NCBI GenBank assembly: GCA_963727725.1
Contig: CAVSHJ010000034.1
Location: 94,446 to 158,445, forward strand
DNA length: 64,000 bases
Direction: 5' to 3'
Origin: Thermodesulfovibrionales bacterium
GTDB lineage: Bacteria > Nitrospirota > Thermodesulfovibrionia > Thermodesulfovibrionales > SM23-35
Made by a program: the position numbers and the translations under genes
The notes under the pieces: model-generated
What the model saw: the letters and a program-made list of their open reading frames with translations, nothing else
Database searches by the model: none
What the model was told of the DNA's origin: nothing
In this document: piece after piece, positions 1-64,000 of the stretch
How the letters are laid out: each line of letters opens with the position of its first letter
Position numbering within the stretch: the first letter of the stretch is position 1

Positions 1-9
1 GTTTCAAGT

Positions 10-39
10 GGATTCCCGCCTGAGAACTGCGGGAATGAC
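10..39. repeat. GGAATGAC-type palindromic hairpin repeat
   Basis: ATTCCCGC (12-19) pairs with GCGGGAAT (29-36), followed by GAC. The same GTCATTCC/GGAATGAC hairpin motif recurs near 10389, 14219, 23998, 46892, 50650 and 53711. Confidence 0.6.
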
Positions 40-214
40 GGCCCAAAATGTCTATACTATAAACTTCGGTTCATTCTATTCAAAGGGACAATTTCCTAAC
101 GCTGAAATGGATCCTTCGAGAATTGGTCAATATGTCCGTCAGCGAGGACAATTTGCCTTGCATCCAGACCGTCTTCTGTCTATGAAATATCAATAAAATC
201 CATAGGTTATCTTC

Positions 215-230
215 TGGCACTTATCTTGCA
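215..230 (+). promoter_or_regulatory. sigma54 (-24/-12) promoter
   Basis: TGGCACTTATCTTGCA fits the TGGCAC-N5-TTGC consensus spacing exactly. It lies about 78 nt upstream of the ATG at 308, which has an AAGGAGG RBS. Confidence 0.7.
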
Positions 231-307
231 ATCCGAGAACAGAAGTCAGTCTGAGATGCGGGTATCAAGATCTTTCATGAATCATCATATTAAAAAAGGA
301 GGAGAAT

Positions 308-721
308 ATGAGCAAAGAATTAAACGACAAACTCAACATGGCAATTGCGAATGAACTTCAGGTGAGCATCCAGTATATGTGGCAGCATGTGACGGTTACG
401 GGCATAAATTCCGAATCGGTCGGAGGGGTTTTTAAGAAGATCGCGATCGTGGAGATGAAGCATGCGGAAGCGATAGCGGAAAGGCTCGATTACCTCGGCG
501 GTGCGCTTACTACGAAACCTTCACCTATTATAGTAGGCAAGAGCGTCAAAGATATGCTCCAGATCGACAAGAAGGCAGAGGAAGATGCAATAAAACTCTA
601 TAAGGAGATCATCGCCCTTGCCGTCAAAGAAAATGACGTTGTTACGAAGAGACTTTTCGAGGAGATACTTTCCGAGGAAGAGGACCACCATAATCAGTTC
701 TCGACCCTGCTGGAAGCATAG
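308..721 (+). CDS. ferritin-like diiron protein (bacterioferritin family)
   Basis: 137 aa. Two E...ExxH pairs are present (ELQVSIQY, EMKHAEAI, EEDAIKLY, EEEDHHNQF), typical of Bfr/ferritin four-helix bundles. Strong RBS. Confidence 0.7.
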   Translation: MSKELNDKLNMAIANELQVSIQYMWQHVTVTGINSESVGGVFKKIAIVEMKHAEAIAERLDYLGGALTTKPSPIIVGKSVKDMLQIDKKAEEDAIKLYKEIIALAVKENDVVTKRLFEEILSEEEDHHNQFSTLLEA

Positions 722-999
722 CGTCGGTGGACTCCGAGGAGACTATATTTGCGTTCGCCTGTCCAATGGTTGCCGTGTTAACCGGTCTCATCTCAGAGAA
801 ATTCTGGCATCGCCTGAGAATGACAATTAAGATAACTGCTTTTAAGATTTTTAGAATTGCCGCTGACTGATCGGGGAGAGTATTGGAGCGGATTCTTTTG
901 CCGATATTCAAATAGACACTGGAATAATGACCGCGCTCGACGACCGGATGAGCGATAATACTCTTCCCCGGTACATCTGTGAAGAATGAATAATGCAGG

Positions 1000-1572
1000 C
1001 TAAGTCTTCACCAGTTCTTTTCCCGCGTTATAGGCATCTTTCAGCGCCGTGGGATGTCGTAATATCGCGCCCTTTGTGTCGACTCCAATATAGCTCAATG
1101 TCGCATGTTCGGGAATGCTCACTGTCCTGAAGAACGCCTTTGCAGAAGCTCCTGCACACTCGATGCCGATTTCTTTCTTCTGGCCGCCAACGAGAAGCAG
1201 GAGTCCCTTTCTTCCATATTTACCTGCAGGGATCGGTTTCTTGAGAAGATATTTCTCACACCAGAAACACTGGCATCGGTCGATCATGATCTTCGTCTGA
1301 GCGCTCAGAGCAAAGAAAAAGATAGGCGATGCGAGGATAATCCTGTCAGCGGTCCTTATCGCTTCATAGATCTGAGACATATCGTCTTCATAAATGCATA
1401 CGCCCGTATCGTCGCAACCGCCGCAATTCTGGCAGGGCGAGATCTTCATTACGTTCAGATCGAATATCTGCACAGTGAAACCGGTCTCTTCGATCCCTCT
1501 CACCGCCTCCCTGAGCAGGAGTTCCGTATTGCCCTCTTTCCGGGGACTTCCAAGAAAAGCGATGGTCTTCAT
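1000..1572 (-). CDS. iron-sulfur flavoprotein / NADPH-dependent FMN reductase family
   Basis: 190 aa. The N-terminus MKTIAFLGSPRKEGNT is a flavodoxin-like FMN-binding start. A Cys cluster CQNCGGCDDTGVC resembles Isf. The start abuts the upstream stop (TGAATG). Confidence 0.75.
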   Translation of the reverse strand: MKTIAFLGSPRKEGNTELLLREAVRGIEETGFTVQIFDLNVMKISPCQNCGGCDDTGVCIYEDDMSQIYEAIRTADRIILASPIFFFALSAQTKIMIDRCQCFWCEKYLLKKPIPAGKYGRKGLLLLVGGQKKEIGIECAGASAKAFFRTVSIPEHATLSYIGVDTKGAILRHPTALKDAYNAGKELVKT

Positions 1573-3075
1573 TCAGTGCTCCTCCTTCCCTTCTTTTCCT
1601 GAGTCTATCCAGTCTTTCATATGCCGGAGGTTCTCACTCATATACCACCAGCCGTTTTTAAATGCCGTATAATCGGGAGCGCCGGTCATGGCGGAAGCAT
1701 AGCGGACAGAATTGGAATAGAATAACCATTGCCGCGCCCACATCTGTTCAATCGCTTCATCAAAGGGGTTTGTCTTGTCCTCGATGCCTTTTCCCCACGC
1801 CTCTGTCATGAGCTTTGTGGCCGCAAGAGTCATTTCATCTGTCTCTTTTATGGTGTTATCAAGTTTTGCGAAATGGCCTGTTATCCATTGCATGCCGTGG
1901 CAGCCATTGCAGATGTTTTCGACCGCGCGTAACCTTTTCCCCTGTTCAGTCCTGTCAATGAGATACTCCGAAGCAGGCTGACCTGTGAATGTCACGGGCA
2001 AAGGCAGACCATCTTTATTCATGATTATCGTCGTGTCTCCTGATTTAGGCTGGGGATGGCTGTAAATCAGGCCAAAAAGTCTTACCCATAACCTTGAACC
2101 GAAATCGTGTGTCCTTTCCGCGACAATATCGCCTGACGCAGAAACGATGAGGCTGTTGTGACAGGTCGCACAGGATGGCGACTTGAAGTCTTTCCCGATT
2201 ACCCATGGGACAGAATCGAAATTCCACTCCTGGTACTTCGAAAAGAGGATATCGCCGTGTTTGCTTTCTTCGTAGACGTTCCATGCCGGAACATCCGGCT
2301 CGAGATGGCATTGAGAACAGGTATAGGGTTTTCTTGCCATACTGATCGAGAAAGCATGCCGTGCATGACAGGCTGAACAACTCCCCCGACTTCCGTCAGG
2401 ATTTACCCTTCCCACTCCCTGATTCGGCCAGTTCGTCAGATCCGGTATCTCAATTTTGCCCAATTTGGTGGTAATGGTCTTCATGCCGTTTGAATCCACC
2501 TTCGTCCCGTGACAACCGAGACAGGTCTCGTGGAGCGTCATCTCAGACGGTTTATCTGTTACCATCTTTCCGTTGTCAATTCTCTTTACACCGGTAATTG
2601 TACCCACCAGCATACGATAAACAGAATTCTCCATAAGGTTCTTATATGCGTACGCCTTCTTGCTGCCCTCGAACTGGCTGGACTCCACGGGATGGCAGGT
2701 CTTGCAATCGGAAGGCGTAACGACCACGTTTATACTGCTTCCCATGTGTTTGAAATTATCTCTGTGGCTGCCGGGGTTCAGGCCATGGCATTCATAACAG
2801 CCGACAGCGTACCCGAGTAATGTCTGCGGGAGATTCACGGCAGAAATCCGTCTTTCAAGCGGCGGCTTCTTCATGCCCTCCGCCGGTGTTATTTTCGAAT
2901 GCCTGCTTGTGAGCCAGTCACTTACAATACCCGGGGTATATATACTATGACAACCGATGCATCCCTGCGTCTGTGGACTCACCGGAATCCGTGACGGGAT
3001 TCCACTTTCCTCTTCCGACGCAAGGGCGATATTAAAAGAGAACAAAGACAGAATTATAAAAACCGCTGAAGACAT
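1573..3075 (-). CDS. octaheme c-type cytochrome, hydroxylamine oxidoreductase (HAO)-like
   Basis: 500 aa with an N-terminal signal peptide. Eight CxxCH motifs: CIGCH, CYECH, CKTCH, CLGCH, CSACH, CSQCH, CATCH, CNGCH. The contexts CSACHARHAFS and CSQCH..PAWNVYEESKHG resemble the HAO family. Confidence 0.8.
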   Translation of the reverse strand: MSSAVFIILSLFSFNIALASEEESGIPSRIPVSPQTQGCIGCHSIYTPGIVSDWLTSRHSKITPAEGMKKPPLERRISAVNLPQTLLGYAVGCYECHGLNPGSHRDNFKHMGSSINVVVTPSDCKTCHPVESSQFEGSKKAYAYKNLMENSVYRMLVGTITGVKRIDNGKMVTDKPSEMTLHETCLGCHGTKVDSNGMKTITTKLGKIEIPDLTNWPNQGVGRVNPDGSRGSCSACHARHAFSISMARKPYTCSQCHLEPDVPAWNVYEESKHGDILFSKYQEWNFDSVPWVIGKDFKSPSCATCHNSLIVSASGDIVAERTHDFGSRLWVRLFGLIYSHPQPKSGDTTIIMNKDGLPLPVTFTGQPASEYLIDRTEQGKRLRAVENICNGCHGMQWITGHFAKLDNTIKETDEMTLAATKLMTEAWGKGIEDKTNPFDEAIEQMWARQWLFYSNSVRYASAMTGAPDYTAFKNGWWYMSENLRHMKDWIDSGKEGKEEH

Positions 3076-3117
3076 ACTTCAACAATTTCATAATCACCCC
3101 TCTCCTGGTTCCGGAGA

Positions 3118-3453
3118 TCAACCGCATTCTTTTATGACGTCATCAACCCAGCTCAATGCAGCCGACACGGTCGGGAATCCTACAGTGCTTGTGATCAATA
3201 TTATAGCGTGACGGACCTCCTCATGTTTTGCACCTGCTTTAAGTGCCCGTCGTGCGTGAGAATGCACGGCGCCCTCGGACCTTATTGCAGCGGCAGCTGC
3301 CAGCTGGATCAAATGGGAAGTCCTTGCATTAATAGGACCCGAATCCCTTGCAGCTTTCCCGAGGTTTTCAACTGCCTTGTAGAGTTTCTGAAACCTTTTT
3401 CTGATGCTTAAATACTGTCCCGGCAATTCTTTCATGGATTCCTCCTCATTCAA
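3118..3453 (-). CDS. carboxymuconolactone decarboxylase (AhpD-like) family protein
   Basis: 111 aa. The LIQLAAAAAIRSEGAVHSHARRALKAGAKHEEVRHAI pattern is typical of CMD-family proteins. Its ATG overlaps the upstream stop (ATGA). Confidence 0.7.
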   Translation of the reverse strand: MNEEESMKELPGQYLSIRKRFQKLYKAVENLGKAARDSGPINARTSHLIQLAAAAAIRSEGAVHSHARRALKAGAKHEEVRHAIILITSTVGFPTVSAALSWVDDVIKECG

Positions 3454-4666
3454 ACTTTGACTGGTATTCTTTTACTCTGATTGCGAACTCCTTCCCGAAC
3501 TCGTAACAACGCTTCCAGTCTTCGCCGGATGGTTTATAGACGACTTGAACTCCCTGTTCAACGGTCTCCAGTCCCATTTTCTTTATCTCTTCGTATATGT
3601 CCCTTACTGCGCCGCCACCCCATCCATAGCTGCCGAATGCGCCGACAATGCGGTTCTTCGGTCTCAGGCCCCTTCAGGTAGGCCAGAAATTCAGCTATGG
3701 TCGGAAACATGGAATTGTTCAGAGTCGGTGACCCGATGAGGCATCCCCTTGCCTTCCAGAACTCTTTTACTGCAAGACTCACCGGACTTGCTCTCAGTTT
3801 TACTACTTTGACGTCAACGCCTTCGTCCTTTATTCCCTGCACCAACGGTACGGTCATCTGCTCCGTGCTGTGCCACATTGTGTCATAGATGATTACAACC
3901 TTCGTGTCAGCCTTCCCGTTAGCCATATCAAGATACATACCGGTAATAAGGGACGGGTCTTTTCTCCATATAATTCCGTGGTCGGGCGCTATCATATCGA
4001 TTTCAAGTCCCAGCTTTTGTATCTCCGCAATCTTGTTCTTTATGAGCGCGCCAAAAGGCATCAGGATGTTCGCATAGTAATCCTTCACCGCAGTCCTCAA
4101 GCTCGGATAATGAGAAACCGGCGATAAATTCGTCATCAAATCTGGCTGCCGATGCATAATGCTGACCGAATGCGTCCTGACTGATGAGAAGCTTATCTTC
4201 TCTCACGTAGGTCATCATGGAATCCGGCCAGTGCAGCATGGGAGTCTCCAGGAAGAGCAGATTCCTCCTGCCGATATTCAGGGTGTCTCCTGTCTTCACG
4301 ACTCTAATATCCCATTTCGATATGTCGAAAAACCTGCCGAGGCCCTTTTTCCCCCTGTCTGTTATATAGATAGTCGCGTCAGGCTGCAAGTTGCATGATG
4401 GCGCTGATGCCTGAGACGTGATCATTCTCGATATGGTTAACTATGATATTTCTTATCTTAGATGGATCTGTCAGGCCTTTTATATTCTCGATACTGACCT
4501 CGGCAAAATCATGCTTTACGGCATCAAGAAGGGTAATCTGGTCATCGAGGATTAGATAATTATTGTAAGTTGTTCCGTTCGGGGTAACATACCCATGGAA
4601 ATCCCTTACCGCCCAGTCAATTGCACCAACCCAGTAAATATCGGGTTTTATTTCCACCGCTTTCAT
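3450..4666 (-). pseudogene. flavodiiron protein (FprA/ROO-type O2/NO reductase), interrupted by at least 3 frameshifts
   Basis: The metallo-beta-lactamase N-terminus (MKAVEIKPDIYWVGAIDW...HIENDHVSG), the middle ([14 protein letters not shown]) and the flavodoxin C-terminus (VVIIYDTMWHSTE...GSPTLNN...GSYGWGGG) lie in different frames. They span ORFs 4379-4744, 4003-4425, 3558-4157 and a fourth frame ending at 3450. Confidence 0.8.
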
Positions 4667-4789
4667 CAATCTTTCTCCTTTCCTTTTTAATATCGGCCGT
4701 CCGTGACAGAATCGATTACGGATGCAGTGCAACTGCATCTTCAAATGAACGGGTCTTATTTCACAACGTTATCAAAAAAATAATTGTTG

Positions 4790-5782
4790 TCAAGAGCCTT
4801 CCAAGGACAGGAGCCCGCATCGCGGGTCCGCAGTATGAAGGGTACGGCAGAAGAAGTAACTGTGGGCCGGACATCCGCCCGTGCATACGGAATAATTCCG
4901 GCAGGTCGGTGACCCTGCACGGGTTCCCGCCGTCATAATTTCTGAAGCCCTCCAGGAGCGGATTCCGCAGGATTTTTTCGATTCCATCAGCAAAAATACT
5001 GCCGAGACGGAATTCCTTGAAACCCGCGAAACAGATTACAGGGAAAAGCTGATCCGTCAGGCAAGTATCGCGATTTTTTCTGTACCGGCGTCGCACCTGC
5101 CTGCACGGCCGCCATATTTATAGAATCCGGATGCCGCAACAAATCTAACGTCCAACAGGCATTTTGTATTCCTCTTCAACCGGGAATAAATGTCATAAAA
5201 TTCGGGGAATGAGAAACAGGGCCGCGACAGCCTCCTGCCGATAGTGTCTTCATACAGAAGAAAGTATCTCTTTACGCCTAGTTCCGCAAGATAAGGGACG
5301 AGCTCGAAAATCTCGTTCTTGTTTTCACGCAGCAGGACGCTCTTCACGGCAGGATCTTTCCCCGCCTCGATCATTTTCATGAGCCCGAGGACGGCATTAG
5401 AAAAATTGTCCGATTTTGTCAATGCATTATGAGTCCTGGAAAAGCCATGGATCGAAAATCCAAGGCTGAAAAAGCCCCCCTCAAGGTCTGTGAGACGGTC
5501 CGGAATATCGGGGAGGCTGCCGTTAGTGCTCATATTTACTCTGATCCCCGAGTCTGTCATACGTTTCGCAAAATCCGTGATCCATGGCAGAAGCATGGGT
5601 TCACCGCCCAGAATGTCTATTTCGGGAATGCCGTTTTCTATCAGCACGCTGCCCAGGGCATCCGCGTCAGCGGCATTCATATCTCCGTAGGCAACAGAAG
5701 ATATGCTCCGGTTGAAGCAGAAACCGCAGTTCTGATTGCACCGGAGGGTCGGATAAAGTTGTATAAAAGAAGGATATTTCAC
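4790..5782 (-). pseudogene. radical SAM/SPASM-domain protein, interrupted by about 2 frameshifts
   Basis: The CNQNCGFC (CX3CX2C) motif is at the N-terminus, after a GTG start. The C-terminal Cys-rich SPASM-like stretch (CRNYSVCTGGCP...DPRC) continues in other frames (ORFs 4761-5096 and 4790-4993). Confidence 0.6.
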
Positions 5783-5806
5783 CTGTTGTCTCTAATTATA
5801 TCAATC

Positions 5807-5834
5807 TTGACATTGTTTATGAACATGCTAATAT
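5807..5834 (+). promoter_or_regulatory. sigma70-type promoter candidate
   Basis: TTGACA (5807-5812), 16-nt spacer, TGc-TAATAT (extended -10, 5826-5834). It lies about 30 nt upstream of the ATG at 5866. Confidence 0.45.
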
Positions 5835-5865
5835 CTATAGTAAACAAAGGACACCGGGAGGACGA

Positions 5866-6366
5866 ATGAACGCTATAGAGATAGCTATCAGGATGGAGAA
5901 AGACGCGATAAGTTTCTATACCGAGGCGGCGGGGAAAATAATAAATCCTGTCGGAAAGAAGATGTTTTTGTCCATAACGGAAGATGAGAAAAGGCATCTC
6001 CAGACCCTGTCCCGGATATTCAGGGAAGTTGATATCAAGATGGAAGAAGTGAGTCCGATGAAAAACATGCAGACCATCTTTCAGTCCATGAAGGATGAGA
6101 TGATGAAGAGGGTCCAGGCGACCGCAGACGAGCTCGATGCATTCAGGATCGCGATGCGGATGGAGAAAGAAGGCGTCGAATTTTATAAGAAGGCTGAAGC
6201 CGAAGCAGCGACGGAAAAAGAGAAGGCGCTCTTCGCCAGACTCATCAAAGAAGAGGAAGAACATTATGCTGTTTTTGCGAATACCCAATTTTTCCTTTCC
6301 GATACCGGCAGCTGGTTCATGTGGGAGGAGCACAGCATTGTTGACGGCGGCACGCCGTGGGCGTAA
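5866..6366 (+). CDS. rubrerythrin/ferritin-like diiron domain protein
   Basis: 166 aa. The helix pair is duplicated, with E...ExxH motifs: MEKDAISFY / EDEKRHLQ and MEKEGVEFY / EEEEHYAV. Confidence 0.65.
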   Translation: MNAIEIAIRMEKDAISFYTEAAGKIINPVGKKMFLSITEDEKRHLQTLSRIFREVDIKMEEVSPMKNMQTIFQSMKDEMMKRVQATADELDAFRIAMRMEKEGVEFYKKAEAEAATEKEKALFARLIKEEEEHYAVFANTQFFLSDTGSWFMWEEHSIVDGGTPWA

Positions 6367-6437
6367 TACATTGTGGATTTACCGCTGGATGACTCCATAA
6401 CGGGTCTTTTAACTTTACCTGAGAAAGGAGGAATGTG

Positions 6438-6692
6438 ATGGGATACTCTGATGTTGCTTTAGAGGATAAAATTCTTGAGATGTATCCTGAAATAAGAAGG
6501 CACGGCATATCGGTGAACCTTACTTTTGACAAAGGGAAAGATGCCTACATTGTCAAATTCACCAGAGATAAGAAAGAACTTACCACACACCTTGAAAAGA
6601 AGGACGCCGACGACTGTATGAACAACATTAAATGCGTTTACCTCGGTGTTCAGGTGTCGCAGTTCATCAAGAATTTTGAAGAAAGAAAATAA
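6438..6692 (+). CDS. small hypothetical protein
   Basis: 84 aa. AAAGGAGG RBS lies 6 nt upstream of the ATG at 6438 (the ORF track starts at a GTG at 6435). I recognised no motif. Confidence 0.5.
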   Translation: MGYSDVALEDKILEMYPEIRRHGISVNLTFDKGKDAYIVKFTRDKKELTTHLEKKDADDCMNNIKCVYLGVQVSQFIKNFEERK

Positions 6693-6716
6693 AAATTTCT
6701 GTAAGGAGGGTTCGCC

Positions 6717-7052
6717 ATGCCGACCATTGAGTACGAAGGATTAAAGATCGAATTGGATGATGAGGGTTTTCTGGTCAATTATAATTCGTGGAATGAAAAG
6801 GTTGCCTGTGCGCTGGCCGAGAGGGAAGGCGTCAGCAAGAAGTGTCCGCTCGCTGAGGAACAGATTGATATCCTGAAATTTATCAGGACATATTACGAAA
6901 AATATCAGGCCATGCCTATAGTTCGCGCAGTCTGCAGAAATGTCCATCAGCCGAAGAATTGTGAATACGTGCAGTTCCACGATCCCGTTGTTGCAAGCAA
7001 GCTCGCGGGGCTGCCAAGACTTGCAACTCTTACGGGATATGAGATAAAGTAG
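6717..7052 (+). CDS. TusE/DsrC-family protein lacking the C-terminal cysteines
   Basis: 111 aa. It has a DsrC-like N-terminus (EYEGLKIELDDEGFL) and core (EEQIDILKFIRTYYEKY). The C-terminus reads ASKLAGLPRLATLTGYEIK where canonical DsrC has ACKIAGLPKPTGCV. Confidence 0.75.
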   Translation: MPTIEYEGLKIELDDEGFLVNYNSWNEKVACALAEREGVSKKCPLAEEQIDILKFIRTYYEKYQAMPIVRAVCRNVHQPKNCEYVQFHDPVVASKLAGLPRLATLTGYEIK

Positions 7053-7140
7053 GACATTGCAGCAATCCAACCTCCGTCTGTCCGGATAAGGTCATGAAAG
7101 GGAGGTTCTCACCAAAAAACAATATTAAGGAGGTAAGGTC

Positions 7141-7326
7141 ATGCCAAAGCCGGTAGTAAATGAGGATTTATGTGAAGGTTGTGCCACATGTGAGGAACTC
7201 TGCCCTGAGGTCTTCAAGGTGCAGGATGATGGAAAGGCGCATGTTATCGGAGCCGACAAATGTAATACCTGCGACTGTCAGGAAGCCGCCGATACCTGCC
7301 CCGTGCAGGCAATAACCATAGAGTAA
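7141..7326 (+). CDS. small 4Fe-4S ferredoxin
   Basis: 61 aa with CEGCATCEELCP and a distal C...CP motif. Strong AAGGAGG RBS. Confidence 0.8.
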   Translation: MPKPVVNEDLCEGCATCEELCPEVFKVQDDGKAHVIGADKCNTCDCQEAADTCPVQAITIE

Positions 7327-7340
7327 AATGTGATATAAAA

Positions 7341-7377
7341 GAGAAGGCTGGTTTTCTACCAGCCTTCTCTCTTTTTG
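7341..7377. terminator. bidirectional rho-independent terminator
   Basis: GAGAAGGCTGG (7341-7351), 7-nt loop, CCAGCCTTCTC (7359-7369). An A-tract lies upstream and TCTTTTT downstream. It sits between convergent transcription units. Confidence 0.7.
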
Positions 7378-7417
7378 CAGACTTTACGGGAACTTCTCTA
7401 AGAATTGGTAAAATTTA

Positions 7418-7480
7418 TTAGCACGAACTTTTGCACTTGCAGGTCGTTGAAGTCCTCTTTGACACCTTTTTTATCTTCAC
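7418..7480 (-). CDS. candidate 20-aa Cys-rich peptide (MKIKKVSKRTSTTCKCKSSC), speculative
   Basis: GTG start at 7480, with a GGGGG Shine-Dalgarno (7489-7493) 8 nt upstream. TAA stop at 7418-7420. It begins 33 nt downstream of the radical SAM/SPASM gene stop and lies upstream of the terminator. It is too short for the ORF track. Confidence 0.3.
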   Translation of the reverse strand: MKIKKVSKRTSTTCKCKSSC

Positions 7481-7513
7481 TATTGACACCCCCTTTCACG
7501 AGGAATCCGCACT

Positions 7514-8728
7514 TCATGCCCGTTCTTCATTCGTCATTATATCATAGGAAAAGCATTTGTAAAAATCTTTTCCCAGAGGATCTCCGAGCAGTTCCGCCCT
7601 GTACCTGCATCCGCCCCTGCACAAATCGATATGGCCGCAGTCGCACGTCAATTCATCAAGTCTGACGGGTCTTATCCTCTTCCAGCAATTTCTCAGGCCC
7701 TGCTCAATCCTTCCGACATAGTCATCTGCGTAGAACGTACATTTTGCGACTGCGCCGTCAGCCATCACAGCCATCAGATGTAATCCGCAGGCGAAACCGG
7801 ATGCTCCTGAATGAAGGCCGCTGCCAAAACCGTACCTCAGATATTTTCCACCTTCCTCCGGAGATATGTGGAATTCAGGGTTTTCCCCCAGTCTACCTGT
7901 TATGCATGGAACGTCGACAGTCCAGTCTTTTATCCCCACGTTCTTGAACAAGATCTCCATTTTTTCAAAATCCCGCAGATTTTGCGGATGAATCATCGTG
8001 GATACAGAGACCTCGAATCCCGAATCTATGGTCCGCCGGATAGCCTCCGTTGCCGATCTGAAGGTCCCCCTCCCTCTCAACGAATCGTGCGCCTCCTCAA
8101 GCCCGTCTATGCTGACCTGGATTTCATTGACCTTGAGCATCTTGCATATCCTCTTGTCCAGTAAAAGACCGTTCGTGAAAAGGACCGTTCTGAAGAAAAA
8201 TTCGGGAAGCATCTCGTTTATCTCTTCGAATCTGCTGTGGATGAGAGGCTCTCCTCCGGTAATGAGGACTCTCAGCCCCTGAATATCTTCGAATTCCTTC
8301 AAGACGTTCCTTATCTGGTTAACAGAAAGCTCGTTGAAGTTTCCTTTTTTCAATGACTTATCAAATCCCCCCATCCCCCCTTTTCTAAAGGGGGGCAAGG
8401 GGGGATTTTTCTCTCCAATATAACAATGTCTGCATCTGAGGTTGCATCTGTTCGTGATCTGCAGTTCGAGATATCTCAGCGAAGGCGCAGGCGACTTTAT
8501 CAGAAAAGGGCGCCTCAGCGAAACCTTATCCCGGGTCAGGATCCCTTCCGACAGGCAATAATCGATGAATTCGCTTTGTTCCGCGTCACCTCCCATGTCC
8601 GACGCACAATCCTTCAGAAACTCAAAAGACTCATGGTCGAGTTCATATAGATCGTCTTTTCTTATGTTATAAACAGAGGGAGTTTCAAGCCATTTAAGGA
8701 CAGATTCTCCGGAGAGAAAATATTTCAT
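7514..8728 (-). CDS. radical SAM/SPASM-domain protein with about 90-aa N-terminal extension
   Basis: 404 aa. CNLRCRHC (CX3CX2C) radical SAM motif. C-terminal Cys-rich SPASM-like region (CDCGHIDLCRGGCRYR). The N-terminal 90 aa before the core could be a peptide-recognition domain, which is inference only. Confidence 0.8.
   Translation of the reverse strand: MKYFLSGESVLKWLETPSVYNIRKDDLYELDHESFEFLKDCASDMGGDAEQSEFIDYCLSEGILTRDKVSLRRPFLIKSPAPSLRYLELQITNRCNLRCRHCYIGEKNPPLPPFRKGGMGGFDKSLKKGNFNELSVNQIRNVLKEFEDIQGLRVLITGGEPLIHSRFEEINEMLPEFFFRTVLFTNGLLLDKRICKMLKVNEIQVSIDGLEEAHDSLRGRGTFRSATEAIRRTIDSGFEVSVSTMIHPQNLRDFEKMEILFKNVGIKDWTVDVPCITGRLGENPEFHISPEEGGKYLRYGFGSGLHSGASGFACGLHLMAVMADGAVAKCTFYADDYVGRIEQGLRNCWKRIRPVRLDELTCDCGHIDLCRGGCRYRAELLGDPLGKDFYKCFSYDIMTNEERA
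8363..8408. repeat. G/C-tract palindromic element inserted in frame within a CDS
   Basis: AAATCCCCCC..CCCCCC..GGGGGG..GGGGGGATTT is a nested palindrome. It translates on the minus strand as NPPLPPFRKGGMGGF, directly after the radical SAM cluster motif. Related elements lie at 16909-17000 and 59251-59306. Confidence 0.7.
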
Positions 8729-8849
8729 CTTTTTATTCTACAGGATGAGAGATTGCCGTTTCTATCAGGCCATTATATTCAGGTTCTGTGATATACTACT
8801 GAAGTAAACCTTTTCATCACAACCTTCTGTCTTTGGGGAAAGAGAATTT

Positions 8850-10379
8850 ATGGAAAATTCAAAAGCGAAGGTTCTCTGCGTTGATGACGATCCCGATCTG
8901 CTCCTTATTAATTCGAGTATCTTGAAATTAGCCGGGCATGAGGTACTTGAAGCCACCGACGGCCATGCATGCATCGACATGATCAGGAAAGAACGGCCGG
9001 ATCTTGTCTTGCTTGATGTCATACTTCCGGACATGAGCGGTCTGGAAGTCTGCAGGCAGATCAAGACGACTCCCGGGATGACAGATACTTATGTGGTTCT
9101 GATCTCCGGTATGGAGACCTCGTCAAAAAGCCAGATCAAAGGACTGGAAGCAGGGGCAGACGGATATATCGTTCGCCCTGTCTCGTCACAGGAGCTACTT
9201 GCACGCGTTCAGGCCTTGATAAGGATCAAGAAAATGGAATCGGTTCTCCGGAAAAGCATGGAGCGGTATCAAATGCTGGTTGAAACAATGAATGACGGCC
9301 TTGGAATCCTGGACGAAAACGGGATAATCACCTTTGCCAACGATAAGGTCTGCGAGATGACGGGATTTTCAAGAGACGAGATCATCGGTCATTCCGTGAC
9401 CGACTTTATCAATGAAAATGACAGGACTACTTATGGGGGACACTTTAAGGAATATAAGAATGGTATTTCTGAACCCTTTGAACTCACATGTTTGAAGAGA
9501 AATGGTGAGAAGATATCTCTTATAGTGTCACCAAGGCCGATTCTTGATGATAACGGTAATTTCAGGGGGGCTTTTGCCGTTATGACGGACATCACCGGAC
9601 GCAAGAAATATGAAGAAGCCATCAGGAAACTGAATGAAGAACTGGAACGCCGGGTTGAAGAACGCACCGGTCAGATCAAGGCCGTGGTTGAAGAACTGGA
9701 AGAGGAGATTATAGAGCGGAAGAAAGTCGAGGAATCACTGAAAGAGAACGAAGAGAAATTCCGTGCGATAACCATGACTGCCACGGACGCGATTATACTT
9801 ATGAACGATGAAGGGAAAATTTCGTACTGGAACCCTGCCGCGGAAAAAATATTCGGCTATACGAAACAGGAGGCTGTCGGTAAAGGACTCCATACCCTCC
9901 TTTCACCTGCGGAGTACTATGATGCTTACCAGGAAGGTTTGCGTATCTTCAGAGAGACGGGACGCGGACCTGTTATCGGGAAAACCCTGGAGTTTCTGGC
10001 CATCAAGAAAGATGGGACAAAATTTCCGATAGAGATGTCCACTTCTGTCATAAACGTTAAGGGAAGGCGGGAGGCTGTCGGAATAATACGCGATGTCACA
10101 GAGCGCAAGCTGGACGAAGAAACTCTCCTGCGGTATGCGGAAAGGCTCCATACCCTTTCCAATCGCCTGATAGAAGTTCAGGAGTCGGAACGCCATCATT
10201 TCTCACATGAACTGCATAACGAGATCGGCCGGTCACTGACCGGACTGAGACTCTCCATAGAGGATATTGCTTCCCTGCCTCCGCTGGATGTTAAGGCAAG
10301 ACTCGGGGAAATACTGACCCGGGTCAAAGAGATCCTGGACAAGATGCAAAATGCACCGCTCAATATCAACTCTCAGTGA
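8850..10379 (+). CDS. response-regulator receiver + 2 PAS + HisKA_3 dimerisation domain protein; kinase ATPase domain absent
   Basis: 509 aa. REC domain (KVLCVDDDPD...DLVLLDVILPDMSG), coiled coil, two PAS regions, then a His-box (ESERHHFSHELHNEIG). The ORF stops about 55 aa after the His-box with no HATPase_c motifs. Confidence 0.75.
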   Translation: MENSKAKVLCVDDDPDLLLINSSILKLAGHEVLEATDGHACIDMIRKERPDLVLLDVILPDMSGLEVCRQIKTTPGMTDTYVVLISGMETSSKSQIKGLEAGADGYIVRPVSSQELLARVQALIRIKKMESVLRKSMERYQMLVETMNDGLGILDENGIITFANDKVCEMTGFSRDEIIGHSVTDFINENDRTTYGGHFKEYKNGISEPFELTCLKRNGEKISLIVSPRPILDDNGNFRGAFAVMTDITGRKKYEEAIRKLNEELERRVEERTGQIKAVVEELEEEIIERKKVEESLKENEEKFRAITMTATDAIILMNDEGKISYWNPAAEKIFGYTKQEAVGKGLHTLLSPAEYYDAYQEGLRIFRETGRGPVIGKTLEFLAIKKDGTKFPIEMSTSVINVKGRREAVGIIRDVTERKLDEETLLRYAERLHTLSNRLIEVQESERHHFSHELHNEIGRSLTGLRLSIEDIASLPPLDVKARLGEILTRVKEILDKMQNAPLNINSQ

Positions 10380-10388
10380 GAGAAAAAA

Positions 10389-10437
10389 GGGATTCCGGAC
10401 ATCTCCGCCTGAGGCGGACTGAGGCGGACGGAATGAC
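10389..10437. repeat. GGAATGAC-type nested hairpin repeat
   Basis: GGGATTCCG ... CCGCCTGAGGCGG ... CGGAATGAC. The inner CCGCCTCAGGCGG palindrome also occurs in the 46892 copy. Confidence 0.6.
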
Positions 10438-10485
10438 AACCTATTCAAGCATTTTATGAGCAGAGATTTATGGTGCTCTATATAG

Positions 10486-10827
10486 TTGCAAATGAGAGTT
10501 GACCTGCGAGGTGAGTTGTGCTCGAGGTTCTGTCCCTACTACAAGCCCGGTAAGAAAGAGGACCTCGCCTGCAAGGGTTTTCTTGTGATTGAAGGGCTGA
10601 TAAACAGAGGCCGGCAAATTCCGTTCTCTGTCACGGAAAAGAGGCCCGATCCCGCAATCCAGGAATCACTTTTACATAACCTCTGTGCCGTATGTCCTTT
10701 CTCGGAGGACGGTTGTGATTTTGTGCAACAGAAGGAAAGCTTCTCGCCATGCGGCGGGTTCATCTTGCTGGCTTATCTGCTGGGAGCGAACATCGTCACC
10801 ATTGACAACATAAGAGATGTAAGATAA
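10486..10827 (+). CDS. hypothetical Cys-rich protein
   Basis: 113 aa from a TTG start (an ATG lies at 10492). It has several Cys pairs (CSRFC, CAVCP, C..C). No clear RBS and no recognised family. Confidence 0.35.
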   Translation: MQMRVDLRGELCSRFCPYYKPGKKEDLACKGFLVIEGLINRGRQIPFSVTEKRPDPAIQESLLHNLCAVCPFSEDGCDFVQQKESFSPCGGFILLAYLLGANIVTIDNIRDVR

Positions 10828-10860
10828 ACTTTTTTCAAAAAAAGAGGGCAGGAGAAGAAC

Positions 10861-11328
10861 ATGGCAAAGTTTTCGGTGAGAGAAGTTGTGGAACAGGCTG
10901 TTCAGACGGAAAAGATCGGCAATGAGTTCTATTCTTCTATGGCAGGCAAATTCCGTGAGAACCATGAACTGAAGGAGCTCTTCGAAGTACTCGCTTCCCA
11001 GGAATTAAAACACGAAAAAATCTTCACTGAGTTAGAAAAGCAGATCAGGGACGGAGAGCCCGAGGGATGGGATGAGGTCTCACTCTATTTGAGGGCCCTT
11101 GTCGATTCGGAGTTTTTTCTCGGCAGGGACAAATCCCTTTCGGCAATTGGGAGCGTAAAAACAGCGGCAGAGGCGATCAAATTTGCACTCGGCTTTGAAA
11201 GAGAAACATTGCTCTACTATCATGGTCTCAGGGAAACGATAAAAGAAGAAGACGTTATTGATGAAATAATAAAAGAAGAGAAAAGGCATATCGTATGGCT
11301 GAACAATCTGAGAAAAAGTTTTGTGTAG
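10861..11328 (+). CDS. rubrerythrin/ferritin-like diiron domain protein
   Basis: 155 aa. E...ExxH motifs: TEKIGNEFY / SQELKHEK and FERETLLYY / KEEKRHIV. Confidence 0.65.
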   Translation: MAKFSVREVVEQAVQTEKIGNEFYSSMAGKFRENHELKELFEVLASQELKHEKIFTELEKQIRDGEPEGWDEVSLYLRALVDSEFFLGRDKSLSAIGSVKTAAEAIKFALGFERETLLYYHGLRETIKEEDVIDEIIKEEKRHIVWLNNLRKSFV

Positions 11329-11331
11329 GTC

Positions 11332-13067
11332 TTGGACTATTCCCTGAAAATAGGCGGTGAGGCGGGACAGGGCATTCAGACCATCGGAGATACTCTTGCG
11401 AGGGTATTTTCGCGGTCAGGGTACCATGTCTTCACCCATCAGGACTACGAGTCCCGCATAAGGGGCGGCCACAATTTCTTCCAGATACGGTTTTCGGATA
11501 AACCTGTCACGGCGTCCAGAGACAGAATCGATATCATTGTCGCGCTGGATAAGGAGAGCATATCACTTCATGAAAAAGAACTCGCACAGAACGGTGTCAT
11601 TATCTATGATTCAGGTATGATCGGTCATCCCCTTACACCTTCTTCAGAAAAGGAAGGCGGGAGTAGATTCCTGGATATCCCTTTTGTCAGTCTAGCGACG
11701 GAACACGGCGGCAGCAAGATAATGGCCAACACGGTTGCAACCGGAGCTGTTTTGGGGGTGCTGAAACTCGGTCCGGATATCCTCATCAGCATTATAGAAA
11801 GCGCCTTCAAGAAGAAGGGCGAAGATATTATCAATGCAAATATAAAGGCGGCGCAGTCCGGATATGATTTTGCGGTGAAAAGCTGTCTGCAATGTTCCTT
11901 CTCGGCTGCTTCCCCGTCCGAACCAAAGATGTTGATAGCGGGAATCGATGCTATCGCTCTTGGAGCTATTGCATCCGGGTGTAAATTTTATTCAGCATAC
12001 CCCATGACGCCTTCCACAGGGATTATGAATTATCTGGCGGGGAAAGAGCAGGAATACGGAATTATCGTGGAACAGGCGGAAGACGAGATTGCTGCGATAA
12101 ATATGGCGTTGGGCGCGTCCTTTGCGGGTGTCCGGGCAATGACGGGCACGGCAGGAGGGGGCTTTGCATTAATGGTCGAAGGACTGTCCCTGGCGGGGAT
12201 GACGGAGACACCTGTAGTTATTGCAGTCGGACAGAGACCGGGACCCGCAACCGGTCTGCCTACGAGGACGGAACAGGCTGATCTGCTGTTCGTCCTGCAT
12301 GCCGCGCACGGGGAATTTCCGAGGGTCATATTTGCGCCGGGCACTCCGGAACAGGCGTTCTATCTGACGAATAAGGCATTCGATATCGCGGAGAAATACC
12401 AGGTCCCTGCCTTTATAATCTTCGACCAGTACCTGGCTGATTCGGAGTGGACGTTTAAGGGATTTGATCTGGAAAAGACCACCTATAGAGATTACAGAAT
12501 GAGAGGGGACAAACTGAAAGAACTGAGCGGTTACAAGAGGCATGCCCTTACAGAGACAGGCGTGTCTCCTTTAGGGGTTCCGGGAGATTCAAAACACCTG
12601 ATCGTAACCGACAGCGATGAACATGATGAGGAGGGGCATATCATAGAAGATGCTGAAACGAGGGTCAGGATGGTCGAAAAGAGACTGCTGAGGAAACTGC
12701 CGCTGATAAGAGCAGGAAATAGACGCTCCGTCTTTATATGGAAGCGGTCAGCCTGAAATAGTGATCGCAGGGTGGGGTTCCACATTCGGTGTGATGAAAG
12801 AGGTGACGGATATACTTTCAAAAGATAAGAATATCGCCATGCTTCATTTCAGCGAGATTTACCCGTTTCCCTGCCGGGAAGTCAGATTATCTGAAGATCC
12901 TTGAGAATGCAAAGCTCTCTGTCTGCATTGAGAATAACGCGACAGGGCAGTTCGCGCGCCTCATGAGGACTGAGACGGGATATGAATTCAAGGCCAGGAT
13001 CAATAAGTATGACGGCAGACCTTTTACGGTGGAAGGTCTTTTGGACCGTTTAAGTCATATTCTATGA
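11332..13067 (+). pseudogene. korA: 2-oxoacid:ferredoxin oxidoreductase alpha subunit (fused gamma-alpha), about 2 frameshifts near the 3' end
   Basis: Gamma-like N-terminus (IGGEAGQGIQTIG) and alpha core (YPMTPSTGIMNYL). The C-terminus continues in other frames (EIVIAGWGSTFG... then LENAKLSVCIENNATGQFARL...), with shifts near 12715 and 12870. Stop at 13065-13067. Confidence 0.8.
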
Positions 13068-13217
13068 TTATTGACAGACACAGTATTTTCGCTCATTCTC
13101 GTCCCGATGCCGAAGGCGGACGGGACTCCGAGGGCAATTCTTTCTTCCAAAGAATTGAAATCCGCTCAAATGCTATATCTGTCAATAACTTTATTGATGA
13201 TCCGCGATGGGGGGAAA

Positions 13218-14069
13218 ATGTCTACGCTTGAAGATTATAAGGGACAGACCCCGGCATGGTGTCCTGGATGCGGAAATTTCGGCATCCTGAAGGCATTCAA
13301 GGAGGCGATGGTCGGACTCGGGATGGAGCCGCATCAATTCACGATTGTTTCCGGAATAGGGCAGGCCGGAAAATTTCCCCACTACCTGAGATGCAATACC
13401 TTTAACGGCCTGCACGGCAGGACTCTTCCGGTTGCAACAGGGATCAGACTCGCCAATCATGAGATGCCCGTAATAGCTGTTGCCGGGGATGGAGACTGTT
13501 ACGGTGAGGGTGGTAACCACTTCCTGCATGCGATAAGGAGAAATATCAATGTGAAGCTCTTTGTGCATGACAACCAGATATACGGACTCACAAAGGGACA
13601 ACCTTCTCCGACAAGTATGGAAGGGATCGTGGCAAAGACGCAGCCTTTCGGAGTTTTTTCGGAACAACTGAATCCCATAGCGCTTGCAGTTACTCTTGAT
13701 TGCAGTTTTGTGGCAAGAGGTTTCGCCGGCGACACAGAACATCTCATGATGCTGATGAAAGAAGCAATCCTTCACAAAGGATTCGCGCTGCTGGATATCC
13801 TTCAGCCATGTGTGACATTCAACAAGGTCAATACCTACGAGTGGTACAAGAAGAGAGTCTATCATATCGAGTCTGAATATAACCCCGGGGACAGGATGGA
13901 AGCTTTTAAAAAGGCACTTGAATGGGGAGACCGGATCCCTGCCGGGATAATCTATAAGAACAGCCGTCCGGTTTTGGAGGAGAGAATCCCTGTCATAAAA
14001 GACATCCCTCTTGTAAAACAGCCGATTGACCTGTCAAAACTGGAGACCACCTTCAAAGAATTCTATTAA
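13218..14069 (+). CDS. korB: 2-oxoacid:ferredoxin oxidoreductase beta subunit (TPP-binding)
   Basis: The MSTLEDYKGQTPAWCPGCGNFGIL start and the GDGDCYGEGGNH TPP motif are present. I chose the internal ATG at 13218, with a GGGGGG RBS, over the ORF-track start at 13071. Confidence 0.85.
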   Translation: MSTLEDYKGQTPAWCPGCGNFGILKAFKEAMVGLGMEPHQFTIVSGIGQAGKFPHYLRCNTFNGLHGRTLPVATGIRLANHEMPVIAVAGDGDCYGEGGNHFLHAIRRNINVKLFVHDNQIYGLTKGQPSPTSMEGIVAKTQPFGVFSEQLNPIALAVTLDCSFVARGFAGDTEHLMMLMKEAILHKGFALLDILQPCVTFNKVNTYEWYKKRVYHIESEYNPGDRMEAFKKALEWGDRIPAGIIYKNSRPVLEERIPVIKDIPLVKQPIDLSKLETTFKEFY

Positions 14070-14218
14070 TCCGAAGCAGCCGGTTTTCCTGGAGCGAAAT
14101 TATGGATATTTGTTTCAAAAGGAGATCGTAGCATGAGCACATCGAGAGAGCAAATGCAGCAAATCTTCGGTTGAGAGGTAGAGTCTTGTCTCTTTTGAAT
14201 GACAATATTTACTAATAA

Positions 14219-14375
14219 GGTCATAAGTAAAGACACATAAAATTTTATTCGTCATGCCCGAAGTCCTTAGTCGGGCATCCATGGTTTCACATGAAAACGG
14301 GAATTTGATTCCTCAAATGGATTCCCGCTTTCGCGGGAATGACGAGTGATGTGATCTTACTTATGAACTCCTTAG
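14219..14375. mobile_element. MITE-like element with terminal inverted repeats and internal GGAATGAC-type hairpins
   Basis: Termini AAGGTCATAAGTAAAGA (left) and TCTTACTTATGAACTCCTT (right) are imperfect inverted repeats. Internal hairpins: GTCATGCCCGA..TCGGGCATCC and GGATTCCCGC..GCGGGAATGAC. No coding capacity. Confidence 0.5.
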
Positions 14376-14535
14376 TATCTATTGATTAGTGATCAAAGTG
14401 GAAGTGTATGTGGCATTTGCCGTCTTTGATGGATGATTTAACCTTGTCAACCTGACTCATTATCAGAAATCCGGATAAGCTCAGAAGCTTCAATGACATG
14501 ATCAGTGCGGTCAAGTCCCAAAAAATTAAGACAAG

Positions 14536-16218
14536 CTACCCGGATGACGCGGCGTCCTCCTCCATCTCCACCGCCCTGTCCTCAGGTGAATTCTCCTTTT
14601 CGAAGAGATCTGTGAAGACGAACCTCTCGGCGTCGAACAATCCCTTATCGCTGAGTTTCAGCTTCGGTATGACAAGCAGCGCCATAAAGGAAAGGGTCAT
14701 AAAAGGCGACCGGAGTCCCGATCCGAAAGATTTCGCCATCCCGTTTATAGCCACATATTTCTCTGCGACCTCGACATAGTCGGCGTCGCTCATGAGCCCC
14801 GCCACAGGCAGCGGGAGGACCATTTCCTCCTCCCCGGATACGGCGCTGATCCCTCCCTTATGCTCTATGACAATGTTAACAGCCCGGCAGATGTCCTCAT
14901 CAGAGACCCCGACCGCTATGATGTTATGAGAATCATGGGCTATGCTTTCCGCGATAGCGCCTTCTTTCAGGCCGAAGTTCCTGACAAAACCCATCGCCGG
15001 CGGCACATCCTCGTAGCGGTTTACCACGGCCATCTTGAGCACGTCTCTTTCCGGGTCAGATACCGCAAGACCGCCGATAATCCTCGGTACCTCCTGCACT
15101 CTGTTCGTCACAAGCTGGCCGTCCGTCACTTCGATGATGTTTATCTTCTCCCCGGCCTTCGGGACCCGGAAGTCCGGGACTTTCTTTTTTTGTGCCTTAA
15201 AATTGTTGACAATGCCGGCAGGGACTCTCGGGATAAAGGACCTCATGTTTTCAGCGACGAGATTTCCGTTTATATAGGTCTGAAGTATATTGAGGCCTAT
15301 GAAATTGTCAATGACGGCAAAATCGGCAGGGTCTCCCTTCCGGAGCAGACCTACGTCGAGCCCGTAATGTATAACCGGGTTCACGCATGCGCACCTGAGC
15401 ACCTTCATTCTGTCTATGCCCATGGCCAGGGCCCTCCTGACCGTCTCGTTGATATGGCCCCGGATAAGGTCGTCAGGGTGCTTGTCGTCGCTGCACAGCA
15501 TACAGTCATCGGGGTAATCCCTTATGAGTCCGGCGAGAGCCTCAAAGTTTCTCGCAGCCGAACCTTCCCTGATCAGTATCTTCATGCCGAGCCGGATCTT
15601 CTCCAGCGCCTCTTCCCTGTCACAGGTTTCATGGTCGGTCGATATGCCCGCCGCTGCGTACTTCCGAAGTGACTCCCCTCTGACTCCGGGGGCGTGACCG
15701 TCGATCTTTTTCCCGAATTGCCTGGCCAGCCCGATCTTCTCCATCACGCCGGGATCTCCGCAAATGACGCCCGGATAATTCATGACCTCGCTCAGGTATC
15801 GTATTTCCTCCCTCCTCAGCAGTTCTCCGACTTCGGCAGGACCGAGCGCGGCCCCCGATGTCTCGAACCCCGTGGCGGGCACACAGGACGGGGCTCCGAA
15901 ATAGAATTTGAAAGGGACCGATTTGCCGCTTGCAATCATATATTCCACTCCCTGAATGCCGAGCACATTCGCTATCTCGTGCGGGTCACAGACAGAGGCC
16001 ACTGTTCCATGCGTAACTGCTGCCCGGGCAAACTCGGCAGGCACGAGCATGGAACTCTCAATATGGACATGGGAGTCCACAAAGCCGGGTATTATATAAT
16101 TGTCGTAATGCCTGTCTTCGCGGATTATGTCGCATATCCTTCCGTCGGCAATCATAAGCATGCCGGGAAAGATCTCTGAATTCAAAACATCTACGATATT
16201 GCCGGAGACTGTCTTCAT
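14536..16218 (-). CDS. ade: adenine deaminase
   Basis: The amidohydrolase HxH motif sits in an adenine-deaminase context (IIPGFVDSHVHIESSML, CDPHEIANV). About 560 aa from MKTVSGNIVDV, with an RBS. The ORF-track start at 16254 is probably too early. Confidence 0.85.
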   Translation of the reverse strand: MKTVSGNIVDVLNSEIFPGMLMIADGRICDIIREDRHYDNYIIPGFVDSHVHIESSMLVPAEFARAAVTHGTVASVCDPHEIANVLGIQGVEYMIASGKSVPFKFYFGAPSCVPATGFETSGAALGPAEVGELLRREEIRYLSEVMNYPGVICGDPGVMEKIGLARQFGKKIDGHAPGVRGESLRKYAAAGISTDHETCDREEALEKIRLGMKILIREGSAARNFEALAGLIRDYPDDCMLCSDDKHPDDLIRGHINETVRRALAMGIDRMKVLRCACVNPVIHYGLDVGLLRKGDPADFAVIDNFIGLNILQTYINGNLVAENMRSFIPRVPAGIVNNFKAQKKKVPDFRVPKAGEKINIIEVTDGQLVTNRVQEVPRIIGGLAVSDPERDVLKMAVVNRYEDVPPAMGFVRNFGLKEGAIAESIAHDSHNIIAVGVSDEDICRAVNIVIEHKGGISAVSGEEEMVLPLPVAGLMSDADYVEVAEKYVAINGMAKSFGSGLRSPFMTLSFMALLVIPKLKLSDKGLFDAERFVFTDLFEKENSPEDRAVEMEEDAASSG

Positions 16219-16368
16219 AATTTTCCTCCCTGGAGAATATACCGACGGCACCATTTTCTTATCGTAATATACATGAGGGTAGTACAGGATACAAGGAGAA
16301 ATACCCGCAAATTCCGGCAGGGCAAACGCTTAGATCGGCCCTGCCCGCACTGTCGATGTCACTTGTCT

Positions 16369-16884
16369 TCAGCGGTAATATCCGCTGCCTACGACCCACC
16401 CGAAGGGTTTGAACGGAAGGACATATGACCTCTTGGCCTGAGGCGTGGTTTGACCCTTTTTCGGAAACAGATACTCGACATAGCCGCCGCCGGTTTTCGC
16501 CTTTTCAAGAAATGCCTTGACGTAGAAGGTTCCCCTGGGGTCCTTATATTCGATGCGGTTCTTTCCTTCTACATCCTTCCGGCCATACAGAACGACATTG
16601 ACGCCTTCCGTAGTATCTGCCCAGAAATACCCGTCGGTTCCATAGCGAAGTCCCCGCAGAAGTTCGGCGCCGAGCTTTTTCGCCTGACCGAGGGTCATTT
16701 CCCCCCGGGTATGCCTTGCGTAGATTGCCTGCAACATGCTGACAGCTGTTTCGACTTCGCTCTTGATCAGCAAATCCTGAGACGACGTTTCTTCCTTCCC
16801 CGTCTGTCCGCCGGCGGACAAACAAAAAACACCGATAGCAGAGAAAACAACAAGCACACTTATCAGCACCCTCTTCATACGCAA
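16369..16884 (-). CDS. secreted single Cache-like (sCache_2-type) domain protein
   Basis: 171 aa with a signal peptide. Motifs DGYFWADT, GKNR, YVEYLFPK and KRSYV..F.PFGWVVGSGYY are characteristic of Cache_2 ligand-binding domains. There is no output domain. Confidence 0.6.
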   Translation of the reverse strand: MRMKRVLISVLVVFSAIGVFCLSAGGQTGKEETSSQDLLIKSEVETAVSMLQAIYARHTRGEMTLGQAKKLGAELLRGLRYGTDGYFWADTTEGVNVVLYGRKDVEGKNRIEYKDPRGTFYVKAFLEKAKTGGGYVEYLFPKKGQTTPQAKRSYVLPFKPFGWVVGSGYYR

Positions 16885-16908
16885 TTATCCTCCTTTACAA
16901 CTATACAG

Positions 16909-17000
16909 CCCCTCCCTTGAGGGGAGGGGACTAAGGGGAGGGTGTCGAAATAATTTTCATCAACCACCCTCTCCCTAACCCTCCCCCCTCAAGGGGGAGG
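16909..17000. repeat. large G/C-tract palindromic element
   Basis: CCCCTCCCTTGAGGGGAGGGGACTAAGGGGAGGGTG and CACCCTCTCCCTAACCCTCCCCCCTCAAGGGGGAGG form imperfect inverted arms around a 20-nt AT-rich spacer. Each arm also contains its own hairpin. Confidence 0.7.
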
Positions 17001-17142
17001 AAATAATTAGGAAACCCCGATGCAGAGCATCGAGGAATTATTTTTATTAAAAAAAGCCCTGCCCTATGACAGGAAGCGACCCGCGACATCGTTCGCACCG
17101 GCCCGGAACAAGATACAAATAAGCGCCTCTGGCCGGCGGGCC

Positions 17143-18612
17143 TCAGTCTCCCGGAGCGTTCTTGCTTTTGAAGAAGGACCAGGGCTCGGTGACGAGGTCC
17201 TTTAGATACGGCGACTGCCAGGCGAACTCGGGGTGTTGCTGGAGGAAGGGGCCGAAAGCAAACGGCGATCCGTCAGGGTGTCCGATGCGCACCCAGAAAC
17301 TCATATTGCGGGCAAGTTCGGCGGTGACGACTTTTCCGTCGTTGGCGCCGAAGGGTCTGGGAGCGCTGGCTCCGGGGATCTCCGGAACGTGGGTAAGTTC
17401 CATGCGGGCCATGAGCACCATACCGCCGGGGTTCACCCGACCGAGCATCTGGTCATACTGGTCGCCAAGGAACTCTTTGGCCAATTCGGCATCGATCTTC
17501 CCCTTGTTCTGGGCCAGCAGCGCGTGCCACCGCAAGCGCCGGGCGGTCACACAGTTTGCGCCGTCAAGGTCATTGGGCCAGTTGGTCAACGTGCCCCAGA
17601 GCGTCGGGCCGCATTCCTCGCGGATCATCTTGGAATCGTCTACGTAGTTCTCGCCGTCATAGTAACCTGTCTTGGAGCGGGAGAAGGTCACGTTCAACAG
17701 GCCCAACTCCAATTTGCCGATCTCCCCGTTCTTGATGTCGCCCATGAGCCACGTGTTCGCGTACCCGCCGTTGTTTCCCTCGCGCATGATATTCACAACG
17801 TCGTCCAGGTTCTTTGAGTACTGAACCGCCTTGCGCATCCGCATGAACTCAGGTACCCCTTTCGGGTCAAACCCGACGAAATTGCCGATCGTGGTTTCGG
17901 TGATACAGATACCTGCCGAGTTGACGGCGAAATCCGTCCCGCTGTGGATCAGGCCGGGCGCCGTCTGCATCAGGATGCGTTCGCCCTTGGGCGGCTTGAT
18001 GTCCAGCACGACATTCCAGTGTTCTCCCAATACATAATCATCCCAGGAGTTGTGGGCCATCACGATGTTGCCGTCCGCCGTCCAATCGCCCGTGGCGACA
18101 AAAGCCGAGCACCTCAAAAAAGGCCGGCGCGGGATGGCGCCCCTGGTTCCCGGGGGGAACCCCTCCAGGACGCCGACCGCTTCAAACAACTCGAAGAAAC
18201 CGTTTAACGCCACGACGTCCACAGTGTCATACGTATAGCCACGCCGGACCAACCCCTTGGCGATGCCATCCAGCTCGTGCCGATACTCCGGCTCGAGCTT
18301 GGGAAGAAAAAGGGTGGCGGCCAGGTTCCGGAAATATGCCCAGTCCTTGCCGGTGTTGCGCTGGAGATAGACGCGGAGGAACGAGATGAATCCATCAATC
18401 TCCGGCGCCATGAGGTAGCCGTACTGCTGGCCCCGTTTCCCCGGCTCGCCGTGAATGTGGACGAAGACCAAGCCGTCCTGATCCTCACGAAAGGCCCCGT
18501 CGAACCGTTGACTGGTAGAGGCCTGCTGGGGTAATCCAAAACTCACGCCGCCCCATAGGACAGCTATCATAATTCCCGCCGCCAACACCCGCCGCATCAA
18601 TGTTGCATTCAT
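17143..18612 (-). CDS. secreted Ntn-hydrolase, phospholipase B-like / peptidase C45-like
   Basis: 489 aa with a signal peptide. CSAFVATGDWTADGNIVMAHNSWDDY resembles the autoprocessing Cys nucleophile plus HNTW motif of phospholipase B-like (PLBD) Ntn hydrolases. GC-rich codon usage. Confidence 0.55.
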   Translation of the reverse strand: MNATLMRRVLAAGIMIAVLWGGVSFGLPQQASTSQRFDGAFREDQDGLVFVHIHGEPGKRGQQYGYLMAPEIDGFISFLRVYLQRNTGKDWAYFRNLAATLFLPKLEPEYRHELDGIAKGLVRRGYTYDTVDVVALNGFFELFEAVGVLEGFPPGTRGAIPRRPFLRCSAFVATGDWTADGNIVMAHNSWDDYVLGEHWNVVLDIKPPKGERILMQTAPGLIHSGTDFAVNSAGICITETTIGNFVGFDPKGVPEFMRMRKAVQYSKNLDDVVNIMREGNNGGYANTWLMGDIKNGEIGKLELGLLNVTFSRSKTGYYDGENYVDDSKMIREECGPTLWGTLTNWPNDLDGANCVTARRLRWHALLAQNKGKIDAELAKEFLGDQYDQMLGRVNPGGMVLMARMELTHVPEIPGASAPRPFGANDGKVVTAELARNMSFWVRIGHPDGSPFAFGPFLQQHPEFAWQSPYLKDLVTEPWSFFKSKNAPGD

Positions 18613-18687
18613 GTTTTCTCCTTTCGAAAATCGCAGTTCCGGAATGGGATCTGACTATTCAGTATTTAGTCCATCGGCTAAGGTGCG

Positions 18688-20585
18688 CTATTTTCGGGAG
18701 CCGACAAACGATACGCGGCGAAACGTGACGTTGACCGGCGTCGTCTGGATTCGCCACGTGGCCCCGCCGTCCGTGGTGTGCAAAATAACGCCCCGGTCCG
18801 GCGGGTACACAATCCCGCCAACCACCCAGGCCGTGTCCCGGCCCGACGCGCTCACCCCCAGGAGGTAGAAGTCATTCGCCAACCGCGGGACCTGGCGGTC
18901 CCAGGTCGTGCCGCCATCGGTAGTGTGATAGACCGTGTTATAGTCCGTGGCAATCCAGGCCGTCTTGGAATTGACGCCGCAGACGCCGTTGTTGTGGGAA
19001 AGCCCGGGCCCCATCTGGATGTACCAGGACACGCCTCCGTCCGTGGTCTTCGACACATAACCATCTGTTCCCACCGCCCAAGCGGTTCGTGCGCTAACGG
19101 CAGACAGATCAATGAAGGCTTTAGCTCCCAGCGTCGCGGCCGTTCCCTGACGAGTCCAGGTCTGTCCGCCGTCGGTTGTATGGAGGACAACGGGATAGCC
19201 GCTATCTTCGTCGCCGGCAGCCCACGCGATCTTGGAGTTAACTCACCGCCACTTCGTAGAGATTGGCACTCGTCCCGCTCTGCTGCTGGGACCAGGTCCG
19301 CCCGCCGTCATCGGTCCGCAGGATGGTTCCCTGGCTGCCGACCACCCAGGCGGTTTTCCGGTTCGCCGCACCAACCCCGAACACCGCAACATCCGGGATC
19401 ATGCCCGGCCGGCCCTGGCGGACCCAGGTCCGGCCCCCGTCGTCGGTTCGCAAGATGACACCGTAGCCGCCGTCACAATCGCCCACAACCCAGACCGTGT
19501 GACGATTAACCGCCTTCACATTGTTGAGCGCACACATTGGGAACTTCGTCCGTCGAGCCTTGCCGGACCCAGAGTTGACCGCCGTTGGTCGTATGCAGGA
19601 TGACCCCATATCCGTCAGCCGGAGTGGTTCCGACCACCCAGCCCTCGGCCCGCGCGGAACGGCCCGAACGATCGGGAGCGAGGGTGTAGAGAAACCCGTG
19701 CATGTTGTCTCCCACCTTGAAATCGCCGACGATACTCTTGCCATCAGTGCCGAACGGGTCCGTCGCATCGGCCCCGGGAAAGTCGAGGGTCGTCCAGGTT
19801 GAGTCGGCCCGGTCGTACAGAAAGCCGTGCTCCCCGGGAGGCCCACTCCAGAAATTGCCGACGGCCAGATCGCCGGAAATGCCCCAGCAATGTGTTTCGG
19901 CGGCCCCCGGGGCGTCGAGGGAAGTCCAGTTCACGCCATCGTAGAGATACCCATGAAACAAATCACCGACCACGTAGTCACCAATCATGAAGCGGCCCGA
20001 AATGCCGTTCACGAATGTCTCAGCCGCCTGTGGATAGTCAAGGGTAGTCCAGGTCGTCCCGTTGTAAACGAAGCCGTGATCAACGGACCCATCCCAGTAG
20101 TACCCGACAATCGTGTTTCCATTGATGCCAAAGGCATGGGTGGCAGCCGCACCGGGATAGTCCAGCGTCGTCCAGGTCGTACCGTCATACAGAAAGCTGT
20201 GCCAGACCTGCGCCTCAGGATCGGTATAATAGTTGCCGACGATCTTCTTGCCGGAAATGCCGGCGGGCAACGTGTAGAGTGCGCCGGGATAATCGAGGTC
20301 GGTCCAGGTCGTTCCATCGTATATGAAGCCATGCGACTCGCTGGGAGTGGGGTAGTAGATGCCGACGATCTTCTTGCCTGAAACGCCTCGGGGAAATGTC
20401 GCCACGGCCCCGGGGTGATCGAGGATAAGCCAATCGGCCCGCGCGGAACCCGCGCCTGCCAGAATGGCCGCGACGACTACTACAAGACCAAGGATCATCG
20501 CGGTAGCGCCCAGGCTTCCGGCCTGAGTCCGGGAGGTATCCGGTTTTGCCGAAATGTTCATGCTCTGCTGATTTTTCTTCTTCAT
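18688..20585 (-). pseudogene. secreted repeat protein: six ~45-aa HGF(L/I/V)YDG..WT.LD.PGA repeats fused to a BNR/Ycf48-like beta-propeller; 2 frameshifts
   Basis: N-terminal TM/signal segment, then six tandem repeats (ORF 19506-20585). Asp-box-like motifs follow (ILHTTNGGQLW, ILRTDDGGRTW x2, LHTTDGGQTW, KTTDGGVSW, HTTDGGTTW, HTTDGGATW), spread over three frames with shifts near 19530 and 19240. Confidence 0.6.
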
Positions 20586-21013
20586 ATCTTTTCCATCCTT
20601 TCCGCCATTCTCCTTTTCATATACACAAAGGTCTGGCTTTATCGAAGTCTATATTGAATTTCGTAAAATTTTCATAATAGCGGATGTTAGAAAAAGTGAG
20701 ATCACCTTGGTCACACAGGCTTCTTTTTAACACAATATAGACTTATTTGTAAATGAAAAGGAATGCTCTTTTCGTCAATTCAACATGCTATTCTGAAGAC
20801 GAATTGATCCGGTACCTGCAGTCAGGTCAACGGGTGGACCCGATGCTGCTTAAGGAACGCCGCAACGGGTTCGCGATGCTCCTGCATGATGGCGCGGTTT
20901 CTGTCCTGACGGGCGATGCGGTGCAACGATGGTTGAACAGGAGAAATACGGAGAGCGATCGGCCCGTGCGGGAAGTCCGGGGATTAACCGCTCTTCACCC
21001 ATCAATGCCTGAT

Positions 21014-21046
21014 GGGCAATTTGTCTTTCCGGGAGGCAAATTGCCC
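21014..21046. promoter_or_regulatory. inverted repeat, candidate enhancer (UAS) for the sigma54 promoter
   Basis: GGGCAATTTG (21014-21023), N13, CAAATTGCCC (21037-21046). It is a perfect 10-bp inverted repeat about 55 bp upstream of the -24 element. Confidence 0.4.
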
Positions 21047-21100
21047 GCAGGACTCATCGCTTCAATTTTTCAAATCCTAATAAAATCAATGTATTGCAAC

Positions 21101-21116
21101 TGGTATCAATTTTGCA
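21101..21116 (+). promoter_or_regulatory. sigma54 (-24/-12) promoter
   Basis: TGGTATCAATTTTGCA has GG and GC at the canonical spacing (TGG-N9-TGC) with the TTGCA -12 element. It lies about 105 nt upstream of the ATG at 21222. Confidence 0.6.
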
Positions 21117-21221
21117 AATATATTCTTGGTGGTATGGATAGAGGAGCGAAAAAGCGAAATATCGAAAACAAGAACACGATGCGATGCGCATCGGATAATC
21201 TCAAACAGAAAGGGGTCCGAC

Positions 21222-21482
21222 ATGGCAAAGACCAAGGGTATGGATTTGGGCGATGTAGTTAAACAGAGAGATTTGAACGAAGAGATTGCAAAGGTCGCTT
21301 ACGATCTCTATGAGAAGAGGGGAAAGACTCAAGGTAACGATTTGGACGATTGGGTAAGGGCGGAAAAAATTGTGACGGAGAGATATGCGAAGCTCAAGAA
21401 AGACGAAATCGACGTAATGTCCGAAGTTGCTGAAAAAGTCGTGACAAAGAAGAGAGAGAGAAAACAACCGGCGTTTCGATAG
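21222..21482 (+). CDS. DUF2934-like small protein
   Basis: 86 aa from the ATG at 21222, with an AAAGGGG RBS. IAKVAYDLYEKRGKTQGNDLDDWVRAE matches the DUF2934 signature (AY.l...RG...G.dldDW..AE). Confidence 0.6.
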   Translation: MAKTKGMDLGDVVKQRDLNEEIAKVAYDLYEKRGKTQGNDLDDWVRAEKIVTERYAKLKKDEIDVMSEVAEKVVTKKRERKQPAFR

Positions 21483-21609
21483 GCTCGGGAATTTTTCGAC
21501 GAGGACTTTCCCCCCGGAGCCGATGAATTTCGCGGGCAGAAATGCCAGGAAGTCCCGCCTTCAACAAATATCTTATGGCATTCGTCTGAATAAGGACACA
21601 GGAGAACTT

Positions 21610-22125
21610 ATGGAGAGAAAGAATATTGTTACAATGAAGGGAAATCCCCTTACACTTATCGGTCCTGCAATCAAGGTCGGAGACAAGGCGACTGACTTCG
21701 TTGTTCTCAGTAAGGAATTGAAGGAAATCAGCCTCAGAGACTTCCGCGGGAAGGTAAAGATTATCAGCGTGACGCCATCCCTCGATACATCTGTCTGTGA
21801 CATGCAGGCCAGGAGATTCAACCAGGAGGCCTCGCAGCTGGGAGATAATATTGTAGTTCTCAATATAAGCATGGACCTGCCTTTCGCAATCTCCAGGTTT
21901 TGTACTGCCGCAGGGATAGACAAGGTCACCGTTCTTTCGGACCACCGGGATGCTTCTTTTGGGGCTTCTTACGGCGTCTTGATTAAAGAGTTGAGATTGC
22001 TTGCACGCGCGATCTTCGTTATAGATAAAAATGATATCGTCAGCTACCAGGAGATAGTCCCCGAACTCACAAACCCTCCTGATTTTACCTGCCCCCTTGC
22101 CCTGGCAAAAAGACTCGTCGGGTAA
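21610..22125 (+). CDS. tpx: thiol peroxidase
   Basis: The Tpx pattern is present: MKGNPLTLIGPAIKVGDKA.DF and SVTPSLDTSVCDMQARRFN (peroxidatic Cys). Start at the internal ATG 21610, with a GGAG RBS. Confidence 0.85.
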   Translation: MERKNIVTMKGNPLTLIGPAIKVGDKATDFVVLSKELKEISLRDFRGKVKIISVTPSLDTSVCDMQARRFNQEASQLGDNIVVLNISMDLPFAISRFCTAAGIDKVTVLSDHRDASFGASYGVLIKELRLLARAIFVIDKNDIVSYQEIVPELTNPPDFTCPLALAKRLVG

Positions 22126-22142
22126 AGTGTTTTCCAGGCCTC

Positions 22143-22209
22143 ACGCGGAGGAATAACAAGCCAGGGCATCAACCATTCGAACAGTTCGAACAGAGTTCGC
22201 CATGAATAA
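22143..22209. repeat. truncated copy of the ~143-bp palindromic element family
   Basis: CCAGGGCATCAAC...AGTTCGCCATGAATAA matches the right-hand end of the elements at 53711-53853 and 23998-24140 (reverse orientation). Confidence 0.5.
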
Positions 22210-22302
22210 GCCAAGATCTGCAAAAAAAGAGGTGATAAACGACTATTTTTTGTTATAATAAGACAGTTTAGTTTAGCGCGGAGGTGTTCAAAACAGCAGG
22301 CG

Positions 22303-22812
22303 ATGCTGAAGAAAACAGGATTGTTTCTTTTAATCGGTTTTTTTTGCTTCCATGCTTTCTGGGCATGGAAGGCGTCGGCCGCTTTCGTGAAAGCTGATAA
22401 AGTCGTGGTTATCAAGAGCAAGAGAATCCTGATGTTAATGAGGGAAGGGGAAATATTGAGTGCTTACAGGGTCGCCCTGGGAAGACATCCTGACGGACGC
22501 AAGATCAAAGCGGGAGACAAGAGGACCCCTGAAGGAAGATATGTCCTCGATGCGAGGAATCGTGACAGCAGGTTTCATCTGGCACTTCATATATCATATC
22601 CGAATGAATCTGATCTCACGAATGCCCATAAACTCGGTGTAACTCCCGGCGGAGATATTATGATCCATGGTTTACCCGACCAGTTTAAAAAGTTGGGCAG
22701 ATTGCACAGATTATCCGACTGGACTGACGGATGTATTGCGGTTACCAATACCGAAATTGAAGAAATCTGGCGTCTTGTTCCGGACGGAACACCGATAGAA
22801 ATCAAGCCTTAA
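22303..22812 (+). CDS. L,D-transpeptidase (YkuD) family protein
   Basis: 169 aa with a signal peptide. Catalytic motif IMIHG....SDWTDGCIAV (His...Gly-Cys). Confidence 0.8.
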   Translation: MLKKTGLFLLIGFFCFHAFWAWKASAAFVKADKVVVIKSKRILMLMREGEILSAYRVALGRHPDGRKIKAGDKRTPEGRYVLDARNRDSRFHLALHISYPNESDLTNAHKLGVTPGGDIMIHGLPDQFKKLGRLHRLSDWTDGCIAVTNTEIEEIWRLVPDGTPIEIKP

Positions 22813-22828
22813 TTCTTTCTCCGTCCTG

Positions 22829-23975
22829 TCAGTACAGTATATTGCTTAACGTATCCGAACGCTCTTTGTCTATGCCTTCCAGAGTTTCACATTCGTCAAA
22901 AGCCGCATTTGAATCCCCGTTCAGAAAATAGGCGATGCCGAGATTGAAGTGAGCATCAGCATCACCCGGATCGATATTTATGGCTTTCTTGAATGCAGCG
23001 ATGGCCATCGGATATTTACGATCGAGGATATATAATGATCCGAGTTTGTTATAAAGTGAAGCTGAATCAGGCTGTTTTTTAATCGCCTGTTTATAGGCGT
23101 CGATCGCTTCATCGTATTGTCCGATTTTATAGTAATCCGTGCCGAGACTCACGTATGCGTCCATAAGGTCCGGATTAAGAGTCAGCGACTGCCGGTATTC
23201 TCTTGCCGCCTCTCTGAACATGTTCAGTCTGTCGTAAGCGCATCCGCGTGAAAAATAGTCCTCCGGGCCAAGGGGTTTCTTCTCTTCTCCTATCCCCTCC
23301 ATCAGGTGCGGTGGACTGCTTTTAATTGAAGATGCGATCCTTTCATATCTCTCAAGCTGTCTTGCAATACCCTTCAGAGAAACAGCGAAGGAAATATTCC
23401 TCCCTTTCCCCGGCAGGGATATTGCCGCGCCTATGGCTTCGCCTTTCATATTGAATACGGGGCTTCCGTTCTTCGAAGGCGGAACGGCCACGGACAGATT
23501 AAAAAGCGTGCCATTCCCGCGGACAGCCCTGACGACAGCTTCCCTGATAGGGACCGAAGGACCCGATGCAACAGCGACGCGTTCCCTCCGGACCGGTTTA
23601 TGGTCTTTCGCAATTCTGACCGCGGGGAGATCTCCCGCCACAACTTGTAAAAAGGGCGAGATTATTCTCACACCGGGAAGAGATCAGATCATCCATGCGA
23701 AACCGGACACCTCCTCCGGTTTCAACCGTGAGCACGTTCTCAATCTTCTCGAACCATTTTACTATGATACGACAGTTTGTCGCGATAACCCCGCGCCGGT
23801 CCACAATGAATCCCACGGCTGAAGCAATATGTTCTCCACTCCTGTCATCGACATATACGGTTACCACGGCGTCTCTTTGCTTTGAGACGTTATCCGGCAC
23901 CTTCGCATAAACAGAGGAAGTCAAAAAAGGCAGGAGAAATATGGCGATGAATATTCTCTGCAAAAAAATCTGCAT
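22829..23975 (-). pseudogene. secreted trypsin-like protease domain fused to TPR repeats; 1 frameshift
   Basis: Signal peptide (MQIFLQRIFIAIFLLPFLTSSVYA). The N-terminal S1-like segment (AVVTVYV...SAVGFIVDRRGVIATNCRI) is in ORF 23598-23999. The continuation and C-terminal TPRs (YFSRGCAY...AYVSLGTDYYKIGQYDEAIDAYKQAI...) are in ORF 22829-23671. Shift near 23640. Confidence 0.55.
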
Positions 23976-23997
23976 TTCCCGATTCGAATACTCCGCC

Positions 23998-24140
23998 ATT
24001 CATAGCGAACTTTGTTCAAACGTTGATGCCCTGGGTTGTCATTCCCGCTTGTCGGGAATCTTTCTGAAAGCGAAGAGAGATTCTGGACAAGCCAGAATGA
24101 CAAATTAGATATCTTAAACAACTTTTAGATCTTTAAAGAT
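23998..24140. repeat. ~143-bp MITE-like double-hairpin element (copy A)
   Basis: Contains GTCATTCCCGCTTGTCGGGAATC and TTCTGGACAAGCCAGAATGAC hairpins. Its reverse complement aligns along its full length with 53711-53853. Confidence 0.7.
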
Positions 24141-24187
24141 TAATAGCATAAAATATTATAATAACTGGATGGAGAAATTTTAAACTC

Positions 24188-24216
24188 TTGACTGACATTT
24201 ATCCATACTGTAATCT
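24188..24216 (+). promoter_or_regulatory. sigma70-type promoter candidate
   Basis: TTGACT (24188-24193), N17, TAATCT (24211-24216), about 48 nt upstream of the macA-like ATG. Confidence 0.35.
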
Positions 24217-24263
24217 CATTATCTTTACGAAGTCCTGAATCAATCCGGGAGGAGCATATATTT

Positions 24264-25483
24264 ATGGCAAATGAAGATCTCTCAAAATTGAAGATCGACA
24301 AGAACGCTGAAAGCTATAAGCCGCGAAAGCAAGCGCAGACGGATATACTGGGTCGCTGCATTTTTCCTGATCGCAGCATTTGGAATCTTTTACGCGGAAG
24401 GTATTTTTTCGCCTGCAATACAGATCGAGGTCGCAAGTGTTTCGCAGATTTATCCCTCACAGACTTTCACCCTCCTGAACGCAAGCGGCTATGTGGTCGC
24501 TCAGCGCAAGGCTGCCGTTGCGTCAAAAGTAACAGGTCGCCTCGTGTCACTTTCGGTGGAAGAGGGCAGCAGGGTGAAAGAAGGCCAGGTGATCGCAAGA
24601 CTGGAAAGTGATGACGTAGCTGCTGCGCGCGATCAGGCTGAGGCTAACCTGAACGCTGCACGTCATAACCTTGAGGAGGCAAAAGCCGACCTGAATGACG
24701 CCGACCTTTCCTTTAAGCGGGACAAAGACTTAGTGGCCCAGGGTTTTATTTCGAGAGCCGAGTACGATACCGCCGAAGCGCGGTACAAAAAAGCGGCCGC
24801 AGCGGTGGCCGCAGCTCAGGCGGAAATCAAGGCCAGTACCGCGGCGCTGCAGGGCGCAAAAGTTGCATTGGAGTACACTGTAATCCGCGCTCCCTTTGAC
24901 GCCGTAGTATTAACAAAGAATGCGGATATAGGCGATATCGTCACTCCGATCGGAGCTGCTGCCAACGTTCAGGCTGCAGTAGTGACAATCGCCGACATGA
25001 ATTCACTCCAGGTCGAAGCCGATGTCTCCGAATCCAACCTCCGCCTTGTGAAGACAGGCCAGCCCTGCGAGATACAACTCGATGCTCTTCCTGATGTGCG
25101 TTTCAGGGGAGTTGTGCACATGATCGTACCTACGGCAGACCGCAGTAAGGCTACGGTGTTGGTGAAAGTACGGTTTATAGATAAGGACAGCAGGATATTG
25201 CCGGAAATGAGTGCAAAAGTGGCTTTTCTTTCAAGGGAGGTCAGGGGTGATGAGCAGAAATCGCGCACCGCTGTCCCGGCGCATGCAGTGGTGACCCGGA
25301 AAGGGAAACAGTCGGTGTTTCTTGTGAAGGGTGACAGGGTGAAAGGAAATACCGATAACAACCGGTGAAACCTTTGGCGACATGATCGAAGTCCTTGGAG
25401 GTGTGAAGACGGGTGACAGGATAGCAGTCGGGCCGATGGATAAATTGAGAGACGGCAGCAGGGTCAAGATCATCGAAAAATAA
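24264..25483 (+). pseudogene. efflux periplasmic adaptor (HlyD/MacA family); 2 frameshifts
   Basis: The N-terminus (MANEDLSKLKIDK), the TM plus core (RRIYWVAAFFLIAAFG...VASKVTGRLVSLSVEEGSRVKEGQVIARLE, coiled coil, beta-barrel) and the C-terminus (...GDRIAVGPMDKLRDGSRVKIIEK) lie in three frames. Shifts near 24330 and 25340. Confidence 0.75.
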
Positions 25484-26185
25484 ATGGCAGACAAGCCTGC
25501 AATCGTAGAGATAAGGAACCTGAGCAAGTCCTACCGGCGCGGTAACCAGATCCTTCCTGTGCTGAAAGAGCTATCGCTCGATATTGTCGAAGGTGAGTTC
25601 ATTGCACTGATGGGGCCGTCAGGGTCCGGCAAGACGACCCTGCTCAACCTCATCGCCGGCATCGACAGGGCGGACAGCGGCGTGATCAAGATTGGAGATG
25701 TTGACATCACTTCCCTCTCCGAAACGGAACTTGCGCGCTGGCGAGCCACGAACGTCGGTTTCATATTTCAATTCTACAATCTGATCCCGGTGCTTACCGC
25801 ATTCGAAAATGTCGAGTTGCCCCTGCTCCTCACGGCGCTCTCGAAAGCGCAGCGCAGGGAGCATGTACGTGTGGCGCTTTCCGCGGTGAACCTTTCCGAC
25901 AGGACGGAACACTACCCGGGCCAGCTCTCAGGAGGACAACAGCAGCGTGTGGCGATTGCCCGTGCAATTATTGCCGATCCGACCATCCTTGTGGCTGACG
26001 AACCTACCGGCGATCTTGACCGTGTTTCGGCGGAAGAGATCCTTGAACTTATGGAGCGCCTTGTGCATGAACTCGGTAAGACTATCATTATGGTGACCCA
26101 TGATCCGAGGGCGGCAAAGAAGGCCCACCTTATCAAGTATCTCGATAAAGGCATTTTGAATGCACATCCTCAAGCTGATTTTTAA
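25484..26185 (+). CDS. ABC transporter ATP-binding protein (MacB/LolD-type)
   Basis: Walker [10 protein letters not shown], signature LSGGQQQRV, Walker [13 protein letters not shown]. Confidence 0.9.
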
Positions 26186-27317
26186 GAACGCCTTCAGGCA
26201 TAAACTGCGCACATTTCTCACCATCCTCGGAGTCACCATCGCCATCCTGGCATTCGGACTGCTGAGGACAGTAGTAAGTGCATGGTACGCCGGCGTTGAA
26301 GCATCTTCTGCGAGCCGGCTTGTGACAAGGAATGCGGTGTCTCTGGTTTTCCCCCTTCCATTGTCCTACAAGGAAAAGATAAGGCAGGTTGAAGGAGTGA
26401 AGCAGGTTTCCTACGGTACGTGGTTCGGAGGCATCTACATCGACGAAAAGAATTTCTTCGCAAACTATGCGGTCGAACCCAGGACATACCTTCAGATGTA
26501 CCCTGAAATTATCGTCCCTCCGGGCCAGCTGGCATCGTTTCTCCGCGACCGCAAGGGTGCTGTCGCCGGCCGAAAACTGGCTGAAAGGTTCGGCTGGAAG
26601 ATCGGTGATATCATAACGCTGAAAGGGACGATTTTCCCGGGTAACTGGGATTTTGTACTCCGGGGTATATACAGGGGCAGGGACGAGACCGTCGATGAAA
26701 CTGCCTTTTTCTTCCAGTGGGATTATCTGAATGAGGCTTTGAAAAAAGCGGGCCGTACGTGGGCCGATCAGGTCGGCTGGTATATGGTCGAGATAAACAA
26801 TCCGGACATCGCTGCGGACGTCTCGCTCAGGATCGACAAGATGTTCAAGAACTCGCTCGCTGAAACACTGACCGAGACAGAAAAGGCATTCCAGCTGAGC
26901 TTCATCTCGATGACGGAAGCGATTGTGATTGCCATCAAACTCGTTTCGTTCGTGATTATCTTCATCATCATGGCCGTTGTCGCCAATACCATGGCCATGA
27001 CGGCACGCGAGAGGATCGGCGAGTATGCAATTTTCAAGACCCTCGGGTTCGGGGCTTTTCACATTTCGGGTCTGGTGTTTGCAGAATCATTGACCATCAC
27101 GATGATCGGAGCTTCTCTCGGCATTGTTCTGACATTTCCGGTGGCACGGATCTTCGGCAAAGAACTGAATCAGTACTTCCCGATATTCAACGTGGAACAT
27201 AAAACTATCATTATGGATGTTATTGCCGCACTTGTTGTGGCTTCTGTTGCGGCAATATTCCCCGCATGGAGGGCCGTAAAAATCCGGATAGCTGACGGAT
27301 TGAGGAGGATCGGCTAG
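26160..27317 (+). CDS. ABC transporter permease, FtsX/MacB-type
   Basis: 385 aa. N-terminal TM helix, a large periplasmic domain, then three C-terminal TM helices with FtsX-like ends ([16 protein letters not shown]). Confidence 0.8.
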
Positions 27318-27337
27318 ATCAGGATGAGGGGCCGGTA

Positions 27338-28505
27338 ATGAAAATACCTTTTTCATATAGCCTTCGAAATCTCTTCACACGCAGGCTTACGACATTCCTG
27401 ACCGCTTCGGGAATGGCGCTGGTGGTTTTCGTATTTGCAGCGGTGCTGATGCTTGCGGAAGGACTTCAGAAAACACTGGTCGAGACCGGTTCATATGAAA
27501 ATGTAGTAGTTATACGCAAGGCAGCGGGATCTGAAGTGCAGAGCGGTATCGATCGGGTGCAAGCCTCAATTGTCGAAACACAGCCGGAAATTGCGACCGG
27601 TACCGACGGCAAACCGCTGGTCGCCAAGGAACTGGTGGTGCTCATCGCGCTGCCAAAACGCGGGTCCGACAAGCCTTCAAACATCGTTATACGCGGAATC
27701 GGCGGGAAGTCGATGGCCCTGAGGCCCCAGGTAAAGCTGGTCGCAGGGCAGAATGCCGCGTCCCGGCTCGTCGGAGATCATTTCCGGATCGAGCATCGCG
27801 AAACGGTTTCAGGGTGGAGGGATGGGAGAGAAGCTCCGTTTCGCCATGAGGGATTGGACGGTTGTCGGTGTCTTTGACGCGGGAAACTCCGGCTTCAATT
27901 CCGAGATATGGGGAGACGTGGACCAGTTCATGCAGGCCTTCAGAAGGCCCGCATATTCCTCCGCGATCTTCCGGCTGCGCGAGCCTTCGGAGTTTGAAAA
28001 GGTCAGGTCACGGATAGAGCATGATCCGCGTCTGACGCTCGAAGCAATGCGGGAAACCGAGTATTACAGGAAGCAGTCGGAGATGATGGCGAAATTTCTG
28101 CGCATACTCGGTCTTACACTCACCGTAATCTTCTCGCTCGGCGCGGTAATAGGCGCCATGATTACTATGTATTCCGCCGTAGCAGGCCGTGTTTTTGAGA
28201 TAGGCACCATGCGGGCGCTGGGTTTTCAGAGAAGGAGTATCCTGTCGGCATTCCTCATGGAGGCGCTTCTCCTCGGTTTTCTGGGAGGCGCTGCCGGGTT
28301 GTTCTTCGCGTCCTTCCTCCAGTTCTTCACGGTTTCAACGCTCAACTTCCAGACATTCTCGGAACTCGCTTTCACCTTTTCTCTGACCTTCGGGATCATT
28401 TACAAGGCTCTGGCTTTCTCACTGGTGATGGGCTTTGTCGGCGGCTTGCTCCCCGCTTTCAGAGCCGCGCGTATGAATATCGTGGAGGCATTAAGGGCGA
28501 GTTAA
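27338..28505 (+). pseudogene. second ABC transporter permease, FtsX/MacB-type; 1 frameshift
   Basis: The N-terminal part (ORF 27338-27877) and the C-terminal FtsX part (ORF 27753-28505, ...GGLLPAFRAARMNIVEALRAS) are in different frames. Shift near 27748. Confidence 0.75.
28473..28505 (+). repeat. direct repeat, left copy (last 10 codons + stop of the permease gene)
   Basis: ATGAATATCGTGGAGGCATTAAGGGCGAGTTAA is 30/33 identical to 34622-34654. All three differences are synonymous or stop-to-stop. Confidence 0.85.
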
Positions 28506-29253
28506 CCTGAAAAGTGCAGACATTGTTCAAAAAATTATGTAACCCGATGATTTATTATAGGTATCTCGTTTCGGTTAACAAAATCTTCTTTATCGTGAAA
28601 TGCATCTGATTGCGAAACATGAGGCATGCGTGCGGCAAAAGCTCTCCGGCAGCTCCTTCATGGGCGATCATTTATCCGGCATTCCTGCAGATTTCGATTT
28701 TAAGCGGAGGGCGTGGCCTTGCCAATTTCTGCAAGGGTTAATGCCCGGAGCGGATTAAAGCAGGACAACGGTATGAGGCAAATCCCGAACTTGTTTCGGG
28801 AGCAAACTCACACGGTTGCTTTCCGCATCTCCCTTTGCCTTCGGGAGGACAGATGTTGTTGGAAGGAGAGGGGATGCACTTTGCCGGAGTTTACGAGGAC
28901 AATGTGCAGGAGTAAGGATGGGGCGAGGACCCTTTCTTTTATGATCGTATATATTTCTTTTGAACCGAAATATGCCCGGCGCAGTCCTTCATTTTATACG
29001 CACTCAGGAAAATTGTCACGAGAGAATAGTATATTTGCAAACAAATGCGTTTCAAAAGCTAAATGTGTGAAAATTATTCACAAGAGATGTTCTCGCGCGG
29101 GGAGCCACAAATTGTCTGCACTTCTTCATCTTTTGTCGTTCCAAAAGCCTCTATCTCATAACCAGAAAAATTAATAGGATAGAAATTCAAATCACCTATC
29201 TTTTCTTGTCAATAAGATACGTTTTAAAAGTTCATAAATATATTTAATTTGCT

Positions 29254-29271
29254 ATTTAGCATGTGCTAAAT
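29254..29271. promoter_or_regulatory. 8-2-8 perfect palindrome, candidate operator
   Basis: ATTTAGCA-TG-TGCTAAAT, 42 nt upstream of the ATG at 29313. Confidence 0.3.
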
Positions 29272-29312
29272 TACAATTCTCTTGAATCTGATCATTATAA
29301 TGGGAGGAAGAA

Positions 29313-31193
29313 ATGGAAAGAAACAGAAATATACGATCAATCTTAGCAAAATATCTTCTCTTGTTGTCTATTCTGCTCTTACTACCTACTTACACTTTTG
29401 CTTTAGAATGTAAGAAATGTCAGGAAGATTTTAATGGAACCGTTTGCACAGATTCTGAATGCCCGGAGACTCCTGTTGTTGACCAACAAACGGAGGCTGC
29501 ACGGCTATTCCAAGGTGACACTTCTATTTCTATGGAAATTTCGTCATCTACTGAGGAAACCGGACTGTCCCTTGCGGCAAGTCTCCCGGATCCTAATGAA
29601 CCAATAGACGTCTTAACAGCATATTTAGAAGAGATGGAAAAGGTAAAGCAGTCGATCAAAAAAAGACTCTTTGATGAGCCTATAAATACTGGTGGTGCTA
29701 CCATTGAGGCTTGGCTTGAAGCAGCAGGGAATTTATTGTCATTCAAAGAAAAATACCCTGAGAGTCGCCACATTTTTGAAGGATTAGGGAGAATTTATAA
29801 AGAACTCTGGATTCATACACAAGAAAATACGTATCTCTTAAAAGCAGCGGATGCATTTATCCAGGCTGAAGATATGGGCATAAAATACGGAATAAAGTAT
29901 GATGAGATCGTGAACGCATCACATTATATTGATGAAGTCGCTGATATTTTATCAATCTTATCTGATCGTCAGCGACTGGATAAATATTTCTCGAGAGTCC
30001 TTAAATTGAATCCTGAAAACTATTATGCTTACCTTTACTATGCAAAAGCTCTTTCGAGATTGAATGATAAGAGAGCAGATAAATATTATGAAAAAGCTAT
30101 TTCCCTGAGACAGCAGGGAGATTTTCAGCCTGTTGTTGATTACGCGGAGCATTTGCTGGATAGGGAAAAAGATAAGGAGGCATTAGATGTAATACAGCTA
30201 TTAACAAATCCCTCGGAATATGATGCCTTTTATCCTCACTTTCTGAAGGGTCTGGCGCTTGAGAGAATGGGCCGACTCGAAGAAGCGGAGGAAGAATATA
30301 ATAAATATTCCAAATTCAGAGATATACCAAAAACATCCGCGAATGAAAACGAAAGGAATATACCTGTTGATGATGTTTTCTTTAGACCACCTTCACGATA
30401 TAAAATTCCCCATAGCACGCTGCAAAAGGATATCATTTTTAGCGGCGCAATTTCGGACGTGATGCTTATGGCTACTAGTAGAGCCACTCCTGCTTGTGCT
30501 AGCAATGATTGGGCATGCAAGGCACGCTATTATATGGTTTGGACAATCAACGGTGAGGCAGAGAAATCCGGTGCATACGGGCCTGGAACACTGGGAATGA
30601 TGAGAGCAGTCGGGTGGAACATCAGAACAAGGGTTTTTAATCTGAGAGGGCAAATTATATCTACAGGATGTAGTGGCACGTGTTACGCCAACGCAACGCA
30701 ATATCCGTTGACTGACATTAATTCTCTATATAAACGCTATTATTATGTAATTGATACTGGCGGGTATGCCGGACTTGCAATAGGCGGTTACACTGCCAAA
30801 TCAGAACAGGTATTTTTTGATGTACTTTATGGCAGAGTTCCGGATCCTATCGTTCCAGGGTGCGTTTACGGTGGCTTGAGCGGAAGCTGGTGTGAAGGCA
30901 GTTGTACAGGTTCTGGCTTATGGAACTCTTTCCCATCATCTCGAAGCGGACAACAGTTCAGGGCGGGTCGATTAAAGTCATATTGGGATCCTCTGAGTGG
31001 TGACTCATGCTATCAATTCCTCCCAATGTCTGTACCCGCGGGTGCTTTTTGCAATAAATCCTGTTGGGCAGAAAAAGGAGCGATATGTCCCGTAACAAGA
31101 ACTCTATCCGGGCTTTGTCATAATCCTTGGCAAGGCTTTTATGATTATACGGGACCTGTATATGGGAACTTTTTTTGGAGATTTAACCAGTAA
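29313..31193 (+). CDS. secreted protein: signal peptide, TPR-like helical region, Cys-rich C-terminal domain (possibly SleB/Hydrolase_2-like)
   Basis: 626 aa with a GGGAGG RBS and an N-terminal hydrophobic signal. The middle has TPR-like repeats (YYAYLYYAKALSRLNDKRADKYYEKAI). In the C-terminus, WTINGEAE...MRAVGWNIRTRV...QQF...GNFFWRF loosely resembles the cell-wall hydrolase SleB domain. That domain call is weak. Confidence 0.6.
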   Translation: MERNRNIRSILAKYLLLLSILLLLPTYTFALECKKCQEDFNGTVCTDSECPETPVVDQQTEAARLFQGDTSISMEISSSTEETGLSLAASLPDPNEPIDVLTAYLEEMEKVKQSIKKRLFDEPINTGGATIEAWLEAAGNLLSFKEKYPESRHIFEGLGRIYKELWIHTQENTYLLKAADAFIQAEDMGIKYGIKYDEIVNASHYIDEVADILSILSDRQRLDKYFSRVLKLNPENYYAYLYYAKALSRLNDKRADKYYEKAISLRQQGDFQPVVDYAEHLLDREKDKEALDVIQLLTNPSEYDAFYPHFLKGLALERMGRLEEAEEEYNKYSKFRDIPKTSANENERNIPVDDVFFRPPSRYKIPHSTLQKDIIFSGAISDVMLMATSRATPACASNDWACKARYYMVWTINGEAEKSGAYGPGTLGMMRAVGWNIRTRVFNLRGQIISTGCSGTCYANATQYPLTDINSLYKRYYYVIDTGGYAGLAIGGYTAKSEQVFFDVLYGRVPDPIVPGCVYGGLSGSWCEGSCTGSGLWNSFPSSRSGQQFRAGRLKSYWDPLSGDSCYQFLPMSVPAGAFCNKSCWAEKGAICPVTRTLSGLCHNPWQGFYDYTGPVYGNFFWRFNQ

Positions 31194-31285
31194 CAGGATA
31201 CCGTCTGAATTTTTTTAGACACTGATAAGACAGGGCAGTCAGAGAGAAAAGTGCAGGATTAAGATTTATCTCGCTTCTTTCTTTT

Positions 31286-32641
31286 GTGAAGAGAATGTTA
31301 GCGCTAATCGATCAAGAAGAGAGAACAAATATTACGAGAGCATGCGAAGACACTTCAAGAAAGAAGCACCTGATCAATGAGGTAATATTGACAAAAAAGA
31401 CCATCATCTTATTTCTACTCTTTACTTTAGTAAATTGTATTTCGGCTGGCGCTAGACAGACAAAGCAGCCTTCTAATGAAAGACGGATTGTTGTTCTTCT
31501 CGCAGGCATTAAACCTTCCGGTGAATTAATGGACACGGTTCATGAGAATAAAAAGGTGTTAAAAGCCATCGGTTTATTTTTGCAGATGAGAGAAACGAAT
31601 GCTATGTGTGAAGAAGCAATGATATTGCGCCTTGACAATTTATTCGACAAAGCGGGATGGGCGGAAGGGATACCCGCAATAAGCATAAAACGTGTAAAAG
31701 ATAAATTATATCTTGTTGGCGTGGGGGCGGCTGCGTCAAGCCAACCGAGTAGCCTTTATCTCTATTATGATTCTGCTTATCACAGAATAGCAACGGGACA
31801 AACCGGCCTGATTCAAGTGATCGATTACAGATTGATCGGGAATAAACTCGGGGTAATCTTTAATCGGATGCCGGGCTCCACCGCCTTTCAACCGGGCTTT
31901 GCTTTATTAAGCAAAAAAGATGACAAATGGAATACCTGCTGGACGCCGGAACGTGAGAAAACGTGGATCGACGCAGACGGACAGGTCAAGTTTCTGAAAG
32001 ATAATTTATCTCTTATAGAGGTGAAAGGCTCATCTTTTGGTCTACCGGCAGCAAAAAAAACGCAAAATGATGTCTTTCCCGAAGACCATGTTGGAATGCA
32101 TAGATTTTTTCTTTCTGTTTGGGAAAAGGAAGACTGCACCTATGCCAGAAGAACAATGTTGCCTCATGATGCGCCCTTTTATGACAAGTTATGGGAGATG
32201 ACCGATTTTTCGCCATCTTTATCTTTTTATACTCCATATGCCACCGTCTTCGAATTCATAAGGAGGCTCCGAGAAGGAGAAGATGACAGGGCAGCCCAGT
32301 TATCAAGCAAAATAGTAGTCGATAAGGCAAAGGAATACGGACTGGCCGAGGCATTCGATTCACGTGGCAAGATTATTTACTACCATTGGGAGCCGGGCTA
32401 TTCTACCGAAGAAGAAAATAAAATTTCAGAAAAGCATGCGTGTTGTGAAGTTGATTTTTTTTATAGAGAGGGACCTCTTGAACGTTTTGCCGTTTTCCTC
32501 AAACCTATTCCTCTGCCGTCAGACCAACTGCGGTGGCAAATTGCAGATTTGAAGGAACTGAAAGACAATAATAAATCACACTATAAAGATGATAAAATAG
32601 GCGAAATAGGTTCAGCCAAGGATATTTTTGCCCTTCCATAG
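31286..32641 (+). CDS. hypothetical membrane-anchored/secreted protein
   Basis: 451 aa from a GTG (an ATG lies at 31295). One hydrophobic segment (IILFLLFTLVNCISAG). No recognised motif. AT-rich codon usage like its neighbours. Confidence 0.55.
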   Translation: MKRMLALIDQEERTNITRACEDTSRKKHLINEVILTKKTIILFLLFTLVNCISAGARQTKQPSNERRIVVLLAGIKPSGELMDTVHENKKVLKAIGLFLQMRETNAMCEEAMILRLDNLFDKAGWAEGIPAISIKRVKDKLYLVGVGAAASSQPSSLYLYYDSAYHRIATGQTGLIQVIDYRLIGNKLGVIFNRMPGSTAFQPGFALLSKKDDKWNTCWTPEREKTWIDADGQVKFLKDNLSLIEVKGSSFGLPAAKKTQNDVFPEDHVGMHRFFLSVWEKEDCTYARRTMLPHDAPFYDKLWEMTDFSPSLSFYTPYATVFEFIRRLREGEDDRAAQLSSKIVVDKAKEYGLAEAFDSRGKIIYYHWEPGYSTEEENKISEKHACCEVDFFYREGPLERFAVFLKPIPLPSDQLRWQIADLKELKDNNKSHYKDDKIGEIGSAKDIFALP

Positions 32642-33030
32642 AGTACGCTTTACGGAACCTCTTTACGTGCTGGTACCGAAGTATGTTTCAACGGGAATCA
32701 ACTGGTGTCAGAAATTCTTGCAACGAAGAACTTCTATGTGTACGGAACGAAAGATGGCTGTTTCCGACAGGGTAAACTGTTACACCTTGTCAGAATTCCA
32801 AGGACTTACCAATCGGTCAAGGAAGGGCACAATAAAATAATAGCAATTTTGTTTAATCAGCAGACCGCAGACTGTATTTCTTTAAATCTTCAGGAGAAAG
32901 CTCTTCATGTGGTACAAGTCTATAGTGTTTCTCTGAGACTATGACGATTCCGCGATGCCAAGTTTATCTGTCCCGCCTTTAGTTAGTACCCCGTTATCCG
33001 TTCCACTGTGTCGGCATAAACCACATGATT

Positions 33031-34623
33031 TCAATTGCTGCCGGCAGGCACGTACAATAGGAAGTTATCTGTCAGAGGATTACTTATTTCTTTTTTTTGC
33101 CAGCCTGAGAGTTCAGCGTATTCTATTAAAGGGGCCTCCAAAACAATGTACTCGAAACCGACAAGAACGGCGTCAGGGGGCTTCTTCTGAAGAAGTCCGG
33201 GCAAGGAACGCGCGTCGATGCTCACAGCGTCATGACGTTGACTATCGGAAAGAAAGGGGCCATATCTGAAAAGAAACGGACCGGTGGACAATTCCCGGTA
33301 TATTCTTTCACCTCCTTCAAGAGCAAATATCGGGGCAAGAGTAAGGATGAGCTTGTCAGGACCGGCAATATCGGCAATTTTCCTGGAAATAGCGTAAACG
33401 CGGGAAGGAATCCAGTTCTCCTCCGAAAATGCGATCTTAATGTTTCCGAGAGTCTGCTTTTCGGAAAGACCCACCGCAATAGTACTCAGTACAATAATGA
33501 CCGCAAATACATGGGCAATTATATTCTTTCCCGATCTCTTGTCGCCGGTGGACATATTACCGGATACAGCATAAGCGATGGTGACCAGAAAAAACGGAAC
33601 CGGTGCGGCAAAATACTGAACTTGCATGGGCGTAACAAGGAAAGCGGCAAATATCATCGCCATTGCCACTGAGGAAGAAATAACCAGCGGAATCTTCTTC
33701 CTATCAAGACGATTATAAGTGCTTACTGCCAGGATGCAGGAAAAGAAAAAGAGAATGAAGAGTGCAAGATATGAAGGATGCGTGAAAATGGTAAAGGTCA
33801 TGGACAGCTTTTCCTTAAAATCTATGGCCGCCTGCCAGCCCGGAAACCAATGCTGAGCACCGGTAACGCGGAAATATTGTATCGTATCAAAGATGAATGA
33901 ATCCGGCGCCTGAAAAAGATAGTAAATCGCCACAAGTGACGGCAAAGTTGCCCCGGCGAGAAAAGGCAGGAGCAATCTTTTGCACCGGATATCCCGGGAG
34001 ATCGGAACCAAAAATGCCATAACAAGGAGAAATGCAAGGCTGGCAAGAGCAAAACTTATACGTGTAAAAACTGCTATACCATTAAGAAAACCCGCTAAAA
34101 ACAGCGTTCTTCTCTTAAAAGGCCTTGAGAAATCCAGGCTTGCCAAAACCAGGTATGCAAGCAGTATGCATAGAATCGGTAATGTATGGTTCCATGCACG
34201 GCTGCCGGCGTTGAGTATCTGCGGATTAAATGAATACAGGACTGTGGCAGAAATTCCCAGGACAACACCTCTCACCCTTTGATCGCGAAAGGCACGGATG
34301 AATGCCATCAGGACAAGAACCATCGTGAGTACCGAGCAGGTTACGGAAAAAACCCGTCCTACAAAAAGATAGTTCGTTGTCTTAAAAAGAGTGAAAAGAA
34401 AGGCATAGATAACGGGAAGCAATGGCATTTGCAGATAGGCGAAATCCTTGTACATGGCTTGCCCTGAGGATATAAGTGCTCCTGCAGTGCAGTAGAGGTT
34501 TTCGTCATGATCAAACCCTTGCATGGCCGAACCAAATAAAAGAAATGTCATCATCAGAATTACGACAGCTGCACCGGCATAGATCAAGATACTACGCCAC
34601 ATTGACGTTATACGTGAGCGCAT
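33031..34623 (-). CDS. polytopic membrane glycosyltransferase, GT-C fold (PMT_2/ArnT-like)
   Basis: 530 aa with about 12 predicted TM helices. The N-terminal loop DHDENLYCTAGALISSGQAMYKDFAYLQMPLLP resembles the DE..Y...G..pY.DF....PP motif of ArnT/PMT-family enzymes. Its start codon overlaps the right direct repeat. Confidence 0.6.
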   Translation of the reverse strand: MRSRITSMWRSILIYAGAAVVILMMTFLLFGSAMQGFDHDENLYCTAGALISSGQAMYKDFAYLQMPLLPVIYAFLFTLFKTTNYLFVGRVFSVTCSVLTMVLVLMAFIRAFRDQRVRGVVLGISATVLYSFNPQILNAGSRAWNHTLPILCILLAYLVLASLDFSRPFKRRTLFLAGFLNGIAVFTRISFALASLAFLLVMAFLVPISRDIRCKRLLLPFLAGATLPSLVAIYYLFQAPDSFIFDTIQYFRVTGAQHWFPGWQAAIDFKEKLSMTFTIFTHPSYLALFILFFFSCILAVSTYNRLDRKKIPLVISSSVAMAMIFAAFLVTPMQVQYFAAPVPFFLVTIAYAVSGNMSTGDKRSGKNIIAHVFAVIIVLSTIAVGLSEKQTLGNIKIAFSEENWIPSRVYAISRKIADIAGPDKLILTLAPIFALEGGERIYRELSTGPFLFRYGPFLSDSQRHDAVSIDARSLPGLLQKKPPDAVLVGFEYIVLEAPLIEYAELSGWQKKEISNPLTDNFLLYVPAGSN

Positions 34624-34654
34624 GAATATCGTGGAGGCATTAAGGGCAAGCTAG
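34622..34654 (+). repeat. direct repeat, right copy (orphan permease 3' end)
   Basis: ATGAATATCGTGGAGGCATTAAGGGCAAGCTAG encodes MNIVEALRAS*, the same peptide as 28473-28505, but has no gene body upstream (in-frame stop at 34580). Confidence 0.85.
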
Positions 34655-34853
34655 AAAGGCTCAATATCGCAAGTTCATCCTGTTATTCGGATTGACACAT
34701 ACGCACCTGTCCCGCATATACATATGGCGGACTCCATATGATCATGCAAAACAGAGGCAATGATCAGGACAGATACAGAGATTTTCGAGTGCAAAGAAAT
34801 TCAGGCAATCTTTCCATTTTCTTCCATCGGCCTCCTTTACAGGTTTATGTCAG

Positions 34854-35486
34854 TTATATGTTCCTTGAAGGACAAATATCATAGAGGACGCATTCACTGT
34901 GCACAGGCTTTTTTGCCTGGCATACCTTTCTGCCGTGGAATATCAGAAGGTGGGAAAGGTTCCCCCATTCTTTTCCGGGTGTGATTGCCATCAGGTCTTT
35001 TTCGATCTTAACAGGGTCTTCGTTTTTTGTAAGTCCGAGCCTCTGGGAGAGTCTTCTGACGTGGGTATCCACAGCTATGCCTTCATTGATGCCAAAGGCG
35101 CCGGAAAGTATTATGTTGGCTGTTTTCCGGGCCACGCCGGGCAGGGTGACGAGTTCGTCCATTGTTTTTGGCACTTCTGAGCGGAATTTTTCGGCTATCA
35201 TCTTTGCTGCGGCCTGAATGTTTTTTGCCTTGGTCTTATAGAAATTTACGGAGTTAACATCCTTCTGAAGTGTTTCGAGCGGGACGTGTGCATAGTCTCC
35301 CACCGTTCTGTATTTCTTGAAGAGATTTTCCGTGACCTTATTCACCAATGTGTCCGTAGTCTGCGCGGAGAGTACTGTCGCAACGAGAAGTTCAAAGGGA
35401 CCGGTGAAGTTAAGAGCCGTCCTGGGTCGCGGATATTCTTTTCTTAATCTTTTTATAATCTCAGCTATTTTTTCTTTTGCGGTCAT
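34854..35486 (-). CDS. nth: endonuclease III
   Basis: HhH-GPD motif (LPGVARKTANIIL), catalytic region (AVDTHVRR) and a C-terminal Cys cluster (C..C...C.....C). Confidence 0.9.
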   Translation of the reverse strand: MTAKEKIAEIIKRLRKEYPRPRTALNFTGPFELLVATVLSAQTTDTLVNKVTENLFKKYRTVGDYAHVPLETLQKDVNSVNFYKTKAKNIQAAAKMIAEKFRSEVPKTMDELVTLPGVARKTANIILSGAFGINEGIAVDTHVRRLSQRLGLTKNEDPVKIEKDLMAITPGKEWGNLSHLLIFHGRKVCQAKKPVHSECVLYDICPSRNI

Positions 35487-36706
35487 CTGAATTTCTCCTC
35501 TCCCTGAATGAAATAATCCATCAGCCTGTATCCTTCTTCAACAAAAAGAATATTTTCTCTCTCCGTGATCGATTCGTCAAAGGAGACGTTATCATTATCC
35601 TTCTTCTTACGGCTATCGTAGACGACAAAGGGAACAGGCTCTTCCGTATGGGTCTTAACCGCAACAGGAGTGGCATGATCGGGCAGCAGGAGTATTTTAA
35701 ATTCGCCAAAAGTCTCTATCCCGTGCAGAACAGTACCTACAACGAGGGTATCAAAATCCTCTATCGCCTTGATCTTGTCGACATAGTTCCCCGAATGCCC
35801 TGCTTCATCCGGCGCCTCCACGTGAATACAGGCGATATCAAATTTCTCGAGAGACTTCAGGGCGGCTTTCGCTTTCCCCGCATAATTCGTATCCAGATAT
35901 CCCGTAATGCCCGGAACCTCAAGGATTTCGAAGCCCGCGTATATGCCGATCCCTTTCATGAGGTCAACGGCTGAGACAAGTGAGCCGGCGAGGTCATATT
36001 TCTCCTTAAAGGAAGGGAGGAGCAGTTTCTTGCCCTGTCCCCAGAGCCAGATGCTGTTGGCGGGGTTGTCCCCCCGCCTTACTCTCTCCCTGTTAACGGG
36101 ATGGCCTTCAAGAATACCGCTTGCCCTGAGCATAATCTCTCTCAGCATGTCTTCTCCCTCTCCCACCGGGAGATAGTCGGCAACATCCTTGCCTGTGATA
36201 TCATGAGGAGGGGTGCATTCAATATCCACAGCACCTGAAGGCCAGACCATTATGTGCCTGTAACTTACACCCGGGTAGAAAGTGATCTGTTCCATGCCGA
36301 TCTTTTCACTGATTTCGTGAATAAGTTCCCTTGCCTCTCCCGTAGATATATGGCCGCTGCTGTAATCTTCCATCACGGCCTTTGTCTTGTCTCTGTTATA
36401 TTTGAGAGTGATCAGGTTGCATCTGTATGCCACATCGTTTTCTTTCAGCATGATTCCTATGCTGGCTGCCTCAAGGGGCGCCCTACCGGAGTAGAACTCA
36501 CGGGGGTCGTACCCCAGTATGTTCAGGTTCGCAATGTCAGAGCCGGGATGAAAACCGGGGGGAATTGTCCTCACCTTACCGAATGTTCCTTCGCGGACGA
36601 GCCTGTCCATATTGGGCGTGGAAGCGACCTGCAGGGGGGTTTTGCCGCCGAGGTCTTTAACGGGCCTGTCCGCCATACCGTCGCCGATAATGACTACATA
36701 TTTCAT
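35483..36706 (-). CDS. apgM: cofactor-independent phosphoglycerate mutase, archaeal type
   Basis: MKYVVIIGDGMADRP...TPNMD...GSD.ANL..LGYDP matches the ApgM/metalloenzyme family pattern. 407 aa. Confidence 0.85.
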   Translation of the reverse strand: MKYVVIIGDGMADRPVKDLGGKTPLQVASTPNMDRLVREGTFGKVRTIPPGFHPGSDIANLNILGYDPREFYSGRAPLEAASIGIMLKENDVAYRCNLITLKYNRDKTKAVMEDYSSGHISTGEARELIHEISEKIGMEQITFYPGVSYRHIMVWPSGAVDIECTPPHDITGKDVADYLPVGEGEDMLREIMLRASGILEGHPVNRERVRRGDNPANSIWLWGQGKKLLLPSFKEKYDLAGSLVSAVDLMKGIGIYAGFEILEVPGITGYLDTNYAGKAKAALKSLEKFDIACIHVEAPDEAGHSGNYVDKIKAIEDFDTLVVGTVLHGIETFGEFKILLLPDHATPVAVKTHTEEPVPFVVYDSRKKKDNDNVSFDESITERENILFVEEGYRLMDYFIQGEEKFR

Positions 36707-36753
36707 ATGATACCTTCTTCTATCTCCATACGTTTTCCATTTAGCACCGTCCG

Positions 36754-36990
36754 CTATTCTATGACATCTCCTTCGGCAAGCTCCACCGCAATACCCTGTT
36801 CCTTGAGGGACTGAAGGCCCTTACTGAGATTTTCCTCAGTGCCTTCAAACACAAGATCCATTTCCCCGATGTTCCCGGTGATCCTTGCCCGTCTTATGTT
36901 CGGCATCACATTGTATTTCCTGGCCATCATAAAAATGACCGGCTCTTTTATCAGGTGCTCGGGAAAGGTCAATTTAACCCTCTGCTTCAT
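36754..36990 (-). CDS. stand-alone NIL-domain protein
   Basis: 78 aa. LIKEPVIFMMARKYNVMPNIRRARITGNIGEMDLVFEG resembles the NIL domain found at the MetN C-terminus. Confidence 0.6.
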   Translation of the reverse strand: MKQRVKLTFPEHLIKEPVIFMMARKYNVMPNIRRARITGNIGEMDLVFEGTEENLSKGLQSLKEQGIAVELAEGDVIE

Positions 36991-37083
36991 GACGCCCTCC
37001 TTGCCTAACGACTGAACCTGATACAGAAAACATTTTACTTCAAAGAGGCCGATAATTTAAAGACATCAGGTATCGACGACTAT

Positions 37084-37866
37084 TTAACTGTAATCTATGA
37101 GCTCTGTTATTGTCGGATGGTCACCGCAGACGGGACATTCGGGGTTCCTGGGTATTTTCACCTTTCTGAATGACGGCTTGAGTGCATCATAAATGAGAAG
37201 TTCCCCTTTAAGGATGTTTCCATGGACGATGATAAGTTTCAAAACCTCAGCCGCCTGAAGCGTACCTATCACCCCGGGAATGACCCCCAGGAGTCCGACG
37301 CCCTGAGGGGAAGGAAGGACGCCCGGGGAAGGCGGTTCTTCAAACAGACACCTGTAACACGGACCTTCGCCCGGGATAACCACAGTCAACTGACCCTCGA
37401 ATTTGAATATCGCACCGGTCACGAGCGGTTTCTTTGCCATCACACAGGCGTCGTTCACCAGAAACCTCGTTGCATAATTATCACTGCAGTCAACCACGAT
37501 ATCATAATCTTTTATGAGGTCAAGGACATTGTGCTTCGTCAGCCTCTCTCTGATGGGAACAACATGAACATCAGGGTTCAGAGATTCGAAGGTTTTTTTT
37601 GCAGACTCTACCTTTGGTTTGCCGACGGTCCCGGTGCTGTGCGCTATCTGGCGCTGGAGATTGCTGAGATCGACTTCATCATTGTCCACTATGGCAATCG
37701 TACCGACCCCCGCTGCAGAGAGGTAATATCCTACGGGCGAACCCAGGCCTCCCGCACCGACGATGAAAACTCTTGCCGCCAAAAGCTTTGACTGCCCTTC
37801 TTCTCCTACCTCGGGCAGGATAAGATGCCTGCTGTATCTCTGGAGCTGGTCTTCCCTGAACCTCAC
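37084..37866 (-). CDS. ThiF/MoeB/HesA-family adenylyltransferase
   Basis: RYSRHLILPEVGEEGQ, the nucleotide-binding GAGGLGSP motif, and two CxxC pairs (CYRC, CPVC). Confidence 0.85.
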   Translation of the reverse strand: MRFREDQLQRYSRHLILPEVGEEGQSKLLAARVFIVGAGGLGSPVGYYLSAAGVGTIAIVDNDEVDLSNLQRQIAHSTGTVGKPKVESAKKTFESLNPDVHVVPIRERLTKHNVLDLIKDYDIVVDCSDNYATRFLVNDACVMAKKPLVTGAIFKFEGQLTVVIPGEGPCYRCLFEEPPSPGVLPSPQGVGLLGVIPGVIGTLQAAEVLKLIIVHGNILKGELLIYDALKPSFRKVKIPRNPECPVCGDHPTITELIDYS

Positions 37867-39170
37867 TCGTCCCGGCTTTCCTGTCTTCTTTCAACCCTGA
37901 TGAATGTGGTCTTGCCCATGACAACCTGCAGCCGGTCTATTTCTTCAAGGGCCTGTCTCACATCCCTTTCTTTCGCTTCATGGGAGAGGACCACGAGCGG
38001 GACCGCTTCGCCCACCTTTCTGCCTTTCTGGATGACCGAGGCGATACTGATATTGTAATTGCCGAGTATCCCCGAAATTTTTGAAAGGACACCCGGCTTG
38101 TCGAGTGCGGAAAATCTGAAATAATACATCGATGTAATATCCTCTATGGGTTTAATCCTGACATCCTTTGCCGTCTTCACTATAAGGGGTAGTCTCTCCC
38201 TGACATTCTTCCTGATGTCCCTGGCGATGTTCACAATATCGCTCACTACGGCGCTGCCCGTCGGCAGGGACCCGGCCCCCCTGCCGTAATACAGGGTTGA
38301 ACCGGTTGCATCACCGTCAATATAAACCGCATTGAAAGGGCCGTCTACCTTCGATATAAGATAGTCCTTGGGGATCATCGTCGGGTGGACCCTGAGCTCT
38401 ATCCCGCCGTCTGTCGATTTTGCGATCGCAAGCAGCTTTATCTTGTAGCCGAATTCGGACGCAAAACCTATGTCCAGAGGAGATATTTGCGAAATCCCTT
38501 CGGTGTAAATCTCTTTAAAAGGGAATGGAATCCCGTACGCGAGGAATGCAAGGATTGCAAGCTTGTGTGCAGAATCCGAGCCTTCGATATCGAGCGACGG
38601 ATCGGCTTCAGCATAACCCAGCCTCTGCGCCTCCTTCAGGGCATCGGAAAACTCGACGTTTTCCTCCGTCATCTTTGTAAGTATGTAGTTCGATGTGCCA
38701 TTGATGATTCCGTATACCGCCTTGATCCTGTTTGCAACAAGACCTTCCCTTATGACCTTAATGATAGGGATACCGCCCGCGACCGACGCTTCAAACCCTA
38801 TCTCAACGCCGGCCTTCCGGGCCGCAGAAAATATTTCATTTCCCTCCGTAGCGAGGAGGGCCTTATTTGCCGTTACGACGTGTTTGCCGTTAGCGATAGC
38901 CTTCAGGATATAGTCTTTTGCAGGGCTGATTCCTCCTATGAGTTCGACCACAATCCGGATATCAGGATCATCCAGAACTGCGTGTACGTCCGTGGTGAGA
39001 ACCCCTTCAGGCACCTCTATGCCTCTGTCCTTCCGGATATTGCGGGCGACTATTCTTTTCAGATTTATTTCAAACCCCAGTCTCTCCCGGAGGATGTCAC
39101 TGTTTCCGAGAAGGATCTTCACTGTGCCGCTGCCCACCGTGCCGAAACCGATTATGCCGATATTTATCAT
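37863..39170 (-). CDS. hom: homoserine dehydrogenase
   Basis: N-terminal NAD-binding GFGTVGSG, a catalytic domain and a C-terminal ACT domain. 435 aa. Confidence 0.9.
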
Positions 39171-40342
39171 CTGCTCAGAGCCTTCTTTATTCCCTTTGCT
39201 GCCTGCCTGATCCTGTGTTCGTTTTCCACGAGTGCGAACCTGACATAATTGTCACCGCCTTCACCGAACCCGATGCCGGGAGAAACCGCCACACCCGCCT
39301 CCCGCAGCAGATACTTCGTAAATTCGAGAGACCCCATATCTTTGAATCGGTCCGGTATCTGCGCCCATACGAACATCGTGGCCTTCGGCGGTTCTATCAT
39401 CCATCCCGCCTTATGGAGACCTTTTATCAAGGCATCGCGCCTCGACTGGTAGACCTTCCTCACCTCGCCGACGCAGTCCTGTGGACCCCTCAGTGCCACG
39501 ATGCTGGCGATCTGGATCGGCTGGAACATCCCGTAGTCGAGGTAACTCTTTATCTTGATCAACGCCCCCACAATATCCTGGTTTCCTACGCAGAAGCCTA
39601 CCCGCCAGCCTGCCATGGAATAACTTTTCGTCATCGAGAAGAACTCCACGCCGACGTCTTTCGCGCCGGGTACCTGCAGAAAACTCGGCGCCCTGTAGTC
39701 ATCGAAAACAAGGTCTGCATATGCCAGATCATGCAGGACAATAAGGCTGTTTTCCTTCGCAAAGTCCACTACCTTTCCGAAAAAATCCAGCCCTTCCAGG
39801 ACCTGTGTCGTCGGGTTATGAGGGAAGTTTATAATGAGCATCTTCGGCCTCGGCCAGGAAGACTTGTACGCCTTTTCCATTTCATCAAAGAAATCTATGC
39901 CCTTGCCTATCGGGATACTCCTCACTTCGCCGCCGGCTATGATTATGCTGTAAGGATGTATCGGGTATGCAGGAGTAGGCGTCATCACGACATCTCCCGG
40001 ACTTATTGTAGCAAGTGCGAGATGGGACAAACCCTCTTTGGAGCCGATAGTGACGACAGCCTCCAGGTCAGGGTCGAGGATAACGTCGTAACGTCTCGCA
40101 TACCACTCGCATATCGCGTTCCGCAGCTGGGTGATACCTTTGGATGCAGAATACCTGTGGTTTTTCGGGTTGCGGGCGGCCTCGCAGAGTTTATCTATGA
40201 TATGCTTCGCCGGAGCGCCGTCCGGATTTCCCATTCCCAGGTCGATGATATCTTCGCCCCGGTGCCGCGCCTCTATTTTGAGAGCGTTCACAATGCTGAA
40301 TACATACGGGGGCAGTCTCTTGATTCTGTTGAACTCATACAT
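39167..40342 (-). CDS. class I/II PLP-dependent aminotransferase (aspartate/alanine type)
   Basis: LPPYVF...IDLGMGNPD...Y..S.G, and a [15 protein letters not shown]-lysine motif. Confidence 0.85.
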
Positions 40343-40395
40343 ACTCGTTACACTCCGTCAGATTTTGATTTGCATGACATCTATATTTTGCTCTT

Positions 40396-41307
40396 TCAAT
40401 TACTATTATACATTTCCTCCGCGTTCATTGAACTCCGCACCAGAGGAGCGGAAGCCACACATTTAAAGCCCATGGACAAGGCCGCGAGACGGAGTCTTTC
40501 GAATATCACGGGCTCTATATATTCAATGACGGGAAGATTGAATTTTGAAGGTCTGAGATACTGACCTACGGTGAGAAACTCACATCCGGCGTCTTTGAGA
40601 TCACGGAAGACCTCTCCGACCTCATCGAACGTCTCGCCGAGACCCAGCATAAGCCCCGACTTGGTGAATATGGCCGGAGCTGTTTTCTTCACATGCTCCA
40701 ATATATTCAGCGAGCGCCCATAGCCGGCAAACGGCCTCACGATGGAGTAAAGTCTCGGTACAGTCTCGATGTTATGGTTGAAGACATCGGGTTCCGACTG
40801 CAGCACTGTATCCACGTCTCTCGGATTGCCTTTGAAATCAGGAGTAAGCACTTCGACCTTTGTGTCGGGCATACACTCTCTAACCGAAAGGACAGTCTTC
40901 GCAAATTGTTCCGCACCGCCATCATAGAGGTCATCCCGTGTAACTGATGTTATAACGACATACCGGAGTCCCATGTCCCTCACAGCCATCGCAATCCTTC
41001 CGGGCTCATCCGGATCAACAGGCCCGGGAGTTGAAGATTTCACAGAACAGAAGCCGCAGTTCCTTGTGCATGTTGAACCAAGGATCATGAAGGTAGCGGT
41101 CGGCTTCGAGAAACATTCGCCCGCGTTCGGACATCTCGCTTCTTCACATACGGTGGACAGGCCGTAACTTCTCAAGACCCGTTTTGTATCGTGGAGCAGC
41201 CCGCCGTGTCTTCCTGTCTTTATCCATTCCGGCAATCTCAAAACAAACTCCATTTCAAGTTCACCCGGTTTGCCGGGTTTACACTGTTTTTGAGTTCTAA
41301 AATCCAC
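40396..41307 (-). CDS. lipA: lipoyl synthase
   Basis: The CEEARCPNAGEC auxiliary cluster and CTRNCGFC radical SAM motif are present. The true start may be the internal MEFVLRLPEW at 41253. Confidence 0.9.
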   Translation of the reverse strand: MDFRTQKQCKPGKPGELEMEFVLRLPEWIKTGRHGGLLHDTKRVLRSYGLSTVCEEARCPNAGECFSKPTATFMILGSTCTRNCGFCSVKSSTPGPVDPDEPGRIAMAVRDMGLRYVVITSVTRDDLYDGGAEQFAKTVLSVRECMPDTKVEVLTPDFKGNPRDVDTVLQSEPDVFNHNIETVPRLYSIVRPFAGYGRSLNILEHVKKTAPAIFTKSGLMLGLGETFDEVGEVFRDLKDAGCEFLTVGQYLRPSKFNLPVIEYIEPVIFERLRLAALSMGFKCVASAPLVRSSMNAEEMYNSN

Positions 41308-41311
41308 TCGG

Positions 41312-41356
41312 TAAGCTGAGTAAACCGTGTAAACCGGATAAACCCTTTAAACCAAG
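41312..41356. repeat. tandem 9-nt repeats (TAAACCNNN x4 plus one degenerate unit)
   Basis: TAAACC occurs at 41321, 41330, 41339 and 41348 with exact 9-nt phasing. It is preceded by a degenerate TAAGCTGAG unit. Confidence 0.7.
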
Positions 41357-41393
41357 TTATAGGTTTTAAACATAAAAGAAATATCGAACTTTG

Positions 41394-42176
41394 TCAAATT
41401 TCTTCCCCCTTTGCTTCATCCCATAACCGGTCCATTTCGGAGAGGGTCATCTCCGACAGTTTCCTGCCCTGCTCGGCTGCCTTCATTTCGATATGGCGGA
41501 ACCTGTGGATAAATTTACTGATCGTTCTTCTCAGGGCATCTTCGGGATTGACTCCGATGAATCTTGAAATATTCACAAGCATGAAAAATATATCCCCGAG
41601 TTCGTCTTCGATTTCGTCCCGGTTTTTTGCTTCGAGAGCCTCTTTAAATTCCCCCAATTCTTCATCCAGCTTCTTAAAAACGTCTTCGGCCCTCTCCCAG
41701 TCAAATCCGACTCTTGCCGCCCTGTCCTGAAGCCTCCGTGCCCTGAGCAGTGCGGGCATCGCCTTGGGCACCCCTTCAAGGATGGATTCTCTCAGTTTGC
41801 CTTCGCGCTTTTTCTGTTCTTCCCAGTGGACAAGAACCTCATCCGTGGTCTTATATTCTGCATTGCCGAAAACATGCGGATGCCTCGCGATCATCTTTTC
41901 CCCGATATTCCTTACTACATCGGAGAATCCGAACTCGTTCGCTTCCCTGGCGATCTGGCACTGGAAGACTATCTGAAAGAGCAGGTCTCCGAGTTCCTCC
42001 TTTATTTTCGAGGGGTCGCCTTCTTCTACCGCTTCGACAAGCTCATACGCCTCTTCAATAATATAGGGCTTGAGGGAATCCCTTGTCTGTTCCCGGTCCC
42101 AGGGGCATCCTTTCTCGCCTCTGAGTCTCTCCATAATTTTGAGCAGTTCCTGAAAATCCATCGTTCTCTTGTACAA
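41394..42176 (-). CDS. mazG: nucleoside triphosphate pyrophosphohydrolase MazG
   Basis: Tandem MazG domains (GCPWDREQT, EEAYELVEA, ELGDLLFQ / ELGDIFFML). Confidence 0.9.
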   Translation of the reverse strand: MYKRTMDFQELLKIMERLRGEKGCPWDREQTRDSLKPYIIEEAYELVEAVEEGDPSKIKEELGDLLFQIVFQCQIAREANEFGFSDVVRNIGEKMIARHPHVFGNAEYKTTDEVLVHWEEQKKREGKLRESILEGVPKAMPALLRARRLQDRAARVGFDWERAEDVFKKLDEELGEFKEALEAKNRDEIEDELGDIFFMLVNISRFIGVNPEDALRRTISKFIHRFRHIEMKAAEQGRKLSEMTLSEMDRLWDEAKGEEI

Positions 42177-42270
42177 GTCTGAGAATAAGTCATTCCGGTT
42201 GTCCGGATTTTCCTCTTTTTGAAGAAGATTCCGGCACTCCCTCAGGCGGATTACGGAATGATCGCATCAT

Positions 42271-44487
42271 TCAAGAATTGAACTTATTTCTTCGAGCAGT
42301 CTTATGCCTGCATAAATCCAGGACGATCTCTCTCTCTTCCATATCAACCCTGGCTATCCTCACCCTCAATTCCTTGCCGATCGTGAAAGAACGTTTTGTA
42401 TGTCTCCCGACAAGAGACATGAGGCGTTCGTTATATTGATAGAAGTCGTCTGTCAGGTAGGATACGTGGACAAAGCCTTCCACAAAAAAGTCTTTCAGCC
42501 TGACCTTCAGGCCGTAAGGGTTGATGTTTACTACTTTCGCATCGAATTCTTCTCCCACCCTGTTCTTCATAAACCACACCCTCATCGCGTCGATGACTTC
42601 GGTTTCTGCTTTGTCCGCAGCACGCTCTGTGCGGGATGAATGGAAGGCTATGTCGGGAAGGGACTTATTGAGTTCAGCGATTCTTTTTTCAGAAGGCCGG
42701 CGCCTTTCGAGCACCTCTCTCAGTATCCGGTGAACGACGAGGTCCGGATATCGCCTGATCGGGGACGTGAAATGCGTATAACATTTCGATGCGAGACCGA
42801 AGTGGCCGACATTGATGTGTGAATAACGCGCCTGCTTAAGACTTCTCAACACCATATATGTCACAATCTCTTCCTCCGGTTTGCCTTTTATGCCTTTGAG
42901 AATGCCGGGGAAGTCCTTTGGCGCCACCTTCTGTTTCAACCTGCTGACGGATCTGATTACTTTGATGATATCCTCAAACTTCATGGGGTCCGGCTCTTCG
43001 TGGATTCTGTAAAGTGACGGAAGTCCGAGACCTTCGAGATATTCAGCCACCGCTTCATTGGCCGAAATCATGAATTCTTCTATGATCATGTGAGCGTAAT
43101 TTCTCTCTGCGCTCAGGATCGCTTCCGGCATTCCCTGAATGTCGAGAAGGACCTCAGGTTCCGGAAGGTCGAAGTCGAGACTTCCACGCTCCAGCCTTTT
43201 TTGCCTGAGGATCCCGCATAATTCTGCCATCAATTCAAAGTCCGGGAGCAGGCGTTCATATTTTTCTCGTTCATGCCGGTCATTATCGATGAGGATCTTC
43301 CTCACGGAGGTATAAGTCATCCGCTCATCGCTGATTATGAGGCTCGGATAGAACCTTGAACGGAGTCTGTTGCCGTTTCTGTCGAAGTCCATCTCTACCG
43401 TAAAAGCGAGTCTTTCGACTCCCGGTCTGAGACTGCACAGGTCCTCGGAGAGTTCTCGCGGAAGCATCGGCAGGACCCTGTCAGGGAAATAAACGCTTGT
43501 CCCTCTTTTCCTTGCCTCGATATCGATGGCTGAGTCCGGGTCGACATAAAACCCGACATCGGCTATATGGACATACAATAGATAACCATGGGGAGAGATC
43601 TTTACCGATACCGCATCGTCGAAGTCTTTTGCGCGTTCACCGTCAATCGTGACGGTAGAAAGAGCTCTCAGATCGATCCTCCGTGCGCCTGGACCTCCGG
43701 GTTCCGCTTTTCCCCGGGCCAAAATCATTGCCTCCTCATGCACAACTCTCGGAAATCTGCGCGGGAGGCCGAACTCGTCGATAATGGCCTCTACTTCTGA
43801 TTTCGGTTCCTCCGGTTTTCCCAAAATTTTTATCACCCTGCCGGCAGGAGGTTTTCTGTCTGTCGGATAATTTATTATCTCGGCGACGACCATTTCACCG
43901 TTTTTTGCTCCGCAGCTGTCTTTTCGGGCGATCTGAAGATCAAATCGGACAGACTTATTTTTCGGTCTGACATAGAGAGCAGTCTCCGTTTCCTCAAATT
44001 TGCCGGCTATCTTTGTATGTACCCTTTCAAGGATCCTTATTATGCTTCCTTCACGTCTGTGCCGGTTTTCGACACGGACAAGTACGCGGTCATTGTTCAT
44101 TGCTCCCATCGTCGCCCGTGCCGGTATAAAGATATCTCTCTCCCCGGGTTTTTCCATGATGACAAAGCCGTAGCCGTCGCGATGGGAGTCGAAATAACCG
44201 TTGACAAGACTCATGTCCACGGCAGGACCGTAGAGGCCTTTTCTTGTCAGCACGAGTTCTCCGGACCGGACCATCGACCTGAGTATCCTTTTCAGTACCC
44301 TTGCTTCTTTATGGTTCAGGCCCATGACGGATACTACTTCCCCGAAGGAAAGGGGTTTTCGAATTTTTTCTCTGAAGAAAGAGTTTACCGACTCTCTGTC
44401 AATCATGGCTTCGCTATTCTGCCTCAAGGTCCCGGCTGAGAATTTTTTCTCCCTTGCCCTGTCCCGATATGGCTTGATATTATACAT
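42271..44487 (-). CDS. rnr: ribonuclease R
   Basis: 738 aa with cold-shock-like, RNB (TIDGERAKDFDDAVS) and C-terminal S1 domains. Confidence 0.9.
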   Translation of the reverse strand: MYNIKPYRDRAREKKFSAGTLRQNSEAMIDRESVNSFFREKIRKPLSFGEVVSVMGLNHKEARVLKRILRSMVRSGELVLTRKGLYGPAVDMSLVNGYFDSHRDGYGFVIMEKPGERDIFIPARATMGAMNNDRVLVRVENRHRREGSIIRILERVHTKIAGKFEETETALYVRPKNKSVRFDLQIARKDSCGAKNGEMVVAEIINYPTDRKPPAGRVIKILGKPEEPKSEVEAIIDEFGLPRRFPRVVHEEAMILARGKAEPGGPGARRIDLRALSTVTIDGERAKDFDDAVSVKISPHGYLLYVHIADVGFYVDPDSAIDIEARKRGTSVYFPDRVLPMLPRELSEDLCSLRPGVERLAFTVEMDFDRNGNRLRSRFYPSLIISDERMTYTSVRKILIDNDRHEREKYERLLPDFELMAELCGILRQKRLERGSLDFDLPEPEVLLDIQGMPEAILSAERNYAHMIIEEFMISANEAVAEYLEGLGLPSLYRIHEEPDPMKFEDIIKVIRSVSRLKQKVAPKDFPGILKGIKGKPEEEIVTYMVLRSLKQARYSHINVGHFGLASKCYTHFTSPIRRYPDLVVHRILREVLERRRPSEKRIAELNKSLPDIAFHSSRTERAADKAETEVIDAMRVWFMKNRVGEEFDAKVVNINPYGLKVRLKDFFVEGFVHVSYLTDDFYQYNERLMSLVGRHTKRSFTIGKELRVRIARVDMEEREIVLDLCRHKTARRNKFNS

Positions 44488-44565
44488 TAAAACATGTCTT
44501 CACCGCCGCCCGAGCCCTGCAATTGACAGTTTCGGCTGGTTGTGATAGCTTGAATAATACACGTA

Positions 44566-46842
44566 ATGTCGGATAAAGCAAGCATTATAAAGGAAGCGCA
44601 GAAGTATCTTGCCCGCGGTCAGGTCGACAAAGCAATTTCTGAATGGGAGAAATTGATCAGGGAATCGCCTGACGGCAACACCTACAATATTATCGGCGAC
44701 CTGTATCTAAAAAAGGGCGACAGAACAGAAGCAATAGATTCATTTCATAAAGCCGCAGATTTCTTCCGGCATGAGGGTTTTTCTCTCAAGGCGCTTGCAC
44801 TTTATAAAAAGATACTGAATATAAACCCCGGGGATGCAAGGTCCCTTCTTGCCCTCGGCGAGCTGAACGAGAGCAAGGGACTTACTACAGACGCAATAAG
44901 GTTCTATCTCGCCGCGGCGGACACATTATCAAAGGAAGGAAACAAGGAAAAGCTGCTTGAGATATACGAAAAGATCCTTGCGCTCTCCCCGTCCAACATC
45001 CCCCTCAGGAGCAAGGTGGCAGAGATATATTTGAAAGAAGGCCTGATATCAGAGGCGGTGAAACAATACCTCCGCATCGCCAGGCTTTATGGCGAGAAGG
45101 GGGAAACGGAAAAGGCCATGGAATTTTACCGGAAGACGCTCGATACGCAGCCTCTCAACAGGGAGGCCATCTTTGAGCTGAACAATCTTTACGAGAGGAC
45201 CGGCAATCTGATGCAGGCGGTTGAACAGATGAGGGAAGCTGCGCACCTCTTCCCGCAGGATACGGATGTCATGCTCAGGATTGCCGAACTTGGTATTGCG
45301 GGCGGGACGTTTGCAGAAGCCAGGGAACATCTCGTGCAGATCAGGGAATTGGAGCCTGGAAATATCAGGGCCAGAAGGCTTCTGGGCGATCTGTATGTGA
45401 AAGAAGGTGACAGGGGGAAGGCATGGTCCGAATATCTGTCCGTTCTGGACGAAATATTGCTTGATGAGAACTACGAAGATGCGATAAAACTCCTTGAATC
45501 ATTCAAAGATATTGATCGGGTGGAGACAGGGAAGAGACTCGTTTCACTTTATATCCAGCTCGGCGACTCTCCCCGTGTTGTGCAGGAACTGACCGCCCTT
45601 GGCGAAGTGTTTATCGGACAGGGAAAGAAGAAAGAAGCCCTCAACTGTTACAGAGAAGCCCTCAAGACCGCACCCGGGGACGATTCCGTCAAGGCGAGGG
45701 TCCTCGAACTCGAGAAAGAGGTCGGCAAAGAGCATATAACGGTCGGTGAGAAGAAGACCTCTGAAGAGGCGATTATAGAAGCTGATATTTATATCAGGTA
45801 CGGCCTTTATGAAAATGCAAAAGGTGCACTCGAAGCCTTTATAGAAAGGGAGGCTGAAAACACAGATCTCCGCCTGAGACTGAAAGACGTTTACTCTGAA
45901 ACGGGCGATAAAGAGAAGGCAATCGGGGAATGTCTGGCCCTGAGTGAGCTCTACAAGAAAAAAGGTGATGTCGCAGACAGCAGGCGGATGATCAAGGAGG
46001 CGTATGAGATCAATCCGGAAGACCCGAGGCTGATCGGTCTGAAGGCGACTGTGCCGCCTGAAGAAGAAGTTGTGGTGACCGCGCCCGGGGGACCCTCAAT
46101 TGAAGATTACAGTGAGGAGATTGCAGAAGCTGATTTTTATTCGCGGCAGGGGCTTCTTGATGAGGCGCGGGAGATCCTGGAGAGGCTCCGAAATCTCTTC
46201 CCGGAGAATGAAGAGATAGGCCGGAAACTGGCTTCGCTCGACCATATAGGCGAAGGTGGAGAAGGAATTGTACGTGCAGAGGAAGCGGAGAAAGAGACTG
46301 CGGTTTCCGGGGGAGAGGTACTTGAAATAGAAGAAGTTCCGGAACCCGCTCTCGACAGCGATGTGATGGACATATTCAACGAATTCAAGAAAGGACTTGA
46401 AAAAGAGCTTGAAGAAGAAGATTATGAGACACACTACAATCTCGGAATAGCCTACAAGGAGATGGGACTCATTGATGACGCGATAAGGGAATTTCAGACG
46501 TCCCGCAATGACCCCGGGAGGTTCGTTGATTCCTCCGACATGCTGGGAATATGCTATATCGAAAAAGGCCTTTATCCGCTTGCGATAGATGTTCTCGGGA
46601 GTGCCGTAGAAAAGATGGAAGACAGGAATGAATCCTACTGGGTTATGAAATACGATCTTGCCGGGGCGTATGAAAAGAACGGCAACCTCAAAGAAGCTCT
46701 CAATCTCTATACAGAGGTCTACGGGTGGAATTCTAAATTCCGTGCGGTTTCTGATAAAATAGACGAGTTGAAAGCAAGCGCTGCAAAAGGTTTCGAGCAG
46801 AAGAAGCCGAAGGAGAAGAAGGACAGGGTATCATACCTTTAG
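44566..46842 (+). CDS. large TPR-repeat protein
   Basis: 758 aa with many TPR units throughout and an acidic linker region. Confidence 0.75.
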   Translation: MSDKASIIKEAQKYLARGQVDKAISEWEKLIRESPDGNTYNIIGDLYLKKGDRTEAIDSFHKAADFFRHEGFSLKALALYKKILNINPGDARSLLALGELNESKGLTTDAIRFYLAAADTLSKEGNKEKLLEIYEKILALSPSNIPLRSKVAEIYLKEGLISEAVKQYLRIARLYGEKGETEKAMEFYRKTLDTQPLNREAIFELNNLYERTGNLMQAVEQMREAAHLFPQDTDVMLRIAELGIAGGTFAEAREHLVQIRELEPGNIRARRLLGDLYVKEGDRGKAWSEYLSVLDEILLDENYEDAIKLLESFKDIDRVETGKRLVSLYIQLGDSPRVVQELTALGEVFIGQGKKKEALNCYREALKTAPGDDSVKARVLELEKEVGKEHITVGEKKTSEEAIIEADIYIRYGLYENAKGALEAFIEREAENTDLRLRLKDVYSETGDKEKAIGECLALSELYKKKGDVADSRRMIKEAYEINPEDPRLIGLKATVPPEEEVVVTAPGGPSIEDYSEEIAEADFYSRQGLLDEAREILERLRNLFPENEEIGRKLASLDHIGEGGEGIVRAEEAEKETAVSGGEVLEIEEVPEPALDSDVMDIFNEFKKGLEKELEEEDYETHYNLGIAYKEMGLIDDAIREFQTSRNDPGRFVDSSDMLGICYIEKGLYPLAIDVLGSAVEKMEDRNESYWVMKYDLAGAYEKNGNLKEALNLYTEVYGWNSKFRAVSDKIDELKASAAKGFEQKKPKEKKDRVSYL

Positions 46843-46891
46843 CCGGTCAGCTATCAAGCCGGCCGGCTGGTATGTTCGAGTCTTTTCAGCC

Positions 46892-46982
46892 GTCATTCCC
46901 GCGAATCCGCCTCAGGCGGAGGGAATCCAGGATTCTTTTTTTTAAAAAGAATGGATTCCCGATTACTACCTCGGGAATGACA
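46892..46982. repeat. composite GGAATGAC-type hairpin repeats
   Basis: GTCATTCCCGCGAATCCGCCTCAGGCGGAGGGAATCC, then an AT palindrome (GGATTCTTTTTTTTAAAAAGAATGG), then ATTCCCGA..TCGGGAATGAC. Confidence 0.65.
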
Positions 46983-47005
46983 ATCGGAGATATGGCTTAA
47001 GCAAA

Positions 47006-47830
47006 ATGGATTATCTGGAATATTACGGTCTTAAGGAACACCCGTTCTCAAATGTAGTCGACAGCAGGTTCTACTACAACAGTCACCTGCATTCAGACTC
47101 ACTGATCAAGCTCAGATATGCGGTGGATACAAAAAAAGGTCTCGCTGTTGTCATCGGCGGGATAGGCGCCGGCAAGACGACGCTTGCCAGAAGATTTCTC
47201 GAGGAAATGGATGAGAACGAATACGAGGCGGCACTCCTTGTAGTAGTTCACTCCAGCGTAAGTTCGGAGTGGCTCTTCAAGAAATTTGCACTGCAACTCG
47301 GCGTGAAAGACGTGAAAGATAATAAGGTGGAGCTTCTCACCCAGATATACAGGAGATTGTATGAGATTGCCGAGGAAGATAAGAAGGCTGTGGTGATGAT
47401 CGACGAAGTCCAGATGCTGAACTCAAAAGAGATCATGGAAGAGTTCAGAGGGCTCCTGAACATGGAATCAGCCGACGGGAAGATGCTGAATATTATTTTT
47501 TTCGGATTACCCGAACTGGAAGAAGTCCTTTCCCTGGACGAGCCGCTCAAACAGCGGGTGGCGGTAAAGATCAGGCTGAAGGAATTCTCCGAGAAAGATG
47601 CGAAGGACTACATAAAACACAGGCTCAATGTCGCCGGGTGTGACAAGGAGATATTTTCGGAAGAGGCTGTGCGGTTCATGTATCAGTATACGAACGGAAC
47701 TCCCAGGCTTATCAACACCGTGTGTGATAATGCCCTTCTTGAGGGTTACCTGGCGAAGACTAGCAAAATAGACAGTTCGACAATAAAGACGGTTGCCGTT
47801 GACCTGGGCTTAAGTGCCGGTGATAAATGA
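47006..47830 (+). CDS. ExeA-like AAA ATPase
   Basis: YYGLKEHPF N-terminus, Walker A GGIGAGKTT, Walker B VVMIDEVQ. This pattern is typical of ExeA / secretion-associated ATPases. Confidence 0.75.
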   Translation: MDYLEYYGLKEHPFSNVVDSRFYYNSHLHSDSLIKLRYAVDTKKGLAVVIGGIGAGKTTLARRFLEEMDENEYEAALLVVVHSSVSSEWLFKKFALQLGVKDVKDNKVELLTQIYRRLYEIAEEDKKAVVMIDEVQMLNSKEIMEEFRGLLNMESADGKMLNIIFFGLPELEEVLSLDEPLKQRVAVKIRLKEFSEKDAKDYIKHRLNVAGCDKEIFSEEAVRFMYQYTNGTPRLINTVCDNALLEGYLAKTSKIDSSTIKTVAVDLGLSAGDK

Positions 47831-48436
47831 GATGTCCTTGATTTTCAGTGTAACGGAATATCTGGAGAGTTCGATCCTGATTTTTGCGGGATACCATACA
47901 TCACCGGCCTTCTCCGGGTCTTCGTAAGACATAGTCAGTTCTTTTCCATCTTCGAGCGAAATTATCTGCCTCATCGGAAACATCGTCTTCCTGTCTATCC
48001 ACAACGTCCTCGCCATGTCTCTGAGGACATAACTGTTTTCTTTTTCTTCTATATCAAAATCTTTCAGGTCCCACCAGAAAAGACAATCCCTCAGCCCGTA
48101 CGTAAGTAGCATCCCCTTTCCGCTGTCAACCGGGGGAGAACTCTTTATCACGCCGTCTTCCGAGGATATCTGGAAAGCAAGAAAGCCGAACGAATATACC
48201 CTCATATTCATGTCGCCGTTCCGTGAAATATTCAGTACGCCGTCACCCTTCATTGTCGTATCGCCTTTTTCATACGATATGGAAAACCTGGTCTCTATTG
48301 CCGAAATATTCTTCCTCGAATCGAGCACGTCCCTGACGCCCACGCCTTCATACACGGGCATTTCGACACGCGGCCTCGCGCAGGAGGCCAGTAATAAACT
48401 AATGACCAAAAACAGAGTCGAGACAATCTTCAACAT
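47810..48436 (-). CDS. lipoprotein (LolB-fold/DUF4292-like, tentative)
   Basis: Lipobox LLLASC after MLKIVSTLFLVIS. About 208 aa, beta-rich. The family assignment is tentative. Confidence 0.5.
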   Translation of the reverse strand: MLKIVSTLFLVISLLLASCARPRVEMPVYEGVGVRDVLDSRKNISAIETRFSISYEKGDTTMKGDGVLNISRNGDMNMRVYSFGFLAFQISSEDGVIKSSPPVDSGKGMLLTYGLRDCLFWWDLKDFDIEEKENSYVLRDMARTLWIDRKTMFPMRQIISLEDGKELTMSYEDPEKAGDVWYPAKIRIELSRYSVTLKIKDISFITGT

Positions 48437-49766
48437 TTCTTGCTCCCGTAATCTCAAGTCCGAAATTGTTTTTTATTTTTTCAGAATTCCCGATGGGCAC
48501 CACTGCCTTTTTGAAGCCTATTTTTGCCGCTTCCTTTATACGTGTCTCAGCATAGGTCACGGCCCTTATCTCACCCGAGAGACCTACTTCGCCGAATACG
48601 AAGATTGCCGGATCAACCGGGACATCTTTGAGGGAGGACGCTATTGCCGTGATGATGCCGAGGTCAACAGCAGGTTCCGCCAATTTCAGTCCTCCCACGA
48701 CATTCACGAATATATCCATGCCGCCGAGATGGAGACCCACTTTCTTCTCAAGCACCGCGACGAGGAGGTTAACTCTGTTGAAGTCAACGCCTATAGTCGT
48801 CCGTCGCGGCATTCCGAAGCTGGTCTGGGAGACGAGTGACTGTATCTCGACCATGAGCGGCCTCGTGCCTTCTATGCTTGCTACAACTATCGAACCCGAA
48901 ACATTCAGCGCTCTTTCGAGCAGGAAGAGTTCGGAGGGGTTCGCGACCTCGATCAATCCGGCATCCGACATCTCAAAAATCCCTATTTCATTTGTTGAGC
49001 CGAAGCGGTTCTTAACGGTCCTGAGTATCCTGTATGCATGTCCCCTGTCCCCTTCGAAATAGAGCACCGTATCCACGATATGTTCGAGTATACGCGGGCC
49101 CGCGATCGACCCTTCTTTCGTTACGTGGCCCACAAGGAATACGGGTACTTCCGACCTTTTTGCGAACAGCATTAATTTTGCAGCACACTCTCTCACCTGG
49201 CTGACGGAGCCGGGTGCGGAAATGAGCTCTTCGGTGAAAACAGTCTGGACCGAATCTATCACAAGTGCGCCGGGGTTGAGTTTCACAGCGGTGTGGATGA
49301 TCGCTTCGAGAGATGTCTCTGAAAGCAGGATTATCCGGTCCGAATTTATCGAGAGTCTTTCCGCTCTCATCTTGATCTGATCGGGAGATTCTTCTCCGGA
49401 TACGTAAAGCACTTTGCCGTACTGCTGCGAAAGGCCGGAGAGGGACTGCAGGAGCAGCGTCGATTTCCCTATGCCCGGGTCTCCACCGATAAGCACCACC
49501 GAACCGGCAACGACCCCCCCGCCAAGTACCCTGTCGAGTTCATGAATCCGCGTTGACGTCCTCCGCCCTTCTCCGCCTGTGATCGAACTGAGAGGCTGTG
49601 GTTCGGATCTCCCGAGATGGGAAGCGACTGAGGATTGACGGGTAACATTTTCTTTCCTCTCCTCGGTAAAACTGTTCCATGCGCCGCAGTCCGGACACTT
49701 TCCAAGCCACTTCGGACTGACGTAGCCGCATGCCTGGCATTGAAAAAAGGTTTTAACCTTCGACAT
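48399..49766 (-). CDS. radA: DNA repair protein RadA/Sms
   Basis: N-terminal Zn finger (CQACGY...CPDCGAWNSF), Walker A GDPGIGKST, KNRFG motif and a Lon-like C-terminus. Confidence 0.9.
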   Translation of the reverse strand: MSKVKTFFQCQACGYVSPKWLGKCPDCGAWNSFTEERKENVTRQSSVASHLGRSEPQPLSSITGGEGRRTSTRIHELDRVLGGGVVAGSVVLIGGDPGIGKSTLLLQSLSGLSQQYGKVLYVSGEESPDQIKMRAERLSINSDRIILLSETSLEAIIHTAVKLNPGALVIDSVQTVFTEELISAPGSVSQVRECAAKLMLFAKRSEVPVFLVGHVTKEGSIAGPRILEHIVDTVLYFEGDRGHAYRILRTVKNRFGSTNEIGIFEMSDAGLIEVANPSELFLLERALNVSGSIVVASIEGTRPLMVEIQSLVSQTSFGMPRRTTIGVDFNRVNLLVAVLEKKVGLHLGGMDIFVNVVGGLKLAEPAVDLGIITAIASSLKDVPVDPAIFVFGEVGLSGEIRAVTYAETRIKEAAKIGFKKAVVPIGNSEKIKNNFGLEITGARNVEDCLDSVFGH

Positions 49767-49826
49767 ATTATCCCTGTAATTTTAACATAGCGCGGCAGAG
49801 TCTTTGGACATTCAGAATGAACCGGG

Positions 49827-50588
49827 TTAGAGGTTGAGCAGGCCCATGCCGCTGCCGGGATGATAGGCTCGCTTTATTGCGTCGCTGATGAACTCTTTTG
49901 ACCTTCTGACGGCTTCAAGAGGATTGTGGCCGAGGGCGAGCAGTGCAGTCACAGCTGCGGAAAACGCACATCCTGTGCCATGGTATTCTCCCCTTATTTT
50001 TTCTCCTTCTATGGAGTGGAAGTCTCCGTCAAAATACAGGTCAAGAGCGATTTCCTCAAGGTGTCCTCCCGTAATAACCACGACATCAGGCCCGGTTTCT
50101 TTCAAAGCCATGGCAGCTTCCTCCATGCCCTTCCTGTCTTCGATCATGATACCCGTCAGGACGGATGCCTCATAGATATTGGGAGTTATAACTCTTGATA
50201 ACGGGAAAAGCTTCTCTCTCATCAGGTCCAATGTGCCGTTTTCAACAAGGCTCATTCCGGACGAAGACACGGTGACAGGGTCGATAACAAGGTTTTTCAA
50301 TGAATACTCCGTCACTATCCGGGAAATAACTCCGACTACGTAACTGCCGTAAAGCATGCCAAGTTTAAGGGCGTCAGGCTTAATATCGGAGAGGAGGGTG
50401 CGAAGCTGTTTCTCAAATGCAATTTTTTCGACAGGAAAGACGGAATCCACACCCTGCGTATTCTGCGCCGTAATTGCAGATACTACAGAGAGACCATGGA
50501 CTTCAAATGACTTGAAGACCTTCAGGTCCGCCTGGAGCCCTGCACCGCCGGTCGGGTCCGAACCTGCTATGGTTAGAGCTGTCTTCAT
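49827..50588 (-). CDS. thiD: hydroxymethylpyrimidine/phosphomethylpyrimidine kinase
   Basis: [23 protein letters not shown] and GTGCAFSAA motifs. Confidence 0.9.
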
Positions 50589-50649
50589 TTAATCAAATAT
50601 AACATATGCACTGCATACATCCTAACTTCATCCTTCATTATTCAAACAA

Positions 50650-50815
50650 AGTCACTGGATTCCGGCTCAACACACCGCCGGAATGACAGCCTTGACAACT
50701 GAATGTTTTTCTATTTGTCATGCCGGACTTGATCCGGCATCCAGCGACTTAAAGGCAAAGTCACTGGATGCCGGTTGGAGCTTACCCCGTATTTGATACT
50801 GGGCCGGAATGAGGC
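50650..50815. repeat. cluster of GGAATGAC-type hairpin repeats
   Basis: AAAGTCACTGGATTCCGGC...GCCGGAATGACA, GTCATGCCGGACTTGATCCGGCATCC and AAAGTCACTGGATGCCGG...GGCCGGAATGAGG lie between thiD and thiC. Confidence 0.6.
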
Positions 50816-50845
50816 CCCACACTAAACTCTGAAGGCATAAGCAGG

Positions 50846-52134
50846 TCATTTCTTTTTCTTGAGCGCCCGTTCAACTGTCCTGATCGCACAGAATTCCCCG
50901 CACATGCTGCAGACATCCTGTTCCGCACGGCGGCGCCTCTGAACGCCAGGCCCTTACCTTGTCCGGGTCAAAACTCAGACTCTATCTGTCCGTTCCAGTC
51001 AAGATTCTTCCTGCATGCCGCCATCTTTCTGTCCGGTTCCATCGCGCCCGGAACGCCCTTTGCGATATCTGCGGCATGGGCCGCTATCTTTGAGGCGATA
51101 AGCCCCTCCTTGACGTCTTCGATATTCGGAAGCCTGATATGTTCAGCCGGCGTCACATAGCAGAGGAAATCGGCTCCCGCCGCACCGGCGATCGCGCCTC
51201 CAATGGCTGCAGCTATATGGTCGTACCCTACGGCGATATCGGTAACCAACGGTCCCAGGACATAGAACGGCGCACCTTTGCATATCTCTTTCTGGATCTT
51301 TATATTCAATTCCACCTGGTTCAGGGGCACATGCCCCGGACCTTCAACGATGGTCTGGATCCCTTTTTCGAGCGCCCTGTCCCTCAACTCCCCTATAGTC
51401 AGCAGCTCCTCGATCTGGGTCCTGTCTGTCGCGTCTTCAAGGCAGCCGGGACGCAACCCGTCACCAAGGCTCAGGGTCAGATCATATTTTTTTGCGATTT
51501 CCAGGAGCCTGTCATATTGTTCATATAGCGGGTTTTCCCTGTCGTTATAGACCATCCATTCAAGAAGGAATGAACCGCCGCGACTTACTATATCGAGAAC
51601 TCTACCTTCTTCCCTGAGCCTTTCGACCGCCTTAAGCGTAAGCCCGCAGTGCACTGTCACAAAATCAACTCCCTCTTCCGCATGCTCCTCTATGACATGA
51701 AAAATGTCGTCGGGCTTCATCTTTGAGATCGTACCATAAGTCTCTGCGGCTATAATCGCCGCCTCGTAAACAGGGACCGTGCCGACAGAAATCGGCGATT
51801 TCTTGAGAAGAAGCTTTCTCAGGTCTCTGATCGGTCCTCCTGTGGAAAGGTCCATCACCGCGTCAGCACCATATCTAATGAGTACGTCAAGCTTTTCCAT
51901 TTCGTCATCAAAAGACATCTTGTCCTTTGACGTCCCTATATTGGCGTTGACCTTTGTCTTCAATCCCCTGCCGATGCCGATAGGATTTATGGTGCGTATT
52001 CTGTTCCTCGGGATAACGGTCACACCCTCAGCGATATCGGAACACAACTTCTCTGGCGCTATACCCTCCGAAAGCGCTACTTCTTTCATTTCGTCAGTGA
52101 TAATCCCCTTTTTTGCTATTTCTATCCTTGTCAT
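50846..52134 (-). pseudogene. thiC: phosphomethylpyrimidine synthase; 2 frameshifts in the 3' end
   Basis: The ThiC core is intact in ORF 50968-52134. The conserved C-terminus (LSFDPDKVRAW..., then DVCSMCGEFCAIRTVERALKKKK*) continues in two other frames. Shifts near 50975 and 50925. Confidence 0.85.
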
Positions 52135-52811
52135 TTCAGAAACCTCAAAAATTCTTCGGTTGATTGTTTCACGTCCTTTGCTGCAAGAATCGCGGATATC
52201 ATTGCAACGCCGTCAGCACCAGCCTCCCTTACTTCTTTCGCCTTACCGGACTTTATTCCGCCTATTGCAAAAACAGGTATGGACACGCGAGATTTTACTT
52301 TTCTGAGTGTATGGACGCCGATTGGGTCGCCATACTTGAGTTTGGAAGGCGTCTTGTAAATGGGGCCAAGAGTAATGAAATCTGCTCCGTCTACTTCTGC
52401 CTTAACAGCCTCATCAACGCTGTGGGTAGAAACACCTATCAGGAGTTTACCGCGCGCGATCTTTCTGACCGCATATGCGGGCATGCTTTCCTGTCCGAGA
52501 TGTACCCCGTCTGCTTCAATCGAAAGTGCAACGTCGACCCTGTCATTTATCATGAGCCTGGCGCCGTATTCTCTTGTCAGCTCCCGCACCCATCCGGCAA
52601 CATCAAGCAGTTCCCTGACGGATAAATCTTTTTCCCTCAGCTGAATAAGCTTCACACCCGCCTCAAGCGCAGTTTCGAGCGCAAGATACATCTGACATCG
52701 ACTGCTGAACAATTTCCTGTCAGTTATCAGGTAGAGTTTTTCTTTCAGTTTTGACTTCTGACTTTTTACTTTCAATTCTTTACTCTTTATCTCTTGACTC
52801 TTAACTTTCAA
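52131..52811 (-). CDS. thiE: thiamine-phosphate synthase
   Basis: LYLITDR...LIQLREKD...INDRVD...GVHLGQ motifs. The Lys/Ser-rich first ~25 codons derive from a low-complexity repeat, so the true start is uncertain. Confidence 0.8.
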   Translation of the reverse strand: MKVKSQEIKSKELKVKSQKSKLKEKLYLITDRKLFSSRCQMYLALETALEAGVKLIQLREKDLSVRELLDVAGWVRELTREYGARLMINDRVDVALSIEADGVHLGQESMPAYAVRKIARGKLLIGVSTHSVDEAVKAEVDGADFITLGPIYKTPSKLKYGDPIGVHTLRKVKSRVSIPVFAIGGIKSGKAKEVREAGADGVAMISAILAAKDVKQSTEEFLRFLK

Positions 52812-52852
52812 CTTTTAACTCATAACTCTTCACGCTTTACTCTTTACGTTTC

Positions 52853-53623
52853 TTAGAGCATACCCTCTATCGGGCTGCTTGCCGTGGCGTAGAGTTTCTT
52901 CGGAATCCTGCCTGCTCTATAGGCAAGCCTGCCCGCAATGACAGCATGCTTCATCGCTTCCGCCATCGCAACAGGGTCTTTAGCCCCTGCGATACCGGTA
53001 TTGATCAAAACTGCGTCACATCCGAGTTCCATTGCAACGGCGGCATCAGATGCAGTCCCCACCCCTGCATCAACAATAACAGGAAGCTTCACGGTCTCAA
53101 GAATTATCTTTATGTTGTAAGGGTTCCTTATTCCGAGTCCCGAGCCTATGGGAGCGCCGAGGGGCATAACAGCAGCGGCCCCCGCCTCTTCAAGCCTCCT
53201 GGCCATTACAGGGTCGTCGTTTGTATAGGGAAGCACTATGAAGCCTTCTTTTGCAAGTATCCCGGTTGCTTTCAATAGTCCCCAGGTATCCGGGAATAGT
53301 GTCTTTTCATCACCGATTACCTCGAGTTTTATCAGGTCCGATATGCCCGCTTCCCTTGCAAGCCGCGCATATCTCAGGGCGTCTTCAACGGTATAGCAGC
53401 CGGCGGTATTCGGCAATATCTTATATTTAGCCGGGTCGATATAATCGAGGAGATTCTCAGATTTCCTGTCGATAATGTTCACTCTCCTCACAGCAACAGT
53501 CACCACGTCTGCACCCGAGGCTTCAACAGCTTTTCTAGTCTCCTCAAAATCCTTATACTTGCCTGTGCCGACCCAAAGTCTTGAGCGGAACTCAATGCCT
53601 CTGATAATCAATTCATCACTCAT
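52853..53623 (-). CDS. thiG: thiazole synthase
   Basis: LWVGTGKY...ILPNTAGC...[11 protein letters not shown] motifs. 256 aa. Confidence 0.9.
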
Positions 53624-53710
53624 ATTTTCTCCTTATGCTCTGATCAATTTTATGATGCACCACCGGAGATACAGTAATTTCGCTCGTCGAAATTTACTTC
53701 ATGCTATAAA

Positions 53711-53853
53711 TTCTTAAAGATCTAGAAGTTGTTTAAGTCTCCTAATTCTGTCATTCTGGCTTGTCCGGAATCTCTCTTTGCTTGCAGAAGGATTCCCGAC
53801 AAGCGGGAATGACAAGCGAACACCTCAATCATTAGAGCAAGTTCGCCATGAAT
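53711..53853. repeat. ~143-bp MITE-like double-hairpin element (copy B)
   Basis: It aligns end to end with the reverse complement of 23998-24140. It contains GTCATTCTGGCTTGTCCGGAATC and GGATTCCCGACAAGCGGGAATGAC hairpins and ends in AGTTCGCCATGAATAA. Confidence 0.7.
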
Positions 53854-53902
53854 AATTTGGATTGACTTTCACCTAACTTCTTAACTTCTCTCAACCGGTG
53901 TA

Positions 53903-54103
53903 TCATCCCCCTCCGACAAAATTTACTATCTCCACTTTATCTCCGTCATTAAGCTTGAATGTCGTGTAATCAGTTTTCCTGATTATGGACAGGTTTACCT
54001 CAACAGCAACCTTGCCCGGTTCGATTCCAAGTTCGCGGAGAAGCTCTGTTATGGTCGCAGGCGTTGAAGTTTCAAATAATTCACCGTTTACTGTCAGTCT
54101 CAT
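53903..54103 (-). CDS. thiS: sulfur carrier protein ThiS
   Basis: 66 aa from MRLTVNGE, ending in ...VNFVGGG (C-terminal GG). The ORF-track ATG at 54121 lies inside the riboswitch terminator stem. Confidence 0.85.
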   Translation of the reverse strand: MRLTVNGELFETSTPATITELLRELGIEPGKVAVEVNLSIIRKTDYTTFKLNDGDKVEIVNFVGGG

Positions 54104-54108
54104 AAAAT

Positions 54109-54136
54109 AAAAAAACCGCATCCCTGAGGGATACGG
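54109..54136 (-). terminator. riboswitch expression-platform terminator
   Basis: On the minus strand: CCGUAUCCC-UCA-GGGAUGCGG followed by U7. The 5' arm overlaps the 3' strand of the aptamer P1 helix. Confidence 0.65.
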
Positions 54137-54237
54137 CTCACCTTCCCATTCCCTACGCCGGCATTGTCCGTATCAGGTTCAAGGGGTCTCTCCCGTAATC
54201 TTTCGGAAGATTCTCAGGCTCTTAAGCCTCCCCCAGG
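54122..54237 (-). ncRNA. TPP (THI-box) riboswitch
   Basis: The minus strand reads CCCUGGGG...CCUGAGA...ACCCCUUGAACCUGAUACGGACAAUGCCGGCGUAGGGAA...CCCUCAGGG. This contains the conserved CUGAGA and ACCUGAU..GG.UAAU.CC.GCG.AGGGA cores. It lies upstream of thiS-thiG-thiE-thiC. Confidence 0.85.
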
Positions 54238-54322
54238 GTATATTTAAGTATAGATAAGTCCCGAAGCGAAGTCAACGGACCCCATGCCGTCTATAAATTT
54301 CCTGATACGCAGAGAGTCGGAT

Positions 54323-55066
54323 TCAGTCAGAACACAGGGAATTTATCTTGTGTGCAAGGCATCCCGCCCCAAAGCCGTTGTCGATGTTCATCACGGCAAT
54401 CCCCGGCACGCATGAATTGAGCATCGCAAAGAGAGCGGTCATACCGCCGAGACTGGTCCCGTAGCCTACCGACGTGGGGACTGCAACAATCGGCTTATCC
54501 GAAAGACCGCCCACGACGGAAGGGAGGGCGCCTTCCATACCGGCAACGACTACAATGACCTTTGCTGAAATGAGAAATTTTTTTGCATCCATAAGGCGGT
54601 GAATACCTGCTATGCCGATATCATAGACGGTCTCGACTCTGCTGCCGAGGAACGAAGCGGTTACGGCCGCTTCGTCGGCGACCGGGATATCGGATGTTCC
54701 GGCAGAAAGTACGAGTACGCGACCCTTTTTCTTTCTCTCGCCGTTTACCGCTATAGTCTTCGACAGATGAGAGAATGCGGCGCCCTTGATGTTCAGTTTC
54801 TTGAATATTTCTTTTGACCCCTTTGTTATGAGCAGTTTCCTGCTTTTCCTGTATAGCGCGCGCGCTATGGCGATGACCTCTTCTTCTCTCTTGCCTTCGG
54901 CGAATATGACTTCGGGGATTCCCTGCCTCAGGTGCCTGTGGTGGTCAACTTTTGCAAAAGACAGGTCTTCGTAGGGCAGATGTTTCAGGGTATCCAATGC
55001 GTCTTGAACGCTGATCTTGCCGGTCTGAACCGATTTAAGAATATTTCTGATTCTTGAGCCGTCCAT
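54323..55066 (-). CDS. larB: nickel-pincer cofactor biosynthesis protein LarB (PurE-like)
   Basis: N-terminal DHHR..R.G.PEVIF and C-terminal AIR-carboxylase-like AGMEGALPSVVGGL...VPTSVGYG motifs. Confidence 0.75.
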   Translation of the reverse strand: MDGSRIRNILKSVQTGKISVQDALDTLKHLPYEDLSFAKVDHHRHLRQGIPEVIFAEGKREEEVIAIARALYRKSRKLLITKGSKEIFKKLNIKGAAFSHLSKTIAVNGERKKKGRVLVLSAGTSDIPVADEAAVTASFLGSRVETVYDIGIAGIHRLMDAKKFLISAKVIVVVAGMEGALPSVVGGLSDKPIVAVPTSVGYGTSLGGMTALFAMLNSCVPGIAVMNIDNGFGAGCLAHKINSLCSD

Positions 55067-55069
55067 ATT

Positions 55070-56066
55070 CTATTCATAAAACTCGGGTTTCAGAGAGCGG
55101 TCCATCAAATCCTTTGCAGCAAAGAAAGGGTCTTTGTCTTCATAGAGCACACTATAAACCTGTTCTACGATCGGCATTTCAATATTGTACTTCTTTGACA
55201 GCTGATATGCGGATTCTGCGCTTGCTACTCCTTCTGCAACGCTCTTCGTCCGGGCAAGAATGTCTTTGAGTTTCATGCCCTGACCGAGTTTGGTTCCCAC
55301 GGTGTAATTCCTCGAAAGGGGACTTGTGCATGTGAGCACAAGGTCGCCTATGCCGCTGAGACCTGAAAAGGTCCTTCCTTTTGCTCCCATGGCTATACCG
55401 AGTCTTGTCATCTCGGCAAGACCCCTTGTGATGAGGGATGCCCTTGAATTGTTGCCAAAACCGAGACTGTCGGAGATGCCCGCCGCGATTGCGATAACAT
55501 TTTTCAATGCGCCTCCCAGTCTCGACTCCTGTTATATCATCATGTGTGTAGACCCTGAAACTGTTCGTATTGAATATCTCCTGAAGCACAAATCCAACAT
55601 TCTTCTCTTCCGTCGCCAGAGTAACGGCAGCCGGTAATTTCCTTATCACTTCCTTTGCAAAGCTTGGCCCGGAGAGCACGGCCACGGTATGGTCCGAGAG
55701 TTCGTTCAGTATGGAGGATACCGTCAGCAACGTTCCCCTCTCGATGCCTTTAGCCACACTGACAATTATCGCTTCATCAATGAGATGCGGAACCGCTTCC
55801 CCGAAAACAGCCCTTGTATGTTGTGCAGGCACTGCGTCTATCACATAGCGGGCTTCCTTCAAAGCTTCGGCAACATCATTCGTGATCTGCAGGTCGTCCG
55901 GAAGTCTGATCTCCGGCAGGTAAGTGCTGTTTATCCGGTTCTTGCGCATTTCCTCGACAAGATCTCTGTCATGGCCCCACAACGTTACCTCGTAACCTTT
56001 GTCCGAGAGGAGGTATGCAAGGGCCGTCCCCCAGCTGCCGGCTCCTATGACTGAAATATAGCCCAT
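55070..56066 (-). pseudogene. gpsA: NAD(P)H-dependent glycerol-3-phosphate dehydrogenase; 1 frameshift
   Basis: The N-terminus (VIGAGSWGTALA) is in ORF 55179-56066. The C-terminus (LGGALKNVIAIAAGISDSLGFGNN...) is in ORF 55070-55507. A single-base shift lies near 55520, within GTCGAGaCTGGGAGG on the minus strand. Confidence 0.85.
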
Positions 56067-56076
56067 CTTTAATGAC

Positions 56077-57792
56077 TCATTTTACCTGTTTTTTTTCGAC
56101 CTTTGCCCATGTGTCGCGAAGCGTTACCGTACGGTTAAATACCATTTTGCCGCCGGAGGAATCAGGGTCAACGCAGAAATACCCCTGCCGCTCAAACTGG
56201 TAGAGGCTTCCTGCCGCCGCATTCGCCAGACACGGCTCGGCACGACAGGACTTCACCGTCACCAGCGATTCCGGATTGAGAGAGGATTTGAAATCATGAC
56301 CTTCCTCAACGGCCGCCGGGTCCGCCTTCAGGAAGAGGAGGTTGTACAGGCGCACTTCAGCTTCAATCGCATGCGGCGCCGATACCCAGTGGAGCGTCGC
56401 CTTTACCTTGCGCCCGTCGGGGGCGTCACCGCCGCGCGTCTTCGGATCATAGGTGCAGTGCAGCTCCGTTACCTCACCTGTCCTCTCATCCTTTACCACG
56501 CCGACACATTTTATGAAATATGCATAGCGCAGCCTCACTTCACGTCCCGGCGCCAGACGGAAGAACTGTTTCGGCGGGTCTTCACGAAAGTCTTCCCGTT
56601 CGATATAGAGGATGCGGGAGAAAGGGACTTTGCGGGTTCCCATGCCGGGGTCTTCCGGATTGTTTATCGCATCCATCTCCTCCACCCGGTCTTCGGGATA
56701 ATTATCAATAACCACACGGAGTGGATTCAATACCGCCATAACTCTCGGCGCCCGTTTATTCAGGTCTTCGCGGATGCAGTACTCAAGAAGCGCCATATCC
56801 ACGATACTGTCCCTCTTGGCAACGCCGATACGCTCACAGAAGTTCCGGATCGATTCAGGCGTGTAGCCGCGTCTCCTCAAGCCGGATATCGTGGGCATCC
56901 TCGGATCATCCCATCCATTAACATGCTTGTGCCCGACCAGTTCTATGAGCTTGCGTTTGCTCAGCACCGTATAGCCGAGATTGAGCCGGGCGAACTCGAT
57001 CTGCCTGGGGTGATAAACACCTAATGCATCGAGAAACCAGTCATATAAAGGGCGGTGGTCTTCAAATTCCAGCGTGCATATGGAATGGGTGATCCTTTCC
57101 AGGGAGTCTGAAAGAGAATGGGCAAAATCGTACATCGGATAGATGCACCACCTGTCACCTGTTCTGTGATGTGTCGCGTGGAGTATGCGGTAAATCACGG
57201 GATCACGCATGTTCAGGTTGCCGGATTTCATGTCAATCTTTGCCCGGAGTGTGCGGGAACCGTCTTCAAATTCTCCGGCCCTCATGCGCTCAAAAAGACC
57301 GAGATTTTCCTCCACGGGACGGTTCCGATAAGGGCTATCCCTCCCCGGTTCCGTCAGGGTGCCCCTGTATTCCCGGATCTCCCGGGGACTCAGGTCGCAG
57401 ACGTATGCCTTGCCGTCCCTGATCAGTTGCACGGCATACCCGTAGAGCCGGTCAAAATAATCGGAAGCAAAGAACATCCTGTCGTCCCAGTCGAAACCGA
57501 GCCATCTCACATCTTCTTTGATCGACTCCACATATTCCACTTCTTCCTTCGTGGGGTTGGTGTCGTCGAACCGCAAATTGCAGAGACCTCCGAATTCGAC
57601 GGCTATACCGAAATTAAGGCAGATAGATTTGGCGTGGCCGATATGGAGATAGCCGTTAGGCTCAGGCGGAAAACGGGTATGTACCCGGCCTTCGTACTTT
57701 TTTGCCTTGATATCTTCCGCGATTATGCTGCGTATGAAATCGGCAGGGCGAAAAGAATCCGTCTCAGATATAAGAGAAGTGGTATCTTTCAT
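56077..57792 (-). CDS. glnS: glutaminyl-tRNA synthetase
   Basis: [18 protein letters not shown] (HIGH) and VLSKRKL (KMSKS-like) motifs. 571 aa. Confidence 0.9.
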
Positions 57793-59211
57793 CCTTTCCC
57801 CTGTATAAGGGCTATTGCCTTATCCAGCCGTTTCAGCGCTTTTCCCTTGCCGACGATTTCGAGTACCTCGAATATTCCCGGGCTTTCCGTCTTTCCCGTT
57901 ATGGCGACACGGACAGGCTGCGCGACACTGCCGAGTTTTGTATTGAGCCTCTCCGACGAGCGACGTGAAGACCTTTTCGATCCCGGCTGCAGCAAAATTG
58001 TCGACCCCGTTCAGTGCCTCTCTCACTTCCACGAGGTTCGGAAGATATTTTTCATTCAGAAATTTTTCCTTTGCCTTCACGCTGTATTCAACGTCCTCTT
58101 CAATATAATACCTCAATGAACCGGCAAGTTCTAAGAGGGTCTTCGAACGCTCCTTCAGAGTATCTATCGCCTTCGCCAGCCATTCCTTATCGGGAAGTGA
58201 GCCCTCCGAAACGATTTTCTCTCTCAGGAGAAACGGCATAACAAGCTCCGCAAGCTGCGCGGACGATGAATTCATTATATACTGGCTGTTGAGCCATAGA
58301 AGCTTTTCGGGATTAAAGACAGCAGCTGATTTCCCGACATTCTCGAAAGAGAAATGCTCGATCAGCTCATTTATCGTAAAGACTTCCTGGTCTCCGTATG
58401 ACCATCCGAGGCGGACAAGGTAATTCACGAGTGCTTCCGGAAGGTACCCCATGTCTCTGTATGCGATGACCGATGTTGCGCCATGCCTTTTACTAAGCCT
58501 CGCTTTGTCAGAACCCAGGATCATGGGGAGATGTGCAAACAGGGGGATCTGATAGCCGAGTGCGCTGTATATGTGGATCTGCTTCGGGGTGTTGTTCAGA
58601 TGGTCGTCTCCTCTGATGACATGGGTAATATTCATGTCAACATCATCGACGACGACTGTGAAATTATAGGTTGGCGTCCCGTCAGATCGCATAATGATGA
58701 GGTCGTCGAGGAGTTTGTTGTCGAATATTATCTCCCCCTTGATCAAATCGTGCACTACGATTTCACCTTCCAGGGGCATCCTGAAACGGACCACGGGTTT
58801 CCTGCCTGCTACGGGCTCTCTCAGGTCCCTGCAACGTCCGTCATATTTGGGCGACTTCCCCTGCGCCAGCGCCTCCTGTCTCCTCTGTTCGAGTTCTTCA
58901 GGAGAGCAATAACAGTAGTAGGCTTTCCCCTCATCCAAAAGCTTTTCGGTATATCTCCTGTAAACATCAAACCTGTCAGTCTGTCTGTACGGTCCTTCGT
59001 CCCAGTCGAGATTAAGCCACTTCATCCCCTCGATAATCGAAGCGATATAGTCTTCGGTCGAACGTGTCCTGTCGGTATCCTCGATCCTGAGGATGAAAGT
59101 GCCTTTATTATGCCGCGCAAAAAGCCAGTTAAAAAGGGCGGTCCTTGCTCCGCCTATATGCAGATGTCCGGTAGGACTCGGTGCGAACCTTACTCTTACC
59201 TTGTCAGCCAA
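57789..59211 (-). pseudogene. gltX: glutamyl-tRNA synthetase; 1 frameshift near the 3' end
   Basis: [16 protein letters not shown] (HIGH) and RLSKRHG (KMSKS) are in ORF 57820-59211. The conserved C-terminus (...[23 protein letters not shown]...) is in ORF 57789-57995. Shift near 57960. Confidence 0.85.
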
Positions 59212-59250
59212 ATCTAACCTCCGCTAATCCTCCGTAAGTGGATCAATTTT

Positions 59251-59306
59251 CTCCCTTTGCCCCTCTCCAAGGGGATAAATCCTCCCTTTAGAAGTTAGAG
59301 GGATTT
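59251..59306. repeat. G/C-tract palindromic element (related to 8363 and 16909)
   Basis: CTCCCTTTGCCCCTCTCCAAGGGG...AAATCCTCCCTTTAGAAGTTAGAGGGATTT forms imperfect hairpins built from CCCTC/GAGGG tracts. Confidence 0.5.
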
Positions 59307-59357
59307 AATGAACTGTATTGTCATTTTCTGTTGCACCCGTAACAAAGGTTTCCTCGA

Positions 59358-60773
59358 CTAATCCCTGATTTTCTTCACCTCAAATCTTACAACTTTCTCC
59401 GTCTCTTCGCCAACCTTAAACCTCTCGTCTCCCCGGTATCCGACGACCCATATGATATCATTTCCGGATATGATCAGCGGGACCCTGTCCCGCTCATCTC
59501 TCGGCACTTTTTCGTCAACAAAGAAATCCTGAAGTTTCTTCCTTCTGCCGAAACCGGACGGATAGAAAAAATCTCCGTCTTTTCTCGGCCTCACTACCAA
59601 AGGGGAGCTCAGCTTATCGGCGTCAAAGACGCCGGAAACAATCCCGGGGTCCTAGTTTGTCCAGGTGCCTGCAGCTCACGGACCGGCACAAGGGAAGACT
59701 TAATCAGAACCCCTGCCTCTTTGAGGATAATTTCACCGGGGACCGTCAGAGAATAAGTGCCCAATGTGACCGGTGGGTCTGAAGTGAGGATCAATGTCGA
59801 ATATTCCTTTATCACTCTTATTCCCTTCGGCAGGTATATCCTGTCCCCCGGATCCGCCGCTTCTTATGAGGCCTATAATGTCCTCGATGTGGATGAAGCT
59901 TATTCCACGGAGTCCCTTCGTCTCATCTATCGCCCTCCGCAGGACCCTCCTCATTATCGCTTTATCCATGATCTCAAGAGGCGCAAGGAACAGCTCGATG
60001 CGGGAATCGGTCTTCCTGCTTATGAGTTTCATCAGGGCTTTGGTGCCGATGATTTCAAAGTATTTTTCTTCGTCCCTGAATATCGCTGCGGTTTTTGAAA
60101 GGGTCTCTATTATATCCGGGTTATATTCCTTCAGCATCGGGACGAGAGAGAGCCTTATTCTGTTCCGTAAATAGTTCTCCTTAAGGTTCGATGAGTCGAT
60201 AATATATTCTATCTTCTTATCATCAAGGAACTTTTCGATCTCTCCGCGTCGGGCCTCAATCAGCGGCCTTATGATGTTTTTTCTCACCGGTGGAATCCCG
60301 GAAAGTCCAGTCGGACCTGACCCTCTGAAAAGACGCATCAGGAGTGTTTCTGCCTGGTCGTCTGCCGTATGTCCCAGTGCGATTCTGTCGGCCCCGATGT
60401 CATGCGATGTCTCGTCAAATGCCCTGTAACGCAATTGCCTTGCAGCCTCCTGCATGTTCATCTTCTGGTCCAGTGCATAGGACTTGACATTGACAGCTTT
60501 CGTGAGGAAAGGTACATTGAGGCGCTCGCAGAGATTCCTGCAAAACTCAATCTCCTTGCCTGTCTCGAGGGGTCTCAGCCCGTGGTCAACATATACGGCG
60601 CTTATCTCAGGCGTAAACCTCTCCCTGAGAGCGTGAAGGACAGAAAGGAGACAGACGGAATCAGGCCCTCCCGAGAGACCGGCGAGGACCTTTTCTCCGC
60701 CGGAAAGCATAGAGTGTTTTGTTATGGTCGCGACTACTTTATTAACGAGGTCCCGATATAACACCATTCTCAA
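59358..60773 (-). pseudogene. tilS: tRNA(Ile)-lysidine synthase; about 2 frameshifts
   Basis: The PP-loop SGGPDS is in ORF 59733-60773. The middle part is in ORF 59609-59815. The C-terminal domain (VVRPRKDGDFFYP...KKLQDFFVDEKVP...PLI) is in ORF 59358-59600. Shifts near 59790 and 59625. Confidence 0.85.
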
Positions 60774-61075
60774 ATCCAGGGGTCTTTCTTCAGGCGTTTA
60801 AGATATTCTTCCCACTCAATGGGCAGGAGATATTTTTTCTTGTTGTTGCATTCCTTGCATGCGGGCACGACATTCCCTTTTGAAGATTTGCCGCCTCGGA
60901 TGACAGGAACTACGTGCTCCATGGTCAGTTCTTTCGGCGGGATCTTACTGCCGCAAAAATAGCAGAGGCCTTCCGCGCACTTCCTTTTCCACCACTGTGT
61001 TTTTCTCAGGCTCTGCGCCTTCAGCTTTTCTTTTCTTTTCTCTTCTTCGGTGACATATGAAATAAAGGGTTCCAT
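60770..61075 (-). CDS. small HNH endonuclease
   Basis: 101 aa. CYFCG...MEHVVPVIRGGKSSKGNVVPACKECNNKK is an HNH motif with two flanking Cys pairs. Its stop overlaps the tilS start by 4 nt. Confidence 0.8.
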   Translation of the reverse strand: MEPFISYVTEEEKRKEKLKAQSLRKTQWWKRKCAEGLCYFCGSKIPPKELTMEHVVPVIRGGKSSKGNVVPACKECNNKKKYLLPIEWEEYLKRLKKDPWI

Positions 61076-61162
61076 AACTCATTATAACCAAATGCATATT
61101 TTTCAGGTTCTTTAACGAACAGATACGAACAGTATTGAGAGCAAAGATGCTGATGAGAGGAT

Positions 61163-61498
61163 TTAGAAAAGCTTGCCCAGATTGCCTAAACCGGGAAGCT
61201 GTAACCCGCCGGTAAGCTTGGACATCTCACCGTTTACCATCTCCTGGGCGCGCCTTAACGCCTCATTTACTGCGGCCATTATGAGGTCCTGAAGCATTTC
61301 GACATCGTCCGGGTTTACCACGTCCTTCTCAATCTTTATTGAGATGATCTCGCCTGCTCCGCTCGCGACCACCGTAACCATGCCGCCGCCTGCAGTAGCC
61401 TCAACAGTCTTTTTCTTCGCCTCTTCCTGCATCTCTGCCATTTTTGCCTGAAGCTTCTGGGCCTCACGCATTATATCGCCAAGCATACGTTTCGACAT
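61163..61498 (-). CDS. ybaB: nucleoid-associated protein YbaB/EbfC
   Basis: 111 aa. [22 protein letters not shown]...GGGMVTV..G.GEI..I.I pattern. Confidence 0.9.
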
Positions 61499-61562
61499 TT
61501 CGTCCTCCGTTTATTTCAGTATAATATAAACCCCTTGTCTATGAACAGGTGGGATATAGATC

Positions 61563-63227
61563 CTATTCCTTGTCTTCCGTTATCGGGGCCACATCCACAA
61601 CTCTTCCATCAAAGAGTTCAAGGACCTCCCTGATCGCCGGGTCTGCCATCACCTGTTCTTTCAGTTCCTTTTTACTGGTAGTCTTTTTTTTTACTGTTTC
61701 CACTTCCACAGTGATCTTTTTGCCGAATTCTTCCGAAAAAGTTTTTTCTATTAACCCTATATTCTTTTTTATGGAATCTGTAAAAAGTGAGTCCCCTCCG
61801 TTGAGTGTGAGAACCAGTTTATCTCCAAGGAGTTTAAAATTTGCCTTTGACAGCTTTGAGGCGAGGGGCGAATCCAGCTTCTTCAGGACTCTGTCCCGGA
61901 TTTCGTCCGTCAAGGTGTTCTCTTCCGGAGATGTTTCTCCGGACTGAACGGTTTGTTCAGGCTGTGATGTCATATCCGGTTTCCGGGCCGGCAGGTCCTG
62001 CACAGTTGCTTCATTTCCGCCGGCGGAAGTCTTTTGCCCGGTCTTCCCCTCAGTCCCTCCGGAGACTCTTGAAGGTCTGCCGGCCGGCTCGCTTCTTATA
62101 TATTCTTCCAGATTTTCCATTATATCTTTCAGCGGTTTGATATCCTTCAGAAAGCTTGCTTTCAGGAGGGACATCTCGAAGGCGAGGCGGGGGGACGAGG
62201 CATTCCTTATATCAACCTCTGCTTTAAGCAGTTCCGAGACCAGAAGGGTAAGCTGGTCTCCGGTTGTCTTCGATAAGATATCTTTCATGACACCGAGTTC
62301 TTCCGGACTCAGGTCAAGGATTTCTCCGGGGTCTTTTACGATACTCGCCACAAGCATGTCCCTGAAAAATTGGATGAGCTCCTTGATGAACGTCCTGATA
62401 TCAGTGCCCTTCTCCACGAGTTCGCCTGTGATTCTCAGAATTTCTTCTCTCCTGCCTTCGATCAGTGCGGACGAGAGGTCGGAAAGAAGCCTCGAGTCCG
62501 TAAGGCCGAGGAGGTCTTTCACGTCGGATTCACTGATTTCGGAAGAAAAGGAAGATATTTGATCGAGTATCGTGAGTGAGTCCCTCAGACTCCCGTCTGC
62601 TGCGCGGGCGACCATTTCGATGGCAGGGTCGGAGATGGTAATACCTTCCGCAACCGAGATCTTCTTCAATCTTTCCTTTATCAGGGAATTAGGAATTCTC
62701 CTGAAGGGGAGGTGCTGACAGCGCGAGAGTACGGTAGCAGGGATCTTCTTCGGAGCCGTCGTCGCAAGGACAAAGACCACATGGGGAGGGGGTTCTTCCA
62801 GGGTTTTCAATAAGGCATTGAACGCGGCATCGGACAGCATATGTGTTTCGTCAATAATATAAACCTTGTACCTCCCGCCCGAAGGGACGTACTTGACCCT
62901 TTCCCTGAGGTCCCTCACGTCGTTCACACTGTTGTTCGACGCGCCGTCGATTTCCATGACGTCCACCGACGCGCCGTCGGTTATTGAAGTGCAGAATGCA
63001 CATGATCCGCACGGGGCAGACGTCGGGCCGTCTTTGCAGTTCAGGGCCTTTGCGAGTATCCTTGCAGTTGAAGTCTTGCCGACTCCTCTCGGCCCCGAGA
63101 AAAGATAGGCATGGGCAATCTTCCGCTGCTCGATAGAGTTCTTAAGAACGCGGATTATCGGTTCCTGACCGATAAGGTCATCGAAGTTCTGAGGTCTCCA
63201 TTTCCGTGCCAGTACCAGATAGCCCAT
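61563..63227 (-). CDS. dnaX: DNA polymerase III subunit gamma/tau
   Basis: LARKWRPQ.F..L.GQE, Walker A GPRGVGKTS, Zn module CGSCAFC, IIDETHML and SRC motifs. 554 aa. Confidence 0.9.
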   Translation of the reverse strand: MGYLVLARKWRPQNFDDLIGQEPIIRVLKNSIEQRKIAHAYLFSGPRGVGKTSTARILAKALNCKDGPTSAPCGSCAFCTSITDGASVDVMEIDGASNNSVNDVRDLRERVKYVPSGGRYKVYIIDETHMLSDAAFNALLKTLEEPPPHVVFVLATTAPKKIPATVLSRCQHLPFRRIPNSLIKERLKKISVAEGITISDPAIEMVARAADGSLRDSLTILDQISSFSSEISESDVKDLLGLTDSRLLSDLSSALIEGRREEILRITGELVEKGTDIRTFIKELIQFFRDMLVASIVKDPGEILDLSPEELGVMKDILSKTTGDQLTLLVSELLKAEVDIRNASSPRLAFEMSLLKASFLKDIKPLKDIMENLEEYIRSEPAGRPSRVSGGTEGKTGQKTSAGGNEATVQDLPARKPDMTSQPEQTVQSGETSPEENTLTDEIRDRVLKKLDSPLASKLSKANFKLLGDKLVLTLNGGDSLFTDSIKKNIGLIEKTFSEEFGKKITVEVETVKKKTTSKKELKEQVMADPAIREVLELFDGRVVDVAPITEDKE

Positions 63228-63245
63228 ATGTTCTGTTGTCTCCCT

Positions 63246-63355
63246 CCAGCCTGGGAGCGGCTACCTCCGGCACCCAGGAAAAACGCTTACCGCTGCTTCC
63301 TTCCGGACCTGACGGGATTCACATCCGCCTGCTGCGAAGGGCCGCTCCCAGGCTG
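63246..63355 (-). ncRNA. ffs: signal recognition particle RNA (small 4.5S type)
   Basis: The minus strand contains the conserved GUCAGGUCCGGAAGGAAGCAGC domain IV core. The closing helix is CAGCCUGGGAGCGGC...GCCGCUCCCAGGCUGG. It lies upstream of dnaX, where ffs is commonly found. Confidence 0.85.
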
Positions 63356-63695
63356 CAGAAAGACAAACGAAAAGAAAGTATTAGGGTCCACATTTACTCT
63401 TTACAGCTTGATAACGCATGAGACTCTATGGATATGACTCCGGTAGAAAATCGCTCGCTCATCTTCCGTTCGAGAATTTCTTAATGCAAGTCAGTAAGTC
63501 GCGTTATTAAAAAGATGTCAACATTGTAACATGTAAAAGTGGAAATTTAAAAGTCGGAATGCGACAGGGTAGTGTCCTTGCATCTGGACTATTATAGAGT
63601 TACTTATGATAATTGGGATAGAATACAGTAAATGTGTTCGCTTGAAGTATCGATGGAAGATGCGAGAATATAATTTCTTTTAAATTTTATCGAAT

Positions 63696-64000
63696 ATGTC
63701 ATCAAAGGGTAATAAACGTACCAAGACTAAAGTGAGTGAGAAACAGGAGAGGGGAGTCAGGACAGGTATCCTGCGTTTTGTTGTAACCTACTTTGGTCTC
63801 ATGGGGCTTTTCTTTCTATTGATGGGGTTTCGTCCGCTCCAGAAATATTTTGACGTCAATGATTTGTATTCGAAATTCATCGTTTTTCTGACACATAATA
63901 TCTTAGGGTTGCTGCAAATAAAGAGTTCTTTCGCGGGTACCGTCATAAACCTTCCGGGAATCTCTCTTGATATTCTATTTGGCTGTAACGGTCTCGAGAC
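63696..64000 (+). CDS. exosortase/archaeosortase-family membrane protein (partial, runs off the window)
   Basis: ATG at 63696, open to the window end. It reads MSSKGNKRTKTKV...GILRFVVTYFGLMGLFFLLMG...VINLPGISLDILFGCNGLE. The TM helices and the I.L.G..L.I...C.G motif resemble the conserved Cys region of exosortases. It is not in the ORF track because there is no stop. Confidence 0.45.
   Translation, partial: MSSKGNKRTKTKVSEKQERGVRTGILRFVVTYFGLMGLFFLLMGFRPLQKYFDVNDLYSKFIVFLTHNILGLLQIKSSFAGTVINLPGISLDILFGCNGLE

Follow-up and report, generated by a model that had tools for sequence, protein, structure and literature searches.

A radical SAM/SPASM-type enzyme in the window (the whole 64,000-nucleotide stretch of DNA that was analysed) is followed by a 20-codon micro-ORF, which comparison of orthologous loci shows to be a real gene under coding selection. 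We consider it probable, reading from the genes, that the two belong to a new RiPP-type cassette, in which the enzyme would bind the basic leader of the encoded peptide and modify its invariant C-K-C-x-x-S-C core. A small Cys protein is linked to the same enzyme, and the combined evidence points to a putative RiPP-type system of peptide, enzyme and small Cys protein that has no prior description in the searchable literature.

A conserved micro-ORF downstream of the radical SAM gene

On the reverse strand of the window, the stop codon of the radical SAM (rSAM) gene (positions 7514–7516) is separated by 33 nt from a GTG codon (7478–7480), which opens a frame of 20 codons closed by a TAA (7418–7420). 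A GGGGG Shine-Dalgarno sequence, read directly from the DNA, lies in the spacer (7489–7493, reverse strand) 8 nt before the GTG. This arrangement had been proposed in the initial annotation, and every element was present where it had been placed. The candidate precursor-peptide gene (7418–7480, reverse strand) encodes MKIKKVSKRTSTTCKCKSSC, which is laid out as a basic leader at approximately residues 1–12, with the pattern M-x-I-K-K-V-S-K-K, and an invariant core at residues 13–20 containing C-K-C-x-x-S-C. The likeness to PqqA noted previously holds for size, but for nothing beyond size. Downstream, a bidirectional intrinsic-terminator hairpin (7340–7370; 13-bp stem with T-runs) ends both the rSAM-peptide unit and a convergent ferredoxin gene, in agreement with the shared terminator described earlier, and across loci the 60 nt that follow the peptide ORF fold more stably than their shuffled counterparts (−16.8 vs. 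−10.0 kcal/mol).

Recurrence of the micro-ORF was assessed in 81 orthologous loci, whose enzymes are 54–72% identical to that of the window. The conserved Cys-rich micro-ORF that had been sought after orthologous rSAM genes was found in 64 of them, each time as an ORF of exactly 20 codons ending ...TCKCK[S/N]SC*, and a single copy was present per locus examined. The start codon was ATG in 61 of the 64, each with a strong Shine-Dalgarno sequence (GGAGG or GGGGG, 6–10 nt 5′ of the start); among close relatives of the window, GTG was used in loci L203 and L204, and ATG in L205. Mean column entropy in the 64 peptide ORFs was 0.38, 0.34 and 1.19 bits at the first, second and third codon positions, and the alternative frames stayed open in as few as 3 and at most 42 of the 64. 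Owing to this recurrence, the third-position entropy and the limited openness of the alternative frames, the micro-ORF is, on the aligned sequences, conserved far beyond chance. A metagenome scan starting from the peptide returned 89 distinct variants, and across bacteria and archaea the only universal positions are M1, I3, K5 and C-K-C-x-x-S-C.

The alternative frame overlapping the micro-ORF, previously given as 32 aa, has an actual length of 39 aa (7398–7517). It was rejected as the true gene, as few of the 64 loci keep this frame open and it persists in close relatives only. Gene callers nevertheless either called this 39-aa frame or made no call at the micro-ORF, which bears out the earlier view that standard callers miss the peptide gene. 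An exact look-up of ten peptide variants in 15 billion proteins found none of them, the peptide matched nothing in Pfam or NCBIfam, and no account of it emerged from the literature, whether searched by the core string or by SPASM in combination with Thermodesulfovibrio, Archaeoglobus, Methanoperedens or ANME. The peptide adds a gene to the genomes of Thermodesulfovibrionia, Archaeoglobus and ANME archaea. Its partner enzyme is carried by at least 138 species-level Thermodesulfovibrionia genomes, and some archaeal members are mislabelled MftC or PqqE in public records.

The enzyme and its N-terminal domain

The enzyme (404 aa; 7514–8728, reverse strand) scored 87.9 bits against the Pfam Radical_SAM model (PF04055; cutoff 29.5), which places it in the superfamily, and its CX3CX2C cluster motif (C95, C99 and C102; 8423–8446, reverse strand) was invariant in 80 homologs as well as in distant and archaeal ones, confirming both the length and the motif first reported. 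The SPASM-type auxiliary-cluster region (7553–7906, reverse strand) holds C275, C314, G325, C330, C348, C362, C364, C370, C374 and C392, all (near-)invariant. The 80-homolog alignment gives the pattern C314-x10-G325-x4-C330 ... C362-x-C364-x5-C370-x3-C374 ... C392, that is, the seven-Cys SPASM pattern with CxC where CX9-15GX4C...CX2CX5CX3C...C, the motif that serves two auxiliary [4Fe-4S] clusters, has CxxC. The Pfam SPASM model (PF13186) did not match the enzyme and the AF2 model was of low confidence over this region; the proposed SPASM-like C-terminus is thus a putative assignment, favoured by the conserved seven-Cys pattern, with its CxC spacing, but not by the Pfam model. Homologs carry the JGI label “radical SAM protein with 4Fe4S-binding SPASM domain”. 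A promoter-like site (8735–8764, reverse strand; TAGAAA-18-TAGAAT) precedes the rSAM gene and has nine of 12 consensus matches, which is not above chance for the region.

The enzyme had 2188 homologs at E ≤ 1e-10, whilst no NCBIfam model reached its cutoff among the 25 matches listed, the best scoring 86 bits against a cutoff of 650. Further enzyme subfamilies were seen at 36–49% identity. The closest PDB relative by sequence was SkfB (E 2.4e-16), with SuiB and SkfB on top by fold, and as judged by these comparisons the nearest solved relatives are the peptide maturases SkfB, SuiB and CteB. By NCBIfam scores the enzyme is approximately equidistant from many SPASM families, so homology gives no pointer to its chemistry.

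Ahead of the first cluster Cys are 94 residues, in keeping with the extension of about 90 residues remarked on before. Residues 1–80 (8489–8728, reverse strand) are predicted to form an RRE-like domain, modelled by AF2 as four beta-strands followed by two helices, with a pLDDT of ~90 within the full-length model; modelled alone, the domain reached 87. The top Foldseek matches in the PDB were RREs (TbiB1, the SuiB N-domain, lasso B1, CteB and LynD/TruD), led by TbiB1 at a probability of 0.90, with TM scores of 0.54–0.58 and weak E-values (0.2–1). A PqqD-like RRE consists of a three-stranded sheet plus helices and binds the leader; a PqqD or RRE match by sequence was found neither in a PDB profile search nor in a Pfam scan at E ≤ 10. 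The PqqD-like domain suggested at the outset is thus a candidate RRE-like fold for which no PqqD relative was recovered by sequence. Net charge over enzyme residues 1–66 is −9 (family median −7) and that of the peptide +6. The domain motif DELYELD is retained into archaeal homologs, and this motif and the leader motif are both kept across Bacteria and Archaea.

Linkage, spread and genomic context

In the peptide-first metagenome scan, the two genes stood together in ~80 of about 100 informative loci (77 directly adjacent and three nearby), and ~19% of peptide genes were unlinked to the enzyme. Approximately 20% of enzyme genes had no peptide gene nearby, as was also the case in Methanoperedens locus L207, and a search of the 16 enzyme loci lacking the peptide gene for an alternative Cys-rich peptide yielded nothing convincing. 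The peptide gene lies 3′ of the enzyme in Nitrospirota, is convergent and adjacent in L105 and L155, and lies 2.1 kb away in L111; in archaea it is upstream of the enzyme in five loci and downstream in ANME-2. Gene order across these genomes shows that the enzyme-peptide linkage outlives rearrangement, and by sequence the family spans Nitrospirota and Archaea (Archaeoglobus and methane-oxidising archaea). The archaeal relatives found beside their enzyme read MKI[K/E]KV.KES.G[V/I]CKCNASC(A)*: in five of six an Ala comes after the last Cys, and in five of six residue 13 is Val or Ile.

In Nitrospirota the neighbouring genes serve redox and oxidative-stress functions (rubrerythrins, SOD, flavodiiron protein, nitroreductase and ferredoxin), a synteny that may reflect lineage inertia. 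The archaeal neighbourhoods are unrelated to oxidative stress, and the oxidative-stress context is therefore not a general signal. No protease or transporter/exporter was conserved in the clustered neighbourhoods. A second rSAM/SPASM gene in the window (4761–5782) was rejected as an obligatory partner, being present in only ~18 of 81 loci and frameshifted in the window itself. A glutaredoxin-like gene adjoins three of the unlinked peptide copies.

A small Cys protein as candidate third component

The small Cys protein (10492–10827, forward strand; 111 aa from its ATG) is a tandem duplication of a ~50-aa domain with the pattern C-x2/3-C-x-[FY]-Y-K ... C-G-x-F ... LL..G. Of 77 bacterial loci, 61 have it, and in 56 of the 77 it lies directly upstream of and divergent from the rSAM gene; in the window, a response-regulator/PAS gene (8850–10379) displaces it from the rSAM gene. 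A single-domain form overlaps the rSAM start in all seven archaeal loci, and both halves of the window's protein match the archaeal one. Archaeal gene order runs peptide, small Cys protein, rSAM. Linkage on this scale, in 61 of 77 bacterial and seven of seven archaeal loci, replaces the minimal two-gene locus of the initial annotation. The protein has no relative in Pfam, NCBIfam or the PDB, and a word-index homology search recovered only 23 close “hypothetical proteins”; the rSAM_AF0577 model matched it weakly at the model's C-terminus (E 0.024), which serves as a lead only. The small Cys protein probably acts as a chaperone, a metal or electron partner, or a regulator.

Relation to known systems

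Genetic linkage supplies what an RRE-dependent maturase would have beside it, a short precursor with a leader and a core. The SCIFF/ranthipeptide system of Clostridia (CteA-CteB, Tte1186a) is similar in that a short Cys-rich precursor adjoins one maturase of RRE-rSAM-SPASM type, a type that is predicted for the enzyme here, and CteB is among both the sequence and the fold matches of the enzyme. That system is wide and conserved across a whole anaerobic lineage, which has been used to argue against an antibiotic role (PMC8326336). However, the precursor described here has 20 aa and three Cys, as against ~45 aa and six Cys in SCIFF, the hosts are Nitrospirota and Archaea, there is an extra conserved small Cys protein, and Thr as the acceptor of a Cys-Thr link is not conserved in the archaeal peptides. 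With respect to the SCIFF models (TIGR03973 and TIGR03974), the peptide had no NCBIfam match and the maturase model was absent among the 25 enzyme matches listed.

Mycofactocin genes are arranged in the order mftA-mftB-mftC, which the archaeal order of peptide, small partner and rSAM/SPASM resembles; a conserved core at the extreme C-terminus and a putative housekeeping, cofactor-type role with no export are further likenesses. The peptide nevertheless ends in ...CKSSC and lacks the Gly-Val-Tyr terminus, no similarity to RRE or PqqD could be detected in the partner, a Cys3 mini-protein, there are no equivalents of mftD, mftE or mftF, and the enzyme scored 63.4 bits against the MftC model (TIGR03962; cutoff 265). 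SkfB (a sactisynthase) and SuiB (streptide synthase) share with the predicted layout of the enzyme the succession of N-terminal peptide-binding domain, rSAM core and auxiliary-cluster domain, but are only 14–21% identical to it; SkfB has a Twitch domain and not SPASM, whilst SuiB forms a Lys-Trp bond and the peptide here contains no Trp. Scores against the sactipeptide maturase models were 52.9 bits for TIGR04403 (cutoff 300) and 52.1 for NF045574 (cutoff 625). NxxcB, which forms a beta-thioether from Cys to Asn at i-3, and SbtM, which forms a thiooxazole, are alike in being rSAM-SPASM enzymes that act on Cys in very short cores (PMC8326336; PMC11002830), and by analogy are possible templates for chemistry on C-K-C-x-x-S-C. 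There is, in contrast, no conserved Asn-x-x-Cys motif and no selenocysteine element here: reading of the peptide ORF found no in-frame TGA, and the GeoRSP/SbtM model (TIGR04303) gave 50 bits against a cutoff of 400. The anaerobic sulfatase-maturing enzyme model (TIGR03942) gave 50.6 bits against 349, and the peptide has no C/S-x-P/A-x-R motif.

Proposed mechanism and alternative explanations

We infer leader binding, modification, chemistry and role as follows. The 20-residue peptide would be translated from its own strong ribosome-binding site and its leader bound by the RRE-like domain, acidic in charge, at the N-terminus of the neighbouring enzyme, whereupon a hydrogen atom would be abstracted from a core residue at the radical-SAM active site, with the two SPASM auxiliary Fe-S clusters holding or oxidising the substrate; the outcome would be one or more covalent changes at the peptide cysteines. 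Enzymes of the rSAM-SPASM type make alpha, beta and gamma thioethers on Cys peptides, and thiooxazoles (PMC8326336; PMC11002830). Sulfur-to-carbon thioether cross-links of the sactionine or ranthionine type, with Lys15, Ser19 or residue 13 as the acceptor, are the likeliest single outcome, though one that we put forward tentatively, whilst a Cys-derived thiooxazole or another oxidation giving a metal- or redox-active peptide appears unlikely. Thr13 was discarded as a universal thioether acceptor, the residue being Val or Ile in five of the six archaeal peptides. Reactions that depend on a Cys at the C-terminus, decarboxylation among them, are likewise unlikely, because most archaeal peptides (five of six) end in Ala. 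Since no protease or exporter is conserved, and the core is near-invariant and single copy per locus, the evidence suggests that the peptide serves the physiology of the cell from within (cofactor-like, metal-binding or signalling) rather than acting as an antibiotic.

The peptide could be the substrate and yet give rise to a peptide-derived cofactor or metallophore instead of a thioether-bridged peptide, for example by conversion of Cys to a thiooxazole, as an O2-independent counterpart of MNIO-made copper-binding peptides, or as a redox centre with the small Cys protein as its carrier. The invariant, single-copy core, the lack of conserved export or protease genes and the co-conserved Cys3 mini-protein would all fit such a product, as would the redox and oxidative-stress neighbours in Nitrospirota and the glutaredoxin-like gene beside three unlinked peptide copies. 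The CxC...C arrangement resembles metal-binding motifs. SbtM provides a precedent, as an rSAM-SPASM enzyme that makes thiooxazoles from Cys (PMC11002830). The low GeoRSP/SbtM model score and the archaeal neighbourhoods, which lack any tie to oxidative stress, weigh against this, and we regard a cofactor or metallophore as an improbable product.

It is far less probable that the enzyme in fact acts on the small Cys protein or some other target, the 20-residue peptide being an independent metal-binding or regulatory protein that does no more than accompany the enzyme. The small Cys protein equals the peptide in how tightly it is linked to the enzyme, its gene overlaps the archaeal enzyme start codon, and 19% of peptide genes are unlinked; moreover, QhpD-type rSAM enzymes cross-link Cys inside a small protein subunit, QhpC being the substrate of QhpD (PMC8326336). 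Yet the enzyme carries its own predicted RRE-like domain, of a kind that usually recognises leader peptides, the peptide is divided into leader and core and is complementary in charge, and their adjacency survives several independent rearrangements. Least probable, to a degree that we consider negligible, is a micro-ORF without a functional product, whose conserved sequence functions as an RNA, or as a short regulatory ORF close to the terminator. Such an element would account for the very short length, the GTG start in the window, the position just 5′ of the terminator, and the behaviour of gene callers, which skip the ORF or call the overlapping 39-aa frame. It is at odds with conservation at the amino-acid level, where variation falls mostly at third codon positions, with the exact 20-codon length and the strong Shine-Dalgarno sequence and ATG in 61 of 64 loci, with the same peptide occurring in archaea at another position relative to the enzyme and at unlinked sites, and with alternative frames that are not conserved. 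A structured RNA was rejected, as Rfam returned only weak terminator-hairpin noise below gathering scores.

Returning to the RiPP-type cassette, its near-invariant core, presence in both domains of life, lack of conserved export genes and dedicated partner of unknown fold set it apart from routine antibiotic clusters, and make a physiological peptide-derived product plausible in environmentally important anaerobes. More speculatively, and with considerable doubt on our part, the three genes (20-aa peptide, Cys3 mini-protein and RRE-rSAM-SPASM enzyme) might make a new peptide-derived cofactor, or a metal- or redox-active small molecule, common to sulfate reducers that are strict anaerobes and to anaerobic methanotrophs, in Bacteria and Archaea alike. 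If so, the product would be an anaerobe counterpart of PQQ or mycofactocin, from a system overlooked because gene callers pass over so short a precursor gene. The system amounts to three small genes and has one cultured host, Archaeoglobus sulfaticallidus.

Conserved 20-codon gene downstream of the enzyme

On the minus strand of the window, the 404-aa radical SAM (rSAM) enzyme gene (7514–8728, stop codon 7514–7516) is followed by a 33-nt spacer carrying a GGGGG Shine-Dalgarno sequence (7489–7493) 8 nt before a GTG start (7478–7480), and then by a gene of twenty codons (7418–7480) which encodes MKIKKVSKRTSTTCKCKSSC and ends in TAA at 7418–7420. A 13-bp terminator hairpin (7340–7370) is common to the peptide side and the convergent ferredoxin gene. 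All the elements named in the initial annotation (the rSAM gene, its N-terminal extension, the micro-ORF with its Shine-Dalgarno and GTG start, and the shared terminator) are present; the overlapping alternative frame, given there as 32 aa, is actually 39 aa. The rSAM gene has within its 3′ end (7536–7563, minus strand) a near-consensus sigma-70-like site (TTTACA-16-TATAAT, extended TG, 11/12 matches), ~55 nt before the peptide start, from which the peptide might be transcribed separately; coding constraint confounds the site's conservation.

A one-genome-per-species scan yielded 138 stretches with an enzyme relative, of which we analysed the best 80 (54–72% identical, nearly all labelled Nitrospirota, Nitrospirae or Thermodesulfovibrionales/-ia MAGs). 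Counting the window, 64 of these 81 loci have an ORF that is exactly 20 codons long and follows the pattern M-x-I-[K/R]-K-V-[S/T]-K-K-x-x-x-T-C-K-C-K-[S/N/G]-S-C-stop, bearing out the expectation that a conserved Cys-rich micro-ORF would accompany orthologous rSAM genes; one more copy is truncated where its contig ends. The ORF usually lies 22–144 nt beyond the enzyme stop codon, has GGAGG or GGGGG 6–10 nt upstream and starts with ATG in 61 of the 64 loci; among the closest relatives, loci L203 and L204 share the GTG start, with ATG instead in L205. Averaged over columns, entropy is 0.38 bits at codon position 1, 0.34 at position 2 and 1.19 at position 3, and the eight core codons vary almost solely at position 3, the pattern that purifying selection on a protein leaves in an alignment. 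The remaining five frames each stay open in only 3 to 42 of these 64 loci. On these alignments the ORF is shown to be a selected, translated-looking gene. A structured RNA at the locus was disfavoured, as Rfam gave only sub-threshold hairpin noise.

As predicted, gene callers miss the peptide: nothing is called at the site in NCBI assembly GCA_012975005.1, where the ORF is present, and the JGI/ENA records of the closest relatives carry a wrong-frame 39-aa ORF overlapping the real gene (L203:4212–4331, L204:2294–2413 and L205:4146–4265, equivalent to window 7398–7517). None of ten peptide variants, N-terminally extended forms among them, occurs in a collection of 15 billion proteins, neither Pfam nor NCBIfam holds a model for the peptide, and literature searches found no description of the system; none of the three parts (peptide family, enzyme subfamily and the accessory protein discussed below) has been described.

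Linkage of peptide and enzyme

Searching metagenome contigs with a back-translated peptide pattern, without the enzyme as reference, recovered at least 120 loci and at least 89 distinct peptide sequences. Linkage was counted over the ~100 of the matches listed that had enough flanking DNA: the enzyme is directly upstream of the peptide in 77, convergent and adjacent in two (L105 and L155) and 2.1 kb away in one (L111), and no family enzyme is near the peptide in 19. In the enzyme tree, peptide-less loci fall mostly within a single basal clade, and the linkage is therefore strong but not obligatory; it is shown to survive several independent rearrangements. In three loci with no family rSAM nearby (L134, L194 and L195), the peptide gene is followed ~190 nt later by an 83-aa glutaredoxin-like gene with a CVHC motif.

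The enzyme and its N-terminal domain

The enzyme matches Pfam Radical_SAM at 87.9 bits (cutoff 29.5), and its cluster motif, C95-x3-C99-x2-C102, preceded by 94 residues, is invariant in an alignment of 80 homologs. Conserved positions in the C-terminal third (C275, C314, G325, C330, C348, C362, C364, C370, C374 and C392) read as a putative SPASM pattern, CX10GX4C ... CXCX5CX3C ... C, to which the Pfam SPASM model has no match. Every NCBIfam model falls far short of its curated cutoff, the top being WgkB (86 bits vs. 650), with ScmE, NirJ1, AhbD, MftC, SkfB, anSME and GeoRSP all at 50–80 bits, and none of the specific family membership tests run on the cassette, these cutoffs included, placed it in a family. 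The solved structures closest in sequence are SkfB, ChlB, MoaA, BlsE and CteB, and the AF2 model, confident in residues 1–80 and the rSAM core and poor in the cluster-dependent C-terminus, has SuiB and SkfB as top fold matches. Four archaeal homologs (P0291, P0339, P0352 and P0368) bear the public names ‘Coenzyme PQQ synthesis protein E’ or ‘Putative mycofactocin radical SAM maturase MftC’; the MftC model is far below cutoff on the window's enzyme.

Modelled alone, residues 1–85 form four strands, then two helices (pLDDT 87). The top PDB fold matches are nearly all RiPP recognition elements (RREs), namely TbiB1 with leader (probability 0.90, TM 0.54–0.58), the SuiB N-domain, lasso B1, CteB and LynD/TruD, in line with the proposed RRE fold, but at E-values of only 0.2–4, and neither a PDB profile search nor a Pfam scan gave a PqqD/RRE match by sequence; the model is for these reasons only suggestive of an RRE.

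Archaeal branch and small Cys protein

An exhaustive enzyme search of 1.84 billion cluster representatives gave 82 clusters at E ≤ 1e-30. The N-domain motif DELYELD persists in full-length relatives at 36–49% identity, among them a subfamily from Archaea (Archaeoglobus sulfaticallidus, Candidatus Methanoperedens and ANME-2). Seven archaeal loci were examined, and in six of them the enzyme has a homologous peptide next to it: MKIEKVSKESGVCKCNASC in A. sulfaticallidus, MTIKKVKKASKGTCKCHVSCA downstream of the enzyme in ANME-2, and MKI[K/R/E]KV.K...G[V/I]CKCNASCA-stop in four metagenomic loci; none was found near the Methanoperedens enzyme. M1, I3, K5 and C-K-C-x-x-S-C are universal in both domains, Thr13 and Lys17 are bacterial features, and five of the six archaeal peptides have an extra terminal Ala.

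The locus was proposed to be a minimal two-gene system, which a third linked gene contradicts. Immediately before the enzyme gene, all seven archaeal loci encode a 54–76-aa protein with the motif C-x2-C-x-F-Y-K-x7-C-G-A-F...LL..G, which overlaps the enzyme start codon wherever both genes are called; loci with an upstream peptide have the order peptide, small protein, rSAM. Nitrospirota carry a tandem-duplicated version of 110–116 aa in 61 of 77 loci, directly upstream of and divergent from the enzyme in 56 of these. A response-regulator/PAS gene (8850–10379) lies between the enzyme and the window copy (10492–10827, plus strand), both halves of which match the archaeal protein. Pfam, NCBIfam and the PDB contain no relative of the small protein, which is a ‘hypothetical protein’ wherever named.

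Proposed function

The small Cys protein might act as a chaperone, a regulator or a partner that handles electrons or metal, or, less probably, might itself be the enzyme's substrate. On the favoured reading the substrate is the 20-residue peptide: the RRE-like domain would bind its basic leader and the enzyme would modify the C-K-C-x-x-S-C core; enzyme residues 1–66 have a net charge of -9 (family median -7) and the peptide +6, an acidic–basic pairing consistent with leader binding. rSAM-SPASM enzymes make alpha, beta and gamma thioethers on Cys peptides (sacti- and ranthipeptides, NxxcA, QhpC; PMC8326336), and SbtM makes a thiooxazole (PMC11002830). By analogy, we rank thioether cross-linking of the core first, as a tentative assignment at somewhat under even odds, ahead of a Cys-derived heterocycle or other oxidation, which seems rather unlikely. 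The extra terminal Ala of archaeal peptides disfavours chemistry needing a C-terminal Cys, and the bacterial restriction of Thr13 disfavours that residue as acceptor.

No conserved protease or exporter was found in the neighbourhoods examined, each locus examined has one peptide copy and the core is nearly invariant, which together suggest a physiological product and make the cassette more like SCIFF and mycofactocin than bacteriocins. Its overall logic would be that of RRE-dependent rSAM/SPASM RiPP cassettes, SCIFF/ranthipeptides being closest, and the archaeal gene order is closest to mftABC.

Genomic neighbourhood and in-gene palindrome

Oxidative-stress and redox genes abound around the Nitrospirota cassette (two rubrerythrins, SOD, flavodiiron protein, nitroreductase, ferredoxin and a DsrC-like protein), and the redox cluster with the cassette (window ~3400–12800) is syntenic over many Nitrospirota loci, SOD and nitroreductase being seen in relatives. 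The window has rubrerythrin-like genes (5866–6366 and 10861–11328), a DsrC/TusE-like gene (6717–7052), a 61-aa ferredoxin (7141–7326), a flavodiiron protein and a 2-oxoacid:ferredoxin oxidoreductase. We give this context little weight because archaeal neighbourhoods differ. An 85-aa ORF with no Pfam match (6435–6692, plus strand) recurs between DsrC-like and rubrerythrin genes in related loci. A second rSAM/SPASM gene (4761–5782, minus strand) needs three frameshifts to match its 325–345-aa orthologs, and the adjoining flavodiiron gene (~3449–4666, minus strand) is broken across three reading frames; either both neighbours are pseudogenes or the assembly has a patch of errors here, and intact versions lie downstream of the cassette in ~18 of 81 loci.

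Directly after CX3CX2C, the enzyme gene contains an in-frame GC-rich palindrome, AATCCCCCCTTGCCCCCCTTTAGAAAAGGGGGGATGGGGGGATT, encoding NPPLPPFRKGGMGGF (8361–8410, minus strand; folding -35.7 kcal/mol, z -3.7), the site being listed also for loci L001, L002, L003 and L008. As it is absent from 88% identical relatives, as other lineages carry a palindrome there, either this one or another, and as its core occurs outside the rSAM gene in two loci (L008:216–236 and L042:10130–10150), it has the look of a dispersed MITE/REP-like element accommodated in a surface loop and recalls the Rickettsia palindromic elements.

Follow-up and report, generated by a model that had tools for sequence, protein, structure and literature searches.

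How did the 3′ end of one gene come to stand twice, about 6.1 kb apart, in the 64,000-nucleotide stretch of DNA analysed here (the window)? The initial annotation of this locus had taken the DNA between the two copies for a single unit with attL/attR-like ends, and had read the synonymous differences between the copies as a sign that they evolved in different coding backgrounds. Comparison with related loci (designated by L numbers) leads us to a different answer, which we hold to be probable if by no means secure: successive illegitimate insertions at a hypervariable junction of convergent genes, with the repeat as a target duplication.

The repeat pair and its surroundings

The repeat begins at the end of an efflux operon with the gene order HlyD-ABC-permease-permease, where copy 1 is the authentic 3′ terminus of the second FtsX/MacB permease gene, and recurs as copy 2 on the side of nth, the conserved right-hand neighbour (Table 1). 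The coordinates and sequences of the 33-nt copies, their identity of 30/33 and their common translation, MNIVEALRAS-stop, were all confirmed. A repeat search extends the match to 36 nt (28469-28504 and 34618-34653, 33/36 matching) around an exact core of 26 nt. With up to three mismatches allowed, this core occurs exactly twice in the window, against a mean count of 0.00 in 100 dinucleotide-preserving shuffles; neither a third, degenerate copy of the permease tail nor a longer remnant turned up in a search. The 26-mer is nearly invariant across distant taxa, differing by one base in L001 and deviating in L082 solely at the wildcard position of the search pattern. On the minus strand, the first two bases of copy 2 together with C34621 make up the ATG of the memb530 ORF. 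By alignment, the permease gene of the window is split by an additional G near 27743 into two ORFs (27338-27877 and 27753-28505); its orthologues in L001, L083 and L092 are intact and 388 aa long. Exact-sequence look-ups of the nth protein of the window, its C-terminal permease ORF and P0033 retrieved no database record.

Table 1. Features of the permease/nth junction in the window
Feature	Position	Strand	Description
Second FtsX/MacB-type permease gene	27338-28505	+	Pfam FtsX and MacB_PCD matches
Repeat copy 1	28473-28505	+	ATGAATATCGTGGAGGCATTAAGGGCGAGTTAA; functional last 10 permease codons and stop (MNIVEALRAS*)
Segment A	28506-29000		About 495 nt directly after the permease stop, without a convincing gene
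Segment B	29001-32741	+	Two-gene module, TPR626 and hyp451
TPR626	29313-31193	+	Signal-peptide-like, TPR, Cys-rich protein
hyp451	31286-32641	+	Uncharacterised protein
B/C overlap	32732-32741		10 nt, TTCTATGTGT, matched by both L088 (B-type) and L091 (C-type)
Segment C	32742-32955		About 214 nt, non-coding
Segment D (memb530 fragment)	32956-34621	-	Common to L083, 96.8% nt identity
memb530 gene	33031-34623	-	GT-C-fold (ArnT/PMT-like) membrane glycosyltransferase, 5′-truncated
Repeat copy 2	34622-34654	+	ATGAATATCGTGGAGGCATTAAGGGCAAGCTAG; dead relic of the permease 3′ end, without gene body
Spacer, copy 2 to nth stop	34655-34853	-	Missing from L092 and L093
nth (endonuclease III)	34854-35486	-	NCBIfam TIGR01083, 257 bits

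The shift in base composition across the insert, which the initial annotation had described, is genuine but uneven. The efflux operon has a GC content of 0.536 and its genes a GC3 of 0.57-0.68, as against a GC content of 0.409 in segment B (GC3 0.35 in TPR626 and 0.41 in hyp451). Segment A stands at 0.469, the memb530 segment at 0.462 with a GC3 of 0.47 in the gene, and nth itself at only 0.464.

One junction in four states

The permease/nth junction is a flexible genomic islet in that its content differs among close relatives. In L092 and L093 (93-95% nucleotide identity), the permease stop is followed by 7 nt and then the nth stop, which is the empty site to be expected if an insertion duplicated the 3′ end of the permease gene at its borders. 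The permease likewise runs into nth in the more distant L003, L005 and L023, and synteny around nth extends to L003, L023 and L092. In L083, the same two repeats enclose only about 1.7 kb, with the 5′-truncated memb530 gene, in the order permease, 13-33 nt, memb530, copy 2; the window has an extra 28506-32955 nested between these repeats. The fourth state is that of L091, with further different content downstream of nth. Although the insert is indeed bounded by the repeats, the spacer beyond copy 2 is also missing from the closest empty-site relatives, and the DNA between the permease stop and nth amounts to about 6.3 kb. Alignments of the spacers of L002, L003, L005, L021 and L023 with both repeat flanks did not rise above those of shuffles; this null result concerns distant taxa, and the question was resolved with closer relatives.

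These comparisons divide the insert into at least four segments of separate origin. Segment A is not present in L083, L088, L091 or L092, and an ORF that spans its joint with segment B (28713-29174) has no family match. Segment B shares 92% identity with a block of L088 located after ispD/ispF and is covered by L081 at 99.8%, while segment C is 80% identical to L091 11484-11706, beyond two small ORFs downstream of nth. The joint between B and C lies in a 10-nt microhomology. Segment D carries about 40-75 nt of native 3′ flank, and at its joint with copy 2 there is a putative, imperfect microhomology of about 9 nt. In the spacer, a small Cys-rich ORF of which L091 has an intact version (140 aa) survives as a decayed 5′ remnant (about 34707-34819); the spacer also lacks about 135 nt present in L083 at 34702. 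The insert as one 6.1-kb unit is hence not borne out: the L083 repeats hold memb530 only, B is found elsewhere in L088, and C has its counterpart in L091.

Two further observations bear on the history of the repeats. Between the window and L083, memb530 with copy 2 has a dS of 0.071, and the efflux genes have a dS of 0.17-0.235, about threefold higher; a single ancient event is therefore insufficient, and later lateral spread or homogenisation of the memb530 block must be added. In addition, copy 2 of L083 equals the consensus of the four copies (two in the window and two in L083), from which the functional copy has since changed at four synonymous positions across the two lineages and the dead copy at two. 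The copies can thus have been identical at birth, and by sequence all four appear compatible with a single ancestral 33-mer, which makes the proposal of different coding backgrounds unnecessary.

The cargo genes

The predicted structure of the memb530 protein (AlphaFold pLDDT 86) matches ArnT (5f15) in Foldseek with E=1e-7, PMT_2 matches are found in 6 of 19 homologues, and dN/dS is 0.23. Its homologues lie in glycosyltransferase clusters (L084, L085) or in other non-permease contexts (L086, L087). Compared with the native context in L084, homology runs to about 3-10 nt from copy 2 and ends some 10 codons short of the native N-terminus (MKLFxN...); on the 3′ side it fades about 40 nt beyond the stop. 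The gene accordingly has neither its first 10 or so native codons nor its native upstream region. The loss of these codons beside copy 2 marks an arbitrary breakpoint and not the end of an element, and the attL/attR-like ends of the initial annotation do not fit a copy that abuts a cargo gene cut inside its coding sequence. Because memb530 and nth have the same orientation, read-through from apgM-nth could transcribe memb530; the minus strand showed no terminator-like site in the interval separating the two genes.

The cargo families are rare, with 22 matches to memb530 and 10 to hyp451 among 5.8 billion proteins. The structure model of hyp451 is poor (pLDDT 58), and TPR626 has only TPR-type matches. 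In agreement with the initial annotation, Pfam and NCBIfam scans of the cargo ORFs returned TPR only and no integrase or transposase domain; among the cargo proteins there was also no match to the Cas1 family. No tRNA was found in the window, and an Rfam scan of the insert gave nothing relevant.

Long duplications at other loci

Integrase-less modules between duplications of 35-170 nt also occur in L011, L024, L085 and L090. Specifically, a perfect 35-nt duplication surrounds a HEPN/nucleotidyltransferase pair in L011, one of 156 nt surrounds a full-length memb530 homologue in L085 and keeps two overlapping genes intact, and one of 40 nt surrounds a TPR626/hyp451-like module in L090. The repeat sequences of these three loci are unrelated to one another. 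In L024, which belongs to a different phylum, the duplication is about 170 nt long and its left edge lies 0-4 nt from the same permease codon as in the window; among roughly 80 permease loci scanned, this is the only second, independent duplication. By a rough estimate, a random process would give such a shared left edge only a few percent of the time, although with just two cases chance may be responsible. Terminal inverted repeats were sought at the ends of six repeat-flanked inserts and found at none, the score being below the shuffle range for all six. Two of the modules carry a GT-C gene, and the others are gene pairs: TPR/hypothetical, HEPN-nucleotidyltransferase and Tlde1-like.

Across the 1.42 Mb of retrieved loci, the remaining direct-repeat pairs were mostly rejected as insertion scars, being palindromic REP- or terminator-like elements or conserved motifs. 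The repeats around the module of L088 were also set aside, as they comprise just a 16-nt exact pair with one copy deep inside selB, and we judged them not interpretable.

Discussion

The locus is best read as a composite genomic islet free of recombinase genes, which would have been built by serial insertions of a microhomology-type, non-site-specific kind into the narrow space where the efflux permease gene and the nth operon converge. In the first step, common to L083, a chromosomal fragment of about 1.7 kb may have been inserted within the final 33 nt of the permease gene. This fragment would have carried the GT-C glycosyltransferase gene, with one break about 10 codons inside the 5′ end of the gene and the other a few tens of nucleotides beyond its stop. 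The 33-36 nt were presumably duplicated during repair, by fill-in of a staggered break or by backward template switching, such that copy 1 would preserve the permease C-terminus and copy 2 would be a relic donating part of the memb530 start codon. In the second step, probably confined to the lineage of the window, a mosaic of A, B and C of about 4.45 kb would have been joined directly 3′ of the permease stop. Selection may then explain why the surviving events leave the flanking gene ends whole. The second step shows no target duplication: the ends of its insert are without a copy of the permease tail, and inspection by eye revealed no repeat between the flanks. A deletion in L083 could alternatively account for the difference. 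The L083 spacer matches 28563-28571 over 9 nt, which by estimate falls within chance.

Other routes to the same arrangement deserve consideration. Site-specific integration would make the repeats attL and attR of an element that targets the permease tail and brings a replacement gene end, its integrase having been lost or acting in trans, as for a cis-mobilisable element. Direct repeats at the 3′ end of a conserved gene, with copy 1 restoring the ORF, are what it predicts; it would also suit the L024 duplication beginning at the same permease codon and a memb530 and copy 2 block younger than the backbone, as expected of something mobile. We nevertheless regard it as quite unlikely, in view of cargo proteins without a recombinase domain, insert ends that are neither conserved nor inverted repeats, and cargo of these families that is flanked at other loci by quite dissimilar repeats (40 and 156 nt). 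Moreover, the minimal unit in L083 is one truncated gene whose coding sequence ends within a few nucleotides of copy 2, which leaves no room for an element arm, and the repeat copies need not stem from different backgrounds. A further route is a homologous, Campbell-type integration, in which a circular or looped-out molecule with the ultra-conserved permease tail (26-33 nt) next to the cargo entered by a single RecA-type crossover; the repeats would allow later loop-out and spread between strains. The exact 26-nt core of the repeat has nearly the minimal length for RecA-dependent exchange, and the near invariance of the 26-mer in L082 and L001 also speaks for this route. The low dS of the block relative to the backbone agrees with later spread, and the left edge common to two lineages would be explained if it is the start of a conserved block. 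This route is unlikely, though not far-fetched, as the origin of the repeats: it needs a molecule in which the permease tail already abutted the truncated memb530, so that an illegitimate founding event is still required; the differences between the L083 copies would confine the crossover to the final 12-14 nt; and the duplications of L011, L085 and L090, with their mutually unrelated sequences, would be left without an account.

That the arrangement is an assembly artefact, in which contigs of different genomes were joined at the common 26-mer, is hardly credible. It is true that the left junction (28505/28506) and segment A are seen in this assembly alone, that the permease gene bears a frameshift and that the tip of Logan contig L081 differs from the window over 29 nt (28999-29027), a stretch without a match among the retrieved loci. 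The right junction (memb530, copy 2 and the nth side), however, recurs in two other assemblies, L081 (99.8%) and L083, the latter independently joining the permease stop to the memb530 segment, and a misjoin would not set two copies at a distance of 6.1 kb between flanks that are collinear and match L092 on either side. There is equally little to recommend copy 2 as the last remnant of a second paralogous permease gene overwritten by later insertions. The operon already has two paralogous permease genes and copy 2 is in frame to its stop, but copy 2 matches the tail of permease 2 and not that of permease 1, empty-site relatives have a single copy directly before nth, and at 33-36 nt from the stop codon permease similarity breaks off and memb530 homology takes over. 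A broader suggestion, which we rate as a long shot, is that duplications of 33-36, 35 and 40 nt (and 156-170 nt) around promoter-less and recombinase-less modules of one or two whole genes could have been left in Nitrospirota and Desulfobacterota by a trans-acting mode of insertion that has so far escaped recognition. The agent could be a ruler-type integrase attacking two sites about 35 nt apart, by analogy with Cas1 at the CRISPR repeat, or the process could be capture of reverse-transcribed mRNAs, which would account for the 5′ truncation and for the apparent transcription-unit boundaries. Were this so, the left edge common to the window and L024 would be a preferred target.

Small flexible islets are mostly without mobility genes, and their route of entry is rarely visible. 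Under stepwise illegitimate insertion, four junction states, the scar of a gene end, a cargo gene cut short and a joint with microhomology make this locus unusually easy to read as a record of how a tight convergent gene pair gained genes without a recombinase. It also illustrates how the scar can provide the start codon of a captured gene that lacks a promoter, with a neighbouring gene probably providing the transcription. If duplications of 33-170 nt prove to be a general signature, such insertions could be dated and counted genome-wide, and one could ask which repair pathway makes them.

It is informative to set the locus beside known systems. Like integrase-borne islands that occupy the 3′ ends of tRNA, tmRNA or protein genes, it has the 3′ terminus of a conserved gene within its direct repeats, a proximal copy that keeps the gene whole and cargo of atypical composition. 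Unlike them, it has no integrase and no conserved element ends, its smallest unit is one truncated gene, close relatives differ in what the same repeats enclose, and the same cargo families lie elsewhere between unrelated repeats. Transposable elements and casposons share the direct target duplication flanking an insertion; theirs, however, spans 2-15 bp and not 33-170 nt, and the insert here has no terminal inverted repeats and no transposase or Cas1 match in its cargo. In naturally transformable bacteria, illegitimate, homology-facilitated and double illegitimate recombination leave scars in which DNA of foreign or ectopic origin has been joined via microhomologies with no dedicated recombinase involved, with arbitrary breakpoints, possibly inside genes, and a mosaic outcome, much as here. 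By contrast, the events at the present loci bring in kilobases and have target duplications of 33-170 nt on either side. Short-patch events are the topic of a related paper (bioRxiv 10.1101/2023.11.22.568220). Our literature search found no description of such long target duplications around recombinase-less modules. Finally, flexible genomic islets occupy hotspots between core genes, and phage ‘morons’ are comparable. As in these, one core-gene junction holds varied small cargo (none, memb530, memb530 with the TPR module, or other genes), and the modules appear to be whole genes, apart from the 5′-truncated memb530, oriented for read-through; in contrast to them, the gene-end scar and the microhomology joint directly record how the pieces were joined.

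Results

The segment between the efflux operon and the endonuclease III gene (nth) is an insertion, as the initial annotation had read it, and relatives with an empty site do exist. Specifically, two close relatives (L092 and L093) share 94–95% identity with the window's efflux operon and 93% with its nth-apgM, and in both only 7 nt lie between the stop codon of the permease and that of nth; relative to them, window 28506–34853 is entirely extra. In three more distant loci (L003, L005 and L023) the permease likewise runs into nth. The direct repeats bounding the insert were also confirmed at their annotated positions. A repeat search gives them a length of 36 nt with 33 matching, and an exact 26-nt core occurs twice in the window, the same count as when up to three mismatches are allowed, where 100 shuffles give an expectation of 0. 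No third copy of the permease-tail repeat was found in the window.

Coordinates of the repeat copies, of genes in and around the insert, and of similar repeat pairs at other loci
Locus	Feature	Position	Strand	Description
Window	copy 1	28473–28505	+	ATGAATATCGTGGAGGCATTAAGGGCGAGTTAA, ending ...GCATTAAGGGCGAGTTAA; end of second FtsX/MacB permease gene
Window	copy 2	34622–34654	+	ends ...GGGCAAGCTAG; 6149 nt downstream of copy 1
L083	copy 1			ATGAACATCGTGGAGGCGTTGAGGGCAAGTTAA
L083	copy 2			ATGAATATCGTGGAGGCATTAAGGGCAAGTTAA; consensus of all four copies
Window	efflux operon	left of insert		order HlyD / ABC ATPase / permease / permease
Window	TPR626	29313–31193		626 aa; TPR protein, C-terminal part Cys-rich
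Window	hyp451	31286–32641		451 aa; without family match
Window	memb530	33031–34623	minus	530-aa membrane protein
Window	nth + apgM	right of insert	minus	
L011	perfect 35-nt pair	13097–13131 and 14212–14246		1.08-kb HEPN + nucleotidyltransferase (toxin-antitoxin-like) pair, between convergent genes
L085	156-nt pair, 96%	4179–4334 and 6170–6325		full-length memb530 homologue between overlapping GT4 and PIG-L genes
L090	40-nt pair	1178–1217 and 5967–6006		duplicates first codons of a phosphoribosyltransferase gene
L024	~170-nt pair	10719–10890 and 12080–12245		permease tail, terminator hairpin, 3′ end of convergent CvfB-like gene

The repeats had been taken to bound a single 6.1-kb element, and here the comparison with relatives leads to a different view. 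In L083, a JGI metagenome contig whose efflux operon shows ~94% identity to that of the window, the permease stop is followed after 13–33 nt by the memb530 segment (window 32983–34702, 96.8% identity), including copy 2. Therefore, the same repeat pair bounds just ~1.7 kb there, and the 4.45 kb at window 28506–32955 is a separate difference. This stretch is itself a mosaic: 29001–32741, which carries TPR626 and hyp451, has its counterpart after ispD/ispF in L088 (92% identity), and 32742–32955 has one in L091 (80% identity), located downstream of nth with two small ORFs in between. At their joint the two homologies share 10 nt (TTCTATGTGT), which makes it a microhomology joint. Given the 1.7-kb state of L083 and these separate homologies, the locus is not one element. 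Close relatives display at least four states of the junction: empty, memb530 only, memb530 together with segments A to C (28506–29000, 29001–32741 and 32742–32955), and L091-type content. Between copy 2 and nth, the spacer (window 34655–34853, L083 7591–7887, L091 10670–11092) contains the decayed 5′ part of a small secreted-type, Cys-rich ORF, which is complete in L091 (140 aa) and carries stops in the window and L083 copies; at 34702, the window spacer is missing ~135 nt found in L083. In L081, a Logan contig (SRR18214521) otherwise 99.8% identical to the window, the first 29 nt (GATTATTTTCCCTACTGTCTGAATTGCAG) differ from window 28999–29027 and match nothing among the fetched sequences. The break coincides exactly with the point where the TPR626/hyp451 block begins on its left, and the tip may reflect either a different left-hand context in that sample or an artefact at the contig end.

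The AT-richness attributed to the insert holds as a drop in GC, not as an even one: GC is 0.409 in 29001–32741 (GC3 0.35–0.41) versus 0.536 in the efflux operon (GC3 of its genes 0.57–0.68), with 0.462 in the memb530 segment and 0.464 in nth. The nearest genomes to the window are Thermodesulfovibrionales (Nitrospirota) MAGs. The memb530 family is rare (22 database matches), PMT_2 is matched by 6 of 19 homologues, and the AlphaFold model (pLDDT 86) matches ArnT, PglB, AglB and DPY19, pointing to a predicted GT-C glycosyltransferase fold. Family searches gave no integrase or transposase match among the cargo proteins, in agreement with the initial annotation; the window holds no tRNA gene, and Rfam returned nothing notable. 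Compared with L083 and another locus (L001), the second permease gene has an extra G near 27743 (27690–27800), yielding ORFs at 27338–27877 and 27753–28505, which is either a sequencing error or real pseudogenisation beside the islet. A low-GC stretch upstream of the efflux operon (window 23250–24270; ~0.41 around 23.75–24.5 kb) is less similar to L083, at 81–88% identity versus 91–97% further on; this may be another variable spot.

Homologues of memb530 reside in glycosyltransferase clusters (L084, L085) and in other contexts (L086, L087), none of them adjoining this permease, and the N-termini of homologues (MKLFxN...) are ~10 residues longer than that in the window. DNA homology between the window and L084, the nearest native context, ends ~3–10 nt short of copy 2 and fades ~40 nt beyond the memb530 stop codon. 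These breakpoints and the shortened N-terminus indicate that what was inserted is an arbitrary piece of DNA, cut within its cargo gene. Beside copy 2, no room is left for an element arm. The ATG of memb530 (34623–34621, minus strand) was formed at the joint and uses C34621, where copy 1 has T; 34602 is an alternative candidate start. With a dN/dS of 0.23 between the window and L083, memb530 evolves under purifying selection. The gene is oriented like nth, no terminator-like site was found between them, and expression by read-through is plausible.

In the simplest history, the two repeat copies would have been identical at birth and changed later, which assigns four synonymous changes to the functional copy across two lineages and two to the dead copy. 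The two third-position changes of the latter do not reach significance, and L083 copy 2 equals the four-copy consensus; therefore, the evolution of the copies as coding sequence in different backgrounds, as at first proposed, is not needed. Relative to L083, the window's efflux genes show a dS of 0.17–0.235 but its memb530 one of 0.071, which makes the block of memb530 and copy 2 (plus ~48 nt) more recent than the split of the backbone. Such a block must have spread laterally or been homogenised across lineages that had already diverged.

When all 91 sources (1.42 Mb) were compared with themselves, further direct-repeat pairs emerged in L011, L085, L090 and L024, each a duplicated gene end on either side of a module without a recombinase. 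Of more than 560 loci matching the window's permease, 80 were covered. In L011, a ComM/YifB-like gene has its genuine 3′ end in one of the copies, and the pair looks like a recent, pristine scar of the same kind. Each copy in L085 preserves one gene, either the GT4 end or the overlapping PIG-L start. The L090 repeats flank a 4.75-kb module of TPR626 and hyp451 homologues with a CAP-domain gene, adjoining a HEPN/nucleotidyltransferase pair. Those of L024, a Geobacteraceae MAG, arose independently of the window's and flank a 1.2-kb pair that encodes a small membrane protein and a protein whose Tlde1-domain match falls just short of the Pfam threshold. The Geobacter-type loci L013 and L025 carry a 32–46-nt repeat in several copies between two permease genes (~8870–9570) and elsewhere (L025 440–472, L013 5215–5246), and palindromic REP- or terminator-like repeats occur in L014, L025, L032, L045 and L058.

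Discussion

We lean, with modest confidence, towards successive illegitimate insertions, the first of which would have left the permease-tail repeat as its target duplication, and the others of which would have followed, one after another, at a hypervariable convergent junction. Campbell-type homologous integration via the conserved 26–33-nt tail is unlikely in our view; the youth of the memb530 block relative to the backbone does allow for homologous exchange by way of the repeats or flanks. Site-specific recombination, with the repeats as att sites and an integrase lost or acting in trans, is less likely again: the initial att-site reading is not supported, since the cargo lacks an integrase or transposase match and no room for an arm is left beside copy 2. 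The left junction is seen only in this assembly, as an assembly chimera would have it, but the right one is also present in L081 and L083, and we regard a chimera as highly improbable. To read copy 2 as the relic of a third permease gene, beside a permease that directly meets nth in L092 and L093, seems no less far-fetched.

It is also worth setting the proposed illegitimate insertions beside the duplications at other loci. The repeat sequences are unrelated among loci, except that those of L024 and the window are both the conserved permease tail, and neither shared insert ends nor terminal inverted repeats were found among the repeat-flanked inserts compared. Together, these observations argue for a generic, non-site-specific process, and the comparison likewise argues that selection retains only those insertions that spare the neighbouring genes. 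The L024 duplication has its left edge 0–4 nt from the permease codon at which the window's also starts, which is hard to fit to a generic process and amounts, on a rough estimate, to a coincidence of a few percent; we give a dedicated mechanism behind recurring long target duplications a slim chance. Set among these loci, the junction studied here shows in readable form how genes are gained step by step without a recombinase.
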